Assembly: GCA_039808985.1 (NCBI GenBank)
Contig: JBDHUC010000006.1
Location: 20,261-84,260 of the forward strand
From: Alphaproteobacteria bacterium
Lineage (GTDB): Bacteria; Pseudomonadota; Alphaproteobacteria; Rickettsiales; SXRF01
DNA: 64,000 nt
Direction: 5' to 3'
Shown: positions 1 to 64,000 of the stretch, piece by piece
Layout of the letters: each line of letters begins with the position of its first letter
How positions within the stretch are numbered: position 1 is the stretch's first letter
Translations under genes and position numbers: made by a program
The notes under the pieces: generated by a model
The model's database searches: none
The model's input: only the letters and a program-made list of their open reading frames with translations
What the model was told of the DNA's origin: nothing

Positions 1-4263
<4,263 letters not shown>

Positions 4264-4267
<4 letters not shown>

Positions 4268-6000
4268 CAGATAAAATAGACAGACTCAGGAAGTTAATGG
4301 CTGCAAAAGGCGTGGATGCCTATCTGCAAAGCGTGCATGACGAATGGCTGGGGGAATACCCGCCCCCATGCAACCGCCGCCTCGAATGGCTTACAGGTTT
4401 TTCCGGTTCGGCTGGGATGGTTGTGGTGCTTGCGGATAAGGCTGCTTTGTTTGTTGATGGGCGCTATACACTACAGGCTGGCACGCAGGTGGGAAAAGAA
4501 TATGAAATATTCAATAGCGGTGATTTATCCCCTCAGGAGTGGTTAGTCCAGCAGCTTAAAGAAGGTGCAAAAATCGGCTATGACCCTAAGCTATATACCA
4601 GGCCAATGCTTGATAAATTCTCTGCTTTCAAAATTGTTGCCACCGATAATTTGATTGATAGGTTATGGGAGAACCGGCCTAAGGCTCCGGCGACAAAAAT
4701 ATTCGCTCATGATATAATATATAGCGGCGAAAGCTCACGCGATAAACGTGAACGTATCGCTAAAGAAATAAAGAAACTGGGCGCTGATGCGGCATTTCTT
4801 GCTACGCCTGAAAGTGTATGCTGGCTTCTTAATATACGTGCGGGCGATTCTGAGAACACGCCGGTATGCCTTGCTTTTGCGATTATTGATAAGCAGGGCA
4901 AAGTACAGTTGTTTGTAGATAGCTCACGCTTTGATAATGGATTAGCCGCACATTTAGGGCCGGATATAAAAATCTGTGCGCAGGATAATATACAGATTGA
5001 GCTTAGGACTTTTTCCCAAAAAAAAATGCTCTGTGATCAGCAGTCAACAACGGTTTATATAGTTAATTTATGCAATGATGCAAATATAAAGCTGCTTGAT
5101 GCAAAAGATCCCTGCGTCCTGCCAAAGGCAATAAAGAATACGGTGGAAATCACAGGTATGAAAAATGCCCATATACGCGATGGGGCAGCAGTTGTTAAAT
5201 TGCTTTGCTGGCTAGATGAGCAAAGTTCTGTAACTGAGCTGGATGTAGTTGATAAGTTGTTGTCATTTCGTAGCAGGAATGATTTGTTCGTTGAGCCGAG
5301 CTTTGCTACAATAGCAGGAAGTGGTCCAAACGGGGCAATAGTTCATTACCGGGCAGATAAAGAAAGCAACAGAACCCTGAATAAGGGCGAGCTATTCCTT
5401 CTTGATTCTGGTGGCCAGTATTATGATGGTACGACCGATATAACCAGAACTGTTGCAATAGGTTTGCCTTCATCTGAGCATAAAGACCGCTTCACGCGGG
5501 TCCTCAAAGGCCATATCGCGCTGGCAACAGCTAGGTTCCCACATGGCACGCATGGTTATCAGATTGATGCGCTGGCGCGGCAGTATTTGTGGCAGGATGG
5601 TTTGGATTACGATCACGGAACCGGGCATGGTGTAGGTTGTTTTTCAGGAGTTCATGAGGGGCCGCAGGGAATAAGTAAACGGGCAGGCGGCGCCGCGCTT
5701 GCCGCTGGCATGGTGGTTTCCAATGAGCCTGGATATTACAAAGCTGGCGAATATGGCATTCGTATAGAGAACCTGGTAACTGTAGTGGAAAAATCCACAG
5801 GTGAAAACGGGCGCAGGTTTCTTGGCTTTGAAACAATTACCTGTGCACCAATAGATATAGCTTTGATTAATGTTGAAATGCTTACCGATGTTGAGAAGCA
5901 GTGGCTTAACAATTACCATGAATGGGTTAAAGTCGAGCTTTTCCCGTATCTTGATGAAGATGAACGGAAGTGGCTTAAATCTGCTATCCGCTATCTGTAA
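4264..6000 (+). CDS. Xaa-Pro aminopeptidase (M24B family)
   Basis: Creatinase/prolidase N-terminal region plus M24 catalytic motifs (LLDSGGQYYDGTTDITRT, HGTGHGVG, SNEPGYY, IRIENL). The ATG at 4264 (MTDKIDRL) follows the prmA stop region. Confidence 0.85.
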
Positions 6001-6039
6001 TCCCTCTTCCTGCAATAAATGCAGGATGGTATAACTGGT

Positions 6040-7560
<1,521 letters not shown>

Positions 7561-7567
7561 TAATGCT

Positions 7568-9064
7568 GTGCTTGCCGAACATTTAAAAACAGCACTTTTA
7601 AAGCCTCTAGCAAAAGAGCCGGATTATCTAACAGAAGATGGTACAGATTCATATAAATTTACACCTACTAGCAGTCTCGACCAGAAAGTGCAGCATGTCG
7701 CTGATTGGATAAGTGCGGCAATGGTAAATAATGAGCCTTGGCTTGCCGATCTCAATAAAAAAGGTAAACCTAAAGTATTGGTAGATATTGGAAGCCTCAA
7801 GCAGGCCGTTGATAAAGCCAATATTGATATGCGCAAAAACCGCGGTAATCCGGATTTTATTTTAGAAACTGCTAAAGATGTTCAGGAAGTAATGAAACTT
7901 GAGCATGGTTATCGTATAGTAAAATTACTAAGTCCACGCGCCCTTGATCGCGAAACTGCTATGCTCGGCCACTGTATAGGTGATGGTACTTACGATCATA
8001 AAGTAAAAAATCAGATAATTGCTTATTATTCATTGCGTGACCAGAATAACCAAGCCTGCGCTAGCATGGAAGTTATGGATGGTTTATTACTGCAATGTAA
8101 AGGTAAAAACGATAAGTCAGTGCTTAAAAAGCATGTTCCCTACATCAAAAAATTTGTGGAAAGGGAAGAATTATGGGTAAAGGAAAAGCCTGCGCTTTGC
8201 GGGCTAATAAGCGATAAGCAGGGAGTTACTCAGAATATTTATGATCTTCCCGAAAATACTCATTTTGTAGGAAATCTTAATCTTGAAGGTGTAGAAATTG
8301 AAAGCCTGCCTAAAGGGTTTCGCGTAGATGGAAATTTATTATGTGCCAATTCGGCGATAAAAGAATTGCCCGATAATTTGGTGGTTTCCAGACATGCGGT
8401 ATTTGACGGAAGTGAAATAGAAACCATTGGCGAAAATATTCATATCGGCAAGACTTTATCCTTAGCGCATTGTAAGAAACTTATTCATATTCCCGGCAGC
8501 ACAAAAATAGATGGGGACCTAGTCCTATCTGGGAATGCCGTGGAAACCATGGGTGATAATATAACCATAGGTGGAGATTTGCGTGCTGATCTCCGTTCGC
8601 ATTCGGCTCTTAAACATTTGCCAATGGGCATGAAAATAGGCGGTTCAGTGGAGTTGCCTTTTTGCAATTTGCTCTCTATTGGCGATAATGTGGCAATAGG
8701 CGAGCGCCTTAATCTTACTTGCAATCATAATCTTGCCCATATTGGCGCAGGCTTGAAAGTAGGCGGTTATATGGATGTTACCGCCAGCGCTATTTCCTCT
8801 TTGCCAGATAATTTGGAGATAGGGCATAATTTGTGGATTGAGCGCTGTAAGAACCTTCGCTCTTTGCCTAAAGGCCTTAATGTGGACGGAAACATATATA
8901 TGAAAGGGTCGGAGGTTGCGGAATTGCCGGATGATCTGATAGTTTCCGGCGCAGTTTTGGGGCCAGATAACACGCAAATGGAAAAGCCCAACGGTTCGGA
9001 TAAGCAATGGGGCGTGCAAATGGGATCATCTAAAGCCTCACAGGCTGCGGTGGCGCGCAGGTGA
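7568..9064 (+). CDS. PcfJ-like domain protein fused to ~10 LRR-like/beta-solenoid repeats
   Basis: 498 aa with a GTG start. The central region RETAMLGHCIGDGTYDHKV...YYSLRDQNNQACASMEV resembles the PcfJ family. The C-terminal half consists of ~20-23 aa repeats of the form LPxxLxVxGxLxL. Confidence 0.55.
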   Translation: MLAEHLKTALLKPLAKEPDYLTEDGTDSYKFTPTSSLDQKVQHVADWISAAMVNNEPWLADLNKKGKPKVLVDIGSLKQAVDKANIDMRKNRGNPDFILETAKDVQEVMKLEHGYRIVKLLSPRALDRETAMLGHCIGDGTYDHKVKNQIIAYYSLRDQNNQACASMEVMDGLLLQCKGKNDKSVLKKHVPYIKKFVEREELWVKEKPALCGLISDKQGVTQNIYDLPENTHFVGNLNLEGVEIESLPKGFRVDGNLLCANSAIKELPDNLVVSRHAVFDGSEIETIGENIHIGKTLSLAHCKKLIHIPGSTKIDGDLVLSGNAVETMGDNITIGGDLRADLRSHSALKHLPMGMKIGGSVELPFCNLLSIGDNVAIGERLNLTCNHNLAHIGAGLKVGGYMDVTASAISSLPDNLEIGHNLWIERCKNLRSLPKGLNVDGNIYMKGSEVAELPDDLIVSGAVLGPDNTQMEKPNGSDKQWGVQMGSSKASQAAVARR

Positions 9065-9095
9065 TTGGAACCACTCAGGTCTTGAGTATGATAGG

Positions 9096-9335
9096 TTACT
9101 GCTTATTGCCGAGTTTTGCTACCACACCAGCAGCACCGTCCGGGCGGTTAATGAACTCTATCCCGGCAGCTTCCAACGACTTACGAACCTTCATAAGCGT
9201 GCTTGTCCTGCTGTCTGCGCTTTGGGTCTCCAACTTTAATATGGCGGTCTCGGATAGCAAAGATTTATCGGCCAGGTCCTGTTGAGACCAACCCAAGAGC
9301 GCCCGTGCAGCGCGTATCTGCGAACCAGTAATCAT
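9096..9335 (-). CDS. XRE-family helix-turn-helix protein
   Basis: 79 aa starting at the internal ATG (MITGSQIRAARALLGWSQQDLADKS...), the canonical HTH_3 pattern. The upstream extension of the ORF is AT-rich junk. Confidence 0.75.
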   Translation of the reverse strand: MITGSQIRAARALLGWSQQDLADKSLLSETAILKLETQSADSRTSTLMKVRKSLEAAGIEFINRPDGAAGVVAKLGNKQ

Positions 9336-9521
9336 CCTGACCACAAATATTGAAACACTGGAATAATCAATAATGGAACTATAAAACCATTTTATTAAAT
9401 GGTAAAACCGTGCATATGAAATGACTAAAGGGGTAAAGCCTGTCATAAATATGGTCAGAATAATCATTTTTATCTTGACCAGTGAGACAGTCGCTCCTGA
9501 CATTCAAGAGGAGAAAAAAAC

Positions 9522-9731
9522 ATGCAATATAGCACCCGTATGCTTCGCCAATTGCGCTTTACTATCGGCAATAATATCCATTCATTACGTGTTAAACAGA
9601 AAATGCCACTGCATAAGCTTGCTAAACTTAGCGGCGTGCCGGAACTGCTGATTGACCATTATGAGCTGGGGAAAAATAGAATCAGCCTTGATGAATTATT
9701 CAAAATTTCCTGCGCACTGGAGGTGGAATAG
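9522..9731 (+). CDS. XRE-family helix-turn-helix protein
   Basis: 69 aa. GAGGAG Shine-Dalgarno 8 nt upstream. HTH pattern IGNNIHSLRVKQKMPLHKLAKLSGV. Divergent from the ORF at 9096-9335. Confidence 0.7.
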   Translation: MQYSTRMLRQLRFTIGNNIHSLRVKQKMPLHKLAKLSGVPELLIDHYELGKNRISLDELFKISCALEVE

Positions 9732-9851
9732 AAAAACTGGTTATATGATTGCATAAAACAAGTTAGCGGCAGTTAATTCCTGATTTTGTATAATCCACAG
9801 GTTGCAATTGGATAAAATTAACGCTAATTAGTCTAATTCTTTACAATATAT

Positions 9852-9927
9852 GCCGCTTTAGCTCAGTTGGTAGAGCACTTCATTCGTAATGAAGGGGTCG
9901 GGTGTTCGAGTCACCTAAGCGGCACCA
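9852..9927 (+). tRNA. tRNA-Thr (anticodon CGT)
   Basis: 76 nt cloverleaf read by eye: acceptor GCCGCTT/AAGCGGC, D arm GCTCAGTTGGTAGAGC, anticodon stem CTTCA/TGAAG with loop TTCGTAA, T arm GGGTGTTCGAGTCACC. CCA is encoded. Confidence 0.9.
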
Positions 9928-9974
9928 TGAAATTTATTGTTATTTTTCAATATGCTAGATTTTGTAGCCGATGC

Positions 9975-10001
9975 CTCGCGCCGTGTGCGCGAGTGTCGTT
10001 T
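9975..10001 (+). terminator. candidate intrinsic terminator after tRNA-Thr
   Basis: 7-bp GC-rich stem CTCGCGC/GCGCGAG with a 5-nt loop, followed by TGTCGTTT. Confidence 0.4.
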
Positions 10002-10111
10002 AAGGCGACTTCTAGAGATGCTTAAATACAGACGTTTTTCGATAAGATTTTATCTGTTTTCTCTACGGGCGATTCTGGCAGTGTCGTTTTGAAATGAAGA
10101 AATCTTACAAA

Positions 10112-10885
10112 TTAAGCGGCACCCTCAATATTTCTTATAAAGAAGTGCGGTTTTTGATCTGCTTTTTGCCGGTATAGCTGGGCTGGGCGCTTACCATCAT
10201 ACCGCATGTCATCAGTTTCTTCTAATATGTCCGTATTTAGTATTCTGCGGCGGAAAGACTTATGATCTATTTTCTTATCCAGGATGTTCTCATAAACTTT
10301 TTGCAATTCACCCAGAGTAAAATCTTTAGGCATTAGATAAACAGGCAAGGAGGTATATAAAACCTTGCTACGCAGCCTTTCTACACATTTTGCAAGTATA
10401 TCGGCATGGTCAAAGGCCAGCTTGTCTTTGACCTTTCCATTCGTAACCAGCGACCACTTGATATCGATGGCCCCTTTATCTGCCTGGAGTTTTACTTCAT
10501 GGCAGGGTATAAGCGCAAAATAAATGGTGGTGACCGACCAGCCACGCGGATCACGTGTTTTATTCCCTATCGTGCCATATTGCTCCAGATACGGAGTACG
10601 TACACCAGTTTTTTCTTCTAGTTTTCTCTTAGCGGTAGCTTCAATATCATAATCCATTTCAATATCGATAAATCCTCCGACCAGCGACCACATATCTTTG
10701 AACGGATGCTCGCCACGCTTGGCAGTCAGTACATGTAAATGATCATCAATGACGGTGAAGATTGCGGTATCTACCGATGTGCTGGCTCGCGCAAAAATGG
10801 ATGGATCATAATTCTTTAAGAATTCTTCTTCCGATTGGGTAGTATTTTTCACGTTAAACCCCAAGTAATTATAATTCTGCATCAA
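10112..10885 (-). CDS. nrtR: NrtR-like Nudix-related transcriptional regulator (Nudix fold plus C-terminal winged HTH)
   Basis: 257 aa. Degenerate Nudix box GGFIDIEMDYDIEATAKRKLEEKTGV. C-terminal FTLGELQKVYENILDKKIDHKSFRRRIL is typical of the NrtR wHTH. Overlaps the nadV-like gene by 17 nt. Confidence 0.75.
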   Translation of the reverse strand: MMQNYNYLGFNVKNTTQSEEEFLKNYDPSIFARASTSVDTAIFTVIDDHLHVLTAKRGEHPFKDMWSLVGGFIDIEMDYDIEATAKRKLEEKTGVRTPYLEQYGTIGNKTRDPRGWSVTTIYFALIPCHEVKLQADKGAIDIKWSLVTNGKVKDKLAFDHADILAKCVERLRSKVLYTSLPVYLMPKDFTLGELQKVYENILDKKIDHKSFRRRILNTDILEETDDMRYDGKRPAQLYRQKADQKPHFFIRNIEGAA

Positions 10886-12353
10886 TAGTTTTTCGTATTT
10901 CTGCTAAAGAAATGGGTTTCAGCAACTTACCATCAACAAAAACGGTTTCTAGTAACCCCTGATTTTCTTGCTCTTCTGTTTGCTTATCATGCAATACTAA
11001 AGCTTTACCTTCTTGCTCGATACGAAGCAATCCTCTCGCCGATTTTTTAGTGCCGGAATCGGTTTTTGGGGACTTGAATATGTCGCGGCGTTCTCCATTC
11101 ACCACGCCGCTGGTGGCCTTCATGGCAAAGCCGAAATTATCACGGGTTACATATTGATAGGTATAGGAGCCAACACCGAATACGACGTTGCCAGAGGCAA
11201 AACCCTTAGCTTCCAGATTTTTTAGTATCGTCTGCGCTCGTTCGAGTGTAATGGAGTCGCCGTAAATAAGGCCGATATGAGGATCGAGCATCTTATAGCC
11301 TTTGTCCGTTACCGTACCGCCGAAAACATCCCACAAACATTCTATCGCACCTTTATATTCCGGGCTGTCTTTTGGCGCTTCCAGGTCCCCCGCTACGATC
11401 TTAACCGGATCGCCGCTATCGGGGCGGATAACTAGTTTTCCTTCACGTTTCAATATTTCATTTTTCATTTCTACGGTATACTCCGTTACAACTTTCCAGA
11501 AATCCCATGTGTCAGAAACAATTGAAACGATACCGCTTGGATATAAATTGTTGATCAGTCTGCGAAATGTGGCAAGCTCTCCATCCGGCATACCCATGCA
11601 CATGACTGAATGTTCGGTAGCAGGCACTGAACAGCCCAGCATTTCTTTTTCGGCATCGGCGTAGTAATAATCTTCAGCCAGATCAATGCCAGGAACGGTA
11701 TCGGTACCCCAGAAAGAAGTTAAGTGCGCGGCACCGCTTATTGCCGAATCCTGAAGGCTCGACATGCCACGGAATGAAAAGTCGTGTGCCTGGAACTGTA
11801 CGAATTCTTTGGGGGTGCCGGTTTTTTCCGCGTATTGCATCAAAAGTTTCTTATACTCAAAAGCGGTGGTTGCCGAGGTTACCGGTTTCCACAGATAACA
11901 GGAAATCACGCTTTCGATGTAATTGGTAAGCCAGAAAAAATCTGGGTGGGTGTTGACGATAGTGAGTACCGGCACGCCGATTGGCACACGCGTTCCCTCA
12001 GAAAGTGCTTTGATTTTTATAGGTAGATATCCGAGGTCGTGTAATGCTGCAATATGCGATACATCAATGGAATCCTTACCCAGGGAAAAATCCATACGCC
12101 TTTTATAAGCAGCAACCACTTTGTTTTTATCCTTGTTAAAGAATTGCTCATTCCAGGAATTGATAAGAAAATCCTGGATAAAATATTGCAAACCAAAGAA
12201 TACTATTTTGTTATCATAATTATTCTTTAGCACTTTGGCCAGGCTGGCACTGCGTGGGGTAAAGTTCGCATATACCTCGGTGGTTCCTTCCGGATATTGG
12301 CGGCGGTGGTCGGTTTTATAAAAATCTATGGCTGTTAGTGGATTCGCACGCAT
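10869..12353 (-). CDS. nadV: nicotinamide phosphoribosyltransferase family protein (NadV/NAMPT-like)
   Basis: 494 aa. N-terminus NPLTAIDFYKTDHRRQYP and overall length match NAMPT/NadV. Confidence 0.85.
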   Translation of the reverse strand: MRANPLTAIDFYKTDHRRQYPEGTTEVYANFTPRSASLAKVLKNNYDNKIVFFGLQYFIQDFLINSWNEQFFNKDKNKVVAAYKRRMDFSLGKDSIDVSHIAALHDLGYLPIKIKALSEGTRVPIGVPVLTIVNTHPDFFWLTNYIESVISCYLWKPVTSATTAFEYKKLLMQYAEKTGTPKEFVQFQAHDFSFRGMSSLQDSAISGAAHLTSFWGTDTVPGIDLAEDYYYADAEKEMLGCSVPATEHSVMCMGMPDGELATFRRLINNLYPSGIVSIVSDTWDFWKVVTEYTVEMKNEILKREGKLVIRPDSGDPVKIVAGDLEAPKDSPEYKGAIECLWDVFGGTVTDKGYKMLDPHIGLIYGDSITLERAQTILKNLEAKGFASGNVVFGVGSYTYQYVTRDNFGFAMKATSGVVNGERRDIFKSPKTDSGTKKSARGLLRIEQEGKALVLHDKQTEEQENQGLLETVFVDGKLLKPISLAEIRKTIDAEL

Positions 12354-12366
12354 GGGAATTCTCCTT

Positions 12367-13170
12367 TTATTTGCTGAATATGGTAAGAGTTGGGTTGTTT
12401 ATTTCAGGGTCTTTAAGCATGGTATAATAACAATAAATATGCTTAAAATGGGGTGATATCTCGCTAAGCCCCTGCGAGAAGATACCGTGCGTCACATAAA
12501 GATAAATATCACCTGCGCCGCCACCCTTTAATTCTTTCGCCAGTTCAATAAATGTCCTGCCGCCATCGCATATATCATCCACGATCAGCAAATCACGGCC
12601 ATTTACATCTGCATGTATTGCTGTAGCAGTGATATTGCCGGTCATGGTGTCGCGGGTTTTGCTGGAACAGAATACTTCTGCTGAAAGTAGCTTAGCCGCC
12701 ATGCGCGTTTTCTTTTCTGCCCCGGCATCTGGCGAAACCAGAGCTAGCTTTTTATCAGCTACCATTTTTGCCAGATGGTTACTTACGATCTCCGCCAGTG
12801 GAATAATCTTGCAGTTATTAAGCAGGGCAGGGGTTACATCGGAATGCGGATCATAGATTGTAACGCTGGCACAATGTAAGCTGTTTATGATATCCGCCAT
12901 TACCTTTACACTTAGAGATTCACCCTCATTACATACCCTGTCCTGCCGCGCGTATGGAAAGTAAGGGATGGTCAGGTTTATAACAGTGGCTGGATTTACC
13001 CGGCGTATGGCATCAACCGCAAGCATCAGGCACATGATATCATCGGAACTGCTTAAGTGAGCGGTAATGCTGGTTTTATCGCTGATATCCGCAATATTTA
13101 TTTTTATATGGCATTCCCCACCGGAAAATTGGAATGTTTCTAATTTTTTACCGTTTACAATAATTGGCAT
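12367..13170 (-). CDS. short ribose-phosphate pyrophosphokinase-like protein (Prs fold; possible ADPR diphosphokinase)
   Basis: 267 aa, versus ~315 aa for housekeeping Prs. Motifs IPYFPYARQDR and the PRPP-binding loop LLIVDDICDGGRT. It lacks the C-terminal part of canonical Prs. Confidence 0.7.
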   Translation of the reverse strand: MPIIVNGKKLETFQFSGGECHIKINIADISDKTSITAHLSSSDDIMCLMLAVDAIRRVNPATVINLTIPYFPYARQDRVCNEGESLSVKVMADIINSLHCASVTIYDPHSDVTPALLNNCKIIPLAEIVSNHLAKMVADKKLALVSPDAGAEKKTRMAAKLLSAEVFCSSKTRDTMTGNITATAIHADVNGRDLLIVDDICDGGRTFIELAKELKGGGAGDIYLYVTHGIFSQGLSEISPHFKHIYCYYTMLKDPEINNPTLTIFSK

Positions 13171-13180
13171 CGCTCGCTCC

Positions 13181-14107
13181 TTATATTACCAAATAACCTT
13201 TTTTATCCGCCACACTGACCGTTGCCATAGTACCGGAATTGAACTCAATGCAATCCGATTCCACACCATCGCTGAAGATAACCCCGTTCTCAGCCATCAT
13301 TGAAGTTACCTTCATATTATTATTTTTCTTTATGTTGCCGAATACTAGTTCAGTTCCTGTTACATTACTGGGAAATGGCTCCCTTACGCTATAACAAAGA
13401 TGGTCAGCATCCCAGTCGAAGCCTTTGTATCGCTTGGCAGCGTGCTTCTGCCCGGCTATTCTATTGGCACCCGTCAGGATACTGCTTAGCCAGCCAGTTG
13501 AGCCAAGACCTGTGGAAATAATGATGCCACTGGAGGATTGTTGCTCTTTTCTATTATCCACCTCCAGCATATAGCGAGCTGAAGTATGGCTTTTGGGGCC
13601 AATAAAAATATCATTCACCCCATAAAGCATATGGCCATTATTCGTTTCAATCTTTGCAAATGTTATTTCTTTTCTTTTTCTTTTGTTATTATACAGTTCC
13701 ATAACGATTGCAGCAGCATCAGGGGCGGTAAACGGTAGCAATACACCATCCCAGCGCACCGGATCCGGGTTAATCGCTACCACTGCGTGATTGTCAAGAT
13801 ATTTAAGGGTGTTTGCAACCAGTCCATCCTGGCCGATAACTACGATCATATCATTCTTTGCAAAAATGAAATTTGGCACATAGGAGCGATCAATAACCTG
13901 CACCCGGGCGATCTTCTGTAAATCAGCCTCAACCTTTGCAACTGCCCGTTTATAGATATGGTCTTCTTGCTGGTAATCAGAAAAATCCATCCCAAGATTC
14001 TCTACGTAAAACTTGGCCTGATCGATAGTATTGAATTTGACGATGACCTCATCAAGCCGAGTTTTACGGGTAATTATTATGATCTTATTCTCAGTAAGCC
14101 TATGCAT
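13181..14107 (-). CDS. NAD-kinase/diacylglycerol-kinase-fold protein
   Basis: 308 aa. GQDG in place of the NADK GGDG motif, NDIFIG, and SSGIIISTGLGSTGW (compare NADK ...STPTGSTAY). Overlaps the SPFH gene by 8 nt. Confidence 0.6.
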   Translation of the reverse strand: MHRLTENKIIIITRKTRLDEVIVKFNTIDQAKFYVENLGMDFSDYQQEDHIYKRAVAKVEADLQKIARVQVIDRSYVPNFIFAKNDMIVVIGQDGLVANTLKYLDNHAVVAINPDPVRWDGVLLPFTAPDAAAIVMELYNNKRKRKEITFAKIETNNGHMLYGVNDIFIGPKSHTSARYMLEVDNRKEQQSSSGIIISTGLGSTGWLSSILTGANRIAGQKHAAKRYKGFDWDADHLCYSVREPFPSNVTGTELVFGNIKKNNNMKVTSMMAENGVIFSDGVESDCIEFNSGTMATVSVADKKGYLVI

Positions 14108-15062
14108 GGCTGGCCTGCATCAGCTGACCGAGAAGGTCAGGGGTTATATTAAGCTGACCGATCTTATTCGCATTTTCTGAGAGATCACGGAATGATGCAG
14201 CGATGAGTTGAGCTGGGTCCATCCCTACCATAGCTAGGGCCTGAATGGTTTTAGAATCGATCCGGCTTATTGCAGCCATGCTGGTTTCTATAGCATAGGC
14301 TTTCGCATCGGCTTCTTTTTTGCTATTTTCTACGACTATCGCTACCAGCTCTTCATTTTTCTTCTCAAGAATGATTTTACCGCTTATGTCAGCCTCCCGC
14401 ATCTCACGGTTTTTTTCTTCTACCACCCGTTCAGTGAGCAATTCATTTTCCTTAATGGCACGTTCTTGCTCAATGGCTGAATTCCGGCGCTGATAAAGCG
14501 CATCGTCAGCTTGCTTAAGCAAAGATTCACGGGTTTCGGCCTCCAATGCCCGGCTTGTTTCTTTATTGGCTTTTACCCCGAGGATAGAAAAACCTACTAT
14601 CTCAATACCCAGCTTTTTCAATGAGCTTGAGTTCATCAGTTCCGAATACACCACCGCGGTTAGTTTTTCCCCACAGGAGATGGCTTCTTTCAAATTTAAT
14701 TTTTCCAACTCTTTACGCAGTGATACCTGAACCAGGTTTACAATGCGTTTAGGAAGTTTTTTAGGATCATCAGAGATATATTCACCACGCACATTCAGGC
14801 TGTAGTTAAGCATCTGCGTAATAGCAGCCACATCAACGATCTTATAGGTTACCTGACCCTGTACGGTAACTTCCTGGAAATCTCCAGTCACCTCGCTGAA
14901 CATGAATGGTACATCCTCACTGCCCATAGGTACAGAAACAAGGGAGGTGGATGGTGCATGATAGAATAGTGAAAGACCAAAACCTTCTTTGATAGCTTTC
15001 CCATTCCGAGATTTGATCAGGTATGTTGATGGATCAACTTTAACAAATTTTACGCCGAACAT
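14100..15062 (-). CDS. SPFH/band-7 domain protein
   Basis: 320 aa. N-terminal SPFH-like beta/alpha region followed by a long Glu/Lys-rich coiled coil. First gene of the operon. Confidence 0.65.
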   Translation of the reverse strand: MFGVKFVKVDPSTYLIKSRNGKAIKEGFGLSLFYHAPSTSLVSVPMGSEDVPFMFSEVTGDFQEVTVQGQVTYKIVDVAAITQMLNYSLNVRGEYISDDPKKLPKRIVNLVQVSLRKELEKLNLKEAISCGEKLTAVVYSELMNSSSLKKLGIEIVGFSILGVKANKETSRALEAETRESLLKQADDALYQRRNSAIEQERAIKENELLTERVVEEKNREMREADISGKIILEKKNEELVAIVVENSKKEADAKAYAIETSMAAISRIDSKTIQALAMVGMDPAQLIAASFRDLSENANKIGQLNITPDLLGQLMQASHA

Positions 15063-15116
15063 TATTAATCTCCCATGTAGTTATTATTATGTTAAATGGC
15101 TCACAGCCACAAATGA

Positions 15117-15137
15117 ATAATGGCACAAGGCCATTAT
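15117..15137. promoter_or_regulatory. 21-bp perfect palindrome upstream of the SPFH-NADK-prs-nadV-nrtR operon (candidate operator)
   Basis: ATAATGGC-acaag-GCCATTAT, 55-75 nt upstream of the SPFH start codon. A second small palindrome, TGGCT-cac-AGCCA, lies at about 15097-15109. Confidence 0.4.
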
Positions 15138-15229
15138 CATGTCAACTAAAATGCTAAATTTTATTAAAATATAAATATATTGTTAATATGCAGCATGTTA
15201 TTCGTGTTGTGATTTTGCTAATACTGCGA

Positions 15230-16327
15230 TTAATGATTAATTGCCGTATAAATCGGATAATCTTTTAATTCTTCCAGATATTCTTCAAGGCTGACCTTTG
15301 CCACGCAGGGATAAGCGCCTGGGGCAGGCAGTATTCCGGTAGCGATTTTCTTAGCAAGCACTATAGCTGGGATAGTAGGGATATAAGGCCCATAGCCATC
15401 TTTTGCGATTATAAACCATTCAATTTTATGTGGCGCGCCACCTGGCACAGTACCGGATATAACCATATGCATGCCACCATCGGAACTGCCGAAACGGTCA
15501 AACCAGTTGCTGGCGGAAAGAAGTGCTGTCGCATATTTCGGTAAGTTCAATGGGACACCTATCCGCACCAGCCATGATATTGCCCATAGGCCCAAATGTA
15601 ATGGCGCAAGCTGTAATCCGGCAGAAAATTGAATTGATTTTATGCCATAGGCGGCTGGTAACAAGTCGAGATCAGGAATATCGCAATTCGCCATCCAGCG
15701 TTTGCCCAGGCCAGGATATTCCTGCCTATAAATATTCTGCCAACCATAGGCACAGGAATTTCCTGCAAAGGGGGCAAGTGGTTTGCCTACATAAGTGAGA
15801 ATACCTTTAGTGGTAGCCAGTCCGCGCTCGGCTTTCTGGCCTGGGCTGATGCCGAAGCGTAGTGCATGAATGCTGGTAAACTCATGTTTGAAATGTTCTA
15901 GCACGGCGGAGGAAAGCCCCGGTACAGTGCTGGCCCCACTGATGACACTTACCCCATTAGCCTTTGCAGCCTCGTCTAGTTTTGTGATTCCGGTGACAAA
16001 TGTCCGGCCATCGGCGAGGTCAATATAATGAATACCGCCTGCAATGCAGGTTTCTGCCACGTGATAGTCAGAAGTTTGAAAAGGACCGCATGTATTGACT
16101 ACTGCGCAGGGCTGTATGATGCTGAGTTGTTTGGCGAGATCTTGCTTCACATCGAATATGGCAGCCTGAGCTGGCGATCCCAATTCTGACACCAGAATTT
16201 CAGCCTTTATGCGATTACGCCCAACAATAACGATCGGTATATGCGCCTTCACCAAAGCCTGCGCTATGCGCTTGCCGAAATTTCCATAACCACCAAGAAT
16301 GAGCACTTTACGGTTCAAGCACAACAT
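15230..16327 (-). CDS. saccharopine dehydrogenase-like NAD(P)-binding protein
   Basis: 365 aa. Rossmann motif VLILGGYGNFGKRIA. The family commonly pairs with DUF4166 proteins. Confidence 0.7.
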   Translation of the reverse strand: MLCLNRKVLILGGYGNFGKRIAQALVKAHIPIVIVGRNRIKAEILVSELGSPAQAAIFDVKQDLAKQLSIIQPCAVVNTCGPFQTSDYHVAETCIAGGIHYIDLADGRTFVTGITKLDEAAKANGVSVISGASTVPGLSSAVLEHFKHEFTSIHALRFGISPGQKAERGLATTKGILTYVGKPLAPFAGNSCAYGWQNIYRQEYPGLGKRWMANCDIPDLDLLPAAYGIKSIQFSAGLQLAPLHLGLWAISWLVRIGVPLNLPKYATALLSASNWFDRFGSSDGGMHMVISGTVPGGAPHKIEWFIIAKDGYGPYIPTIPAIVLAKKIATGILPAPGAYPCVAKVSLEEYLEELKDYPIYTAINH

Positions 16328-17336
16328 CCTTTACAGTGAAATCACCAGAATAGGCGTAAACTTCACCAAACCATGGGTGGCGAATATCCATATACATACG
16401 AAAATTGCTATCGCCAGTGGCTTCTTCTTCGGCATATCCTTTGCCAAACAGCCAATGGAACGGAAAGTGTATATTCAAGCCAAACAACCGCCATACATAA
16501 CCGCGATGAGTAAGTGTTACCTTGTTGTTCGTAAATTGATAGGCCGCACGCCAGCCAATACCCAGGCTCATATACTCGATGACCTCATTACCTCCCACCG
16601 GCATCATGCGCGAGAGGAAATGAAAAGGCGCTTTGCCTGGGAAGCGGAATTCACGATCAAAGCGGAAAACCCGTGAATCTGCTTCGCTGCGGAAGGTGAC
16701 AGTTGTTGGAACATCTTGGCCCTGATATGGCACCAACAAGCCCGACCATTTCAACAGTGGGGCAAAAAACCGCATCAGGCGTGATGCGCGTACTTCCATA
16801 AGGCCCTCTACTACTACCACATCATTGGTATAGGGCCGGTTCGCATAATGTTGGTGCATCACTGCTGGCATAGTCTGCCACGCTTCACCAAAAATAGGTT
16901 GGAAAATAGGAGATTTATTGCCATTAGCCAGATTGCCAAGCTTAGGTTTGCCTTTTATATACATGAGAGCATTGCGTGTGCCACGCATTGCGGGATATAG
17001 CAGCTTTGCTATGTGCGGGGAGCTAAATAGCAAGGCATTCATGCGGTTAAACCAACCAATATTGCTTCCGAGCAGAGCCATGATAACAAGAGCATCAGCG
17101 CCATGGTAGTGACGTTCACCAAATTTTATGACCATGCCTTCATCAAGATCGTATCCTAGTTCAGTTGCCTCGCGTACTAGTGGCTGATCCTTGCCTTCGC
17201 GCGCATTGATTAGGTGAAGCGAGCCGACTGCCTGGCGGATGCGCAGTGCATGAGCAGCGGTGGTGCAAATAGGGCAATCACCATCATATATGAAGTGCGC
17301 GTCGCCTTTTAATTTTTCTATCGCATCAGGTTCCAT
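16308..17336 (-). CDS. DCC1-like thiol-disulfide oxidoreductase (DUF393) fused to DUF4166
   Basis: 342 aa. N-terminal YDGDCPICTTAAHAL (DCC motif). The C-terminal ~200 aa are DUF4166-like. Overlaps the downstream gene by 20 nt. Confidence 0.6.
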   Translation of the reverse strand: MEPDAIEKLKGDAHFIYDGDCPICTTAAHALRIRQAVGSLHLINAREGKDQPLVREATELGYDLDEGMVIKFGERHYHGADALVIMALLGSNIGWFNRMNALLFSSPHIAKLLYPAMRGTRNALMYIKGKPKLGNLANGNKSPIFQPIFGEAWQTMPAVMHQHYANRPYTNDVVVVEGLMEVRASRLMRFFAPLLKWSGLLVPYQGQDVPTTVTFRSEADSRVFRFDREFRFPGKAPFHFLSRMMPVGGNEVIEYMSLGIGWRAAYQFTNNKVTLTHRGYVWRLFGLNIHFPFHWLFGKGYAEEEATGDSNFRMYMDIRHPWFGEVYAYSGDFTVKDVVLEP

Positions 17337-17353
17337 AATGCTAGTTATAGCGC

Positions 17354-17821
17354 ATGGATTATCTTTTTCTCAAACTTATTCACATCATTAGCGCAACAAT
17401 CCTGTTTGGCACCGGCATTGGCAGCGCTTTCTATATGTTCATGGCGAACCGGCGGAAGGATATTGCCGGTATATATTTTGCTACTCGTTATGTCGTGATA
17501 GCGGATTGGATATTTACCACACCGAGCGTTATCGTGCAGCTTGCCAGCGGCATAGCGCTGGCCCATGAGTTAGGATTACCGCTGACTGAAGGATGGGTGT
17601 TCTGGGCGCTGATTCTTTACTCACTTGCCGGTGTTTGCTGGGTGCCAGTTGTCTGGCTACAGATTAAAATGCGCGATATGGCAAAGATAGCTATAGAAGC
17701 GGGGGATGCTTTACCTGAGCGCTACTGGCGGCTTGATCGCTGGTGGATTATTTTAGGCTCTCTGGCTTTCCCAGCAATACTTGCCATAATAGGTTTAATG
17801 GTGATGAAGCCGGGTTTTTAA
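17354..17821 (+). CDS. DUF2269-family integral membrane protein
   Basis: 155 aa with four predicted TM helices. The N-terminus LKLIHIISATILFGTGIGSAFYMF is typical of the family. Confidence 0.55.
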   Translation: MDYLFLKLIHIISATILFGTGIGSAFYMFMANRRKDIAGIYFATRYVVIADWIFTTPSVIVQLASGIALAHELGLPLTEGWVFWALILYSLAGVCWVPVVWLQIKMRDMAKIAIEAGDALPERYWRLDRWWIILGSLAFPAILAIIGLMVMKPGF

Positions 17822-17860
17822 TAATTATGCCATCAAATGAAACCGCAATTCGGAATAGGG

Positions 17861-17936
17861 TGGTGGGCCGTACTGGGGTCGAACCAGTGACCTATTGATT
17901 AAGAGTCAACCGCTCTACCAACTGAGCTAACGGCCC
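17861..17936 (-). tRNA. tRNA-Lys (anticodon CTT)
   Basis: The reverse complement GGGCCGTTAGCTCAGTTGGTAGAGCGGTTGACTCTTAATCAATAGGTCACTGGTTCGACCCCAGTACGGCCCACCA folds as a cloverleaf. Anticodon loop CTCTTAA. CCA is encoded. Confidence 0.9.
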
Positions 17937-18129
17937 AAAACTAAGGGATTGCTTTATTTATTCTATTTATGGGGAATGTAAATAGCTTATTTCAAGGAAA
18001 GCTATTATAGCAGTTTTTTACAAAAACACCAGAAATTTAAATCGCCATATCTCATCTTAATGAGCTGAAAACACTTAAAAATTTGCTATAATAAAACCAA
18101 TAGTGATTGTTTTGTCCAGGAGGGATTAT

Positions 18130-18393
18130 ATGTCTGACTTTAACCTGATGCTAAAAGATTACCGGCTTACGACTGCCGAAATCCTCTATCATTTGCCGGA
18201 CTACCCGATGCTTCTGCAAACTTTCCTGTGGCAGGATCTGGATATTGCCCCTAAATATCCTGTTTTAAATAAATTCCTTAATTTCTGGGAGAAGAAAATA
18301 GATGGCAAGCTGCATTCGGTTAAAGTTGCAAGCAGCCAGATAATCACACCCGCCCAGTTCATATATTGCAAGGGCGAGCTTAATATTCACTAA
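18130..18393 (+). CDS. usg: Usg-family protein
   Basis: 87 aa from the ATG at 18130. LTTAEILYHLPDYPMLLQTFLWQDLDIAPKYPVLNKFLNFW matches the alphaproteobacterial Usg family pattern. Confidence 0.7.
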   Translation: MSDFNLMLKDYRLTTAEILYHLPDYPMLLQTFLWQDLDIAPKYPVLNKFLNFWEKKIDGKLHSVKVASSQIITPAQFIYCKGELNIH

Positions 18394-19163
18394 GCTTTGC
18401 TGCGGGTGAAAACATAATTAGCATCATCAGATAGCTTTTTATTAAACCGGTATCCGTTTTTGCAAAACCCTGTTAGTTGCTGTTCTTTTTCAATACGGTT
18501 TTTTATTATATAATCGGCCATTACTCCACGGGCTTTTTTGGCGAATAACCCTATTATCCGGTAGTCCTGCCCATGCTTTTCCTTGAATGTAATGTTAAGC
18601 AGTTTGCCGCTGAGCTCACTCTTATCTATGGCTGCGAAATATTCCTGTGATGCAAGATTTACAAGCAGGGGATTTTTTTGTTCTTCCATAGCAATATTAA
18701 TAGACTTGGTAATTTTATTGCCCCAGAATTCATATAAATTTTTGCCTTTGGCATTTTCAAGAGCTATTCCCATTTCCAGCCGGTATGGCTGGATAAGGTC
18801 AAGCGGCTTAAGCAGCCCATATAACCCCGATAATATACGTATATGCTGCTGGGCAAATACGAAGTCTTTTTCGTTGTATTGTTTAATATCAATGGCTTCA
18901 TAGACATCGCCTTTAAAAGCCAATATTGCCTGCCTGGCATTTTGCGGCGTAAAAGGAGTATGAAAATCTTTGTAACGTTGATAGTTAAGCTCGGCAAGCT
19001 TGCTGCTTATGCCCATTAATTCAGCTATTTCAGAATGGGGCTTTTGCTTGAGGTTTTTGATAAGTATACTGGATTCCTTCAAAAATTCGGGAATTGTGTA
19101 GCTTTCAGTTGCTTTCTTTGTTGTATAATCAAGTGTTTTTGATGGGGAAAGTACGATAATCAT
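18390..19163 (-). CDS. yaaA: peroxide stress protein YaaA (UPF0246)
   Basis: 257 aa. N-terminus MIIVLSPSKTLDY and overall conservation with YaaA. Confidence 0.85.
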   Translation of the reverse strand: MIIVLSPSKTLDYTTKKATESYTIPEFLKESSILIKNLKQKPHSEIAELMGISSKLAELNYQRYKDFHTPFTPQNARQAILAFKGDVYEAIDIKQYNEKDFVFAQQHIRILSGLYGLLKPLDLIQPYRLEMGIALENAKGKNLYEFWGNKITKSINIAMEEQKNPLLVNLASQEYFAAIDKSELSGKLLNITFKEKHGQDYRIIGLFAKKARGVMADYIIKNRIEKEQQLTGFCKNGYRFNKKLSDDANYVFTRSKA

Positions 19164-19297
19164 TAATAATCCGGCGAATTAGTTAAAATACATGTTACAT
19201 TTTAACGTAATTTATATTATAGTTTATATAGGAAAATAATAGCCGGATATGCTATTATCAACATAAATTTCTCTCAACTTAATATTAAGTTATAAAA

Positions 19298-19924
19298 ATG
19301 AAATATATAAAAAAACCGGTTTTTTCAGGATTTTTTCGTAAAAATGATGGTGCAACCATCATTGAGTTTGCCTTAGTCGCGCCCATATTCTTCCTCATAA
19401 TGTTCGGGATGATGGAGTTCGGGCTGTTTATGTATCATAAAATCACGGTAGAGCGTATAGCGGTTGATATTTCCCGTGTGTCTTCGATTGGTAATATATC
19501 TGATAGTACCTGCCCGACCGATCCTGCTAAGCCATCAAAAGAACGGCAGATAGATTATATAAAATGCATTGTCCGTGAAAAATCCAAGGCCCTCATTAAT
19601 GGCGACCGTATCCTGGTGCAGATAGCTAATTTATCTTCCGGGGCTGGCGCTAAAATACCTGATATATGTTTAGACGATCCTAAAAACCCAAGCAGTGACC
19701 CGGCAACTTGCAATATTTTCGAAGATGTGGATGGGGACGGGGTTTATAAAGGTGGGGCAAGCGATACTGGTTCTACGAATGCGGAAGGCGTGGGAGATGT
19801 TATTGAAGTGCGTATTTCATATCCATGGACTATACAAATGCCTCTAATGAGCAAATTCTTCACCAATTCTATGCTTAATGGCGTGGTTATGATAAGTGAA
19901 TCAACTATAATCAGGAATGAATAA
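19298..19924 (+). CDS. tadE: TadE/TadG-family pilus assembly (pseudopilin-like) protein
   Basis: 208 aa. TadE N-terminal motif GATIIEFALVAPIFFLIMFGMMEF. Confidence 0.75.
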   Translation: MKYIKKPVFSGFFRKNDGATIIEFALVAPIFFLIMFGMMEFGLFMYHKITVERIAVDISRVSSIGNISDSTCPTDPAKPSKERQIDYIKCIVREKSKALINGDRILVQIANLSSGAGAKIPDICLDDPKNPSSDPATCNIFEDVDGDGVYKGGASDTGSTNAEGVGDVIEVRISYPWTIQMPLMSKFFTNSMLNGVVMISESTIIRNE

Positions 19925-20628
19925 TGCAAAAAAAAATGCACTGGCGCTTTTCAATTAAGTCACTAATTTCTAACCAGCGCGGTTTGGCATTGGTTGAGTT
20001 TGCGTTTGTTGCGCCATTACTGCTTGCCTTGATATTTGGCGTTGTTGAGTTGACGCGCTATATAATTATTTTACAGAAAGTTGAAAGGACAACTTATGCC
20101 CTTTCAAATATTGTAGTGCAATATCTGCCCGCGCAGTATCCGGCTGTTTCTCCATCTAATGAGATAAGTGAAGCCAATATCAATAATGATGCTTTTGCCC
20201 AGATTAGCAAAATGATGAGCCCTTATAATAATAGCGCAGACATAAGCACCATCATTACTTCTGTTGTTAAAACAGACTCAGCTCCTCCAAATGATAAGAT
20301 TATCGAATGGCAGATAGCAGGTGGCGGTACGCTTTCCAATAGTGATACTTTCAGTATTGTAAATGGGGTTGCTCCGGGCGCGGTTAGCCCTGCGGTGCGC
20401 AACACGAATGCGATTTTCAATGCCGATATACAGACAACCCTTGTAGATATGCAGAAGGGTGAAAATTTTATTGTTGTGGAAGTGTTTTATAATTACCGCC
20501 CAATAGTAAGCGATATACTTTCGCGGTTTGGTGCCCCTTCATTGGCCCAAACGACAATTGTTTCCAGGAATTTTGCTATGCCACGTCAGGGTAACCTGCT
20601 TGATCTGCCGCCTGACTTTAACCCATAA
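19924..20628 (+). CDS. TadE-like protein
   Basis: 234 aa. QRGLALVEFAFVAPLLLALIFGVVELTRY. The start overlaps the previous stop (TAATG). Confidence 0.75.
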   Translation: MQKKMHWRFSIKSLISNQRGLALVEFAFVAPLLLALIFGVVELTRYIIILQKVERTTYALSNIVVQYLPAQYPAVSPSNEISEANINNDAFAQISKMMSPYNNSADISTIITSVVKTDSAPPNDKIIEWQIAGGGTLSNSDTFSIVNGVAPGAVSPAVRNTNAIFNADIQTTLVDMQKGENFIVVEVFYNYRPIVSDILSRFGAPSLAQTTIVSRNFAMPRQGNLLDLPPDFNP

Positions 20629-20649
20629 AATTTAAATTGTGATATTTAT

Positions 20650-21906
20650 ATGAAAAACCCTATTAAAAAACTAATATCATTATTACACTCCAACACCGGG
20701 AACGTGCTTATCATGACCGGTGTTTTTATCCTCATAGTATTTGCAATTGCAGGCGCCGGTATTGATTTTGGCAGGGCGCAGCTAGTGCAGATGAAAGAGC
20801 AGCAGGCATCAGATATTGCAACACTTGCGGCGGCTAACGTGCTTGATAAGGATACAGTAAATCCGAATGAGAGCAGTATACGTGAATCTGCGGCCAAGCG
20901 CTATTACAGCCTTAATTTCCCTATGAAATATTTAGGCGTTATTCGCCAGGATCCGGCTTATAGTTTTGACAAGGCAAAAGGAACCATAGTTGTAAGCAAC
21001 AGCCAGAATGTGAAGACTAATTATATAAATACTATAGGCAGGGACAGCCTTGATGTTGCGTCCAGGACTGCCGCCCAGATACCTGACAAAAACATGCCTG
21101 ATTTTGATGTGGTTATGGTGATTGACGAATCCGGCTCTACTAAACAGGCGGTTGTACGAGGTGGGCCTGGCCCAAGCAGGATAAGCCTGGAAAGGGACGC
21201 TATTAGCACAATGGTAGATAATCTTTTTCCTGATAACCAACCACAAAATCTTAACCTGCGTTTTGGACTGGTTGGGCATTCCGGACCGATTGACCATGCC
21301 TTTGGCCTTAGTTCAGATAAAGACCAGGTTAAAGGTTATGTGAAGGCCATTTCTAATTTTGGCGAAACTTATACGCACTGGGGGCTGGAAGCTGGCCTTA
21401 ATATGATAACCGGCGTATGGAATGGGTTTGTTCCGCCAAGAATATGCTATATTGACTCTCTCCATGTTGATCCAACTTATTGCCTGCCGGAAAGAAACAC
21501 AGGTGTTCCTGGCGCTGCAACATTGCGTGACGATGGTCAGAAATTAAGCAAGGTTAAATATATGGTATTGCTTACCGATGGCGAGATAATGTATCAACCA
21601 TTGCCTTGCCCGGGTGGATGGGACCATAAAAGAAAATACCCTTCGGATTATGTGGATGATGTGCCATTGCCGGGTGATTCTTGTAAAAATTATCGCGCGT
21701 TATATGAGCAATGCGATAAAGTGAAAGCTGCTGGCGTTACTCTTTATACAATAAATTTTGCAGAGCAAACTGCTGACGACATAACAGCAATGACAAAATG
21801 CGCCACAAGCCCCGATAAATATTTCTTCGCACCAGATGGTAATACTTTGAAAGGCATTCTTTCAGGCATAGCCAAAAAAGCCAGTAAGGTGCGCATTACA
21901 GAATAA
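20650..21906 (+). CDS. tadG: TadG-like N-terminal domain plus von Willebrand factor A domain protein
   Basis: 418 aa. N-terminus GNVLIMTGVFILIVFAIAGAGIDFGRA (TadG-like). MIDAS-type DFDVVMVIDESGST. Confidence 0.75.
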   Translation: MKNPIKKLISLLHSNTGNVLIMTGVFILIVFAIAGAGIDFGRAQLVQMKEQQASDIATLAAANVLDKDTVNPNESSIRESAAKRYYSLNFPMKYLGVIRQDPAYSFDKAKGTIVVSNSQNVKTNYINTIGRDSLDVASRTAAQIPDKNMPDFDVVMVIDESGSTKQAVVRGGPGPSRISLERDAISTMVDNLFPDNQPQNLNLRFGLVGHSGPIDHAFGLSSDKDQVKGYVKAISNFGETYTHWGLEAGLNMITGVWNGFVPPRICYIDSLHVDPTYCLPERNTGVPGAATLRDDGQKLSKVKYMVLLTDGEIMYQPLPCPGGWDHKRKYPSDYVDDVPLPGDSCKNYRALYEQCDKVKAAGVTLYTINFAEQTADDITAMTKCATSPDKYFFAPDGNTLKGILSGIAKKASKVRITE

Positions 21907-21986
21907 TGCTATAATAGCATAAATTTAATATTTATTAACTAATCTGTGCTAGTTTGGTTATATTAAAATTAATTTATGGTAATTAT

Positions 21987-23261
21987 ATGAAAAAGCATCT
22001 GCGGGTAATTGATTCTTTGTGCCGTTCCAATGATGGCAATGTATTTATCATGACCGGTGTTTTTATCCTGATAATTTTTGCAATTTCAGGCGCCGGTATT
22101 GATTTTGGCAGGGCGCAGCTAGTGCAGATGAAAGAGCAGCAGGCATCAGATATTGCAACACTTGCGGCGGCAAATATAATAGATAAAGATACCACCAATC
22201 CGCAGGAAATAAAGATCCGCAAAGATGCGGCTAAGCGCTATTACAACCTTAATTTCCCTGCAAAATACTTAGGTGTTACTCGCCAGGACCCATCTTATAA
22301 TTTTGACAAGAAAAGCGGAATAATAATAGTAGGTAATAACCAGAATATAAAAACCAATTATATAACTACTATAGGCAGGGGAAGCCTTAATATTGCAGCA
22401 AGGACCGCCGCTAAAATACCTAACAAGAATATCCCGGATTTTGATGTGGTTATGGTAGTTGATGAATCAGGTTCAACGGGTGATCCAGTGTTGCCTAATG
22501 GCCCAGGCCCAAGCAGGATGACCCTGCAGAAGGAAGCGGTAAACAGCATGATAGAAAATCTGTTTCCTGATAACCAGCCGCAAAATCCTAACGTACGTAT
22601 GGGCCTGATCGGCCATTCCGGGCCGATTGATCATGCCCATGGCCTGAGTTCAGATAAAGCCCAGGTTAAAAGCTACGCTGATGCTCTGGATGTATATGGA
22701 GAAACCTACAGCCATTGGGGGTTAGAAGCCGGTTTTAATATGATAACCGGTATATGGAATGGCTTTGTTGCACCTTCAAAATATTGTTGTTTTAATAATA
22801 ATCCTCATTACTTTTTGGCGGAAAGGAATACAGGTGTTCCTGGCCCTGCAACAGATAGGGATGATGGCAAAAAACTAAGCAAAGTAAAATACCTGGTTTT
22901 CATAACTGATGGTGATATTATGAAACAGCCATTGCCTTGTTATGGTGGGATATACTACAAGGAAAATTTCCCTACGCTTTATACTGATGATAACATGCCT
23001 CTGGGGCAGCCGGTACCCACAGTAGAGCCGCCCAATTGCCGTAATTATCCTGAATTCCTTGAGCAATGTACTAATCTAAAAAATGCCGGGGTTACAGTGT
23101 TTGTTATTAATTTTGCCGAAAAAGATATTCTAGGTTTGGATGCGATGACTCAGTGTGCCTCCACTCCTGATAAATATTACTTCGCGCCCGATGGCGACAC
23201 TTTAAAAGGCATACTAAATGGCATTGCTAAAAAAGCCAGCAAAGTCCGAATAACGGAGTGA
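21987..23261 (+). CDS. TadG-like/vWA protein, tandem paralog of 20650-21906
   Basis: 424 aa from the ATG at 21987. Same architecture as the upstream copy. The C-terminal ~60 aa are nearly identical (…PDKY.FAPDG.TLKGIL.GIAKKASKVRITE). Confidence 0.75.
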   Translation: MKKHLRVIDSLCRSNDGNVFIMTGVFILIIFAISGAGIDFGRAQLVQMKEQQASDIATLAAANIIDKDTTNPQEIKIRKDAAKRYYNLNFPAKYLGVTRQDPSYNFDKKSGIIIVGNNQNIKTNYITTIGRGSLNIAARTAAKIPNKNIPDFDVVMVVDESGSTGDPVLPNGPGPSRMTLQKEAVNSMIENLFPDNQPQNPNVRMGLIGHSGPIDHAHGLSSDKAQVKSYADALDVYGETYSHWGLEAGFNMITGIWNGFVAPSKYCCFNNNPHYFLAERNTGVPGPATDRDDGKKLSKVKYLVFITDGDIMKQPLPCYGGIYYKENFPTLYTDDNMPLGQPVPTVEPPNCRNYPEFLEQCTNLKNAGVTVFVINFAEKDILGLDAMTQCASTPDKYYFAPDGDTLKGILNGIAKKASKVRITE

Positions 23262-23319
23262 TTCTTAATATATCCAAGGATTCTCTTGAATATTCCGGTT
23301 TTGTTTATATAACAATGGC

Positions 23320-24273
23320 ATGAAAAATATTTTAATTGCTGGTGGCGCGGGGTTTATTGGCTCGCATTTATGCTCTACACTTATTGCGCGTGGCGACAAT
23401 GTGGTTGCGCTTGATAATTTTTTTACAGGGAAACGTGAGAATATAGAATCGCTTAAGGAAAGCGGCAGGTTTTCACTTATAGAGCATGATATAACCATAC
23501 CATTTACTTTCGAAGCTGCAAACGGCGCTTACTTTGACGAAATATATAATCTTGCCTGTCCGGCTTCGCCAGCGCATTACCAGCCAGACCCGGTTCGCAC
23601 CATGCTGGTTAATATATTGGGTATGAAAAACCTGCTCGACCTTGCCAAATCCCATAATGCCAGGATACTGCAAACTTCAACCAGCGAAGTTTATGGCAAT
23701 CCCCAGGTTCACCCGCAGCCGGAAAGCTATCTTGGTAATGTGAATACAATAGGGCCGCGCGCCTGTTATGACGAAGGCAAACGCGCTGCTGAAACTTTAT
23801 GTTTCGATTACCACCGCCAATATAAAACCAATATTAAGATTGTGCGCATATTCAATACTTACGGGCCGCAGATGCGCAAGGATGACGGTCGGGTGATTTC
23901 CAATTTCATCTGTCAGGCTCTAGCCGGAGAGCCTGTAACTATATATGGTGATGGCTCGCAGACACGTTCATTTTGCTATATTGACGATATGGTGGCCGGG
24001 ATTATAGCGATGATGGAAAGCCCATCAGAGGTTACAGGGCCTGTAAATCTTGGCAACCCTGACGAATTCACCATCGAGGAAATAGCTGAAAAAATACTGG
24101 AAAAAACCGGCAGCAAATCATCGCTTGCCTATAAACCACTGCCGCAGGATGACCCTATGCAAAGGCAGCCAGATATAAGCCTTGCCTGGAAATTATTAGG
24201 CTGGCAGCCAAAAATATCGCTGGATAGGGGGCTGGATAAGTCTATAGCTTATTTTACCAGGGCTTTACGTTAA
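23320..24273 (+). CDS. uxs: UDP-glucuronate decarboxylase (UDP-xylose synthase-like SDR)
   Basis: 317 aa. GGAGFIGSHL, the YDEGKR catalytic motif, and STSEVYG. Confidence 0.8.
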   Translation: MKNILIAGGAGFIGSHLCSTLIARGDNVVALDNFFTGKRENIESLKESGRFSLIEHDITIPFTFEAANGAYFDEIYNLACPASPAHYQPDPVRTMLVNILGMKNLLDLAKSHNARILQTSTSEVYGNPQVHPQPESYLGNVNTIGPRACYDEGKRAAETLCFDYHRQYKTNIKIVRIFNTYGPQMRKDDGRVISNFICQALAGEPVTIYGDGSQTRSFCYIDDMVAGIIAMMESPSEVTGPVNLGNPDEFTIEEIAEKILEKTGSKSSLAYKPLPQDDPMQRQPDISLAWKLLGWQPKISLDRGLDKSIAYFTRALR

Positions 24274-24307
24274 TAAATTGTTAAAAACTTACTGTTAACA
24301 TATTAGG

Positions 24308-25057
24308 ATGAAGATATTAGTCCCGGTAAAGCGAGTTGTGGATTATAACGTGCGTATCCGCGTCCGTGCCGATGGTTCTGGCGTTGAAACAGCGGGCGTT
24401 AAAATGTCGATGAACCCATTTGACGAAATCGCGGTTGAAGAAGCTGTAAGGCTGAAAGAAAAAGGCATAGCCAGCGAAGTGGTGGCAATTTCAATGGGAG
24501 TTGATGCCGCGCAGGAAGTTTTGCGCTCGGCTATTGCAATGGGGGCCGATAGGGCAATCCTGGTTTCCAGCGATGACGAAATTCAGCCGCTGGGGGCGGC
24601 AAAAATCCTTGCTAAGCTGGTTGAGCAGGAAAAGCCGCAGCTAGTAATTATAGGCAAGCAGGCTATTGATGATGACGCCAACCAGACCGGGCAGATGCTT
24701 GCAGGGTTGCTGGGCTGGGGGCAGGGGACATTTGCCTCTAAAGTAATTATAGAAAATAATTCTGCGCTGGTAACGCGGGAAATTGATGGTGGGCTTATGA
24801 CTGTGAAGCTTGCGCTTCCCGCAGTTATCAGCACCGACCTGCGCCTTAACGAGCCGCGCTATGCAACTCTTCCAAACATAATGAAAGCACGCTCAAAGCC
24901 GCTTGCTAAACTAGCGGTTGCAGAGCTTGGCGTGGATATTACCCCGCGCATTAAACATCTGAAATATGAAGAGCCAAAGAAACGCACTGGCGGCGGAAAA
25001 GTTGCAAGCGTTGCGGAACTGGTCGATAAGCTTAAAAATGAGGCGAAGGTAATATGA
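24308..25057 (+). CDS. etfB: electron transfer flavoprotein beta subunit
   Basis: 249 aa. [19 protein letters not shown]... is a classic EtfB N-terminus. Confidence 0.92.
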
Positions 25058-25986
25058 GCGTTCTTATTTTTGCCGAGCATAATAACCAGTCATTGCACCC
25101 ATCCACCCGACACGCAGTAACAGCGGCGCTGGAGCTTGGTGGTGAAATACATATTCTGGTTGCTGGTTCCAATGCTTCTTCAGTAAGCAATGAGGCTGCA
25201 AAAATTGCTGGGGTTAAAAAAATACTATATTCCGATGCACCGCATTATTCATACCCTCTGGCGGAAAATATGGCGCCGCTTTTAGCATCAGTTGCCAAAA
25301 ACTATTCGCACATAATTGCAACCGCTACCACAACGGGTAAGGATATTATGCCGCGCCTTGCCGCCTTGCTTGACATGTCGCAGGTGTCAGAAATCATAAA
25401 AATAATTTCACCAGATACATTCGTTCGCCCAATTTATGCAGGCAATGCGCTTGAAACGGTGCAAAGCGATGATGAGATAAAAATAATAACCCTGCGCCAG
25501 ACCGCTTTTGCCCCTGCGCCAGATGGCAGCAATGCTGTTGTTGAAAGTCTTGCGGCTTTCCCTGCCGGTGAGCTTTCAAGTTTTGTGGAACTTAAGGAAA
25601 ATAAGTCCGAACGGCCAGAGCTTACCTCAGCGCGTATCGTAGTTTCCGGTGGCCGTGGTTTTGGCTCTGCTGAGAATTTCAAAAAGCTGGAAAAGCTTGC
25701 ATCTATTCTGGGGGCCGGGATCGGGGCTTCGCGCGCGGCGGTGGATGCGGGTTACGTGCCTAACGACTACCAGGTTGGGCAGACTGGTAAAGTGGTAGCG
25801 CCCGACCTTTATATAGCTATTGGAATATCTGGCGCAATACAGCATCTTGCTGGCATGAAAGACAGTAAGGTTATCGTTGCCATCAATAAAGATGAAAATG
25901 CTCCGATTTTTGAAATAGCTGATTATGGGCTGGTTGCCCAGTGGCAGGATGCCTTGCCGGAGCTTGAAAAGCTGCTATCCAGCTAA
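25054..25986 (+). CDS. etfA: electron transfer flavoprotein alpha subunit
   Basis: 310 aa. FAD-binding C-terminal motif [19 protein letters not shown]. Overlaps the etfB stop. Confidence 0.92.
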
Positions 25987-26164
25987 ATATCTGCCTTAAA
26001 TAGCAGAAAAAGCTGGTAATGCTCCTATCCCGAAAAGATTTTTTCTTTATTTTCATGCTGTTAAAAGCTACACTGCTCTAGGTTCTGCCTACATTCAAAA
26101 AAGATAGCAAGTTAGGGTTTGAATGCCGATAGAATCTAAGCGAGGGAATTTTTAATAGGATGAT

Positions 26165-27763
26165 ATGGATGACTTTCCACAAATAGCGATTGCCCAGGTA
26201 AATTTTACGGTTGGCGATATAGCAGGAAACTGCGCCAAAATAATTGACGCCTGGGAAAATGCCAGTAGAAGCGGAGCAGGACTTGTTGTATTCCCTGAAT
26301 TATGCATAACTGGCTATTCCCCTCAGGATCTGGTCCTGATGCCGGATTTTCGCAAAAAGGCAATGCATGCAGCGCAGGATATTGTAAGCAAAACTGCTTC
26401 TGGCGCAGCGATAATCCTTGGGTGCGTCTGGGAAGCGGAAAATAAAATCTATAATGCTGCCATCCTGATAGACGGCGGGAAAATACTGCATATTCAGCAT
26501 AAAACCATACTTCCCAATTATGGTGTGTTTGATGAAAAACGCCTGTTTACACCTGGTGAAGGAACGCAGCCTGTAGTCTGGCGCGGTCATAAGATAGCTA
26601 TTTTAGTATGCGAGGATTTGTGGGATGAAGCCCATGTAAGAAAGCTTAAAAATCAGGGGATAGAAGCTGTTTTTGTAATTAATGCATCACCGTTTGAAGT
26701 TGGGAAGTATGGCCGCAGGCTACAGCTTGCAAAGAATACTGCGTATGAAATAAAAGCGCCATTATATTATGTAAATCTTGTCGGTGGCCAGGATGAGACA
26801 GTATTTGATGGCGGCTCATTTGTTGCGGGTAAAGATGGAGAGATAATCTCTGAATTTCCGCGCTTTGCCGGGCTTGTAGCCCTTACGGCAAAGGCTCAGG
26901 CAAAGGAATCCGCAAATGATAACGAGATATGGGGCGCCATGCGACTTGGGCTTGCCGATTATGTTTCTAAAAATGGCTTTCCCAGGGTTTTGCTTGGGTT
27001 GTCTGGCGGCATTGATTCGGCACTTACGGCGGCCCTGGCTGTTGATGCTCTGGGCGCGGATAATGTCATGGGCGTGCTTATGCCATCGCCATACAGTTCA
27101 AAAGGCAGCATAGATGATGCAAAGGAAAGCGCAAAACTTCTTGGCATTCAAACGAAAACTATTCCAATAAATTCAGGCATGGAAGCATTCGAGAAATTGC
27201 TTACTTCTGAATTTGGGAAAACAGGATGGATGGAAAATGCGGAAATAGGCGGTAATCTTCAGGCCCGGCTGCGAGCTATCATACTTATGGGGCTTTCCAA
27301 TAATTATGGCAGCCTGCTTTTATCAACCGGCAATAAATCTGAAATCGCGGTTGGATATTCAACACTTTATGGCGATTCCTGCGGCGCTTATAATGTGCTT
27401 AAGGATATTTATAAAACACAGGTGTATGAGCTTGCTAACTGGCGCAACTCCAGGTCACCTGCTATTCCTGTAAATAGTATCAGCAAAGCGCCATCGGCAG
27501 AACTGAAGCCCAACCAGCGGGATGATGACAATCTTCCCCCTTATGATATTCTTGATGATATACTCAAAAAACATATAGAAGGAAGAATGGGCGGAGAGGA
27601 AATTGTTGTGTCGGGGCATGATAAGGCGGTAGTGGCAAAAGTCCTGCGCCTTGTACGCCTGTCGGAATATAAGCGTAGCCAATCCTGTCCTGGTGTTAAA
27701 ATTTCTTCTATGCTTTTTGGAAAAGACCGTCGCTATCCTATTACCAATGGGTTTTTAACATGA
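26165..27763 (+). CDS. nadE: glutamine-dependent NAD+ synthetase
   Basis: 532 aa. N-terminal nitrilase/CN-hydrolase domain (VFPELCITGY, ILVCEDLW) plus the C-terminal synthetase P-loop GLSGGIDSAL. Confidence 0.9.
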   Translation: MDDFPQIAIAQVNFTVGDIAGNCAKIIDAWENASRSGAGLVVFPELCITGYSPQDLVLMPDFRKKAMHAAQDIVSKTASGAAIILGCVWEAENKIYNAAILIDGGKILHIQHKTILPNYGVFDEKRLFTPGEGTQPVVWRGHKIAILVCEDLWDEAHVRKLKNQGIEAVFVINASPFEVGKYGRRLQLAKNTAYEIKAPLYYVNLVGGQDETVFDGGSFVAGKDGEIISEFPRFAGLVALTAKAQAKESANDNEIWGAMRLGLADYVSKNGFPRVLLGLSGGIDSALTAALAVDALGADNVMGVLMPSPYSSKGSIDDAKESAKLLGIQTKTIPINSGMEAFEKLLTSEFGKTGWMENAEIGGNLQARLRAIILMGLSNNYGSLLLSTGNKSEIAVGYSTLYGDSCGAYNVLKDIYKTQVYELANWRNSRSPAIPVNSISKAPSAELKPNQRDDDNLPPYDILDDILKKHIEGRMGGEEIVVSGHDKAVVAKVLRLVRLSEYKRSQSCPGVKISSMLFGKDRRYPITNGFLT

Positions 27764-29235
27764 ATATGAAAATACAGAAATATTTGCCAACACCCATGAT
27801 ACTTCTGGCATTTTTGCTGAGTTTTACGACTATCTATGCTGTTGGTTCTCCTATTTTACAGGATAATGATATTGGTTGGCACATTGCCGCTGGTGATCTT
27901 ATTCGCGCTCAGGGGTCGCTTCCTGAATATAACACCTGGTCTTTCACTAGTGGCGACCAGGTATGGTATAATCTTTCATGGCTTTGGGATATAGTATTAA
28001 GCTTTGTTGATAGTAAAGCCGGTGTTGAAGGTCTATTCATATTCGCTATTTTCTGTCCGGCATTATTGGTTGCATTGCTTCTTTCAAGCCTGCGTAAACG
28101 TTATGTGCTTGGCAATAACGCGCTTATATTTATGGGCATGATTACAACTTATTGCATGTTGGAATTTGCTAATTCCCGCCCACAGATAGTGGGTATGTTT
28201 TTCGCGCTTGCCTTCCACCATATACTGCATATGAACCGGCCAGCTACCGCTAGCAAAAACAGCGCGAAGCTATTATTTATACTTCCTTTGCTGACTGTAT
28301 TATGGGTTAATATCCATGGAAGTTTTTTTGTGTCATTTATAATTTTAGGCGCATTTGGCCTGGAATCTATTTATTACAGGCAGCATAAATGGCTTGCCAG
28401 ATTGCTTATGGTAAGTTCTGCATGTGTTTTATCATTACTTATAAATCCATATGGCATACATGTAATAGATGCGGTGTTACGCACTACCAACAGCGTAATA
28501 GCCAAATATATAATGGAATGGCAGCCATTCGTATTTGGCAATATACTTGGCGCTTCAATATGGATAATGTCATTTATCTGCCTGAGCAACTTAAAAGGCA
28601 GCAAAGCGACAATTGCCGATAAGATACTTGCTATAATGTGGCTTGTCGCGACATTTTTTTCCGTAAGGAATTTAGAATTTCTGGTTATATTGGGCGCTCC
28701 GTACCTGGCAAGCAACCTTCCTGCTGATAATGAAAAAGACAGCAATACAAGGAAGCTCGCCGTATGGATAAACAACATAAAGTTTTCACCCGCTATTATA
28801 GCTGTGATTATGTTGGTTATTCCGGTTTTCTACATATTCCTGCCCTTTTTAGGGCCAGAGCATTATAAATATAAGGCCGATGAATCTCCGGTTCCGGCTA
28901 TTGAGTTTGTCATGCAGAATTATCCTGGCAAACACCTGTTAAATGATTATGACCTTGGCGGTAAGATTATATATGAAAGCAAGGGCAGGCTGCCGGTATT
29001 TGTAGATGGCAGGGCTGGTACTGCCTATAGTGAAAAAACACTTACGGATTTCCTTAGCTTTTTTGATCTGAATAATGACTGGCAGAAAACTATAGAGTCA
29101 TACGATATAGATTTGATTATGGTTACCAATTATTCGGGTTTTTCTAAGGCCTACGAGCGTGGTTCTTACCATGATTCCTGGCAGCAGGTATTCCATGACA
29201 AGGTGATAAGTATATATGCAAAAAAAGATAGGTAA
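27760..29235 (+). CDS. polytopic membrane protein of unknown function (~11-12 TM plus a C-terminal soluble domain; GT-C-like layout)
   Basis: 491 aa. The start overlaps the nadE stop (ATGA). Conserved HIAAGDLIR near TM1. The C-terminal ~130 aa are hydrophilic. Confidence 0.5.
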   Translation: MNMKIQKYLPTPMILLAFLLSFTTIYAVGSPILQDNDIGWHIAAGDLIRAQGSLPEYNTWSFTSGDQVWYNLSWLWDIVLSFVDSKAGVEGLFIFAIFCPALLVALLLSSLRKRYVLGNNALIFMGMITTYCMLEFANSRPQIVGMFFALAFHHILHMNRPATASKNSAKLLFILPLLTVLWVNIHGSFFVSFIILGAFGLESIYYRQHKWLARLLMVSSACVLSLLINPYGIHVIDAVLRTTNSVIAKYIMEWQPFVFGNILGASIWIMSFICLSNLKGSKATIADKILAIMWLVATFFSVRNLEFLVILGAPYLASNLPADNEKDSNTRKLAVWINNIKFSPAIIAVIMLVIPVFYIFLPFLGPEHYKYKADESPVPAIEFVMQNYPGKHLLNDYDLGGKIIYESKGRLPVFVDGRAGTAYSEKTLTDFLSFFDLNNDWQKTIESYDIDLIMVTNYSGFSKAYERGSYHDSWQQVFHDKVISIYAKKDR

Positions 29236-29256
29236 GTGGCGTTATTGTAATTAAAT

Positions 29257-30714
29257 ATGGAAAAAATCACAAAATATTTGCCAACTCCTCTTATATTATT
29301 GGCATTCCTGATAAGCTTCATTGTTATTTATGCAGTTGGCTCGCCTATATTGCAGGATAACGATATGGGCTGGCATATAGCTGCCGGTGATTTGATACGC
29401 TCCCTTGGTTATCTGCCCCATCACGATATATGGTCATTTTCTGGCAGCGAGCAGGAGTGGTATAATCATTCATGGTTATGGGATATAATATTAAGCTTCG
29501 TCCATGAGAAAATCGGATTGGAGGGGCTGTTTATTTTTACTGTGGCATGTCCTTCATTGCTGGTAGCTTTCTTGTTGCAAAGCCTGTGCCTGCGTCGAGA
29601 AACAGGGGTTAACGCCCTTATTTTTATTGGCATGATAACCACATACTGCATGCTTGAATTTGCAACCGGAAGGCCGCAACTGGCAGGGCTTTTCTTTGCG
29701 CTTGCTTTCAACCATATACTAAGTGGAACGAGGAATGGCAATAATAGCCGGAGCCTTTATTCCCTTCCACTTATAATGTTATTATGGGTAAATATCCACG
29801 CCAGTTTTATAGCCGGATTTATTATAATCGGGGCTTATGGGCTGGAAGCGATTTATATTAAAAACAAATTATGGTTCTGGAGATTATTTGCAACAGGCCT
29901 GGTATGCCTGCTTACTGTTTTTGTAAACCCTTACGGTATAAACCTGATAACTTTTATAATAAGCGTAAAAAACAGTGTTATTACGAAATATATCAATGAG
30001 TGGAGCCCGTTTGTATTTGGAAGTGTTATAGGGGCTTCATTATGGTTTGGGGTGTTTATAATATTCAGTAATCTGCGTGGTAAAAATTCTTTTATAGCGG
30101 ATAAGATACTTGTGGTTTTCTGGCTATTTGCCATGATGTTTTCAGTGCGCAATATTGGCATTCTTTCTATACTGGGTGCGCCATACCTTGTTGCTAACCT
30201 GCCTCCTGATAACAAGGATAATGGAAATACACGCAAGCTTGCAATCTGGATTAACAACAAGCAGTTTTCACCTGAAATAATGGCTGCGATACCAGTAATT
30301 ATGGCAATTTGCTATTTTATATTGCCAGTTCTAGGTTCAGGACATTATGTGGAAAAGAATGAAAAAGCCGTCTTGCCTGCTATAAACTATGTTTTGAAAA
30401 ATTATCCTACAAAGCGCATATTCAATGATTATGACGTTGGCGGAAGGATGATTTATGAAAGCAAAGGCCAGCTTCCGGTTTTTATTGATGGGCGGGCGGG
30501 TAGCGTTTACACAGAGAAGATTCTCCATGATTTCATAACGGTTTATTCCCTTGAAGAAGGCTGGCAGAAAATACTGGATTCCTATAAAATTGATGTAATC
30601 CTGTTAAAGAATGATCGGCCATTTCCTGTGAACTATGCCAATGGATACTACCATGATAAATGGGATGAGGTATTCCACGATGATGTAGCAAGTATATACG
30701 TCAGGAAAAATTGA
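29257..30714 (+). CDS. paralog of 27760-29235 (polytopic membrane protein)
   Basis: 485 aa, colinear with the upstream copy (for example PILQDND.GWHIAAGDLIR, LPVF.DGRAG). Confidence 0.5.
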   Translation: MEKITKYLPTPLILLAFLISFIVIYAVGSPILQDNDMGWHIAAGDLIRSLGYLPHHDIWSFSGSEQEWYNHSWLWDIILSFVHEKIGLEGLFIFTVACPSLLVAFLLQSLCLRRETGVNALIFIGMITTYCMLEFATGRPQLAGLFFALAFNHILSGTRNGNNSRSLYSLPLIMLLWVNIHASFIAGFIIIGAYGLEAIYIKNKLWFWRLFATGLVCLLTVFVNPYGINLITFIISVKNSVITKYINEWSPFVFGSVIGASLWFGVFIIFSNLRGKNSFIADKILVVFWLFAMMFSVRNIGILSILGAPYLVANLPPDNKDNGNTRKLAIWINNKQFSPEIMAAIPVIMAICYFILPVLGSGHYVEKNEKAVLPAINYVLKNYPTKRIFNDYDVGGRMIYESKGQLPVFIDGRAGSVYTEKILHDFITVYSLEEGWQKILDSYKIDVILLKNDRPFPVNYANGYYHDKWDEVFHDDVASIYVRKN

Positions 30715-31918
30715 TCTTCATATCCGAAACAATGCACGGATAGCAGAACTTTACTTCATTTGATTTTTCTGCAGCCAAAGGCCATGGCCCTACAGCCGGA
30801 TCTTTATCGTAAAGTATTCCTGATTTGCTGAAGAATATTCCAGAAAAATCGAAAGCTGCGCGAAAAATCGCACCTGATGGCTTTGCAACTGCCACAATTT
30901 GCCCGGCTTTTATCGCTTCCATTTCGTCATATTGGTATTCTTCAATTATTCCATCCTTTTCCCTGGCCATAAATATGTGGTCGCCAGCAAGCAATTCTCC
31001 TTCGTGCAGAAGATCGGCATAAGTTATACGAGGTTGCACACTGTAACGCGTAAACATGCCATTGTCATTTTCATCAAAAGGATGAACGTCGGTAATACCC
31101 TGGTTAAATAAGGTCGCAAGCGCAAAAGCGGCGGCAACATAAGGGGATTTCGGGTCTTCATGCCTTCCGGCTTCAATTCCTGTCTGGCAGGTTATATTAG
31201 CCAGAGGGTGCAGAATTGTTTTTAATGTCTGCACTGTCACGGTTTTAGAGGCATTAGCGGAAATGGCTTCAGCCAGTTCAGTAAGTATTGCCCTGATTGG
31301 GCTATGTTTCAGGTCATTGTCGTTTTTATGGTCGGTGATGCAGGTCATATTGCCGCGTGCCGAGTGTATGTCCAGTATTCCAGAAATATTCTGGCCAACT
31401 ATATATAACTCCCGCGACCTTTTTATATGTTCTGAATTATCATTGCGCGTCATAAAATCCACAGCTATGCGGTTTCCATCTGGAAGCAGCTCCCCGTTTT
31501 CTGCAAGACCGCAGCGGAAGGCATCGCGGGTTTCCTGTCGCGCCTGCGGGTTTTTTTCAAGTTCTTCAAAATATTGCCTTGCTGCCAGAGGGTTTCCTAT
31601 AATGGCTATAACGTCTTTCTTAAGCATGCCGGCCTGTGAAAGAGCTATAGCCATGGCTATTCCGGCAAGCCCGGCCGGTTCATTGCCATGTAGCTGGGCA
31701 AGAATTGCAAATGGCTTGTCATTGTCGTTTCGGCTGCCTTTTAAGAATATAGCTGCTGGAATGTTTTTTCCGGCAATTGTAATATTGCTTTTTTGTACGT
31801 AGTCATGAATAATTTTAAGGTCGGCCAGGGCCAGCGTTTTGGAAAAAAACTTATCGCGAAAAATATCTGTGTTCGACATTTGCGCAAAATCATAGTTATA
31901 TACAGCTTTTAGAGGCAT
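30701..31918 (-). CDS. succinylglutamate desuccinylase/aspartoacylase (AstE/AspA, M14-like) family protein
   Basis: Zinc-binding context AQLHGNEPAG and LDIHSA. The start is uncertain (ATG at 31918 or 31879; the 31993 extension was rejected). Confidence 0.6.
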   Translation of the reverse strand: MPLKAVYNYDFAQMSNTDIFRDKFFSKTLALADLKIIHDYVQKSNITIAGKNIPAAIFLKGSRNDNDKPFAILAQLHGNEPAGLAGIAMAIALSQAGMLKKDVIAIIGNPLAARQYFEELEKNPQARQETRDAFRCGLAENGELLPDGNRIAVDFMTRNDNSEHIKRSRELYIVGQNISGILDIHSARGNMTCITDHKNDNDLKHSPIRAILTELAEAISANASKTVTVQTLKTILHPLANITCQTGIEAGRHEDPKSPYVAAAFALATLFNQGITDVHPFDENDNGMFTRYSVQPRITYADLLHEGELLAGDHIFMAREKDGIIEEYQYDEMEAIKAGQIVAVAKPSGAIFRAAFDFSGIFFSKSGILYDKDPAVGPWPLAAEKSNEVKFCYPCIVSDMKINFS

Positions 31919-31924
31919 TTTATA

Positions 31925-33217
31925 GTGAACCTTGCAAAAAATATTGGCGCCCAGGAAGTTATCTTTATCGGCTTGCCGGGAAATACCCATCATTATGGCG
32001 GCCTTTCAGGCGATAATGTTGCTTCCAGCTTAAATCGCGGCAGCGAGTCTAGCCCAAGGCAGGCGGCTTTGCAAGCTATTGCGCTTGCGCGTTATTTAAT
32101 CTCTCTGGGTATTGCCACTGCTATTTTGCCGCCGCAACTTCGTCCTGATCTGGATGCCTTACATAAAGCTGGTTATGATATTGAAAATGCGCCGCTTAAT
32201 ATATTGGAACAGGTTTCCTCATCCTCATTCATGTGGGCCGCCAACGCCGCAACCGTTACGCCTGGTTGGGACAGCAGCGATAACAAACTGCATTTGACTA
32301 TTGCCAACCTGCATACCAATCCGCATAGGCGGATAGAAGCGCACAATACCTATAACATAATGAGGCAGATATTTGCCCATGTGCCGAATGCGGAGGTTCA
32401 TGAGCCATTAGATGCGGATAAAGGCTTCCTGGATGAGGGTGCTGCCAACCATATGTTGCTTGCGCCAGGCCATATGGAAAAAGGCCTGCATGTGTTTGTT
32501 TACGGCAAAAGGCAGAATCTTGAAGCTTCGCAGGCAATTGCAGCTAACCATAAAATTCCCAATGGGCAGGTTTTATTTTTAGAGCAGGATCCGGAAGTTA
32601 TAAAAAAAGGCGTATTCCATAATGACGTAATAGCAGTAAGCAATGAAAACCTGCTGCTTGTACATGAGCGTGCGTATATAAATGGGAGAGATGACATTGC
32701 CAGGATAGAAGCTGCTTATCACGCACTCCATCCAGGCGATAAGCTACAGGTAATTATTATAAGTGATGATGATTTAAGCGTGGAAGAAGCGGTTTATAGC
32801 TATTTTTTCAATAGCCAGATATTGACCAAACCTGGTGGGAAAATGGCGGTAATAGCTCCGGTGGAACTTAAAAATCTGTTTGGCGGCAAAGCGGCGGCTC
32901 TTATGGAGAAAGTCGGAGCGCATTATAATAATAAAATTGATGAAATAACTTATCTTGATTTAAAGCAGAGTATGCGTAATGGCGGTGGCCCTGCCTGCCT
33001 CCGTCTGCGAATCCCGCTTGCGCAGGATTCAATATCTGAACTTAAAGCAAGCGTCAGGGTGATTGCTGATGAAGAAATGCTCCGGGAATTGGAGAAAATG
33101 GTTGAAAAATACTACCCGGATAAATTAATTCCTCAAGGCTTGCGAAGCGCCGAAATTTATAATAACTGCAGGGAGTTTTTAGAAGGTCTTTCCGGGCTTG
33201 TGCGTATAAAAATATAA
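31925..33217 (+). CDS. astB: N-succinylarginine dihydrolase
   Basis: 430 aa with a GTG start. The N-terminus EVIFIGLPGNTHHYGGLSGDNVAS matches the AstB signature (…GLVGPTHNYAGLSFGNVAS). C-terminus NGGGPACLRLR. Confidence 0.8.
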   Translation: MNLAKNIGAQEVIFIGLPGNTHHYGGLSGDNVASSLNRGSESSPRQAALQAIALARYLISLGIATAILPPQLRPDLDALHKAGYDIENAPLNILEQVSSSSFMWAANAATVTPGWDSSDNKLHLTIANLHTNPHRRIEAHNTYNIMRQIFAHVPNAEVHEPLDADKGFLDEGAANHMLLAPGHMEKGLHVFVYGKRQNLEASQAIAANHKIPNGQVLFLEQDPEVIKKGVFHNDVIAVSNENLLLVHERAYINGRDDIARIEAAYHALHPGDKLQVIIISDDDLSVEEAVYSYFFNSQILTKPGGKMAVIAPVELKNLFGGKAAALMEKVGAHYNNKIDEITYLDLKQSMRNGGGPACLRLRIPLAQDSISELKASVRVIADEEMLRELEKMVEKYYPDKLIPQGLRSAEIYNNCREFLEGLSGLVRIKI

Positions 33218-33349
33218 TTATTATTTAAAATCAAAGCGTTGGGTTGGGGGGTAAAATTTCCTTGTCATAAAACTTTAACTTTATTCTAAAATTTAAAATT
33301 ATATATAGTTAGTGTACTATTTTAATAGGTTATTCGAAAGTTTATAATA

Positions 33350-33643
33350 ATGCATCTTCCATCAGTTTTGTTTATTACAGTTATCCTGACTTTGATTTTC
33401 CCGGAATTAAGCTTTGCCCAGCAGGATACCAGGATTGGTAATATGCTTTGTACGGCAACAGGGTGGGTTGACGGAAATGCAGGCCACGGGATAATAACTT
33501 TATCGGTAATTATAATGGGTATCCTTGCCCTTTTAAATAAAATATCCTGGAATATTGCCCTTCTCCATATTGTAGGCACGGCTCTCATAGTAGGAGCCAG
33601 CGCTATGGTAACAGCGCTTAATGCTGGCGGAACCGGCTGTTAA
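33350..33643 (+). CDS. TrbC/VirB2-like pilin family small membrane protein (orphan)
   Basis: 97 aa. A signal peptide ending SFA-QQ, then two hydrophobic helices with Gly/Ala-rich packing, as in T4SS pilins. Confidence 0.45.
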   Translation: MHLPSVLFITVILTLIFPELSFAQQDTRIGNMLCTATGWVDGNAGHGIITLSVIIMGILALLNKISWNIALLHIVGTALIVGASAMVTALNAGGTGC

Positions 33644-33767
33644 GGAAATATAACTATCAATAATTAAATTGATTATAATGCCGATTTGGCTATACTGCTA
33701 ATTAAACCATTGAAATACTTGGTATTGTTTGCCTGGTATTTTGGTTTCTGCATGAAAGAATTTTAAT

Positions 33768-34511
33768 ATGGCTAAAGTTTGCAGTGCTGATGTCATAAAT
33801 AATATATCCCTGTTTTCGGAAATGTCTGAGCAGGAAAAAAAATCATTGCTGCAAATATCCAGGATAAATTATCTGTCGCGGGGAAATATATTATTTCTGC
33901 AAGGCGATAAAATGAAAATTTTTCATGTCGTATATAGCGGGTCTGTGCAGATATTCCGCGAAACTATGGATGGGCATGAAATAACATCTGATATAATGGT
34001 TTCAGGGGATCCGTTATCGCTTGCTGAAATCACCGATGCTAATCCGGTTTATAAAGTCAGCGCCCGTACTGTTGAAGATACAATCCTGCTAGAAATACCG
34101 ATGGATTGGTTGCAGAATAATCTTAAAAATTTTAATGGCCTTATCTTTAAATTATTTGCCAGGATTTCCCACCGGCTGCAAAAAACCTCGTTGGAAATTG
34201 AGCGTAATTCTACCATGTCGGCCTCAGAGCTTATAGCATGCTTCTTGCATGAGTTATGCATAATTCATGATTTTGACCCAAGGGGATTCGAACTCCCGTA
34301 CAGCAAAACTCTAATAGCCTCCCGTTTGGGAATGGAGCTGGAAACTTTCTCCCGTTGCCTGCATAAGCTCAGGAATTTTGGCATTACAGTGCGCGGATCC
34401 CATGTTTCGTTATTTCCTAATTATCTTAACAATTCCAATAAAATCCACAGCGACAATGACAATATTAAATTGTCGCAAAAAAAGCTGGATATGGACAGAA
34501 TTGCGGATTAA
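33768..34511 (+). CDS. Crp/Fnr-family transcriptional regulator
   Basis: 247 aa. cNMP-binding-like beta-roll plus a C-terminal HTH with the E--SR recognition motif (LGMELETFSRCLHKL). No FNR-type N-terminal Cys cluster. Confidence 0.8.
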   Translation: MAKVCSADVINNISLFSEMSEQEKKSLLQISRINYLSRGNILFLQGDKMKIFHVVYSGSVQIFRETMDGHEITSDIMVSGDPLSLAEITDANPVYKVSARTVEDTILLEIPMDWLQNNLKNFNGLIFKLFARISHRLQKTSLEIERNSTMSASELIACFLHELCIIHDFDPRGFELPYSKTLIASRLGMELETFSRCLHKLRNFGITVRGSHVSLFPNYLNNSNKIHSDNDNIKLSQKKLDMDRIAD

Positions 34512-34547
34512 TAATTTTACATTTAATATTTGAATAATGGAGAAATT

Positions 34548-35129
34548 ATGAATAACCGCATCTGGATATGGGTTGGAATAGGGCTTATTGCTTTATTTAT
34601 CGTAAGTGGAATAAATACCATTCCTTCCTTAGACGAAAAAGTGAATGCCTCATGGGCTCAGGTTCAGAATAATTACCAGCGGCGCATGGATCTTATACCA
34701 AATCTTGTAGAAACCGTAAAAGGCTCTGCAAGCTTTGAGCAAAAAACCCTGACCGATGTTATTAATGCGCGCTCTAATGCTACAAAAGTAACGTTGAACG
34801 CTGAGAATTTAAGCGACCCTGAGGCAGTGAAAAATTTTGAACTGGCGCAGGGAAAATTAAGCTATGCCCTGTCACGCCTGCTGGTTTCAGTGGAAAAATA
34901 CCCTGACCTTAAGGCAAATAATAATTTCATCGCCCTGCAATCACAGCTTGAAGGCACTGAAAACCGCATAGCGGTTTCACGCAAGGATTATATAGAAACC
35001 ATACAGGAATATAACACAAAGGTGCGTACATTTCCCGGCGCTATCTGGGCGTTGATTTACGGGGCGAAACCCAAGCAATCATTTGTAGCGACTGAAGGAG
35101 CTTCCAGCCCACCCGCTGTTAAATTCTAA
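34548..35129 (+). CDS. lemA: LemA family protein
   Basis: 193 aa from the ATG at 34548 (GGAG SD upstream). An N-terminal TM, then NYQRRMDLIPNLVETVKG and VEKYPDLKAN, which are LemA hallmarks. Confidence 0.85.
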   Translation: MNNRIWIWVGIGLIALFIVSGINTIPSLDEKVNASWAQVQNNYQRRMDLIPNLVETVKGSASFEQKTLTDVINARSNATKVTLNAENLSDPEAVKNFELAQGKLSYALSRLLVSVEKYPDLKANNNFIALQSQLEGTENRIAVSRKDYIETIQEYNTKVRTFPGAIWALIYGAKPKQSFVATEGASSPPAVKF

Positions 35130-35131
35130 AA

Positions 35132-35857
35132 ATGCTTAAATTGTTCAGGCACGGTTTTTTGCCACTGCTTATATGGATGGTGATTGCTGCGCCAGTATTT
35201 TCGGCTATTAATTTTCCTGAACTTAGCGGAAGGGTTGTTGATGCTGCGCATATCTTATCGCCTGCAACTATTGCCGGATTGAGCCAGAAACTAGAGGATT
35301 ATGAGCGTGGAACCAGCAACCAGCTTGTTGTTGTAACCATATCGTCTTTGGGCGGATATGACATAAGTGATTATGGCTACCAGTTGGGGCGCAAATGGCA
35401 GATAGGCCAGAAATCTAAAAATAACGGGGTGTTGTTTATAATAGCCCCCGCCGAACATAAGGTACGGATAGAAGTAGGCTATGGGTTGGAGGAGCTTCTT
35501 ACCGATGCGGCTGCCAGCGCGATAATTCATAATATAATAATTCCTGATTTCCGGGCTGGTAAAATGGAGCAGGGCGTAATTGATGGTACGCAGGCAATAC
35601 TAGATGTGCTTGGGGGCAAGCCGGTCGCAACGCAGGGTGGGAATTCAGGGCAGTCAGCCCCGCAGCTTATATTAACGCTGTTCTTCCTGTTCATATTTTT
35701 CCGCTTCGCCATGCGTTATTCATTTCTTGAAGCGATGATTTTAGCTGGCAATTCTTCACGTTTTGGTGGGCAGCGTTCAGGAGGATGGTCTGGCGGTGGC
35801 GGATTTAGCGGCGGTGGCGGCAGTTTTGGTGGCGGAGGTTCATCCGGATCATGGTAG
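35132..35857 (+). CDS. TPM-domain protein (YgcG-like) with a Gly-rich C-terminal tail
   Basis: 241 aa. Signal peptide, TPM motif NQLVVVTISSLGG...NGVLFIIAPAEHKVRIEVGYG, a TM segment, and a GGGGSFGGGG tail. Confidence 0.8.
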   Translation: MLKLFRHGFLPLLIWMVIAAPVFSAINFPELSGRVVDAAHILSPATIAGLSQKLEDYERGTSNQLVVVTISSLGGYDISDYGYQLGRKWQIGQKSKNNGVLFIIAPAEHKVRIEVGYGLEELLTDAAASAIIHNIIIPDFRAGKMEQGVIDGTQAILDVLGGKPVATQGGNSGQSAPQLILTLFFLFIFFRFAMRYSFLEAMILAGNSSRFGGQRSGGWSGGGGFSGGGGSFGGGGSSGSW

Positions 35858-36471
35858 TAAAACTGACAGATGCTGATAAGCAGTTAATTTCTTCTGCAAT
35901 AGCTAAAGCCGAGCGTATAACCTCGGCAGAGATAGCAGTTGTCATAGCTCCCGCCAGCGATGCTTATACGAGCCATATTTTTTCAATTGGGCTTTTAGCT
36001 GGCAGCCTTATAGCAACTGGCTATTGGTTTGCAGGGATGGCAACATATTTCCCATTTTTACTTTTTATACAATTGTCAGTCATCTGTGCTATTTCTTGTT
36101 CACCCATCCTGCGCAATTTCTGCTTGCGCTTAATTCCAAAAAACATCCAGATTCACCGCGCATCGCATCGGGCCTATGCTGAATATATGGCAGTTTCGCG
36201 TAATGTCCCGGCGTCTGTTCCGGTTGTGTTATTATATATTTCTCTGGCTGAGCATTATTCACATATAATAACGGGAAGCCTGGTTAACGAAAAAATACTG
36301 GGCAGCATATGGGAAAATGTGATAAAAGAATTTACGGTGGAAATGCAAAAATCCCCAGTTTGCGATTCCTGCGTTAATGCAATAGCAAAAATTTCAGAGC
36401 TGCTGGTGCCATATTTTCCTGCGGGTAAAAATCAGAATTATATAAGCGACCATATTATTGAAACAAAATAA
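35851..36471 (+). CDS. TPM-domain-like membrane protein
   Basis: 206 aa. N-terminus AIAKAERITSAEIAVVIAP (TPM-like). Overlaps the previous gene. This is the usual third member of LemA-TPM-TPM triads. Confidence 0.6.
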   Translation: MVVKLTDADKQLISSAIAKAERITSAEIAVVIAPASDAYTSHIFSIGLLAGSLIATGYWFAGMATYFPFLLFIQLSVICAISCSPILRNFCLRLIPKNIQIHRASHRAYAEYMAVSRNVPASVPVVLLYISLAEHYSHIITGSLVNEKILGSIWENVIKEFTVEMQKSPVCDSCVNAIAKISELLVPYFPAGKNQNYISDHIIETK

Positions 36472-36484
36472 GTAGGAGCTGGTT

Positions 36485-38332
36485 ATGAACGAAAAAAACA
36501 GCTTTTGGGAATCGGTGGCTGAAAGGCTTGAATGGAAAACGCGCTGGAAAAGTGTGGATAATTCAGATTTTAAAACCGGGGTCATAAAATGGTTCGAAGG
36601 TGGAAAATTAAGCGTTTCTGCAAATTGTATAGATAGGCATTTGCATGCCCATCCTGATAAGATAGCTATAATCTGGGAAAGTGATGATGGCCGCGAGAGC
36701 CGCGAGATAACCTACCGGGAATTGCACCGCGAAGTATGCAAGGCGGCAAATGCTTTGGTTGCGCTGGGGGTGGAGGCTGGTGAGTGCGTAACTATATATT
36801 TGCCGATGATACCGGAAGCTGCAATTGCAATGCTTGCCTGCTGCCGTATAGGTGCGGTGCATTCGGTGGTATTTGGCGGGTTTTCAGCGCAGGCGCTGAA
36901 TAGCCGGATAATGGATGCGAAAAGCCGTATTGTAATCACTGCCGATGAAGGGCTGCGCGGCGGCAGGCATATACCGCTGAAAGATACAGTGGACGAGGCT
37001 ATAGAAGGTACTGGCGTAGAAAAAATATTAGTGGTGCAGCGTACCGGCGCTGATATAAAATTTAACCGTGGGCGCGATGCATGGTGGCATGAGGTGGTTG
37101 CAGCCGCAAGCCCGGAATTCCCTGTGCGCCATTTTGATTCCGAACATCCTTTATTCATACTCTATACTTCCGGTTCAACTGGCAAACCAAAAGGCTTGCT
37201 GCATAGCTGCGCTGGCTATCTTGCATGGGCTTCCTATACCCATGAGATTATATTTGATTTAAAACCATCCGATATTTTCTGGTGTACGGCTGATATAGGC
37301 TGGGTGACAGGGCATAGCTATACTCTATATGGGCCGCTTGCCAATGGCGCAACTACAGTAATGTTCGAGGGCATCCCGAATTATCCGAACCCTTCGCGCT
37401 TCTGGCAGGTAGTTGATAAATACAAGGTCACTATTTTTTACACTGCGCCTACTGCGATACGCGCGTTGATGCGCGAAGGCGAGGAATGGGTAAAAAAATC
37501 CAGCCGGGAATCGCTGCGTATCCTTGGCTCGGTCGGGGAACCGATAAACCCTGAGGCATGGCGCTGGTATAGTGAAGTTGTCGGGGGTGGCCGCCTGCCG
37601 ATAGTTGATACCTGGTGGCAGACTGAAACCGGCGCAACCCTTATCAGCCCGCTTGCAGGGAAAACTAAAACCAAACCTGGGTCGGCAACCTTGCCGCTTC
37701 CTGGAATCGAGCCGGTTCTTTTTGATGATAAGGGTAGGGTGGTTACGGGCGAAGGCGAGGGGGCTTTGTGCATTGCTGCCCCATGGCCCGGCCTTGCGCG
37801 CACAATTTACGGCGATCATGAACGTTACCGCCAGACTTACTTCAGTTCTTATCCTGGCTATTATTCCAGCGGCGATGGTGCCAGGCGGGATGCTGATGGC
37901 TATTACTGGATAACCGGCAGGATGGATGATGTATTGAATGTTTCCGGCCACAGGTTGGGAACGGCGGAAATAGAATCGGCACTGGTTGCACATCCCAAGG
38001 TCGCTGAGGCTGCTGTGGTTGGTGTTCCTCATGATATTAAGGGCGAGGGTATTTATGCTTATGTAACCCTAAATGGTGATATAGATATTTCAGGTGAAAA
38101 ATCTGCGCATATAAAAACAGAGCTGAAAGTCTGGGTAAGGGGGCAAATAGGAGCCATAGCCATTCCTGATTTTATACAGTTTGCGCCACAACTGCCGAAA
38201 ACCCGGTCTGGCAAGATAATGCGACGTATCCTGCGCAAGATAGCGGCAGGAGAAAGCAGTCAGATAGGTGATACAACCACGCTTCTCAACCCGGAAGCCA
38301 TAGAAAGTCTTGTGGCAGGAAGGTTATCATAA
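36485..38332 (+). CDS. acs: acetyl-CoA synthetase
   Basis: 615 aa. AMP-binding motif [11 protein letters not shown] and a C-terminal [17 protein letters not shown] containing the Acs acetylation-site lysine context. Confidence 0.92.
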
Positions 38333-38458
38333 AAAAACATTATAGATATAAATATATATATGAATTTTATATATTCAGCATTAAACACTATATCTAGTAT
38401 TAAGTTTAAAATAAGTTCTTAAATTATATCAAAATAAAAAATAACAGGAGAATGTCAT

Positions 38459-39256
38459 ATGGCAAACAATGGAATGCTTAGCGGTAAAAATGCGATTGTA
38501 ACCGGTTCAACCAGTGGTATAGGGCTTGCAATAGCACATGTGCTTGCTTCCAAAGGCTGCAATATAATGATAAATGGCATGGGCGAAAAAAGTGTTATCG
38601 ACGCTTTGGTTGCCGAACTTCCTCAGAAATATGGTGTTAAGACCTTTTATGATGGCGCGGATATGAGCAAGCCAGCCGAAATACGTAATATGGTTGCAGA
38701 TTGCGAAAAAAAACTAGGCAGTGTTGATATATTAGTAAACAATGCAGGAATCCAGTTTACTGCTCCTGTTGAGGAATTTCCGGAAGCTAAATGGGATGCA
38801 ATTATCGCTATCAATCTTTCTGCCAGCTTCCATAGTATTAAAGCCGCCCTTCCTGGTATGCGCAAACGCAATTTCGGTAGAATAGTAAACATTGCTTCGG
38901 CCCATGGCCTGGTTGCATCCGAGCACAAAGCAGCATATGTTTCGGCAAAACATGGCATAGTCGGGCTTACTAAAGTGGTTGCCCTTGAGGCTGCGGAAGC
39001 GAATATAACCTGCAATGCCATCTGTCCGGGATGGGTTTACACGCCGCTGGTGCAGAAGCAGATTGAGGATAAGGCAAAAGAGGAAAATACCACAGTGGAA
39101 AAAGCAACTGCCAATCTGCTTGGTGAAAAGCAGCCCAACAAGCGCTTCGTGAAACCTGAAAATATAGGCGGGTTGATAGCCTTCCTCTGTAGTGAGGATG
39201 GAAACCCGATGACTGGTGAAATATTGTCTATTGATGGTGGCTGGACAGCGCAGTAA
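38459..39256 (+). CDS. bdhA: 3-hydroxybutyrate dehydrogenase (SDR)
   Basis: 265 aa. TGSTSGIGLAIA, NNAGIQ, and the catalytic YVSAKHG. The C-terminal end is typical of BdhA. Confidence 0.8.
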   Translation: MANNGMLSGKNAIVTGSTSGIGLAIAHVLASKGCNIMINGMGEKSVIDALVAELPQKYGVKTFYDGADMSKPAEIRNMVADCEKKLGSVDILVNNAGIQFTAPVEEFPEAKWDAIIAINLSASFHSIKAALPGMRKRNFGRIVNIASAHGLVASEHKAAYVSAKHGIVGLTKVVALEAAEANITCNAICPGWVYTPLVQKQIEDKAKEENTTVEKATANLLGEKQPNKRFVKPENIGGLIAFLCSEDGNPMTGEILSIDGGWTAQ

Positions 39257-39274
39257 AATTTGTACCAGCCGCAT

Positions 39275-41038
39275 ATGAAAAGCGAAATAAAAAGTGAGAA
39301 AATACTTGTAGGAAAAATATTCTCTGAGATGTGGTTTCGGATACCTGAATACCAGCGCCCTTATGTGTGGGGCAACGACCAGGTAATGGAACTTCTGGAA
39401 GATACTTGCTACGCTATGCTTGAGAAGCCTGACTCGGAGTACTTCCTTGGTTCATTCGTTTTTCAATCTCACAAAAAAAACAGTAGTGACGGTATCGAGT
39501 TTATAGAGAACGATCTATTAGACGGTCAGCAGAGGATAACAACAATGCTGCTTATTTTCTCTGTGTTAAGAGATCGTGTAGAAGATCGGAAGGCACAGAA
39601 GAGATGCCAGAAATGCATTTTTCAGGAGTCTGATGAATATGATAATAACCCGGAACGTTCGAGAATAATATTTGAGATAAGGCAGGAGCCTTTTGATTTT
39701 ATTGAATCCCTATCAAAAACCAAGGGATTTACAAAAAGCCAAAAGATTTCCTTTTACGAAGAAAAAGCTCAGGATGTTTCTGTTAGAAACATGGCAAGAG
39801 CAATCCGTTTTATAAATCAGTTTTTTGATGAAAAAAACGGCCAGATTAAACCGGAAGATTATCTAAAGTTCCTTCTGAATAATGTGTTGTTCATTTACGT
39901 TTCTACGGAAAATCTTGAGGATGCTTTCAGGTTGTTCACAATACTAAATGATAGAGGTATGCCGCTTCGTAACAGTGATATTCTTAAATCCATCAATCTT
40001 GGAGCCCTACAAACAGACCAAGAAAAAAAGAAATATGCTTCTCTTTGGGAAAATGCAGAAAGTGAATTAGGAGAAGATTTTGATCGCTTTTTGAGCCATG
40101 TGAGAACAATCCTGGTCAAAGAGAAGGCACGACTCAGTCTTTTGCAGGAATACGAAGATAAAATCTATGACCCGAAAGAGAAAGAAAAAGCGACTGGCCA
40201 CAAGAAGCCGGCTTTGCTGAAGAAAGGTAAGGAAACATTTGAGTTGATAAAACGCCACTTAGAAAATTATCAGCAAATTATTTCTGGGAATAATTACGAT
40301 ATCACAGGTGATTTCAGGTTTGATAATCTCATCAAGACAATGTTAGTCGGGCTTCCTTCTACTGATTGGCTTCCACCTTTGTTGCGCTATTATGAGAAAT
40401 TCGAGGGTAAAGCCGTATTCGATTTTCTGACATTGCTTGATAATAAATTCTCGGCTGACTGGATCGTGCAATTAACGCCTACGGCTCGCATTGAAGCGAT
40501 GAACGATATTATCAAGGAGATAGACACCAAAGATCGCTTTGAGGATGTGCTTCAGTCTGAAAAACTCATGTTTGATTCTAATAAGTTATTCAGCGAATTG
40601 AATGGAAAAATATATGGCAGACGTTTTGCGCGGTATGTGCTGCTGAAACTGGATTATCTTTATCAGGATCACAGCCACAAAATGAATCATGAAACCATTT
40701 CAGTGGAGCATATTTTGCCGCAAAATCCCGCTACAGATAGCCAGTGGTGTATTGATTTTACTGAAGAACAGAGGCAAAATTTAACCGATACACTTGGTAA
40801 TCTGGTTATTATAAGCATGAAAAAGAATACATCGCAAGGAAGGCTGGACTACAAGCAGAAAAAAGAAAAATATTTCAAGGAAAGAATCAGTACATGCCCA
40901 AATTCCCTGCGTGTTCTTAATCAAAACGACAAGTGGGATGCGGTTGCCTTGGAAAATAACCGCAAGGAATGTGTAAAAAAACTAAAAGAACATTATTCCT
41001 TCCATGACAAAATGAACATTTTGAGTGAGGCAGCGTAA
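39275..41038 (+). CDS. GmrSD-like DUF262 (ParB/Srx-like NTPase)/DUF1524 (His-Me finger nuclease) protein
   Basis: About 587 aa from the ATG at 39275 (a TTG at 39260 is also possible). DUF262 motifs YQRPYVWGNDQ and DGQQRITT. The C-terminal SVEHILPQNP...LGNLVIISMKKN is typical of DUF1524. Confidence 0.8.
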   Translation: MKSEIKSEKILVGKIFSEMWFRIPEYQRPYVWGNDQVMELLEDTCYAMLEKPDSEYFLGSFVFQSHKKNSSDGIEFIENDLLDGQQRITTMLLIFSVLRDRVEDRKAQKRCQKCIFQESDEYDNNPERSRIIFEIRQEPFDFIESLSKTKGFTKSQKISFYEEKAQDVSVRNMARAIRFINQFFDEKNGQIKPEDYLKFLLNNVLFIYVSTENLEDAFRLFTILNDRGMPLRNSDILKSINLGALQTDQEKKKYASLWENAESELGEDFDRFLSHVRTILVKEKARLSLLQEYEDKIYDPKEKEKATGHKKPALLKKGKETFELIKRHLENYQQIISGNNYDITGDFRFDNLIKTMLVGLPSTDWLPPLLRYYEKFEGKAVFDFLTLLDNKFSADWIVQLTPTARIEAMNDIIKEIDTKDRFEDVLQSEKLMFDSNKLFSELNGKIYGRRFARYVLLKLDYLYQDHSHKMNHETISVEHILPQNPATDSQWCIDFTEEQRQNLTDTLGNLVIISMKKNTSQGRLDYKQKKEKYFKERISTCPNSLRVLNQNDKWDAVALENNRKECVKKLKEHYSFHDKMNILSEAA

Positions 41039-41259
41039 TGACTCTTGAGCAGGCTTCAAAACTCTTGGCAGAGATGTATGGAAAGGCGGCTGCCAAGGAA
41101 AAGGCCGTATCCATACATCTTTTTGCAATAAAATATGCAGACCATATTGACGGGATGTCGGCTAAGGATATTGCTGTTGGTGCTGGACTTCCGGAGTCAT
41201 ACAAAACCGAGCTGCGTAAGGGTATTAATCTTGCCAGATATGTTAAGTTGAAGATCTGA
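41038..41259 (+). CDS. hypothetical 73-aa protein translationally coupled to the GmrSD-like gene
   Basis: The ATG overlaps the upstream TAA (TAATG). Predicted all-helical and basic at the C-terminus. No family was recognised. Confidence 0.5.
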   Translation: MTLEQASKLLAEMYGKAAAKEKAVSIHLFAIKYADHIDGMSAKDIAVGAGLPESYKTELRKGINLARYVKLKI

Positions 41260-41271
41260 GCCATTCTCGCA

Positions 41272-41970
41272 TTATTTTAACCCTGTCCAGTTATCCAGCA
41301 GCCTGAACAATGCAGCCTTGCAGGCAGGAATATTGTGCATATTTTTCCTTATTATTTCTGCTGTCTGGATGCTGGCTGAGCTTGCGGCAATTTCATCTGC
41401 GCAGTTTATAATCATATTATCAACTGCCGTTTCATCCATTTCCATATGGAATTGCAAGCCCAGCACCCGGTCTTTGTAAAGGAATGCCTGGTTGGCGCAG
41501 GCTTTGCTGGATGCCAGATGCAGCGCATCTTCGGGAATTGCAAATTGTTCCCCGTGCCAGTGCAGTACGTTAATTGCGGCATTAAGCCCTGAAATTATTT
41601 TATGCCCCATAGATAAGTCGCTCCACGCAATCGGAAACCAGCCGATTTCTTTTGCCGGTGCCTTGCTGACCTGCGCTCCTGAAACATCTGCGATAAGTTG
41701 CGCGCCGAGGCAGACGCCTAATACATGTTTTCCGGCATTTATAGCCTCTTTGATATGTTTTTTTTCTCCCTCCAGCCAGTCATAATCCGCAACATCATGC
41801 ACACTCATCGGCCCGCCCATTATGACCAGCGCATCATAATCATCTATGCTGGGCATATTATGGGCTTCATAAAATTTAGTGCTGGAAATTTCATATTTTC
41901 TTTCCTGCGCCCATTTAAGGATAAGGGCAGGGGATTCAAAGTTAATATGCTGGAAATAATGTATTTTCAT
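41272..41970 (-). CDS. class I glutamine amidotransferase (GMP synthase-like GATase1)
   Basis: 232 aa. Nucleophile elbow LGVCLGAQL and the His/Glu region LQFHMEMD. Confidence 0.8.
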   Translation of the reverse strand: MKIHYFQHINFESPALILKWAQERKYEISSTKFYEAHNMPSIDDYDALVIMGGPMSVHDVADYDWLEGEKKHIKEAINAGKHVLGVCLGAQLIADVSGAQVSKAPAKEIGWFPIAWSDLSMGHKIISGLNAAINVLHWHGEQFAIPEDALHLASSKACANQAFLYKDRVLGLQFHMEMDETAVDNMIINCADEIAASSASIQTAEIIRKNMHNIPACKAALFRLLDNWTGLK

Positions 41971-42018
41971 AATAATCCTTATTTATAGTTTTTTGCAGGT
42001 TATAGCCAAAATCATAGC

Positions 42019-42058
42019 TTGACAATAAGGCTGTTTTAGTTATTATTAGGACTCCTAA
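42019..42058 (+). promoter_or_regulatory. sigma70-like promoter (TTGACA-N16-TATTAT) with an overlapping 13-bp palindrome TTAGGA-C-TCCTAA (candidate MarR operator)
   Basis: -35 at 42019-42024, -10 at 42041-42046, and a perfect palindrome at 42046-42058. It lies ~50 nt upstream of the first gene of the trx-like/DUF2024/redoxin/marR cluster. Confidence 0.5.
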
Positions 42059-42103
42059 CTAATAGGAATTTTATTTACTGTAACTAATCAATAGGAGTGT
42101 TTT

Positions 42104-42352
42104 ATGACAAACAAAGCGACATTTTATCATGCTGGTTGCCCGGTCTGCGTTTCTGCGGAACAGCAGGTTCTTGATATTATTGATTCATCCAAAGTGAATC
42201 TTGAAGTGGTGCATTTCGCTAATGCCAAGGGGCGCATTGCTGAAGCTGAAAAGCTCGGCGTTAAATCAGTTCCTGCGTTGGTTATTGATGGCAATGTTCT
42301 GCACATTAATTATGGCGCCAGCATGGAAGATGTAAAAAAAGCGGTAGCTTAA
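42104..42352 (+). CDS. small thioredoxin-fold protein (glutaredoxin/MTH895-like)
   Basis: 82 aa. CPVC active-site motif near the N-terminus, and VPALVIDG (cis-Pro loop). Confidence 0.7.
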   Translation: MTNKATFYHAGCPVCVSAEQQVLDIIDSSKVNLEVVHFANAKGRIAEAEKLGVKSVPALVIDGNVLHINYGASMEDVKKAVA

Positions 42353-42415
42353 TCCCAATAAACAATCCCTGCAGGCCAACATCTGGTCTGCAGGGTTATC
42401 TCGCAGGTATTTTAT

Positions 42416-42685
42416 ATGATAATAGATGTCTATGATACATACTCTAAATTAGAAAACGGAAGCATAATACATTTTGACGTACTGCTTCCCGGAGGATCAA
42501 CTAAAGAAACCGCAATTAAATTTGCCCGTGAATTTCTGCAGGAAATTGGGGCGCCGGTTGAAATGCTGAAACAGGAACGGTGTAATTTCTGTCATTCACA
42601 GGATGCTCCTGGAGAAATAAAATCCTTTATCGAAAAGCATGGGCATTTTATATTGCAAATGGAAGGTTGCCCACAGCCACATTAA
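42416..42685 (+). CDS. DUF2024-family protein
   Basis: 89 aa. MIIDVYDTYSKLENGSIIHFDVLLP resembles the DUF2024 N-terminus. C-terminal CNFCHS. Confidence 0.5.
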   Translation: MIIDVYDTYSKLENGSIIHFDVLLPGGSTKETAIKFAREFLQEIGAPVEMLKQERCNFCHSQDAPGEIKSFIEKHGHFILQMEGCPQPH

Positions 42686-42701
42686 AAATTATCAATTCAG
42701 T

Positions 42702-43178
42702 ATGCATGATTTAATAACAGCGCCCGAATTTATCGTAAGTAAATGGCTTAACTGCGAAAAACCACTAAGCCTTGAAGCCTTGCGGGGCAAGGTGGTTATG
42801 GTTGTAGCTTTCCAGATGCTGTGCCCTGGCTGCGCTATTGAGGCGATACCGCAGGCCAATAAAATATTCGCATCATTTGCTGAAAAGGATCTCGCAGTTA
42901 TTGGCCTGCACACGGTATTTGAGCATCATGCTGCCATGCAGGAAGAATCGCTAAAAGCTTTTTTGCATGAATATAAGGTTGCATTCCCGGTTGCAATTGA
43001 TAAGCCAACAGAAGGCTATCCTATACCACACACTATGGGTATATACCAGATGCAGGGCACTCCCACCTTGCTGCTGATTGACAGGCAGGGCAGGCTCCGT
43101 ACAAATCATTTTGGCCATGTTCCGGATTTGTTGCTGGGTGCCGAGCTTATGAAACTTATTCTGGAAAAGCAGGAATAG
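42702..43178 (+). CDS. thioredoxin-fold redoxin (AhpC/TSA-TlpA-like)
   Basis: 158 aa from the ATG at 42702. FQMLCPGC active site and GTPTLLLIDRQG. Confidence 0.7.
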   Translation: MHDLITAPEFIVSKWLNCEKPLSLEALRGKVVMVVAFQMLCPGCAIEAIPQANKIFASFAEKDLAVIGLHTVFEHHAAMQEESLKAFLHEYKVAFPVAIDKPTEGYPIPHTMGIYQMQGTPTLLLIDRQGRLRTNHFGHVPDLLLGAELMKLILEKQE

Positions 43179-43793
43179 ATGGCCAGCGCATTTGACAGGA
43201 ACGAGCAGCAGGTAAACCGAAATGCCAAAATAATCGCTGGCATTGAACGGTTATCGACATTATTCCGTGCTGCGTTATGGGAAGAAGCCAAGCAATATAA
43301 TCTAAGCCCGTTGCAGGTTCAGATATTATTATTCATTGCCTTTCACGATGCAAAACAATGCAGTGTCACTGGCCTGGCGCGTGAATTTGCCGTAACCAAG
43401 GCCACGATAAGTGATGCGGTTAAGGTCCTGCTGGAAAAGGAGTTATTGAAAAAAATATCCGGTGAGGATGCGCGTGGTTTTCTGCTGGCCCTTAGCGCAA
43501 CTGGCAAAAAATATGTCACCGGCCTGTCCGGGTTTGGCGATTTTTTTGCACATTCCCTGTCCGATATGCCAGAGCAGGAATTAAGCAGGATATGGGAAGG
43601 TGTATTGCTGCTCATCGGTAATTTGCAGAAAACCAGCATGATACCGATGCGGATGTGTTATAACTGCCAGCATTTTGGCAAAGACTATCCCGGTGGCAAT
43701 CCTCATTTCTGCAAGCTTATGCAAAAGCCTCTGGCAATTGAAAATATACGCCTCGACTGCCCCGAGCATGTTGCGCATCATGCTGGTATATAA
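43179..43793 (+). CDS. MarR-family regulator with a C-terminal Cys-rich extension
   Basis: 204 aa. wHTH LSPLQVQILLFIA...VTGLAREFAVTKATISDAV. The extension is CYNCQHF...HFC...LDCPEH. Confidence 0.75.
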   Translation: MASAFDRNEQQVNRNAKIIAGIERLSTLFRAALWEEAKQYNLSPLQVQILLFIAFHDAKQCSVTGLAREFAVTKATISDAVKVLLEKELLKKISGEDARGFLLALSATGKKYVTGLSGFGDFFAHSLSDMPEQELSRIWEGVLLLIGNLQKTSMIPMRMCYNCQHFGKDYPGGNPHFCKLMQKPLAIENIRLDCPEHVAHHAGI

Positions 43794-43867
43794 CAATATT
43801 ACAGCAAGATAAATTTGTCACGAAACTGTAATTAGACAGCCTGGTGAATAAAAGTTAACCTGTCCGT

Positions 43868-44842
43868 ATGGAAGAAAACACATATAAATCAGGTCCGGTT
43901 ATAGGAATCAGTGGCAGCAGCGCTGATTCGGCATCGGTACGTGCTATGTTTACACAGGTTGCAACAGTAGGTGCTGTTCCGTTATTCCTGGGTAATCATT
44001 ACCAGCGCGATGCCGCAGAAGATATAAAGAAAATAGATGGCCTCATAGTAATGGGCAATAATAGTGATATTGACCCTTCGCGTTACGGCAGTAAAGATGT
44101 CCACGCCAAAACCCAGCCGGAATCCAAAACGCCGGAGGGAAAGGCGCGTGCCGATTATGAATATTCTCTTATGGAAAAAGCCATTGATCTAAAAATGCCG
44201 CTGCTTGGTGTTTGCGGGGGGATGCAGAGGATTAATATTATTGCCGGTGGCGATTTACACCAGCATCTGCCAGATATGCTGCATAATGAAGACCATGCCC
44301 AGCAGGAACATAACATAGCGCCGTTTATTCCTGTGCAGCCTGTGCATCTGGTAAAAGACAGCATGCTTGCGAAAATCGGTAACTCATCGCCCTTTTTATT
44401 TGTTAAAGCACCGGTTGGGCAAAATAAATTTGTCTATGAAGAAAACAGTATGCACCATCAGGGCGTTAAAACTGTTGGTGAAGGTCTGCGTCCGGCAGCA
44501 TATTCTGAAGATAAGATGAGCGATGGCACAAGGCTGGTGGAAGCTATTGAAGCCAGTCCAAAAGGCCCTTACAAGGATCAATTCATTCTGGGTGTACAAT
44601 GGCACCCAGAATTCAGCGCAAATGATCTTGGCGCTAAGATCGCCCATCATTTCAGGGATGAAGCGCAGCAATTTGCCATAAAAAATAAACGTACCCACCC
44701 AGCCGGTGAAGCGGCAAAAGAAAACCGGCTTAGCGCCGGAGCTGTTATCAAAAGGGCAGAAAATTCACCGGTCAGTCCAGGCGGAATGGTGTATTCTATC
44801 CTGCGTGAGCGCGATAGCCGGCGTTCAACATTTAATAGATAA
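43868..44842 (+). CDS. gamma-glutamyl-gamma-aminobutyrate hydrolase family (peptidase C26, PuuD-like) protein
   Basis: 324 aa. LGVCGGMQ nucleophile and LGVQWHPEF. There is a ~70 aa C-terminal extension of unknown function. Confidence 0.75.
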   Translation: MEENTYKSGPVIGISGSSADSASVRAMFTQVATVGAVPLFLGNHYQRDAAEDIKKIDGLIVMGNNSDIDPSRYGSKDVHAKTQPESKTPEGKARADYEYSLMEKAIDLKMPLLGVCGGMQRINIIAGGDLHQHLPDMLHNEDHAQQEHNIAPFIPVQPVHLVKDSMLAKIGNSSPFLFVKAPVGQNKFVYEENSMHHQGVKTVGEGLRPAAYSEDKMSDGTRLVEAIEASPKGPYKDQFILGVQWHPEFSANDLGAKIAHHFRDEAQQFAIKNKRTHPAGEAAKENRLSAGAVIKRAENSPVSPGGMVYSILRERDSRRSTFNR

Positions 44843-44851
44843 ACGTAATTG

Positions 44852-44899
44852 CAGGCGGCATAATGCCTGTAAACCACAGGCCCAGCAACAAGTGCTGGG
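44852..44899. terminator. two adjacent hairpins in a convergent intergenic region (candidate bidirectional terminators)
   Basis: CAGGC-N8-GCCTG (44852-44869) and CCCAGCA-acaag-TGCTGGG (44881-44899). Confidence 0.4.
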
Positions 44900-44940
44900 T
44901 GACAACCACTTCTCACTAACTACTTACCGCTACCACTATA

Positions 44941-45411
44941 TTACTGCACCAGTGGGCTGTCTGTTCCTTCAAGGTGAATACCTGCGATATTGGCTTTGCC
45001 TGCCAGCACTTTAAGATATTGCTTAACCGCCATTTGCCATGATGCTTCTTTAAGATAGGCGGCGATGGTAGGCTGCACATATTCAAAAAGCACGGGGTTT
45101 CCTTCCGTATCACGAAATATTTTCCGGTTCTGCTCGTAGTAACGCTGGCAGCTTGCCTCATCCGGTTCAGGGGTTATAACCTCCTGCTCCAGCAGGCGGC
45201 TGATTACGTAATCTTCCTGCGTTTCTTCCGCTGCGGCAGTATCAGGCGCGGCTATTCCAAGGCTGGTTGCTTCCTGTAGCAGTAGCTCGCGTATTGCCAG
45301 GGCCTGTGCCGCCTTTTCCTGTGCCTCGGATGCTGAAGATGCCGGATGATATTGCATTTCCGCGTATACCTGTTCATCCGTGATCTCAGTATTATTGATA
45401 TAGAATGGCAT
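44941..45411 (-). CDS. nar-operon-associated SurA/PpiC-family chaperone-like protein (no obvious rotamase core)
   Basis: 156 aa from the ATG at 45411, overlapping the narI stop by 1 nt. Position and N-terminus resemble the PPIase-like genes that follow narI in other proteobacteria. Confidence 0.45.
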   Translation of the reverse strand: MPFYINNTEITDEQVYAEMQYHPASSASEAQEKAAQALAIRELLLQEATSLGIAAPDTAAAEETQEDYVISRLLEQEVITPEPDEASCQRYYEQNRKIFRDTEGNPVLFEYVQPTIAAYLKEASWQMAVKQYLKVLAGKANIAGIHLEGTDSPLVQ

Positions 45412-46100
45412 TAGCGGCGTGCCTCGCGGCTGCGCACGATCTGATAGGGGCGCCACAAATAACGCACCGGCGCGCTCAGTATATGTACCAGCCGTGTGAA
45501 AGGGAAGAGCAGGAAGATGGTCTGTCCAAGAATCAGGTGTACCTGGAACGGCCATTCTGCACCTTTGATGAATTCTGATGCGCCGCTGCGAAAGGTAATG
45601 ATATGCTGCGCCCACTCCGACAGGTTGAGCATCACGGTAGCATCATGATGGCCCAGTGAGAAAGGAACCGTTATAAGCCCCAGAGTAATCTGAACCCAGA
45701 ACATAAAGACCACTAGAATATCGGTGGGCGAGCTGGTTGCCCGTATTCGCGCCACGAACATACGGCGGAACACCAGAATCGTAAGGCCGATGAAACCAAT
45801 AATGCCAGCAATGCCGCCAGCTGTTGCCGCCAGTAACTGTTTCTGCTCGGCAGTGATGAAATTTTCATAAATAAAATGCGGCGTTAACAGCCCGACCAGA
45901 TGCCCGAAGAAAATAAATATCACGCCGATATGGAACATGATATTGCCGATCTTAAGGCCTTTATCAGCAAGCAACTGGCTGGAAGATGCGCGCCAGCTAT
46001 ATTGCTCGCGGTCATAGCGGATAATAGTCCCGATCACAAAAACAGTCAGGCAGATATATGGGTATATGCCAAAAAAGAAGGAATAATAGTAATCGCTCAT
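45411..46100 (-). CDS. narI: respiratory nitrate reductase gamma subunit
   Basis: 229 aa from the ATG at 46100. Five TM helices, with heme-ligand His contexts (NIMFHIGVIFIFFGH, HILSAP). Confidence 0.9.
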   Translation of the reverse strand: MSDYYYSFFFGIYPYICLTVFVIGTIIRYDREQYSWRASSSQLLADKGLKIGNIMFHIGVIFIFFGHLVGLLTPHFIYENFITAEQKQLLAATAGGIAGIIGFIGLTILVFRRMFVARIRATSSPTDILVVFMFWVQITLGLITVPFSLGHHDATVMLNLSEWAQHIITFRSGASEFIKGAEWPFQVHLILGQTIFLLFPFTRLVHILSAPVRYLWRPYQIVRSREARR

Positions 46101-46795
46101 GGCCTTGCTCCTTGCATCATTTTTTGTTGGGATTGACCTGAACAGCCGCCACCACACGCGCCACTGCCGCAATTCCCGGCTTTGGGAGCTTCCGCGCCGA
46201 GGAAGTCAATCGGCTTTTCTTCCCATTCCTTGTCTAGATGCTCGAAATTTATGGCCGCAGGTGCTTTGCGTTCGACCTTTTCCGGCTTTTTCCCGGCGAG
46301 CAGCGTGAGCGTATCGAGCACAGCGCTATACGGGCTGCCGCGTTCCGCCAGGCGCTTGCCCAGCGCAACAAGTATATGCCCGGTATTGGCAAGTTCTTCG
46401 AGCGCTTCGCCTTTTGGCAGCATGGAGAGATATTCGAGGAATACCGGCAGATAATCGGGTAGTTCGCTGGCGGCAAGGCTGAAACCCTGCTCTTTATAAC
46501 GCTCGGCCAGATCAACCATAGCCTGCCCGCGATCGCGCGAATCGCCATGCACATGCTCGAACAGATGCAGAGAGAGAGAGCGCACACGGTCAAACGTATC
46601 AACGTAATCTTCCTGTAGTTCCATCAGGTCAGAAGCTTTAAGGTGCGATAATAATATACGCAAGCCAGCCAACTGTTCTTTCTTTACCAATGCTTCCTGC
46701 GCGATGATGTCGTACACATCAAAAGCGCCAGCCAGCCATTCCTCATTAGGATACCACAGCAGGATACCGAGGGCTTTAAACGTTTTAACTGGCAT
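46097..46795 (-). CDS. narJ: nitrate reductase molybdenum cofactor assembly chaperone with a Cys/Gly-rich tail
   Basis: 232 aa from the ATG at 46795. LLWYPNEEW...YVDTFD...LHLFEHVHGDSRDRGQAM is typical of NarJ. The tail is GNCGSGACGGGCSGQ. ATGA overlap with narI. Confidence 0.88.
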   Translation of the reverse strand: MPVKTFKALGILLWYPNEEWLAGAFDVYDIIAQEALVKKEQLAGLRILLSHLKASDLMELQEDYVDTFDRVRSLSLHLFEHVHGDSRDRGQAMVDLAERYKEQGFSLAASELPDYLPVFLEYLSMLPKGEALEELANTGHILVALGKRLAERGSPYSAVLDTLTLLAGKKPEKVERKAPAAINFEHLDKEWEEKPIDFLGAEAPKAGNCGSGACGGGCSGQSQQKMMQGARP

Positions 46796-48311
46796 GGGTA
46801 CCTCCAAAAAGATTCTTGCGTTTGGGCTTGCTGAACATCTGCGCATCCGAATTGCCGCCCGAGCAGCCATTGCCGAAGCTGAATCCACAGCCAGAGCGTA
46901 TATTGAAAGCTTCTTCGGCATATTCACGGTGCGAGGTTGGGATGACGTAACGATCTTCATAATTGGCAATCGCCATGTAGCGGTACATATCATCAACCAT
47001 CTCCTGCGACATGCCGACTTGCGAAAGCAGTTCCTGGTTGTTTACTCCGTCAACATGGCGGCCACGCATGTAAGCACGCATGGCGAGCATACGCTCAAGT
47101 GCCACGCGCACAGGCTTTTCTTCGCCTGCGGTGAGCAGGTTTGCCAGATAGGTGAGGGGAATACGCAAGCTCTTAACATCCGGGATAACCCCGTTCATAC
47201 CCATATCGCCGCTGGTGGCTGCATTTTGTATCGGCGAAAGCGGCGGAATGTACCACACCATCGGCAGGGTGCGGTATTCCGGGTGCAGAGGGAAAGCAAC
47301 TTTCCATTCCATCGCCATTTTATAAACAGGCGATTTCCGGGCAGCTTCCAGCCAGCTTTCGGGGATTCCCTCCGCGCGGGCGGCTTTTATAACCTCCGGA
47401 TCATTCGGGTTGAGGAACATCTCAAGCTGGGCATGGTAAAGATTCTGCTCATCCGCAACCGAAGCGGCGGCTTCGATTTTATCGGCATCATAGAGCAGCA
47501 CGCCAAGATAGCGGATACGCCCGACGCAGGTTTCCGAGCACACGGTCGGCTCGCCATTTTCAATGCGTGGATAGCAGAAAGTGCATTTCTCAGATTTGCC
47601 GGATTCCCAGTTGAAATAAATCTTCTTATATGGGCAGGCCGACACGCACATGCGCCAGCCACGGCATTTATCCTGGTCGATCAGCACAATGCCGTCTTCC
47701 TCGCGTTTATATATCGCGCCTGACGGGCAGGAAGCAACGCAGGCAGGGTTGAGGCAATGCTCACACAGGCGCGGCAGGTACATCATGAAAGTATTTTCAA
47801 ACTGGCCGTAAATGTCTTTCTGGACATTTTCAAAATTATAATCCTTGCTGCGGTGTTCGAATTCACCGCCTAAGATTTCCTCCCAGTTTGGTCCGCCAAC
47901 GATTTTATCCATCTTCTTGCCGGTGATCACCGAAACCGGGCGTGCAGTCGGCATGGTTTTGGCTTCCGGCGATTTATGCAGATGCTCGTAATCGAAGGTG
48001 AAAGGTTCGTAGTAATCATCAATCGACGGCAGGTTGGGGTTAGCAAAAATATTCGCTAGCGTGCGCCATTTTCCACCCTGCTTTGGTATAATCCTGCCGT
48101 TTGCTTTGCGCTCCCAGCCGCCTTTCCAGCGTTCCTGGTTTTCCCAGTCTTTCGGGTAGCCGATGCCGGGTTTGGTTTCAACATTATTGAACCACGCATA
48201 TTCCACGCCACGCCGCGAAGTCCATACGTTTTTACAGGTAACCGAACAGGTGTGGCAGCCGATACATTTATCTAGGTTCAACACCATGCCTATTTGTGCT
48301 CTTATTTTCAT
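46785..48311 (-). CDS. narH: respiratory nitrate reductase beta subunit
   Basis: 508 aa. Four Fe-S Cys clusters (CIGCHTCSVTC, CEHCLNPACVASC, CRGWRMCVSAC, CTFCYPR). Confidence 0.95.
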   Translation of the reverse strand: MKIRAQIGMVLNLDKCIGCHTCSVTCKNVWTSRRGVEYAWFNNVETKPGIGYPKDWENQERWKGGWERKANGRIIPKQGGKWRTLANIFANPNLPSIDDYYEPFTFDYEHLHKSPEAKTMPTARPVSVITGKKMDKIVGGPNWEEILGGEFEHRSKDYNFENVQKDIYGQFENTFMMYLPRLCEHCLNPACVASCPSGAIYKREEDGIVLIDQDKCRGWRMCVSACPYKKIYFNWESGKSEKCTFCYPRIENGEPTVCSETCVGRIRYLGVLLYDADKIEAAASVADEQNLYHAQLEMFLNPNDPEVIKAARAEGIPESWLEAARKSPVYKMAMEWKVAFPLHPEYRTLPMVWYIPPLSPIQNAATSGDMGMNGVIPDVKSLRIPLTYLANLLTAGEEKPVRVALERMLAMRAYMRGRHVDGVNNQELLSQVGMSQEMVDDMYRYMAIANYEDRYVIPTSHREYAEEAFNIRSGCGFSFGNGCSGGNSDAQMFSKPKRKNLFGGTHAS

Positions 48312-48321
48312 GGGGCTTCTC

Positions 48322-51300
48322 CTATTTCATTGCCGCTTCGAGTGGCTGTTCAAGCCTGGGCATTTCACCGCCTAGCGCCGCGCCATAATTATCTTCGTTC
48401 ATCCAGTCTACCTTTTCCATTTTACGCAGGATAATAAATTCATCGCGGTTGCTGCCTACAGTGCCGTAATAATTGAAATCATAGGCAAGCTGGGCATATC
48501 CGCCGATCATATGAGTGGGCTTTAATACCGTGCGGGTGACGGAATTGTGGATGCCGCCGCGCAGGCCGGTGATTTCGCTGCCTGGCACGTTCACGATTTT
48601 TTCCTGCGCATGGTACATTAGTATCATGCCTTCGGGTACACGCTGGCTCACCACCGCACGCGCAGTGAGCGCGCCATTGCTGTTATAAGCCTCAACCCAA
48701 TCGTTATCAACCACAGCGATTTTCTTCGCGTCAATTTCCGAAATCCACACGATCGGCCCGCCACGCGACAGGGTGAGCATCAGCAGATTATCGGTATAGG
48801 TAGAGTGAATGCCCCATTTCTGGTGCGGGGTAATGAAGTTCAGCAGCACCTGCTTGCGGTCTTTGCCAAATTTCTCGATCACATTTCCTGTCGCTTTCAA
48901 ATCCACCGGCGGTTTGTATACGCACAGCGATTCGCCAAATGCGCGCATCCATGCATGGTCCTGGTAGAGCTGCTGGCGGCCTGTGAGCGTGCGCCATGGC
49001 ACCAGCTCATGCACGTTTACGTATCCGGCATTATAGCTTACATGCTCGGATTCAATGCCACTCCATGTTGGCGAGGAAATAATCTTGCGCGGCTGCGCCT
49101 GAATATCGCGGTAGCGGATTTTTTCATCCTCGCGGGTTTCCGCCAGATGCAGGTGATTACGCCCGGTATTCTCACCCAGCGCTTTCCATGCCTTGCATGC
49201 CACATGGCCGTTGGTTTCCGGCGCCAGCGTCAAGATGACTTCCGCCGCATCAATAGCTGATTCAATGCGTGGCAGGCCTTTGGAAACGCCTTCCTCGGTA
49301 ACGGTGTAGTTGAGTTCGCCCAGCAGCTTCAATTCATCTTCCGTATTCCAGCTTATGCCTTTGCCGCCATTGCCGAGTTTGGAAAGCAGCGGCCCCAGCG
49401 AGGTGAATTTCTTGTAGGTGTTGGGGTAGTCCCGCTCCACCAGAAACACATTGGGCATGGTTTTACCGGGAACCGGCTCGCACTCGCCTTTTTTCCAGTC
49501 TTTCACGTCAAAGGCCTGCGCGATTTCATTCGCCGTATCATGCTTTATAGGGTTCATCACCACATCCTGCTCAACGCCCAGATGCCCTACGCATAGCTCC
49601 GAGAATTTTTTGGCGATGCCTTTGTAAATATCCCAATCGCTGCGCGATTCCCACGCCGGATCAACCGCCGCTGAAAGCGGGTGGATGAACGGGTGCATGT
49701 CTGAGGTATTGAGGTCGTTCTTCTCGTACCATGTGGCGGTGGGCAGAACGATGTCGGAATACATGCAGGTGGTGGACATGCGGAAATCCAGCGTCACCAG
49801 CAGGTCGAGCTTACCTTCGGGTGCTTCGTCATGCCACACGACATCCTTAGGCTTGGTGCCACCAAATTGGCCGAGGTCAACGCCCTGCACGCCGTGGCTG
49901 GTGCCGAGCAGGTGCTTGAGGAAATATTCGTGGCCCTTACCGCTGGAGCCAAGGATATTCGAGCGCCAGACGAACATGTTGCGCGGCCAGTTCTGCGGCG
50001 CATCCGGGTCATTGCAGGATAGCTTCAACTCTCCTGATTTAAGCCCTTCCGCCACCGCTTCGCCGACATTGCGCCCCGACTTTTTGATAGCCGCGCCAAC
50101 CTCCAGCGGGTTGCGCTCAAGCTGTGGCGCTGATGGTAGCCAGCCCATGCGCTCGGAGCGCACGTTGCAGTCGATAAATGATAGCTCTTTCCACTCCTGG
50201 TTATCTTCCAGCGGCGAGAGGATTTCTTCCATCTTCAGCCGCTCGTAGCGCCACTGGTCGGTGTGGGCGTAGAAGAACGAGGTGGAGTTCTGCTGGCGGG
50301 GCGGGCGGTTCCAGTCGGTGGCGAAGGCCAGCGGCACCCAGCCGGTTTGCGGGCGCAGTTTTTCCTGCCCGACATAATGGCTCCAGCCACCGCCGGATTT
50401 GCCGATACAGCCGCACATCACGAGCATGTTTATGATGGCGCGGTAATTCATGTCCATGTGGTACCAGTGGTTCATCGCCGCACCAATAATAACCATGGAT
50501 TTACCGTGGGTCTTATGCGCGTTCTCGGCAAACTGGCGAGCGACGTTAATTACATGCTCGCGTTTCACGCCTGTAATTTTTTCCTGCCATGCGGGAGTAT
50601 AAGGAACATCGTCATCAAATGAACTGGCCACGTTGCCGCCACCGAATCCGCGATCCACGCCGTAATTGGCGATGAAAAGGTCATAAACCGTTGCCACATA
50701 CGCATCGCCTTCCTTCAGTTCCAGCTTCAGGATGGGTACATTGCGGTTCAGCACGCTGGCATGATCGGTGCTATTAAAATGCTCATGCGGGGTATTGCCG
50801 AAATAGGGGAAAGACACCGATCCAATCTCGTGCTTACTGTGTTCCTTAAGCGTCAGCAGTGGCCAGAGTTCTTCGCCGGTCACTTCATCCTTCGGCTCCA
50901 GGTTCCACTTGCCTTTCTGCCCCCAGCGTGAACCGATGGTGCCGTTGGGCACGCGGACTTTCTCTTCATGTCCGCACATAATAACAGGCTTCCAGTCGGG
51001 ATTGTTTCCGGCGCCAAGATTATCTGCAAAATCCGAGGCGCGGATCATGCGATTGGGCACGTAGGCACCATCCTTTTTAACCATCAGCACCAGGAATGGC
51101 ATGTCAGTATACTGGCGGCAGTAATCATCGAAATAATCGCTCTTGCCTGCCACATGCCATTCTTTGAGGATCACATGGCCCATTGCCATGGCAAGCGCGG
51201 CGTCAGTTCCCTGCTTAGGGTGCATCCAGAGGTCGGCTAGCTTTGCCACTTCCGAATAGTCGGGGGTGACGGCTACGGTTTTTGCGCCCTTGTAACGCAC

Positions 51301-52110
51301 TTCGGTGAAGAAGTGGGCATCGGGCGTGCGCGTTTGCGGCACGTTGGAACCCCAGGCAATGATGAAGTTCGAGTTATACCAGTCGGCGGATTCCGGCACA
51401 TCGGTCTGCTCACCCCAGGTTTGCGGGCTGGAAGGCGGCAGGTCGCAATACCAGTCGTAAAAACTCATACACACGCCGCCAATAAGCGAGAGATAACGTG
51501 AGCCTGAAGCATACGACACCATCGACATTGCCGGAATTGGCGAGAAGCCTATGATACGGTCAGGGCCATGTTTTTTTGCAGTATAGATGTTGGCAGCGGC
51601 GATGATTTCGTTCACCTCTTCCCAATCGGCGCGCACAAATCCGCCTTTGCCGCGCACCTGCTGATACGATTTGCGTGTTGCTTCGTTAGTGGCAATAGCC
51701 TCCCATGCATTAACCGGATCTTTGGCAATCACTTTTGCGGCGCGCCATGCTTTGAGCAGGCGGCTGCGCACCAGCGGGTATTTCATACGGTTGGCACTGT
51801 AGAGATACCAGGAATAGCTTGCCCCGCGTGAGCAGCCACGTGGTTCATGGTTGGGCATATCGGGGCGGGTGCGCGGATAATCAGTCTGCTGCGTTTCCCA
51901 AGTGACAAGGCCGTTCTTTACATAAATCTTCCAACTGCACGAGCCGGTACAGTTCACGCCATGCGTTGAGCGCACGATTTTATCATGCTGCCATCTGCTA
52001 CGGTAGGCCTGCTCCCAGCCACGCGATTCATCGTTCATTACCCCGTGACCTTCAGAGAAGGATTCTGTCGCGCGCTTAAAGAAGGTCAGCTTGTCGATAA
52101 TATGGCTCAT
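48322..52110 (-). CDS. narG: respiratory nitrate reductase alpha subunit
   Basis: 1262 aa from the ATG at 52110 (MSHIIDKLTFFKR). FS0 motif HGVNCTGSCSWKIY. Full-length molybdopterin oxidoreductase. Confidence 0.95.
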   Translation of the reverse strand: MSHIIDKLTFFKRATESFSEGHGVMNDESRGWEQAYRSRWQHDKIVRSTHGVNCTGSCSWKIYVKNGLVTWETQQTDYPRTRPDMPNHEPRGCSRGASYSWYLYSANRMKYPLVRSRLLKAWRAAKVIAKDPVNAWEAIATNEATRKSYQQVRGKGGFVRADWEEVNEIIAAANIYTAKKHGPDRIIGFSPIPAMSMVSYASGSRYLSLIGGVCMSFYDWYCDLPPSSPQTWGEQTDVPESADWYNSNFIIAWGSNVPQTRTPDAHFFTEVRYKGAKTVAVTPDYSEVAKLADLWMHPKQGTDAALAMAMGHVILKEWHVAGKSDYFDDYCRQYTDMPFLVLMVKKDGAYVPNRMIRASDFADNLGAGNNPDWKPVIMCGHEEKVRVPNGTIGSRWGQKGKWNLEPKDEVTGEELWPLLTLKEHSKHEIGSVSFPYFGNTPHEHFNSTDHASVLNRNVPILKLELKEGDAYVATVYDLFIANYGVDRGFGGGNVASSFDDDVPYTPAWQEKITGVKREHVINVARQFAENAHKTHGKSMVIIGAAMNHWYHMDMNYRAIINMLVMCGCIGKSGGGWSHYVGQEKLRPQTGWVPLAFATDWNRPPRQQNSTSFFYAHTDQWRYERLKMEEILSPLEDNQEWKELSFIDCNVRSERMGWLPSAPQLERNPLEVGAAIKKSGRNVGEAVAEGLKSGELKLSCNDPDAPQNWPRNMFVWRSNILGSSGKGHEYFLKHLLGTSHGVQGVDLGQFGGTKPKDVVWHDEAPEGKLDLLVTLDFRMSTTCMYSDIVLPTATWYEKNDLNTSDMHPFIHPLSAAVDPAWESRSDWDIYKGIAKKFSELCVGHLGVEQDVVMNPIKHDTANEIAQAFDVKDWKKGECEPVPGKTMPNVFLVERDYPNTYKKFTSLGPLLSKLGNGGKGISWNTEDELKLLGELNYTVTEEGVSKGLPRIESAIDAAEVILTLAPETNGHVACKAWKALGENTGRNHLHLAETREDEKIRYRDIQAQPRKIISSPTWSGIESEHVSYNAGYVNVHELVPWRTLTGRQQLYQDHAWMRAFGESLCVYKPPVDLKATGNVIEKFGKDRKQVLLNFITPHQKWGIHSTYTDNLLMLTLSRGGPIVWISEIDAKKIAVVDNDWVEAYNSNGALTARAVVSQRVPEGMILMYHAQEKIVNVPGSEITGLRGGIHNSVTRTVLKPTHMIGGYAQLAYDFNYYGTVGSNRDEFIILRKMEKVDWMNEDNYGAALGGEMPRLEQPLEAAMK

Positions 52111-52171
52111 ATTTACATATCCTTGTCTGTTTCGTTGAGGGGATGTTAGATTGCATACCCACAAATTGAGA

Positions 52172-52185
52172 TTGATTTAGATCAA
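52172..52185. promoter_or_regulatory. FNR/Anr/Dnr-type box TTGAT-ttag-ATCAA upstream of narG
   Basis: A perfect TTGAT-N4-ATCAA palindrome centred ~68 nt upstream of the narG ATG. Confidence 0.7.
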
Positions 52186-52223
52186 TTTATGATTTTTTTT
52201 AGAAGACATTATTTCCATGGTTC

Positions 52224-53513
52224 CTATGCCTCAAGTTCAGGTAGGAATTTAGGGCCGCGCAGGGCAGGGTTCTGGCTGCGCTCCAGCAAAATGATGGTCA
52301 CATGCATCCACACAAATGCGATTCCAACCAGAGTGAACAGGATCATAAAACAGCTCGTCCAAACCCCAATAAAAGTGTTTGATAGCCCAAAGGCTATGGG
52401 TAAAAGAAAACCGCCAAGGCCACCTATCAGCCCGACCATTCCGCCAACGGCCCCGACATTATTAGGATAATATACAGGTATATGTTTAAATACAGCGGCC
52501 ATACCAAAAGACATAAATATGCTTAGCACAAACATTATTGCCACAAATATCGGCAATGTAATTGCCAGGCTGAACTGGATGTCGCCCTGAATCCCTTTAA
52601 CGGAATATGTTGTAGCCGGATAAGAGAGAAGGAAGGTGCAGGCTACGCAGACAATAAATACCAGATACATAATGCGCCTCGCGCCGAATTTATCTGATAG
52701 CGCTCCGCCCACAGCGCGGAAAATGCCAGCCGGTAAGGCAAATAATGTTGTAAGCAAACCAGCGGTTTTAATATCGAGCCCGTAAACACCCATATAATAT
52801 TTAGGGAGCCATAGGGCCAAAGCTACGAATCCTCCAAATACAAAGAAATAATAGAGGGCGAACCGCCAGACCTGGAGGCGTTTTAATGGCTCAAACTGCC
52901 TAAGGAGAGAATTCTGCTGTTTATTTTTGCGCCGTTCCTTAAATGAGGGGTCATCCTCGGATATAAAGGCAAAAATAATTGCCGCCACTAGTAATACTAT
53001 GGCATATATGTGCGCTGTACCGCCAAGTCCATAATTGGCTACGAGCAATGGAGCGCCAAAGCTGGTTAACGCCGAACCGGCAACCCCTATCCCAAACAGT
53101 CCCAGCGCAGTTCCTTGTTTTTCTCTTGAAAACCAGCGCGAAACATAAGCGACGCCAACTGAAAATGTCCCTCCTGCCAGGCCAACACCAAGGGCGGTAA
53201 GCAAATACATATTATAGCTATCGGCCAGTGAAACAGACCAGGTGGCAGCGGCAGTTATAAGTAATACTGTAACAAAAACAATCCGGCCACCAAACTGGTC
53301 CGTAAGCGCACCAAGAAACAACCGGCTGATGGCTCCGGTAAGTACAGGCGTTGCAACCAGGATGCCAAACTGGGAATCGGAAAGTCCCAGGTTTTGCTTG
53401 ATCTGGATACCCAGGATAGAAAACAGGGTCCATGTGGCGAATGTGAGTGCAAAAAGAATAGCGCTCAGGACTAAAGCTTTATACTGCCTGTAAGGAGTGA
53501 CTATTGTTGACAT
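52224..53513 (-). CDS. narK: nitrate/nitrite transporter (MFS, NarK family)
   Basis: 429 aa with 12 TM helices. NNP signature-like GALTDQFGGR and GGALSDKFGARR. Confidence 0.88.
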   Translation of the reverse strand: MSTIVTPYRQYKALVLSAILFALTFATWTLFSILGIQIKQNLGLSDSQFGILVATPVLTGAISRLFLGALTDQFGGRIVFVTVLLITAAATWSVSLADSYNMYLLTALGVGLAGGTFSVGVAYVSRWFSREKQGTALGLFGIGVAGSALTSFGAPLLVANYGLGGTAHIYAIVLLVAAIIFAFISEDDPSFKERRKNKQQNSLLRQFEPLKRLQVWRFALYYFFVFGGFVALALWLPKYYMGVYGLDIKTAGLLTTLFALPAGIFRAVGGALSDKFGARRIMYLVFIVCVACTFLLSYPATTYSVKGIQGDIQFSLAITLPIFVAIMFVLSIFMSFGMAAVFKHIPVYYPNNVGAVGGMVGLIGGLGGFLLPIAFGLSNTFIGVWTSCFMILFTLVGIAFVWMHVTIILLERSQNPALRGPKFLPELEA

Positions 53514-53570
53514 ATTAATACCTCATTTGTGGTTGTACTTTCTAAATCCCAGACATAGGCAGAAATTGGA

Positions 53571-53584
53571 TTGACCTGGATCAA
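53571..53584. promoter_or_regulatory. FNR-type box TTGAC-ctgg-ATCAA in the narK/regulator divergent region
   Basis: One mismatch to TTGAT-N4-ATCAA. Centred ~64 nt upstream of the narK ATG. Confidence 0.6.
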
Positions 53585-53669
53585 TCGCAACGTTTTTATT
53601 TCAGTGGGTATTATATTGATAATTCCTGTCGTCTGGTTATGATGAATTTTTGGATTGGGAAAAGCTTTA

Positions 53670-55223
53670 ATGGCTAATGCACTGAATAATCTATGTGATT
53701 TTATTCACGAGGCACAAAAGGAACGCGGTTCGGTATCTCTCTATCTGCGCAGCAGGAATGGTGTGTATTCAGAAGCCATGGAGTCGCAATTTGCCGTGTT
53801 GGATGGAGTTGGCAAAGCGCTTAACAAACTGCCGAAGAAGCAAAGTTCGCGCATTGAGCCGCTTCTCAATGCTATTCGCTACCTTCCCGCAAAGAGGAAA
53901 TACATAATCGCCAGGATGCTTAGGGCAGGGGAGGCTATTTCGTTTTATAGCCGTGATATTATAGCCCCTGCGATTGAAATAGTGCAGGAGCTTGCGGTTC
54001 TGGATCCTGTTAATAACCCGGCTAAGGTTTCTGCTTTTATTAATCTTCTCTATTGGAAAGAACGAGTTGGGTTGGAATGTGCGCTTGGTATACAGCTTGT
54101 GAACCTTGATGGGGCGCAAACAGCAGATTTTAAAAATCGTCTTGAATATATTGTTTCTGAGCAGCAGGCTTATGAGCGCATGTTTTTGGCGCTGGCAGAT
54201 GAAAATGGGCGTAAATCTGTAGAAAATCTTAAGAAAAATAATGATATATTCCGCAGCATAACGGAAATTAATGACAATATTTCAAAGGGAAATATACAAG
54301 AGGTGATAAGGTCTGTAAGCACTGAAGAATGGTTTAGGCTCTTCAGTGGCAAGATGGATTTGCTCCACGATGTTAGCAAAAATATTGTGGTTAATCTTAT
54401 TGCTGAACAGGAAGTTGTAAATTCTCCTGCGGCTCCTGAGGCAACACCTATAACTGATGAGCAGGCTGGCATTGAAACCGATGTGCGTGCCTATATGGGC
54501 ACTATTCAGTTGTTGCCGCTTTTTGCCGGGCTTACGCCTGATTCGCTGCAGGATATTTTGAAATATGCGCGCATTGTGAGCCATAACAAGGGTGCGGTGA
54601 TATTTTTGCAGGGCGAACAGGCTTCGCGTTTTTATATTATCCTTGAAGGCTGGGTTAAGCTGTTCAAGGGCAATGTCGAGGGGCAGGAATCCATCTTGCA
54701 GGTTATGACGGTTGGGGAAACATTGCTTGAAACTGTGATTTTCAGCAATCTCCCATTCCCGGTTACAGCGCAGGCAGTTGAGAACGTAAGGCTGCTGTCT
54801 ATTCCCGCAACGATCGTGCGTGAGAAGCTTCAGAGTAATAAAGAGCTGGCAATTAATATGCTATCAACCGTAGCGGTGCGCTCCCAGCTTCTTATAAGCC
54901 AGTTCGAACAGCTAACGCTTAAAACCGTAACGCAGCGTGTCGGTTGGTTTCTGCTGAAATTATTTTTAGAGAATGGGGAGCGCACTACCAACCTCAAGCT
55001 GCCATATGATAAATCGCTGATTGCCGGATATTTAGGCATGAAACCGGAAACCTTCTCGCGTACGCTTCAGGCCCTCAAAGAGCAGGGGATTGATATTGAT
55101 AAAAATAATATCAGCCTGCCGGATGTATTCGCTCTTTGCGATTTTTGTGATATGGAGTTGGCGGCAAAATGCAGCCGTTGCGGGACAAAAGAATGCCCAA
55201 ACCCGGATTGTGCTCACGCTTAA
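53670..55223 (+). CDS. NIT (nitrate/nitrite-sensing) domain fused to a Crp/Fnr-type cNMP-binding-like domain, an HTH and a Cys-rich tail
   Basis: About 517 aa from the ATG at 53670 (a TTG at 53655 is possible). The NIT half-repeats carry FIHEAQKERGSVSLYL and LLYWKERVGLECALG. A Crp-type beta-roll follows (LFAGLTPDSL...FYIILEGWVKLF), then an HTH with ETFSR and the tail CDFCDMELAAKCSRCGTKECPNPDC. Confidence 0.8.
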   Translation: MANALNNLCDFIHEAQKERGSVSLYLRSRNGVYSEAMESQFAVLDGVGKALNKLPKKQSSRIEPLLNAIRYLPAKRKYIIARMLRAGEAISFYSRDIIAPAIEIVQELAVLDPVNNPAKVSAFINLLYWKERVGLECALGIQLVNLDGAQTADFKNRLEYIVSEQQAYERMFLALADENGRKSVENLKKNNDIFRSITEINDNISKGNIQEVIRSVSTEEWFRLFSGKMDLLHDVSKNIVVNLIAEQEVVNSPAAPEATPITDEQAGIETDVRAYMGTIQLLPLFAGLTPDSLQDILKYARIVSHNKGAVIFLQGEQASRFYIILEGWVKLFKGNVEGQESILQVMTVGETLLETVIFSNLPFPVTAQAVENVRLLSIPATIVREKLQSNKELAINMLSTVAVRSQLLISQFEQLTLKTVTQRVGWFLLKLFLENGERTTNLKLPYDKSLIAGYLGMKPETFSRTLQALKEQGIDIDKNNISLPDVFALCDFCDMELAAKCSRCGTKECPNPDCAHA

Positions 55224-55233
55224 ATTATAGCAG

Positions 55234-55247
55234 TTGATCTGTATCAA
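55234..55247. promoter_or_regulatory. FNR-type box TTGAT-ctgt-ATCAA upstream of the moa operon leader
   Basis: A perfect palindrome 11 nt after the regulator stop and ~30 nt before the putative Moco riboswitch. Confidence 0.65.
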
Positions 55248-55267
55248 TTGCAGGATGCCCTTTCCTT

Positions 55268-55400
55268 TGTTACTCTCCAGCCATCCGAAGCTTTGGGGTC
55301 CTAAGCAGTAGCCATGCTCCTGTATGGTCCCAGGGCCGTAATCATAAGATTGCCGGGTAGTGATGGAAACGCTGCTATCTCCCGTTTTTGGAAAGGATGC
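55268..55400 (+). promoter_or_regulatory. molybdenum cofactor (Moco) riboswitch candidate in the moaA leader
   Basis: The leader contains elements I recall from the E. coli moaA Moco motif: ACTCTCCAGCC..., ...GGGCCGTAATCATAAGATTGCC..., and the 3' element CTCCCGTTTTTGGAAAGGATG, which embeds the moaA RBS just before the ATG at 55405. Confidence 0.6.
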
Positions 55401-55404
55401 TAAA

Positions 55405-56376
55405 ATGTTGAAGGATTCATTTGGGAGAAAATTCCCCTATTTAAGGCTGTCCGTGACGGAGGTGTGCAACTTCCGCTGTACCTATTGCCTGCCAAATGGC
55501 TACCAGAAAACTGATCGTGATTTCCTGACGCTTCCCGAAATCCGCAGGGTCGCTTCGGCATTCGCCGCGCTTGGCACCCATAAAATCCGCCTGACCGGCG
55601 GCGAGCCGACAGTGCGGCATGATTTAACCGAAATTGCCCGCGCTGTAAGTTCTGTTCCAGGTATACGCACAATAGCGCTCACCACCAACGGCTACAATCT
55701 TAAAGAAAATGCCCGCGCATTTTATGAAGCAGGCATTAATGCGCTGAATGTGAGCGTCGATAGCCTTGATCCAGCACGGTTTCACGCCATTACCGGGCAT
55801 GACAGGCTTATGCATGTGCTGGAAGGGATTGAGGCGGCGAAGGCGGTGGGCTTTAGCAATATCAAAATCAATTCGGTGCTGCTCAAGGAAGTTACCGATG
55901 GCGCGCTGCCTGATTTCCTGGCATGGATTAAGCGCGAGTCGCTCTCTGTCCGGTTTATTGAGCTGATGCAAACTGGCGAAAATCTGGCCTTTTTCAAACA
56001 GCACCACATCAGCGCGAATGTGATTATTCAGCAATTGCTGGAGCATGGGTTCGTGCCGGAAATTCGCAAAGCCGATGCCGGCCCGGCGCAGGAGTTTACG
56101 CATCCCGGTTATGCGGGGAAGATCGGCGTCATCGCGCCGTATTCAAAGGATTTCTGCAAAAACTGCAACCGCCTGCGCGTTACCTCACGCGGTAAGCTGA
56201 TGCTCTGCCTGTTTGGCGAGGGCGGCTATGATCTGCGCCCATACTTGCAGCATGACGGCCAGCGCGAAGAGCTTATGGATGCGATTGCGTCAGCGCTGCA
56301 TTTTAAACACGAAACCCATTATTTGCAGCAGGGATTCACCGGCTCCACGCCGCACCTTGCATCACTAGGAGGATAG
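55405..56376 (+). CDS. moaA: GTP 3',8-cyclase (radical SAM)
   Basis: 323 aa from the ATG at 55405. CNFRCTYC radical-SAM motif, C-terminal CxxCxRLR cluster (CKNCNRLRVT), and a terminal GG. Confidence 0.92.
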   Translation: MLKDSFGRKFPYLRLSVTEVCNFRCTYCLPNGYQKTDRDFLTLPEIRRVASAFAALGTHKIRLTGGEPTVRHDLTEIARAVSSVPGIRTIALTTNGYNLKENARAFYEAGINALNVSVDSLDPARFHAITGHDRLMHVLEGIEAAKAVGFSNIKINSVLLKEVTDGALPDFLAWIKRESLSVRFIELMQTGENLAFFKQHHISANVIIQQLLEHGFVPEIRKADAGPAQEFTHPGYAGKIGVIAPYSKDFCKNCNRLRVTSRGKLMLCLFGEGGYDLRPYLQHDGQREELMDAIASALHFKHETHYLQQGFTGSTPHLASLGG

Positions 56377-57366
56377 ATGAAACCCAGTTTCCAAATGATA
56401 GATGTCGGAAATAAGCCTATCAAACACCGCATCGCGGTGGCCAGCGGAGAAATCGTTGTGGGGGCAGATGCCTTCGCGCTGATCCGTGACCGCAAACTGC
56501 CCAAGGGCGATGTGCTGGTGCTGGCCGAAATCGCAGGTATTCAGGGCGCGAAGAAGGCTTATGAGATGATTCCTCTCTGTCACCCTATGGGACTGGACAT
56601 GGTACGGGTTTTCACCGAATTACTGCCGGAAGAAAATGCGGTGCGCGTATATTGCGCCGCTTCCGTGCATGCCAAAACAGGCATCGAGATGGAAGTTCTG
56701 GCGGGTGTGAATGCGGCGCTGCTCACAATCTGGGATTTGAGCAAGATGATCGAAGCGAACCTGGCGATGCGTGCAATTAAACTTCTTGCAAAAAAGGGCG
56801 GTAAATCCGGGCTGTGGCTTAATCCCGCAGGTGTGCCGGAGTGGGTGATGGAACTGGTAAATCAACAAGCCGCACAGTTGCTGTCAGGCCGCAAAGCCGC
56901 CGTGCTGACCTTGAGCGACCGTGCGGCCAAAGGTGAATACGAAGATATTTCCGGCACATCATTAAAGAAGGCACTGGAAGAAGCCGGATGCACGATTTGC
57001 AATTATCAGGTGATCCCGGATGATAAGGACGGCATCGCCGCCACGGTTCAGGAAATAGTGAAACGCCATACGCCGCATCTGCTGATCACCACGGGCGGCA
57101 CCGGTGTTTCGCCGCGTGACTATACGCCGGAAGCACTGCTGCCGCTATTCGATAAGGAAATTCCCGGAGTGGGCGAATTGCTGCGTAGCGACGGGGCGCA
57201 GTTCACGCCGCTTTCATGGAGCAGCCGCGCCGTGGGCGGCATTATCGGCTCTACGCTCGTTATCACGCTTCCGGGCAATCCTGCTGCTGTCAGCGAGGGA
57301 CTCTCCGCCTTGCTGCCCAAACTAATCCCGCATCTAATACGCATTACCAATGGAGAAAAACCATGA
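56377..57366 (+). CDS. moaC: bifunctional cyclic pyranopterin monophosphate synthase MoaC / MoaB-MogA-type domain protein
   Basis: 329 aa. N-terminal MoaC (MIDVGNKP..., IPLCHP, KTGIEMEVLAGV) fused to a MogA/MoaB domain (TLSDRAAKG...ITTGGTGVSPRD). Confidence 0.88.
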   Translation: MKPSFQMIDVGNKPIKHRIAVASGEIVVGADAFALIRDRKLPKGDVLVLAEIAGIQGAKKAYEMIPLCHPMGLDMVRVFTELLPEENAVRVYCAASVHAKTGIEMEVLAGVNAALLTIWDLSKMIEANLAMRAIKLLAKKGGKSGLWLNPAGVPEWVMELVNQQAAQLLSGRKAAVLTLSDRAAKGEYEDISGTSLKKALEEAGCTICNYQVIPDDKDGIAATVQEIVKRHTPHLLITTGGTGVSPRDYTPEALLPLFDKEIPGVGELLRSDGAQFTPLSWSSRAVGGIIGSTLVITLPGNPAAVSEGLSALLPKLIPHLIRITNGEKP

Positions 57367-58616
57367 TCCCTTATGAAGAAGCAGTGGCAATTATCCTGAA
57401 ACACGCCAAACCATGCCCTGTCATTACAAAGCCATTATTGCAAGCGCTGGGAAATATTGCGGCTCATGATGTGCAAAGTTCTATTCAGGTACCAAGCTTC
57501 CGCAACAGCGCGATGGATGGTTTTGCCGTGTGCGCATCCCGGCTTGCTGCCGCCAGCGGACAAAACCCCGTTAACTTAAAAATTCAGGCGGCTATTGCGG
57601 CGGGAGATGTTGTATCCACCGGAAAAGCGGAAACTGCCGTGCAGGTTATGACTGGCGCAATCGTACCGGAACCTTACGATGCTATTGTGCCGGTGGAGCT
57701 GGTGGCCATATCCGGCGATAGCGTTACATTCACCAAGCCCGCCCGCATGGGTGACCATATCAGGCTTCCGGGCGAGGATGTCAGGAATGGCCAGGCTGTG
57801 CTGCGTCAGGGAGAGCGTATCAGCCCTGAAACCATTATGCTGCTCTCGGCGCTCGGAGTAGCGGAAGTGGCGGTGGCACAAGCGCCGCTCCTGCATATCA
57901 TCAGCACCGGCAACGAAATCAGCGATGATTATGCCGCGCCTCTGCTAGGCGCACAAATATACAATTCCAACGCACCGTACCTGCTGGCGGCAGCGCAGCA
58001 GCAAGGGCTGGAAGTGCGTTATGAAGGCATAGTGCGCGATGAACCGGCGTTATTTGAAGAAAAACTTGCAGCCATTAAAGAGCCAGCGGTAATCATCAGT
58101 ACCGGCGCGGTTTCCAAAGGCGTGTGGGATTTTATACCGGATAGTTTGAGGAAAATCGGGGCAGAGATACATTTTCACCGCGTCAATATCCGCCCCGGAA
58201 AGCCGGTATTGTTTGCGACGCTGCCGGGTGGAAGCTACTATTTCGGGCTACCGGGTAACCCTATTTCTGCTGCTATTGGCTTTACCTTTTTCGTGATGCC
58301 GCTTGTGAGAGTACTAAAAGGCCAGCTTGATTCACAGCCATTTATGGCAATCCTGGAAAACAGCTTAACCAAAAAAGGGGATTTTCGCCACTTCCTTAAA
58401 GCCAGTATATGGATAAATGAGGTCGGCAGTTTGCGCGTGCGCATAGCAGATGGCCAGGAATCCTTCAAGATAAGCCCGATGGCGGCGAGCAACGCATGGG
58501 TGGTGTTAGAGGAGGGCAAAACCCGGTGGGATGCAGGCGATGTTGTTTCGGTAGTTCCATACGGCACAATTTCCACAAATGCACCTGAGGAGCTAGTACT
58601 ATGTCAGGCAGCATAA
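57363..58616 (+). CDS. moeA: molybdopterin molybdenumtransferase
   Basis: 417 aa from the ATG at 57363 (ATGA overlap). SFRNSAMDGFAV and LPGNPISA are MoeA hallmarks. Confidence 0.9.
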   Translation: MIPYEEAVAIILKHAKPCPVITKPLLQALGNIAAHDVQSSIQVPSFRNSAMDGFAVCASRLAAASGQNPVNLKIQAAIAAGDVVSTGKAETAVQVMTGAIVPEPYDAIVPVELVAISGDSVTFTKPARMGDHIRLPGEDVRNGQAVLRQGERISPETIMLLSALGVAEVAVAQAPLLHIISTGNEISDDYAAPLLGAQIYNSNAPYLLAAAQQQGLEVRYEGIVRDEPALFEEKLAAIKEPAVIISTGAVSKGVWDFIPDSLRKIGAEIHFHRVNIRPGKPVLFATLPGGSYYFGLPGNPISAAIGFTFFVMPLVRVLKGQLDSQPFMAILENSLTKKGDFRHFLKASIWINEVGSLRVRIADGQESFKISPMAASNAWVVLEEGKTRWDAGDVVSVVPYGTISTNAPEELVLCQAA

Positions 58617-58855
58617 CGCTTACTATAAGCCTTTTTGGTGCATTCCGTGGATATGAAAACGGTGGGCCGCTTACGCTTGCCCTGCCGCAGGGCGCAACAC
58701 TTGTACAAGCGCGCAGCGCCATTAAAGAAGCTCTTGGCGGCCATCCTCTGGTGGATAACTCGGCGCTGGCTGATGAAACCCGTATTCTGTCGGAAGCTGC
58801 TATATTCGAGCGCGATACGGAATTAGCCATCCTGCCCCCGGTTTGCGGAGGGTAA
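58601..58855 (+). CDS. moaD: molybdopterin synthase sulfur-carrier subunit
   Basis: 84 aa, ubiquitin-like, ending in the diagnostic Gly-Gly (…PPVCGG). Confidence 0.85.
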   Translation: MSGSITLTISLFGAFRGYENGGPLTLALPQGATLVQARSAIKEALGGHPLVDNSALADETRILSEAAIFERDTELAILPPVCGG

Positions 58856-58860
58856 CAATT

Positions 58861-59310
58861 ATGGACTCTATCTATACAGGCATTAGCGGGGAGGCGCTTT
58901 CCATCCAGAAAGCGGCTGATTTTGTGGATGCGCCAGAGAATGGCGCGCTTGATATGTTTGTCGGGAAGGTGCGCAACCATAACCTGGGCAAGGCAGTAAA
59001 TGCTGTAAGTTATGATGTGTTCGCGCCTCTGGCCAACACCGTGTTTTTAGAGCTTTGCACAGAGGCGAGGGCGCAATTTGGCGAGCGCCTGCGGCTTTAT
59101 GTGGAGCACTATAAAGGCAGGCTGGAGATCGGCGGTATCAGCGTTATTATTGCTGTTGGTTCCCCACACCGCGATGAATCCTTCAAAGCCTGCCGCTACC
59201 TGATCGAGCAGCTAAAGATCCGTGCTCCCATCTGGAAGCAGGAGCATTACGTGGATGGCGATAGCGAATGGGTGAAAGGCCATGCGCTTTGTGGGCATCA
59301 TCATGAATGA
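58861..59310 (+). CDS. moaE: molybdopterin synthase catalytic subunit
   Basis: 149 aa from the ATG at 58861. FVGKVRN...ISVIIAVGSPHRDESF...APIWKQE is typical of MoaE. Confidence 0.88.
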   Translation: MDSIYTGISGEALSIQKAADFVDAPENGALDMFVGKVRNHNLGKAVNAVSYDVFAPLANTVFLELCTEARAQFGERLRLYVEHYKGRLEIGGISVIIAVGSPHRDESFKACRYLIEQLKIRAPIWKQEHYVDGDSEWVKGHALCGHHHE

Positions 59311-59887
59311 TGTAGCCGCAGTTATCCTGGCAGGCGGCAAATCCTCACGCATGGGGCGTGATAAGGCGCTGCTTCCATACCAGGGTGCGCGCCTGATAGA
59401 TCGCATGATACGTGTAGTTGAAGAAATTGGTTGTTCTACTGTTGTAGTAAGCGGGTTTGTAGATGGCTATCACTGTATTAATGACATAAATAAAAACTGT
59501 GGCCCAATGGGAGGCATTCATGCCGTATTGCAAGCTGCAATAAAGGAAAATATGCCCAGGGCATGGTTATTTGTTCCGGTCGATATGCCTGCCATAACGC
59601 CAGGCTTGCTAGCACGCCTTTCCAGTAGCGCATGTGCAGGCGATTATGATGCAGCTTGTTTTGAAAATAATCCGCTGCCATTATTTATTAAATTAAACAA
59701 TCACGTTATAAATTGTTTGAATAATATGGAACTAAAATTTTTATCCGGCCAGAAAATTGCAGTAAAAGATTTTTTAGGAAACATGAAAATTTGTCGCCAT
59801 ACCGTATCTGCCGAAGAAAGGCCTTTTCTGGTAAATACCAACACGCCGGAAGAATGGCATGAGGTTATGAAAGGGATGGCGTCATGA
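59303..59887 (+). CDS. mobA: molybdenum cofactor guanylyltransferase
   Basis: 194 aa from the ATG at 59303. AVILAGGKSSRMGRDKALL, and DMP in VPVDMPAIT. Confidence 0.85.
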   Translation: MNDVAAVILAGGKSSRMGRDKALLPYQGARLIDRMIRVVEEIGCSTVVVSGFVDGYHCINDINKNCGPMGGIHAVLQAAIKENMPRAWLFVPVDMPAITPGLLARLSSSACAGDYDAACFENNPLPLFIKLNNHVINCLNNMELKFLSGQKIAVKDFLGNMKICRHTVSAEERPFLVNTNTPEEWHEVMKGMAS

Positions 59888-60216
59888 ACTTACGCATCAG
59901 TGAAAAACAACTTCGCTTCCGCATAACGCGGGATGAGTTACTGAAACTTATGGATGGGGAGAAGCTGGAATCGTATCTCGACCTGGGGGATCGCCAGTCT
60001 TTTAGCTATTGTATATTTACAGGTGAAAGTGATACGCCGCTGGCCTTTGATGCTGATAAAGGCATTTGGAGATTGAAAATAGCAAAAACGGCGCTTGCAG
60101 AATTTGCAGTTCTTCTTCCTTCGCGTGATGGGATAGAGTATGAGGCCCAGTTTGGCTCTGGGCGCGTCATGCTGATTCTGGAGGTGGATGTGCGGCGTGG
60201 TAAAAACCTGATATAG
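59884..60216 (+). CDS. hypothetical protein translationally coupled to mobA
   Basis: 110 aa. ATGA overlap with the mobA stop. No family was recognised. Confidence 0.5.
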   Translation: MNLRISEKQLRFRITRDELLKLMDGEKLESYLDLGDRQSFSYCIFTGESDTPLAFDADKGIWRLKIAKTALAEFAVLLPSRDGIEYEAQFGSGRVMLILEVDVRRGKNLI

Positions 60217-60238
60217 GCCATTTAAGACTTGCAGATAG

Positions 60239-60252
60239 TTGATTTATGTCAA
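60239..60252. promoter_or_regulatory. FNR/NnrR-type box TTGAT-ttat-GTCAA upstream of ytfE
   Basis: One mismatch to the palindrome. Centred ~67 nt upstream of the ytfE ATG. Confidence 0.6.
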
Positions 60253-60312
60253 TCCGCTAATGGAAAGATGTTTATAAACTATAGTTATTCCAAATAATAA
60301 TATGGAGGAACA

Positions 60313-61011
60313 ATGTCATTTTCAAAACAATCGCTTGGGGAAATCGCCTGTAATATACCCGGAGCCACAAAGGTTTTTCACCAGTTTCGTATGGATTTCT
60401 GCTGCGGTGGCAAGCGCAGCCTTGAGGAGGAAGCCTTGCGCAGGCAGGTGAGCCTGCCGGAAGTGCTTGAGGCTCTGGAGCAGCTTCGTTTAAAAAACTC
60501 TATGGAGAAAGACTGGACTAAAGCGCCGACTAAGGAGCTTGTAGACCATATAGTTGAGCGTTTTCATGCGCGCCACCGTGAGCAGTTGCCGGAGTTAATC
60601 CGATTGGCAGAAAAAGTTGAGCGTGTACATGCAGGACATCCGGATGTTCCTGCCGGGCTTGCAGCCCATCTGGCGCAAATGCTAAGTGAGCTTGAAAACC
60701 ATATGCAGAAAGAAGAGCGTATTCTATTCCCAATGCTGGTGCGCGGTCAGGGCAGCATGGCCGGTGGCCCGATTTCTGTTATGGAGTCAGAGCATGTAAT
60801 GCATGGTGAGGAACTCGAAAAAATGCTTGAGCTTACGCATCAGCTTGAATTGCCTGATGGGGCATGCAACACGTGGAGAGCGCTTTATCTAGGACTTTCC
60901 GAGCTGCGTGATGATTTGATGGAGCATATCCACCTGGAAAATAATATTTTGTTTAAACAGTCAGGCAGCGCTGGTGGTGGTTGTGGCGGCGGATGCAGTT
61001 GCAAAACATAA
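60313..61011 (+). CDS. ytfE: iron-sulfur cluster repair di-iron protein (RIC/YtfE/ScdA) with a Cys/Gly-rich tail
   Basis: 232 aa. ScdA_N motif FHQFRMDFCCGG and hemerythrin-like His/Glu motifs (HH..EE..LFP, EH...E). The tail is GSAGGGCGGGCSCKT. Confidence 0.88.
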   Translation: MSFSKQSLGEIACNIPGATKVFHQFRMDFCCGGKRSLEEEALRRQVSLPEVLEALEQLRLKNSMEKDWTKAPTKELVDHIVERFHARHREQLPELIRLAEKVERVHAGHPDVPAGLAAHLAQMLSELENHMQKEERILFPMLVRGQGSMAGGPISVMESEHVMHGEELEKMLELTHQLELPDGACNTWRALYLGLSELRDDLMEHIHLENNILFKQSGSAGGGCGGGCSCKT

Positions 61012-61754
61012 TGTCGTTTGAGGATTTATCGCTTTCTGTACTTATCTTTGTTGCGGCCACGCTGTATTCCTCCGTGGGGCACGCAGGCGCATCTGGGTAC
61101 CTGGCGGCAATGGCATTGTTCGGGCTTGCCCCGGAAACCATGCGCCCTACTGCCCTGGCGCTTAATGTTCTGGTTGCCTCGCTTGCTGCATGGCGATACA
61201 CGCGTGCTGGCCAGAGTGATGTAAAGTTACTGGCACCTTTTATAATAACGTCAATCCCCGCTGCATTTATCGGTGGAATGGTTCATATTCCAGGCGTATA
61301 TTATAAGCCGTTAATTGGTATCGTATTATTGCTGTCAGCATTCCAGTTGTTGCGCACAGCCAGAAAGTCAAAGCAGCAAGACAGTCTGGTGCATAGGCCA
61401 CCGCTGTCAGCAGCGCTTGCCACAGGCTTGGCCCTTGGCCTTCTTGCGGGGTTGAGTGGCACGGGTGGCGGCATTTTCCTCAGTCCATTATTGCTTTTTA
61501 TGGGCTGGGCGCCAACGCGTAAGGTATCAGGTATCTCTGCCAGCTTTATCCTGGTTAATTCTGTTTCCGGCCTGTTTGGGAATATGTCGTCTGTTCAGTC
61601 CTTGCCACATGCTCTGCCTCTATGGGCCGCTACGGCTCTTGCAGGAGGGGTGCTTGGCACACATCTTGGCACGCGTACCCTGACAATCCCCGGAATTCGC
61701 ATTATGCTTGCCGCAGTGTTGGTGATCGCAGGCGGCAAGATGTTGTTTGCCTGA
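61011..61754 (+). CDS. TauE/SafE-family (DUF81) anion exporter
   Basis: 247 aa from the ATG at 61011 (TAATG overlap with ytfE). Multi-TM, with the GxGGG motif LSGTGGGIFLSPLL. Confidence 0.75.
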   Translation: MSFEDLSLSVLIFVAATLYSSVGHAGASGYLAAMALFGLAPETMRPTALALNVLVASLAAWRYTRAGQSDVKLLAPFIITSIPAAFIGGMVHIPGVYYKPLIGIVLLLSAFQLLRTARKSKQQDSLVHRPPLSAALATGLALGLLAGLSGTGGGIFLSPLLLFMGWAPTRKVSGISASFILVNSVSGLFGNMSSVQSLPHALPLWAATALAGGVLGTHLGTRTLTIPGIRIMLAAVLVIAGGKMLFA

Positions 61755-61768
61755 GTATTGCCGATAAT

Positions 61769-62653
61769 TCAACGCAATTCATCATACAATTCAATCGGTA
61801 GCCCTGAGTGAGATTTAAGATAATTAATTATTTGATGTTCTTTGCCGTAGAATGGCCTTCGCACAACAAATAGCGCATCCACATCGTCTTTAAAGCTACT
61901 TGATTTTGCGATTGGTGTTTTAAGGATAAATTTGTAATAGGGCGGTGAACTTAATTTTCTGGATGAGCGCGCAGGCTCAACACTTATAAATTGCAGTTCA
62001 TTCCACTTTAATTCCGCCAGCGGCTTTAGCTGGTCGCGTAATATTTCGCGGTATCCTCCTTCCAGCAGGGCGATGTTTGCCTGCAATCCACTGGCTGTAA
62101 ATATCAGGCCTGTTGATGCCAAACGGGAAGCAAGCTTCTTTTCTTCAACCGATTGGCGACGCTGTTTAAAGACAAAAACAAGTAACAATATTGGGAATAT
62201 AATGGCAAGGTAGCTTAACGCCTTTAATCCGCTGTCTTCAGAGAAAATACCGGCTATGGATAATAACCCAACGACTAGCAGGAATCCTATAAAGAAATTA
62301 AATGCTATTATTTCCGTATTATATTTCTCCAGCATATCCGGCGGCAGGATGCTTAACCTTTCATCGCTGACGTTATTTTCTACGGAAGAATCCGGCAACT
62401 CTGGCATAATAACCGCTTGCTTCCTGTGTTGATTGGAGCAGGCCCATAACACTAATGGGGTGACGATGGCAATGGATACAGCCATGAACAATATAACAGA
62501 CAAGGCTTCGTGCGAGCTTGTTTTGCCGTTGGCAATATCAATAAAAAATGACGAAAATCCGATCGGAGCTGCGATGGCAAGCCCAAAGGCCAGGTTTTTA
62601 AGCCGTTTGCGCTTCTGGTTGGCGTGATATATTTCAAGCTCTTTTTCATTCAT
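61769..62653 (-). CDS. hypothetical membrane protein (4-5 TM plus a C-terminal soluble domain)
   Basis: 294 aa from the ATG at 62653. The longer 62734 start would overlap the upstream MCP gene. No family was recognised. Confidence 0.45.
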   Translation of the reverse strand: MNEKELEIYHANQKRKRLKNLAFGLAIAAPIGFSSFFIDIANGKTSSHEALSVILFMAVSIAIVTPLVLWACSNQHRKQAVIMPELPDSSVENNVSDERLSILPPDMLEKYNTEIIAFNFFIGFLLVVGLLSIAGIFSEDSGLKALSYLAIIFPILLLVFVFKQRRQSVEEKKLASRLASTGLIFTASGLQANIALLEGGYREILRDQLKPLAELKWNELQFISVEPARSSRKLSSPPYYKFILKTPIAKSSSFKDDVDALFVVRRPFYGKEHQIINYLKSHSGLPIELYDELR

Positions 62654-62706
62654 CAGGCAATCCCATTCGAATATACTGCTCACAGAAATTTGAATGTTGG
62701 CACAAT

Positions 62707-63552
62707 CTAAGCCGCTGCAATCTTCTTTATGCATGTATTAAGTTGATTTACCCCGGAAGACGCCTTTTGCATATTGCTGGATATTTCCTTGGTAACAGCA
62801 GTCTGCTCTTCAATAGCCGAGGCGACTGCGCTTACTGAGTGGCTTACAGAAGATGCGGCTTGATCAACCGACACCGCACTCTCAGCCGCCTGATTCGACA
62901 TCTGCTGCAATTCAATAATCTTGGCAGCAATATCATCAGTAGCTTTTCCGGTCTGTGTAGCTAGTGTTTTAACTTCAGCAGCCACTACAGCGAATCCTTT
63001 GCCTGCCTCACCAGCTCGCGCTGCTTCAATGGTCGCGTTTAATGCCAGCAAATTAACCTGGCCAGCGATGCCCCTAATCATCTCCACCACCGCTTCCATT
63101 GAGGTTGCGGTTTCTTTCAGGGAGTTCATTATCTGATTCGCATGTTTAATTTTATCCACAATATCAATAATTGCTGAATTAGAGTTCGACATATTTTTAC
63201 TGATTTCTGAAATTGAGGCTGTCATCTCTTCAGATGCGGCTGCAACTGTCTGAGTAACTGCATGCATCTCATTTGTAAGGCTAACTGATTCGAGTCGTGC
63301 TTGCATTTGCTGCGTAATATTGGTTGCGTATTTAACCACCTTAAACGGTTTGCCGTTCATATCCAGAATGGGATTATAAGAAGCCTGGATCCATATCTCC
63401 TTGCCGCCCTTTCCAATTCTCTTGTATTCGGCTACCTGATACTCGCCCCGGTTCGGAGCCATCCAGAAGTTTTTGTATTCCTGGCTCTGTGCATAGCCTG
63501 ATTCTGCAAACATGCTATGGTGCTTTCCCTGTATTTCTTCCAATGAATAACC
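62707..63552 (-). pseudogene. 5'-truncated PAS-domain methyl-accepting chemotaxis protein
   Basis: Intact MCP signalling domain ([32 protein letters not shown]). Only the C-terminal half of a PAS domain is present. The reading frame [15 protein letters not shown] is preceded directly by an in-frame TAA at 63553-63555. There is no ATG and no RBS. Confidence 0.7.
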
Positions 63553-63568
63553 TTACAAGGGAGTTACT

Positions 63569-63805
63569 ATGGACAACTACAATCTCTTCGCAGACCTGCT
63601 TAACAAATACAGCCAGCTTACGCCATGGGTGCAGGCGTTGATTGGTATCAGTGCCGGTGGTGTGGTGTTGGGTGTGGCATATTTTTTCAAAGAAACAGTG
63701 GCAGTGCTGATGCGCCCATTCCAGCGCACGCAGCCTGAAAACGAACCAAAGGAAGCCAAGAAAGAATGGCGCGATAAATATTACCGTGATGAAAACGCAC
63801 ATTAA
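63569..63805 (+). CDS. hypothetical small membrane protein
   Basis: 78 aa with one TM (ALIGISAGGVVLGVAYFF) and a charged C-terminus. It lies just inside the apparent insertion boundary. Confidence 0.4.
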   Translation: MDNYNLFADLLNKYSQLTPWVQALIGISAGGVVLGVAYFFKETVAVLMRPFQRTQPENEPKEAKKEWRDKYYRDENAH

Positions 63806-63891
63806 GCAAGATTCTTGCGATACGGCGCTCTTTCCATTCGACTTACGCGGCAAAGGAAGCATTCATTGGGTAAATAACCAACGGAGGATTC

Positions 63892-64000
63892 ATGGAGGAC
63901 AAGGAATTATCAGCAATAAAAGCACTGTGGCGGGAGCATTTCCATCAAGACCCGCCGTTCAAGGCAAGCCGAGATTTTATGCAAGGGCACATCGCCTGGG
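63892..64000 (+). CDS. partial ORF (N-terminal 36 aa), possibly DUF2924-like (mobile-element associated)
   Basis: Not in the ORF track because it runs off the window. GGAGG SD 5 nt upstream. MEDKELSAIKALWREHFHQDPPFKASRDFMQGHIAW fits the L..LW...F...PP....R......IA pattern I associate with DUF2924. Confidence 0.35.
   Translation, partial: MEDKELSAIKALWREHFHQDPPFKASRDFMQGHIAW

Follow-up and report, generated by a model that had tools for sequence, protein, structure and literature searches.

An NrtR-type operon of an alphaproteobacterium that probably joins a NARP1-like enzyme pair to an SPFH-kinase module

Described relatives and probable NrtR-type control of the operon

NARP1 counters NAD-depleting defence (bioRxiv 10.1101/2024.02.11.579819; PMC12774641); its chemistry is also present on bacterial chromosomes (bioRxiv 10.1101/2024.02.11.579819), and activity was shown for one bacterial NARP1 (PMC12774641). 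The Adps of phage SPbetaL1 acted on ADP-ribose, and no product was formed with PRPP and ATP, the Prs-type control (bioRxiv 10.1101/2024.02.11.579819), while the adenine-clamp motif of its partner Namat, GSXΦXΦXΦTRD, was published with the Namat structure (PMC12774641). Rodionov et al. 2008 (PMC2330246) interpreted the prs-nadV-nrtR operons found in Shewanella, Acinetobacter, and Chromobacterium as a salvage route that depends on PRPP. ADP-ribose frees the NrtR of Shewanella oneidensis from prs-nadV DNA, 2'-phospho-ADPR is also sensed by this regulator, and two tandem NrtR sites are present at the Shewanella prs-nadV genes (PMC2330246).

The 64,000-nt stretch of DNA analysed here (the window), which stems from a bacterium of activated sludge, contains an operon of five minus-strand genes at positions 10112-15062. 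They encode an SPFH protein (14100-15062, 320 aa), an NADK-like protein (13181-14107, 308 aa), a Prs-like protein (12367-13170, 267 aa), a NadV-like protein (10869-12353, 494 aa), and an NrtR-like protein (10112-10885, 256-257 aa). According to the open reading frame list, all lie on one strand with a spacing of -17 to +13 nt: the first two genes overlap by 8 nt (ATGCATAG), gaps of 10 and 13 nt precede the Prs-like and the NadV-like gene, respectively, and the NrtR-like gene overlaps the NadV-like gene by 17 nt if translation begins at a TTG, or by 14 nt if it begins at the ATG at 10882. Shine-Dalgarno sequences precede the genes for the SPFH, Prs-like (Adps), and NadV-like (Namat) proteins. 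The tight packing given in a preliminary description of this DNA was confirmed. Of the segment up to 15137 that it covered, the SPFH gene takes up only the part to its start at 15062; the region 15063-15145 upstream of this start holds the promoter, both operators, and the 5' leader. Both tRNA genes that it had placed at the borders were found, tRNA-Thr (CGT; 9852-9927, plus strand) being convergent with the operon end and serving as a boundary marker only, and tRNA-Lys (17861-17936, minus strand) lying at the far end. The last 11 nt of tRNA-Thr are repeated at 10113-10123.

The predicted sigma-70-type promoter (15117-15145, minus strand) consists of TTGACA (15145-15140), a 17-nt spacer, and CATTAT (15122-15117) preceded by TG, and scored 10/12 against the consensus. 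As promoter-like sites were no more frequent across the whole region than expected by chance, the support for this promoter comes from conservation: TTGACA occurs at the equivalent position in loci L088, L089, L090, L085, and L102. Its spacer is filled and its -10 region covered by operator 1 (15117-15137, minus strand), a perfect 21-bp palindrome (ATAATGGCCTTGTGCCATTAT); the imperfect palindrome of operator 2 (15093-15113, minus strand; TTTGTGGCTGTGAGCCATTTA) lies just downstream of the -10 region. The pattern RTGGC-N5-GCCAY has three matches in the window versus 0.45 expected, and two of the three are these operators. The site of operator 1 was also present upstream of SPFH or Adps genes in L088, L089, L090, L094-L097, L102, L103, and the Acinetobacter locus L099, in which the operator type ATAGTGGC-N5-GCCACTAT precedes prs-nadV-nrtR. 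The tandem second operator is kept in L088, L089, L090, L085, and L102, an arrangement shared with Shewanella.

In a Pfam search the last protein of the operon matched PF21906 (NrtR_WHD; 83 bits) and NUDIX, and it matched the S. oneidensis NrtR structure 3GZ5 with 193 bits. Its Nudix box is degenerate (RKLEEKTGV), and its score with the NrtR equivalog model NF050029, 264 bits, is below the cutoff of 400. The previous assignment to the NrtR-type regulators is supported by the match to 3GZ5 and by the pair of conserved 21-bp palindromes that lie over the promoter. By analogy with this family, the operon is probably switched on by ADP-ribose, a breakdown product of NAD. NrtR, the last product of the operon, would repress its own transcription via the two palindromic operators; splitting of NAD by NADases, ADP-ribosyltransferases, sirtuins, or Tpt1-type enzymes would lead to a build-up of ADP-ribose, which would take NrtR off the DNA and allow expression.

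The explanation that we favour, and consider rather probable as a whole, is that of an NrtR-repressed operon joining a NARP1 pair and an SPFH-kinase module. It includes two further propositions that share this joint estimate: the five genes would form one transcription unit behind a single conserved promoter with two putative NrtR operators, and the operon would have arisen by fusion of an SPFH-kinase-NrtR and an Adps-Namat-NrtR operon, both of which exist separately with the same promoter and operators.

The Prs-like and NadV-like proteins as a candidate NARP1 pair

The NadV-like protein, composed of NAMPT_N and NAPRTase domains (Pfam), matched the SPbetaL1 Namat crystal structure (9W5X/9W5W) with 590 bits, compared to 247 bits for human NAMPT and 224 bits for the Xanthomonas-type chain 7YQO, and reached 686 bits with phrog_448. 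It contains GSYTYQYVTRD (SCH motif), an exact match to the published adenine clamp, and in the alignment to Namat the surroundings of the catalytic-core residues F189, D215, and R306 and the catalytic His are kept. A Ser aligns with the stacking Arg40 of SPbetaL1 Namat, and the SCL loop is 6 residues longer. These data support placing the protein in the Namat clade as a candidate nicotinamide ADP-ribose transferase; of the two alternatives named earlier, NadV and Namat, the second is favoured, since no Nampt comes nearly as close to the window protein as the crystallised phage Namat does.

The Prs-like protein has Pribosyltran_N/Pribosyl_synth domains (Pfam) and is shorter than E. coli Prs by about 20 N-terminal and 45 C-terminal residues. 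It scored 285 bits over the whole phrog_619 profile versus 153 bits with TIGR01251. Its identity to phage genes is 47-51%, and L081, the one among them whose neighbourhood was checked, adjoins a Namat-type gene with the clamp motif. DPHSDVT and KxR[DN]xxTGxI, which includes the catalytic-loop Lys, are common to this protein and to the SPbetaL1 and FADO Adps proteins, whereas E. coli Prs, the single canonical Prs compared directly, has DLHAEQI and DKRRPRANVSQV at the equivalent sites. Among the 120 closest Prs-like homologues listed, the HS motif was present in 109, the K-loop motif in 119, and DLHA in none. As plain identity is 29% both to SPbetaL1 Adps and to E. coli Prs, the assignment to the Adps clade is based on the motifs, the phage-family profile, and synteny. 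Together they support an Adps-type protein and hence a candidate ADP-ribose diphosphokinase, in line with the phage Adps option of the preliminary description.

The same two proteins can be read as enzymes of classical nicotinamide salvage, in which the short Prs supplies PRPP, NadV forms NMN, and NAD is completed by NadM, NadR, or NadD, an NMN adenylyltransferase whose gene would lie outside the operon. This is how prs-nadV-nrtR was annotated by Rodionov 2008 (PMC2330246), and both operon enzymes match Prs/NAMPT families, NF006629 being reached with 605 bits, above its cutoff. In vitro, Namat itself can still form NMN from PRPP and nicotinamide, with a rate about half that of human Nampt. We nevertheless regard salvage as improbable, because the Namat-specific clamp is present in the window protein, whereas Nampt-type neighbours of the SPFH-kinase pair bear GMGGELLQKINRD in its place (L076), and because the Prs-like protein combines an Adps-type catalytic loop with the lack of the Prs termini. 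The failure of SPbetaL1 Adps to form a product with PRPP and ATP likewise argues against it, and ADP-ribose, the inducer of NrtR (PMC2330246), is the NARP1 substrate.

In the favoured NARP1 route, by homology to the tested enzymes, Adps would transfer pyrophosphate from ATP onto ADP-ribose, yielding ADPR-PP, and Namat would couple ADPR-PP and nicotinamide directly to NAD+, making an NMN adenylyltransferase dispensable. None is encoded by the five operon genes, as the preliminary description had stated, and its proposal of a NARP1-like pair gains support from the Namat score, the clamp motif, and the grouping with Adps. The pair resembles phage NARP1 in the gene order Adps-Namat, the missing adenylyltransferase gene, the 56% identity of its Namat to that of SPbetaL1 (tblastn) with an equal clamp motif, and the common Adps catalytic-loop and HS motifs. 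It differs from phage NARP1 by its longer SCL loop, its location on a bacterial chromosome under an ADP-ribose-type repressor, and the preceding SPFH and kinase genes, neither of which is carried by any phage of the collection searched. With the prs-nadV-nrtR operons the window operon shares the last three genes and the regulator family, but its enzymes bear Namat/Adps signatures, and SPFH and kinase genes are placed upstream. We infer that these signatures extend to the operons read as salvage in 2008.

The SPFH protein and the NAD-kinase-fold protein

Band_7 was matched by the SPFH protein with 58 bits (Pfam), and in the AF2 model (pLDDT 75) its SPFH domain continues into a single helix of about 100 residues. 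Foldseek matches of the model were HflK/C, stomatin, QmcA, erlin, prohibitin, flotillin, and major vault protein. In its predicted fold, an SPFH domain followed by a very long helix, the protein thus resembles these cage-forming proteins and the vault protein, but it differs from the former by the absence of a transmembrane or hairpin anchor (no membrane segment in a Kyte-Doolittle plot with a 19-residue window, maximum 1.2) and of an NfeD or FtsH partner. The vault, a soluble cage, contains an NAD-consuming enzyme, and its SPFH domains are able to bind NAD+, ADP, and ADP-ribose (PMC12280208).

For the kinase, no Pfam match was obtained, NAD_kinase included, and NCBIfam NADK models matched weakly (26 bits, far below the cutoffs). 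However, the best 50 Foldseek matches of its AF2 model (pLDDT 84) were all NAD kinases, with NADK2 first (TM 0.71-0.74) and no lipid kinase or PFK among them, and a profile search against the PDB gave E values of 4e-12 for NADK2 and 3e-3 or worse for other NADKs. By its model the kinase has an NAD-kinase fold closest to human mitochondrial NADK2 (7R4J, 7N29; PMC9245612), with which it shares the N(P/T)DPxRxxG loop, SSG, TGxGSxxW, whose Trp stacks on nicotinamide in NADK2, and, behind this last motif, a long variable insert. Unlike NADK2, to which it is about 18% identical, it is a bacterial protein and comes consistently with an SPFH gene. It retains the catalytic Asp, and GQDG, pointed out previously as an atypical feature, is invariant in all 120 kinase homologues listed, none of which has GGDG.

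Fold and gene context make phosphorylation of NAD(H) to NADP(H) the most likely reaction of the kinase, but ADP-ribose, NaAD, or another compound may be its substrate instead. A reading that we consider unlikely, though clearly less so than salvage, is that the kinase uses ADP-ribose or one of its derivatives, forming for instance 2'-phospho-ADPR, or is a lipid kinase on a raft-like SPFH scaffold, and is merely co-regulated with NARP1. The invariant GQDG, the missing Pfam NAD_kinase match, and the sensing of 2'-phospho-ADPR by S. oneidensis NrtR (PMC2330246) are in favour of it, as are one NCBI homologue titled diacylglycerol-kinase-domain protein and recurrent neighbours of the pair, ADP-ribosylglycohydrolase, Macro, and Tpt1, all of which release ADP-ribose or derivatives. 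The exclusive structural matches to NAD kinases, the NADK2-type Trp that is invariant in the family, the SPFH protein lacking a membrane segment, and Nampt, PncB, or NARP1 neighbours indicating the NAD pool argue for an NAD kinase. With an NAD kinase, the operon would restore both pyridine-nucleotide pools, and the SPFH assembly may be a scaffold or regulator of the kinase; this role of the pair, deduced from fold and gene context, is the weakest step of our explanation.

Distribution, proposed fusion, and probable mobility of the modules

In 88 of the 89 loci compared, which belong to different phyla, the SPFH gene was located directly upstream of the kinase gene; the kinase is also present in records of Proteus and Streptomyces. 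Near the pair in these 89 loci we found NrtR (36), ADP-ribosylglycohydrolase (7), Macro (4), Tpt1 (3), PncB (3), and Nampt (3). Adps-Namat adjoins the pair in seven of the nine nearest relatives examined, the window's own contig (L082) counted, but in only two of 80 broadly sampled genomes. The idea that SPFH and NADK-fold genes recurrently accompany a prs-nadV-like pair therefore holds for the coupling of SPFH and kinase and for the near relatives, but not broadly, and the contrast indicates that SPFH-kinase is not part of NARP1 but a separate NrtR-regulon module fused to it. This module, far more widespread than the fused form, would combine a membrane-free SPFH protein of the ring- or cage-building kind with an NADK2-type kinase. 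In Firmicutes without a nearby nrtR gene, NrtR-type palindromes with a GT-N7-AC core are present upstream of SPFH. In Providencia (Morganellaceae) the layout is NUDIX<>SPFH-kinase, which equals the 'nrtR<#>nrtX-nrtY' layout given for Proteus in the available text of Rodionov 2008; for this reason SPFH and kinase most likely correspond to the nrtX and nrtY genes listed there, although in the window the pair does not stand alone but is joined to NARP1. The pair is widespread but unstudied.

SPFH-kinase-NrtR stands by itself in L085 and L090, and Adps-Namat-NrtR does so in L102, L103, and L099, whereas the five-gene form is present in the window, L088, L094, L095, L096, and L097, and also in L089, where the contig is cut. 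The flanks differ at every five-gene locus, giving at least seven unrelated contexts, and the fused cassette probably travels between genomes as one unit.

Mobility would also suit a role in conflict, in which the same chemistry, carried as cargo of a mobile element, shields the element or its host from NAD-depleting immunity or toxins (SIR2, TIR, RES, and similar), as NARP1 does in phages (bioRxiv 10.1101/2024.02.11.579819; PMC12774641). We hold this to be possible but doubtful. The nearest SPFH-kinase-NrtR operons are surrounded by housekeeping genes, for example purD, xseA, and lon, the kinase occurred in no phage of the collection searched, so that no SPFH-kinase pair was found there, PADLOC gave no match for SPFH or kinase, and an annotation covering a minority of the window showed no NADase defence gene next to the operon. 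Repression relieved by ADP-ribose suits homeostasis equally. Consistent with mobile cargo, on the other hand, are the variable flanks and the occurrence of the cassette in an Arcobacter MAG and other metagenome-derived contigs. In L097 it is part of an integrative island at tRNA-Ser, where it lies between an integrase gene next to the tRNA gene and a DUF3987 primase-like gene followed by Toprim and AlpA genes, and in L089 beside integrase and Prim-Pol genes. The window cassette abuts tRNA-Thr, with IS110, PcfJ-like, and HTH genes on the opposite side.

Operon structure and regulatory region

The five ORFs of the operon occupy positions 10112-15062 of the minus strand and encode, in the 5′ to 3′ direction, the SPFH protein (14100-15062), the NADK-like kinase (13181-14107), the Prs-like protein (12367-13170), the NadV-like protein (10869-12353), and the NrtR-like protein (10112-10885). 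The ORFs are as tightly packed as the preliminary description had claimed, being joined in this order by an 8-nt overlap (ATGCATAG), gaps of 10 and 13 nt, and an overlap of 14 or 17 nt, and the SPFH, Prs-like, and NadV-like genes each have a Shine-Dalgarno sequence ahead of them. The start of the SPFH gene, placed earlier at 15137, had to be moved to 15062, and the stretch between the two positions is a regulatory region. On the plus strand, tRNA-Thr (9852-9927) was found beside the operon, and on the minus strand tRNA-Lys (17861-17936) at the end of the block, both where they had been placed. The window, which belongs to a metagenome-assembled genome recovered from activated sludge, is chromosomal and also codes for LigA, PrmA, an aminopeptidase, and NarGH/NarK.

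On the minus strand, the sequence ahead of the operon contains a predicted promoter composed of TTGACA (15145-15140), a 17-nt spacer, and CATTAT with a TG extension. Operator 1, the perfect 21-bp palindrome ATAATGGCCTTGTGCCATTAT (15137-15117), fills the spacer and the -10 element and is followed by an imperfect copy (operator 2, 15113-15093). Against an expectation of 0.45, the 64 kb contain three matches to the core RTGGC-N5-GCCAY, two of which are the operators of the operon. The third match (51175-51189) is located within a narG-type ORF and was dismissed as a chance occurrence. The TTGACA element and both operator sites recur ahead of the homologous operons in L088, L089, L090, L085, and L102 despite differing surrounding sequence, and one such operator precedes the prs-nadV-nrtR genes of Acinetobacter. 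NrtR operators are known as 21-bp palindromes, and at the prs-nadV genes of Shewanella NrtR binds to a tandem pair of them, from which ADP-ribose releases it (Rodionov et al. 2008, PMC2330246). The operator core of the window is GG-N7-CC, and the commonest NrtR core is GT-N7-AC.

The NrtR-like protein matched the Pfam families NUDIX (40 bits) and PF21906, the NrtR winged helix (83 bits), and aligned over its full length with the structure of Shewanella oneidensis NrtR (3GZ5, 193 bits). With 264 bits it did not reach the cutoff of 400 of the NCBIfam equivalog NF050029. Judged by its sequence, the regulator is a member of the NrtR family that lies outside this narrow equivalog. In its Nudix box, RKLEEKTGV, two catalytic Glu residues are substituted relative to the known Nudix consensus, as one would expect if the protein were a sensor and not a hydrolase. 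Relief of NrtR DNA binding by ADP-ribose was demonstrated only for the proteins of S. oneidensis and Synechocystis (PMC2330246).

The Prs-like and NadV-like proteins

The NARP1 pathway, which also occurs on some bacterial chromosomes, consists of Adps, converting ADP-ribose to ADPR-PP, and Namat, forming NAD+ from ADPR-PP and nicotinamide (Osterman et al., bioRxiv 10.1101/2024.02.11.579819); the NARP1 pair of Paenibacillus was shown to be active (PMC12774641). The preliminary description had recognized the composition of this pathway in the Prs-like and NadV-like genes of the operon, and the comparisons reported in this section bear this out.

Plain identity did not separate Adps from Prs, as the Prs-like protein is 29% identical to Adps of phage SPbetaL1 and 29% identical to E. 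coli Prs. The assignment was therefore based on shared derived motifs and on a phage-family profile. The protein matched the whole profile phrog_619 with 285 bits versus 153 bits for the general Prs model TIGR01251. With the Adps proteins of the phages SPbetaL1 and FADO it shares the motif DPHSDVT (DLHAEQI in E. coli Prs), the catalytic loop KxR[DN]xxTGxI (DKRRPRANVSQV in E. coli Prs), an acidic stretch after ARQDR that is basic in E. coli Prs, and, unlike the E. coli enzyme, the lack of both Prs termini. The Adps motifs are present in 109 to 119 of the 120 nearest homologues listed, none of which has DLHA. The catalytic lysine is retained, since the Lys of SSKTRD aligns with that of GHKQRN in SPbetaL1 Adps, where K162 is the catalytic residue equivalent to K197 of B. 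subtilis Prs (bioRxiv 10.1101/2024.02.11.579819). A sequence search of the PDB gave no match closer than ordinary Prs. The best phage relatives, annotated as Prs genes, show 47 to 51% identity, and the one inspected (L081) lies directly ahead of a NAMPT-type gene with the Namat motif. Likewise, the Prs-like gene of the window is directly upstream of the NadV-like gene, with a gap of 13 nt; a Namat gene adjoins 97% of the Adps-clade genes (Osterman et al., bioRxiv 10.1101/2024.02.11.579819). Compared with the two phage Adps proteins and E. coli Prs, the protein is predicted to be of the Adps type.

The NadV-like protein scored 590 bits against 9W5X/9W5W, the structures of SPbetaL1 Namat with nicotinamide and with NAD+ (PMC12774641), but reached only 247 bits with human NAMPT and 224 bits with 7YQO. 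Namat is distinguished from Nampt by the SCH clamp motif GSXΦ1XΦ2XΦ3TRD, in which X is aromatic (PMC12774641). This motif is exact in the NadV-like protein (GSYTYQYVTRD) and aligns with GSFTYQYNTRD of SPbetaL1 Namat, whereas true Nampt genes beside other SPFH-kinase pairs (L076) have GMGGELLQKINRD in its place. In the alignment to the SPbetaL1 enzyme, whose catalytic core includes F189, D215, R306, and the catalytic His, the Nampt-like core is kept in the stretches hdfsfrg, gtdtvp, irpdsgdp, and patehsvm. The SCL loop is variable and supplies a stacking residue, Arg40 in SPbetaL1 Namat, its third position being Arg, Lys, or Tyr (PMC12774641). In the window protein the loop is 6 residues longer; a Ser aligns with Arg40, and a Lys and a Tyr are nearby. 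These features identify the NadV-like protein as a predicted Namat. Because Namat retains PRPP-dependent NMN synthesis in vitro, classical PRPP-dependent nicotinamide salvage is possible as a side activity of the enzyme. In one of the other five-gene cassettes (L095, 8828-10363), the Namat gene is broken into two ORFs of 255 and 219 amino acids, reflecting either a frameshift or decay.

Why a second Prs should be tied to NadV under an ADP-ribose-sensing repressor in some bacteria was noted as a puzzle in 2008 (Rodionov et al., PMC2330246). The suggested answer is that this Prs and NadV together constitute NARP1, whose own substrate serves as the inducer. Our literature search found no paper linking NrtR to NARP1, and recent papers call the physiological role of bacterial NARP1 open (among them bioRxiv 10.1101/2024.02.11.579819). 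The window operon sets bacterial NARP1 in a self-regulated loop that would lead from ADP-ribose to NAD.

The SPFH protein and the NADK2-like kinase

The kinase matched no Pfam family at an E value of 0.01 or better, and its matches to the NCBIfam NAD-kinase models were faint, the best score of 26.5 bits falling short of the cutoff of 260. For its AlphaFold model (pLDDT 84), the best 50 PDB matches in Foldseek were all NAD kinases, with human mitochondrial NADK2 in first place (TM 0.71 to 0.74). The profile of the kinase family matched NADK2 in the PDB with an E value of 4e-12 and other NAD kinases with 3e-3 or worse. In the alignment with NADK2, the ND and SSG...TGLGSTGW motifs have counterparts. 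The two proteins have in common the NxDPxRxxG loop, the SSG motif, and the TGxGSxxW motif; in NADK2, the Trp of TGxGSxxW is stacked on the nicotinamide ring (PMC9245612). The GGDG motif is replaced by GQDG in all 120 homologues listed, with the catalytic Asp retained. Directly after TGxGSxxW, residues 207 to 235 form a variable, low-confidence insert of approximately 25 residues; an insert at this position of NADK2 was described as limited to animal mitochondrial kinases (PMC9245612). The shared insert position hints at a relationship of the bacterial kinase family to the NADK2 lineage. A phage origin of the kinase was rejected, as tblastn returned no match among 50,697 phage records.

The SPFH protein matched Band_7 with 58 bits (Pfam). 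Modelled as a monomer, it contains an SPFH domain and, C-terminal to it, a helix of about 100 residues (residues 167 to 266). In Foldseek it resembled the cage formers HflK/C, stomatin, QmcA, erlin, prohibitin, flotillin, and major vault protein. In contrast to HflK/C, stomatin, and flotillin, which possess an N-terminal membrane anchor, the window protein has no hydrophobic segment: the maximal 19-residue hydropathy is 1.2, and values are below 1.6 in 107 of the 120 homologues listed. A suggestive analogy at most for the SPFH-kinase pair is the vault, which as a soluble SPFH cage binds NAD+, ADP, and ADPR and houses PARP4 (PMC12280208).

Scanning of species-representative genomes with the kinase profile yielded at least 596 confirmed places, and 80 of these were examined together with the nearest relatives from metagenomes, giving 89 loci. 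The SPFH gene is directly upstream of the kinase gene in 88 loci, the sole exception being at a contig end. The co-occurrence of these two genes with each other, for which a neighbourhood survey had been proposed, was thereby confirmed. Their co-occurrence with a prs-like/nadV-like pair held in the nearest relatives, with Adps and motif-bearing Namat at seven of nine loci (including that of the window), but not broadly, with only 2 of the 80 sampled genomes. In total, 9 of the 89 loci contain Adps and motif-bearing Namat. An NrtR gene was nearby in 36 loci, and other neighbours were ADP-ribosylglycohydrolase (7 loci), Macro (4), Tpt1 (3), PncB (3), and Nampt (3); no further recurrent neighbours were present among the 89 loci. 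In a Planctomycetota MAG (L063, 3020-8912) and a Verrucomicrobiaceae MAG (L068, 187-6420), the SPFH-kinase pair closes a same-strand array of genes for NrtR, Tpt1/KptA, and ADP-ribosylglycohydrolase, plus Macro in the latter, and the enzymes of the array all release ADP-ribose or its derivatives.

Upstream of SPFH in Paenibacillus and other Firmicutes we found the palindrome ATAATGTCATATTGACATTAT with a GT-N7-AC core. In six loci from a Clostridium MAG and Paenibacillus (L013, L016, L023, L030, L034, and L042), such a 21-bp canonical NrtR-type palindrome, for example TTAATGTCATATTGACATTAT with a GT-N7-AC core in L034, is located 40 to 105 nt upstream of SPFH, and no nrtR gene is present within 8 kb, so that SPFH may be controlled in trans. 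In Providencia the genes are arranged as NUDIX<>SPFH-kinase, matching the Proteus layout 'nrtR<#>nrtX-nrtY' listed in the 2008 regulon paper (Rodionov et al., PMC2330246), and the kinase is also found in Proteus and Streptomyces. The pair was therefore taken as the probable nrtX-nrtY of that listing. Our literature search found nothing on a pair of SPFH and NAD-kinase-like proteins.

The operon may be envisaged to act in three steps. By analogy with other NrtR proteins, NAD cleavage would produce ADP-ribose, which would release NrtR from DNA; Adps and Namat, given their close homology to the phage enzymes, would then rebuild NAD+ from ADP-ribose, ATP, and nicotinamide. In the third and weakest step, for which the modelled fold and the gene context speak, the NADK2-like kinase with its SPFH partner might restore NADP(H). 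Two alternatives are that the pair is an ADP-ribose kinase or that it serves an unrelated, co-regulated function. Extending the proposal of NADP(H) restoration, one could imagine that the SPFH protein forms a soluble vault-like cage that binds NAD/ADP-ribose nucleotides and holds or gates the kinase, creating an ADP-ribose-induced compartment that divides the rebuilt pool between NAD and NADP, and that the family is the sister or the source of mitochondrial NADK2, but we consider this combination improbable. SPFH and the NADK2-like kinase represent a widespread, unstudied pair of the same regulon that in one lineage was fused to NARP1 and moved as a unit, so that a five-gene construct would allow a direct test of its function.

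Assembly and surroundings of the five-gene cassette

The SPFH-kinase-NrtR genes occur alone in L085 and L090, where they lie among housekeeping genes and the kinase is 69 to 74% identical to that of the window, and the Adps-Namat-NrtR genes occur alone in L102, L103, and Acinetobacter. All three operon forms have the same promoter and operators, and their NrtR proteins show 61 to 75% mutual identity (45 to 49% for Acinetobacter). The window operon is a concatenation of the two shorter types. As NARP1, its bacterial occurrence, NrtR, and the prs-nadV-nrtR arrangement were already known, the operon is a variant carrying a widespread uncharacterised module. None of the five proteins had a meaningful match among the PADLOC defence-system models, and the operon sequence was absent from the transcripts of three small metatranscriptomes of a related study.

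The fused cassette has different flanks in each occurrence; one copy is found in an Arcobacter MAG, and one lies between tRNA-Ser/integrase and primase/AlpA genes. A contig filed as 'Acinetobacter phage MD-2021a' (L099, CAKLQF020000015.1) carries ABC transporter, AraC regulator, sulfite exporter, and methionine-synthase-like genes around prs-nadV-nrtR and resembles a bacterial chromosome, not a phage, so the 64% 'phage' match to Namat is probably bacterial. On the Acinetobacter lwoffii plasmid pALWED1.1 (L093, 4115-8862), an nrtR-type Nudix gene and a full-length NADK-like gene lie beside tetR(H)/tet(H); no SPFH gene is entered at this place in the PLSDB table, although an SPFH-sized gap is present. 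Small plasmids of Actinobacillus, Mannheimia, Psychrobacter, and Wohlfahrtiimonas (plasmid matches H90 to H99) carry only the C-terminal 80 to 140 amino acids of the kinase. It looks as if a tet(H) element once captured part of the SPFH-kinase module.

In the window, the 11-nt end of tRNA-Thr (TAAGCGGCACC, 9916-9926) is repeated exactly 197 nt downstream (10113-10123) across the nrtR stop codon, with 14 of 16 positions identical when the flanks are included. The repeat may be an att-site remnant or a chance match and is too short to serve as an argument; no integrase is present among the annotated genes of the window. The stretch between the operon and tRNA-Lys (15230-17821) encodes a saccharopine-dehydrogenase-like protein, a fusion of DCC1-like and DUF4166 parts, and a membrane protein of the DUF2269 family. 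In the 81% relative L088, the cassette is likewise flanked by DCC1-like and DUF4166 genes, so this is possibly the native neighbourhood. To the left of tRNA-Thr (6381-9503), genes for an IS110-family transposase, a 498-amino-acid protein with internal repeats and a weak PcfJ-like match, and a small HTH protein form a small, mobile-looking patch of DNA with housekeeping genes on one side and the tRNA on the other.

Follow-up and report, generated by a model that had tools for sequence, protein, structure and literature searches.

How are the genes for respiratory nitrate reduction switched on at this locus, and which signals are read by the regulator encoded opposite narK? An earlier note on this DNA had proposed that the regulator consists of three parts, a NIT domain, a Crp/Fnr module and a cysteine tail, and this architecture is correct. 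On balance, the protein appears to work in the cytoplasm as a one-component activator of narK-narGHJI and moa transcription, with nitrate/nitrite sensed via the NIT domain. It is one of a widespread yet unstudied family of NIT-Crp-Cys4 proteins that lie beside respiratory nitrate reductase genes and probably switch these genes on.

The regulator and its surroundings

In the window (the whole 64-kb stretch of DNA that was analysed), the genes that bear on this question are the following.

33768-34511 (+): second Crp/Fnr-family regulator, 247 aa, with an ETFSR helix and without a Cys cluster (FtrB-like at 80 bits, below cut-off)
45411..52164 (-): narGHJI, respiratory nitrate reductase (narG 48322-52164, narH 46785-48311, narJ and narI below)
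52224-53513 (-): narK, nitrate/nitrite MFS transporter of the NarK family, transcribed divergently to the regulator
53616..53643 (+): sigma-70-like -35/-10 pair (TTGATA, 16-nt spacer, TATGAT) before the regulator, by consensus match only
53670..55223 (+): CDS of the NIT-Crp/Fnr-Cys4 regulator, 517 aa
55360..59887 (+): molybdenum cofactor genes moaA, moaC-mog fusion, moeA, moaE and mobA, downstream of the regulator
60313..61011 (+): ytfE/RIC, iron-sulfur cluster repair di-iron protein (NF008221, 325 bits versus a cut-off of 254)

The longest form of the regulator ORF extends from a TTG codon at 53655 to 55223 (+). The ATG codon at 53670 is the likely start, because the homologues and a database copy of the protein (P0001) begin there, with MANALNNL. 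The span of 53655-55247 given in the earlier note does contain an ORF beginning at 53655, but the likely start is at 53670 and the stop is at 55223; the divergent orientation of narK was described as found here. A scan of the region for sigma-70 promoters and terminators yielded match counts not above those of shuffled sequence. RNA support for the regulator consists of three short exact contigs from one metatranscriptome, which is insufficient for mapping the transcription start.

No histidine kinase or response regulator is found among the scanned window ORFs of at least 150 aa, in agreement with the absence of narXL and narQP claimed previously, but the same claim passed over the second Crp/Fnr gene at 33768-34511, which went unmentioned and whose product could compete for the same DNA sites as the NIT-Crp protein. 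From 64 kb without an FNR, nothing can be concluded about the remaining genome. The 64-kb window also holds no nir or nor genes.

Within the regulator, the following features can be recognised.

53670..54392 (+): NIT domain, about aa 1-241, all-helical double four-helix bundle (Pfam, NasR profile match, domain model)
54408..54452 (+): predicted disordered linker from NIT to the Crp module, aa 247-261 (pLDDT <50 in the full-length model)
54579..54920 (+): Crp-type beta-roll (cNMP_binding, aa 304-390), then a long helix, aa 391-417 (Pfam, full-length model)
54933..55142 (+): winged helix-turn-helix, HTH_Crp_2, aa 422-491 (Pfam, alignment)
55137..55211 (+): Cys tail, C490-x2-C493-D494-x6-C501-x7-C509-P-N-P-D-C514, with an extra C504 (alignment)

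All three Pfam domains score above their gathering cut-offs (NIT 81.5 bits, cNMP_binding 66.2 bits, HTH_Crp_2 44.9 bits). In the case of NIT (PF08376, cut-off 24.9 bits), the match spans profile positions 1-234 of 239, and each of the two halves pointed out in the earlier note carries a conserved signature motif, H13-x2-Q16-x-E18-R19-G20 in one and W129-K130-E131-R132-x-G134-x-E136-R137 in the other. In a profile alignment the motifs pair with HMLQCERG and GKELAGQERALG of NasR, and in an alignment of 56 sequences Q16, E18, R19 and K130 are invariant, with E131 and R132 nearly so. A family profile of the N-terminal region matches NasR (4akk) with an E of 5e-19; such a profile was needed to find NasR, the nanobody match returned by a single-sequence PDB search with the N-terminal 262 aa being spurious.

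Structural models, one of the checks that had been suggested, also show a NasR-like fold. The top 50 Foldseek matches of the full-length model were Crp structures only, with no NIT-type match among them, and the NIT domain was for this reason modelled separately (pLDDT 91.6, pTM 0.89). The sole significant PDB match of the resulting double four-helix bundle is NasR 4akk (E 3.5e-5, TM 0.74, 262 columns). The full-length model has a pTM of 0.54, and the mutual orientation of its domains is uncertain. From these similarities we infer that the NIT domain binds nitrate/nitrite; a NIT match is no proof of the ligand, and in Pseudomonas aeruginosa PA4520 such a domain failed to bind either nitrate or nitrite (PMC6381276).

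The beta-roll, the long helix, which in the full-length model lies where Crp has its dimerisation helix, and the C-terminal HTH_Crp_2 together place the regulator in the Crp/Fnr superfamily. The recognition motif ETFSR (E460-T-F-S463-R464) is encoded at 55047-55061, and E460, T461, S463 and R464 are invariant across the 56 family sequences; the beta-roll and the FNR-class helix of the earlier note are both present. This E-x2-SR helix and the nearby predicted targets of the TTGAT-N4-ATCAA type would assign the protein to the FNR/FixK recognition class. In profile searches, the Crp module matches 3fx3/3h3z (E 2e-56) and DNR (3dkw, E 2e-45), and Foldseek of the regulator gives a target-normalised TM of up to 0.84 against GlxR, CRP and FNR structures.

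Two named families were considered and rejected. FtrB is the best-scoring one, yet the scores fall under the equivalog thresholds (NCBIfam NF006901, 112.8 bits versus 211; NF050815, 82.1 versus 300). An E. coli-type FNR would not have NIT as its N-terminus, and the NCBIfam Fnr score is 30.8 bits versus a cut-off of 228. The Crp body is free of Cys in 99 of 150 members of the NIT-Crp family.

Conserved boxes and synteny

TTGAY-N4-RTCAA occurs at exactly four places in the window. Each of these sites is intergenic (intergenic DNA makes up 12% of the window), and they lie within 8 kb, 64-120 bp upstream of narG, narK/regulator, moaA and ytfE.

52172..52185 (no strand): FNR-type box TTGATTTAGATCAA between narK and narG, specific to this window
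53571..53584 (no strand): FNR-type box TTGACCTGGATCAA in the promoter region shared by narK and the divergent regulator; distance from box centre to ATG, 64.5 bp for narK and 92.5 bp for the regulator
55234..55247 (no strand): FNR-type box TTGATCTGTATCAA, 119.5 bp upstream of moaA
60239..60252 (no strand): FNR-type box TTGATTTATGTCAA, 67.5 bp upstream of ytfE

The boxes at 53571-53584 and 55234-55247, which flank the regulator, were placed correctly in the earlier note. Database searches gave 153 proteins that combine NIT with Crp, of which 150 bear the tail, and the shared architecture extends to at least 150 proteins in about 45-50 clusters at 50% identity, from Alpha- and Gammaproteobacteria; among the 120 best-matching database clusters, 117 have all three Pfam domains. 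The database entries bear automatic names only, and a full-text literature search found no description of any NIT-Crp/Fnr fusion. The earlier view of the fusion as absent from the known partners of NIT agrees with this search, but the protein is not a one-off. Members come from wastewater and activated-sludge bacteria, marine Kordiimonadales and Emcibacterales MAGs, SUP05, and the sulfur-oxidising symbionts of Bathymodiolus. Among carriers in culture are Kordiimonas lacus S3-22, Asticcacaulis tiandongensis, Pseudokordiimonas caeni LB-31 and Pseudaquidulcibacter saccharophilus SZ9.

The regulator gene lies in a nar cluster in 52 of 65 full-length loci, usually divergent from narK, and a divergent narK is found within 1 kb in 37 of the 56 loci with enough upstream DNA. 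In most loci, moaA or moeA follows downstream of the regulator, in Alpha- and Gammaproteobacteria alike. Of 40 narK-regulator intergenic regions, 35 contain an exact TTGAY-N4-RTCAA box, where about 1 would be expected, and an orthologous box in 28 of 42 regulator-moaA/moeA intergenic regions (again about 1 expected). The distance from box centre to narK start is fixed (median 81.5 bp, IQR 75.5-90.5), whereas the distance to the regulator start is variable. Together, the conserved synteny and the conserved boxes lend strong support to a role at the nar and moa promoters. The same cannot be said for all of the promoters that the earlier note had named as targets: the ytfE box is kept in only one of four relatives with ytfE nearby, and most relatives have a further gene of about 1.7 kb between narK and narG, without a conserved narG-proximal box.

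The cysteine tail and the signals that may be read

The tail had been described as carrying seven Cys residues, but six are counted (C490, C493, C501, C504, C509 and C514). Four are invariant in the 56-sequence alignment, as C-x2-C-x7-C-x7-C, and the 2/7/7 spacing is found in 143 of 150 fusions. An Asp directly follows the C-x2-C in 138 of 150, and a Pro follows the fourth Cys in 102 of 150. The fifth Cys (C514) is present in 97 of the 150 and missing in about a third, C504 is missing from all 119 other homologues among the matches listed, and eleven near relatives carry C-x2-C-x3-6-C. Against Pfam, the tail gave no significant match and no Fe-S model was matched; CPNPDC has a weak subthreshold match to the PyrI zinc knuckle (17 bits versus a cut-off of 23.4). 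A Cys-Pro pair together with a conserved Asp is more in keeping with an Fe-S site. Probably, then, the tail serves as an Fe-S sensor that is labile to O2 or NO, with a structural zinc also conceivable.

The Cys tail is not confined to the fusion: Crp relatives without NIT carry the same tail, which marks a Crp subfamily extending beyond the fusion. Three of these tail-only relatives (P0167, P0183, L071) sit at a narK/moa locus as the fusion does, one (P0145) is located after narGHJI, and others adjoin nrdDG (L067, P0166), ccoNOQP (P0168) and hemN (L070), all typical O2-regulated genes. Tail-only relatives show no Cys cluster other than the tail. The tail predates the fusion and is the hallmark of an older Crp subfamily; anaerobic genes would ancestrally have been controlled by a Crp and tail module, to which NIT was joined later at nar loci.

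A mechanism can be proposed on this basis. A dimeric Crp module would bind the TTGAY-N4-RTCAA boxes and turn on transcription of narK(-narGHJI) and moa. Nitrate or nitrite on the NIT domain would release the protein from inactivity, in the manner suggested for NasR, and the C-terminal Cys4 tail may carry an O2- or NO-labile iron-sulfur cluster required for activity, by analogy with Bacillus Fnr. Both nitrate and low oxygen would then be required by one protein. Such a two-input AND gate, in which NIT reads nitrate/nitrite and an undescribed Cys4 Fe-S site reads O2 or NO within one Crp/Fnr dimer, is put forward tentatively, as a reading with a fair way to go before it could be called probable.

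A rather doubtful alternative is that the regulator is NarR-like and responds to nitrate alone, with NIT as the sole input, the tail held by structural zinc or disulfides and serving just to stabilise the DNA-binding domain, and the O2 signal brought to the same boxes by a separate FNR/FixK-type protein, for example the second regulator (33768-34511) or the product of a gene outside the window. Paracoccus divides its nar inputs in this way, with FnrP for O2 and NarR for nitrate (PMC8139620), and the window does encode a second E-x2-SR regulator. Zinc can be held by four Cys including one C-x2-C pair, and the weak PyrI match of CPNPDC points in the same direction. However, there is a single invariant C-x2-C knuckle, C514 of the would-be second knuckle being the residue missing in about a third of the fusions, and the Cys-Pro and conserved Asp look more Fe-S-like. 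The tail-only relatives also argue against a purely structural tail, as they adjoin O2-regulated nrdDG, ccoNOQP, hemN and nar without any other sensory Cys cluster.

It is improbable that the NIT-like domain has another ligand, or serves as a scaffold for dimerisation or autoinhibition, while the beta-roll reads a signal such as NO, as in the haem-based DNR/NnrR regulators. The failure of the PA4520 domain to bind either ligand suggests that NIT may be a multi-ligand superfamily (PMC6381276), DNR is the best studied of the proteins structurally related to the Crp module, the nearest Paracoccus plasmid relative adjoins nirK and ric, and a box-bearing ytfE is nearby. Yet both signature motifs are common to the nitrate sensor NasR and invariant or nearly so in the family, and the NIT forms are tied to nar (the 52 of 65 loci above) whereas the tail-only forms are spread over other anaerobic genes, the pattern expected if NIT confers substrate specificity. 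Least credible is that the boxes serve only a global FNR/FixK while the NIT-Crp protein recognises some other site or has its targets at distant genes: FNR boxes are common upstream of nar and moa where an ordinary FNR exists, and some tail-only loci (L092, L093) have the same gene order without an exact box, but the E-x2-SR helix is invariant, and the regulator-narK pairing and fixed-distance box are kept across two proteobacterial classes.

The AND gate, if true, would provide a third placement of the sensory cluster in the FNR family and the first Crp/Fnr regulator to bind nitrate directly, and would stand in for FNR with NarXL, or for FnrP with NarR, in many Alphaproteobacteria and Gammaproteobacteria, among them SUP05 and the Bathymodiolus symbionts. 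As a recognisable nitrate sensor is fused straight to a transcription factor, the question of nitrate sensing can be tested with one purified protein. The tail, for its part, marks an unnamed Crp/Fnr subfamily tied to nar, nrdDG, the cbb3 oxidase and hemN, and may be an unrecognised proteobacterial oxygen sensor. Control of nitrate reduction bears on nitrogen removal and nitrogen loss in wastewater, marine and symbiont settings, and a compact one-protein switch for nitrate, possibly also for O2, is a candidate biosensor part.

Comparison with known systems

The regulator resembles NasR of Klebsiella oxytoca (4akk) in its cytoplasmic N-terminal NIT domain, in fold and signature motifs, in the flexible linker to the output and in one-component logic. 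The output of NasR is an RNA-binding ANTAR antiterminator of assimilatory nas genes, whereas the regulator, which lies at respiratory nar genes, has a DNA-binding Crp/Fnr module for its output, with the Cys4 tail behind it.

The solved structures most similar to the Crp module, DNR/NnrR and the structural-genomics protein SPOA0323 (3fx3/3h3z), have the same E-x2-SR helix class in the relatives examined, but lack both NIT and the Cys tail; in DNR, NO is sensed through a beta-roll haem. Fnr of Bacillus subtilis and B. cereus are Crp/Fnr regulators with a Cys extension C-terminal of the HTH, and B. subtilis fnr is also linked to narK. The sensory C-terminal cluster of Bacillus Fnr is [4Fe-4S] (PMC3520743, PMC12937710). 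Its motif, compared here from motif descriptions, is C-x2-C-x4-C with a distant Asp, as opposed to C-x2-C-x7-C-x7-C, and there is no NIT domain.

In Alphaproteobacteria, no NarXL homologue has been identified, and NarR fills that role according to a 2021 review, which gives no mechanism for nitrate sensing by NarR (PMC8139620). NarR of Paracoccus denitrificans and P. pantotrophus is a Crp/Fnr-family protein that induces nar on nitrate/nitrite (PMC8139620). In P. aminovorans, a gene that is NarR-like by position only is divergent from narK-narGHJI and shares an intergenic TTGATCCATATCAA box, much like the locus described here. NarR differs in being about 250 aa in length, without a NIT domain or a Cys tail. 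The Crp module is not a NarR orthologue: the positional NarR of P. aminovorans shares only 28% identity with it, less than 3fx3 or DNR do.

E. coli FNR and NarXL/NarQP also deliver anoxia and nitrate/nitrite signals jointly to nar promoters, the target of FNR being TTGAT-N4-ATCAA. FNR has an N-terminal Cys cluster (C-x2-C-x5-C and a central Cys, [4Fe-4S]) that is absent from the regulator, and NarX and NarQ are membrane histidine kinases with a periplasmic sensor domain that is not NIT. FNR with NarXL/NarQP thus amounts to three or more proteins, as against one NIT-Crp regulator.

Domain composition and fold of the regulator

The earlier note's reading of the focal protein as a fusion with a NIT domain at its N-terminus is borne out by profile searches and by structural models. 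All three domains exceed the Pfam gathering cut-offs, with NIT in the N-terminal half (81.5 bits, profile positions 1-234 of 239), followed by cNMP_binding (66.2 bits) and HTH_Crp_2 (44.9 bits). Translation probably starts at the ATG at 53670, because MANALNNL is the N-terminus shared by the homologues and by the database entry for this protein (P0001, 517 aa).

Features of the window
33768-34511, +, second Crp/Fnr-family regulator (247 aa, ETFSR helix, no Cys cluster)
52172-52185, narG-proximal FNR-type box
52224-53513, -, narK, divergent from the regulator, then narGHJI
53655-55223, +, ORF of the regulator
55047-55061, ETFSR recognition helix of the regulator (E460, T461, S463 and R464 invariant in 56 diverse homologues)

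With a family profile, the nitrate sensor NasR (PDB 4akk) was matched over the entire N-terminal half (E 5e-19), pairing HEAQKERG of the regulator with HMLQCERG of NasR, and WKERVGLERALG with GKELAGQERALG. AlphaFold modelled the first 258 aa with high confidence (pLDDT 91.6, pTM 0.89), and the sole significant PDB match of that model is again NasR (E 3.5e-5, TM 0.74, 262 columns). Since profile and model agree on NasR, an N-terminus other than NIT can be set aside. In the full-length model (pLDDT 85.8), residues 247-261 form a disordered linker leading into a standard Crp fold, with a pTM of 0.54 that makes the relative orientation of the domains uncertain. The predicted FNR-class recognition helix is likewise present, its key residues invariant. 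The tail, said to carry seven cysteines, has six (C490, C493, C501, C504, C509 and C514), of which C490, C493, C501 and C509 are invariant in the 56 diverse homologues; C504 is missing from all 119 other homologues listed.

Gene context and FNR-type boxes

The regulator is divergent from narK, as first described, and downstream of it lie, in order, moaA, a moaC-mog fusion, moeA, moaE, mobA and then ytfE. The four boxes originally reported belong to the palindromic class TTGAY-N4-RTCAA, which is found exactly four times in the window. All four sites are intergenic (intergenic DNA being 12% of the window), fall within 8 kb and precede narG, narK/regulator, moaA and ytfE by 64-120 bp. For TTGATNNNNATCAA with at most one mismatch, nine sites occur against 4.35 expected, a weakly significant excess.

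Much of this arrangement is conserved in relatives. Among 65 full-length loci fetched from species-representative genomes, nar genes are found at 52, and at nine others the fetched DNA shows moa genes alone; narK lies divergent within 1 kb of the regulator at 37 of the 56 loci for which the upstream DNA reaches at least 1.8 kb. Of 40 intergenic regions between narK and the regulator, 35 have an exact box, as do 28 of the 42 between the regulator and moaA/moeA; from the locus-wide density, about one would be expected in each set. The distance from the narK start codon to the box centre is narrow (median 81.5 bp, IQR 75.5-90.5), whereas that from the regulator start varies more widely (IQR 100-178), and on these spacings the box is positioned as a predicted promoter element of the narK operon. 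The narG-proximal box is found in the window only, where narK is directly followed by narG, because most relatives (loci L001-L072) hold an extra gene of ~1.7 kb at this point, probably a second NarK-type transporter. The role proposed at the nar, moa and ytfE promoters is backed, for narK and moa, by boxes kept in relatives, but the ytfE box is kept in only one of four relatives.

No histidine kinase or response regulator was found among the scanned window ORFs of at least 150 aa, in agreement with the stated absence of narXL and narQP. The second Crp/Fnr-family gene (33768-34511) had been overlooked; its product is FtrB-like (80 bits, below cut-off), shares 29% identity with the focal Crp module, and could bind the same boxes.

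Several other features of the window were recorded. The second regulator gene is followed by a LemA-like gene (weak MamQ match) and a TPM/Psb32-like gene. MoaC and MoCF_biosynth (Mog/MoaB-like) are joined in one 329-aa protein (56377-57366, +), a fusion kept in many related loci. A soluble chemoreceptor-like PAS-MCP gene (62707-63543, -) has a one-mismatch box, TTGATTGGTATCAG, at 63638-63651, ~100 bp upstream; L010, L011 and L072 likewise have a homologue of it close to the regulator, with no exact box there. An NAD salvage cluster (10112-13170, -) encodes an NrtR-type Nudix regulator, a nicotinate/nicotinamide phosphoribosyltransferase and a Prs-like protein, and nadE is at 26165-27763. An IS110-family transposase (6381-7334, +) and a GmrSD-type restriction endonuclease (39260-41038, +) point to mobile or defence DNA. 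ORFs of 206-498 aa without a Pfam match at E <= 1e-6 are located at 7568-9064, 13181-14107, 27760-30714, 35851-36471 and 61769-62734.

The cysteine tail and relatives without NIT

The C-x2-C-x7-C-x7-C spacing is kept in 143 of 150 fusions, with Asp after C-x2-C in 138, Cys-Pro at the fourth cysteine in 102 and a fifth cysteine in 97. The tail is also found on 46 proteins that lack NIT, mostly of ~250 aa, only one of which has at least three cysteines in its first 45 aa; there is otherwise no second Cys cluster. When Crp modules were placed in a neighbour-joining tree, the NIT-bearing proteins fell inside the tail-bearing clade, with several apparent NIT gains or losses (Fitch 19, a rough count). 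The tail is a module older than the NIT fusion. Genuine NIT-less forms are present on long contigs, and in one case (L037) the NIT-less form and a full-length protein (L005) occur in the same MAG. Members of this tail-only subfamily include L037, L062, L067, L070, L071, P0145, P0166, P0167, P0168, P0172 and P0183 (loci L084-L093).

Neighbours of tail-only regulators
P0167, P0183, L071: narG-narK divergent from the regulator, then moa, arranged as in the window
P0145: directly after narGHJ-nnrS-narI
L067, P0166: immediately upstream of nrdD-nrdG
P0172: adjoins a radical-SAM activase
P0168: divergent from ompW-ccoNOQP-fixG
L070: divergent from hemN
L037, L062, P0146: neighbours uninformative

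An exact box adjoins several of these regulators (L071, L085, L090), though not all. In L084 (2854-4032), nnrS, encoding an NO-response membrane protein, is placed between narJ and narI, and the nar operon is followed by a tail-only regulator.

Because such neighbours are a gene set usually under oxygen-sensor control, they suggest that the Crp module plus tail senses anaerobiosis by itself, with NIT adding nitrate specificity at nar loci. The unnamed tail-only subfamily may itself be an oxygen sensor that has gone unrecognised, and Bacillus Fnr provides a precedent for a C-terminal sensory cluster (PMC3520743, PMC12937710). A structural zinc site is a serious alternative, since the tail alone matched no Pfam model and its one lead is that CPNPDC resembles the PyrI zinc knuckle, at a score below threshold. 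Near relatives of the Crp module (P0203, P0216, P0225, P0244, P0252, P0256, P0260 and P0261) have C-x2-C-x3-6-C endings, for instance YTCSMCSHSFPC, that recall the Bacillus Fnr cluster site at the level of the motif.

The architecture, NasR-like fold, invariant recognition helix, conserved synteny and conserved, position-fixed boxes are established. The mechanism we envisage is that a regulator dimer binds the boxes and activates narK(-narGHJI) and moa, and that nitrate or nitrite binding to NIT would turn it on. NasR, in which autoinhibition is relieved (PMC12591593), is a precedent; a caveat is that the PA4520 NIT domain bound neither nitrate nor nitrite (PMC6381276). If the tail carries an O2- or NO-labile Fe-S cluster, the regulator would be a two-input gate.

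Distribution and comparison with known systems

In a collection of 5.8 billion proteins, the three Pfam domains occur together in 117 of the 120 top clusters, at identities down to 38%, under automatic names only ("CRP-like cAMP-binding protein" or "nitrate- and nitrite sensing domain-containing protein"). When 1.84 billion representatives were searched exhaustively, there were 255 matches at E ≤ 1e-30, ~45-50 of them full-length clusters at 50% identity, and HMM-based classification placed 153 NIT+Crp proteins among 253 collected proteins with a full Crp module. For the 65 fetched loci, carriers in the Alphaproteobacteria are Rickettsiales-labelled MAGs, Hyphomonadaceae, Asticcacaulis tiandongensis, Pseudaquidulcibacter, Kordiimonas lacus, Pseudokordiimonas caeni, Emcibacter, Robiginitomaculum and Methyloligella; those in the Gammaproteobacteria are Alcanivoracaceae, Lysobacterales, Marinicella, SUP05 and a Bathymodiolus symbiont. 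The closest genomic relatives are L001 and L013 (80% identity). The window's organism is uncultured and recurrent in activated-sludge and wastewater metagenomes. Three short contigs from one wastewater metatranscriptome (run X25), identical to the regulator gene and upstream intergenic region (53502-53691, 54684-54967), are compatible with transcription, or with DNA carry-over.

Full-text searching turned up no published account of a NIT-Crp/Fnr protein, with most subscription journals outside its scope, so that absence is not proven. The claimed novelty holds to that extent, but the family is sizeable and already automatically annotated, albeit uncharacterised, and the regulator is therefore less singular than first thought. 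The finding itself is genuine, with support exceeding what could be known from the earlier note: known modules are combined in a new way to serve a task that is itself known. With cultured carriers among its members, the family opens two questions to direct test, namely whether a Crp/Fnr factor senses nitrate directly and whether the tail is a new Fe-S sensor of oxygen.

Of the identities considered, E. coli-type FNR is rejected because the regulator has no N-terminal cluster, and FtrB because no curated NCBIfam model reached its cut-off, FtrB being the top match (112.8 bits versus 211). Among solved structures, SPOA0323 (3fx3/3h3z) and DNR come closest to the Crp module. One of two adjacent Crp/Fnr genes between nirK and ric/ytfE on Paracoccus sp. 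TOH plasmid p1 (L081) ranks with the plasmid-borne relatives closest to this module (35% identity). The regulator shares a NasR-type NIT sensor with NasR, whose output is RNA-binding rather than DNA-binding. Its locus design matches that of Paracoccus NarR, which mediates nar induction in response to nitrate/nitrite (PMC8139620); in P. aminovorans, a NarR-like gene, identified by its position, and narK are transcribed divergently from a shared region with a TTGATCCATATCAA box. NarR, however, has neither NIT nor tail, and is only 28% identical to the regulator's Crp module.
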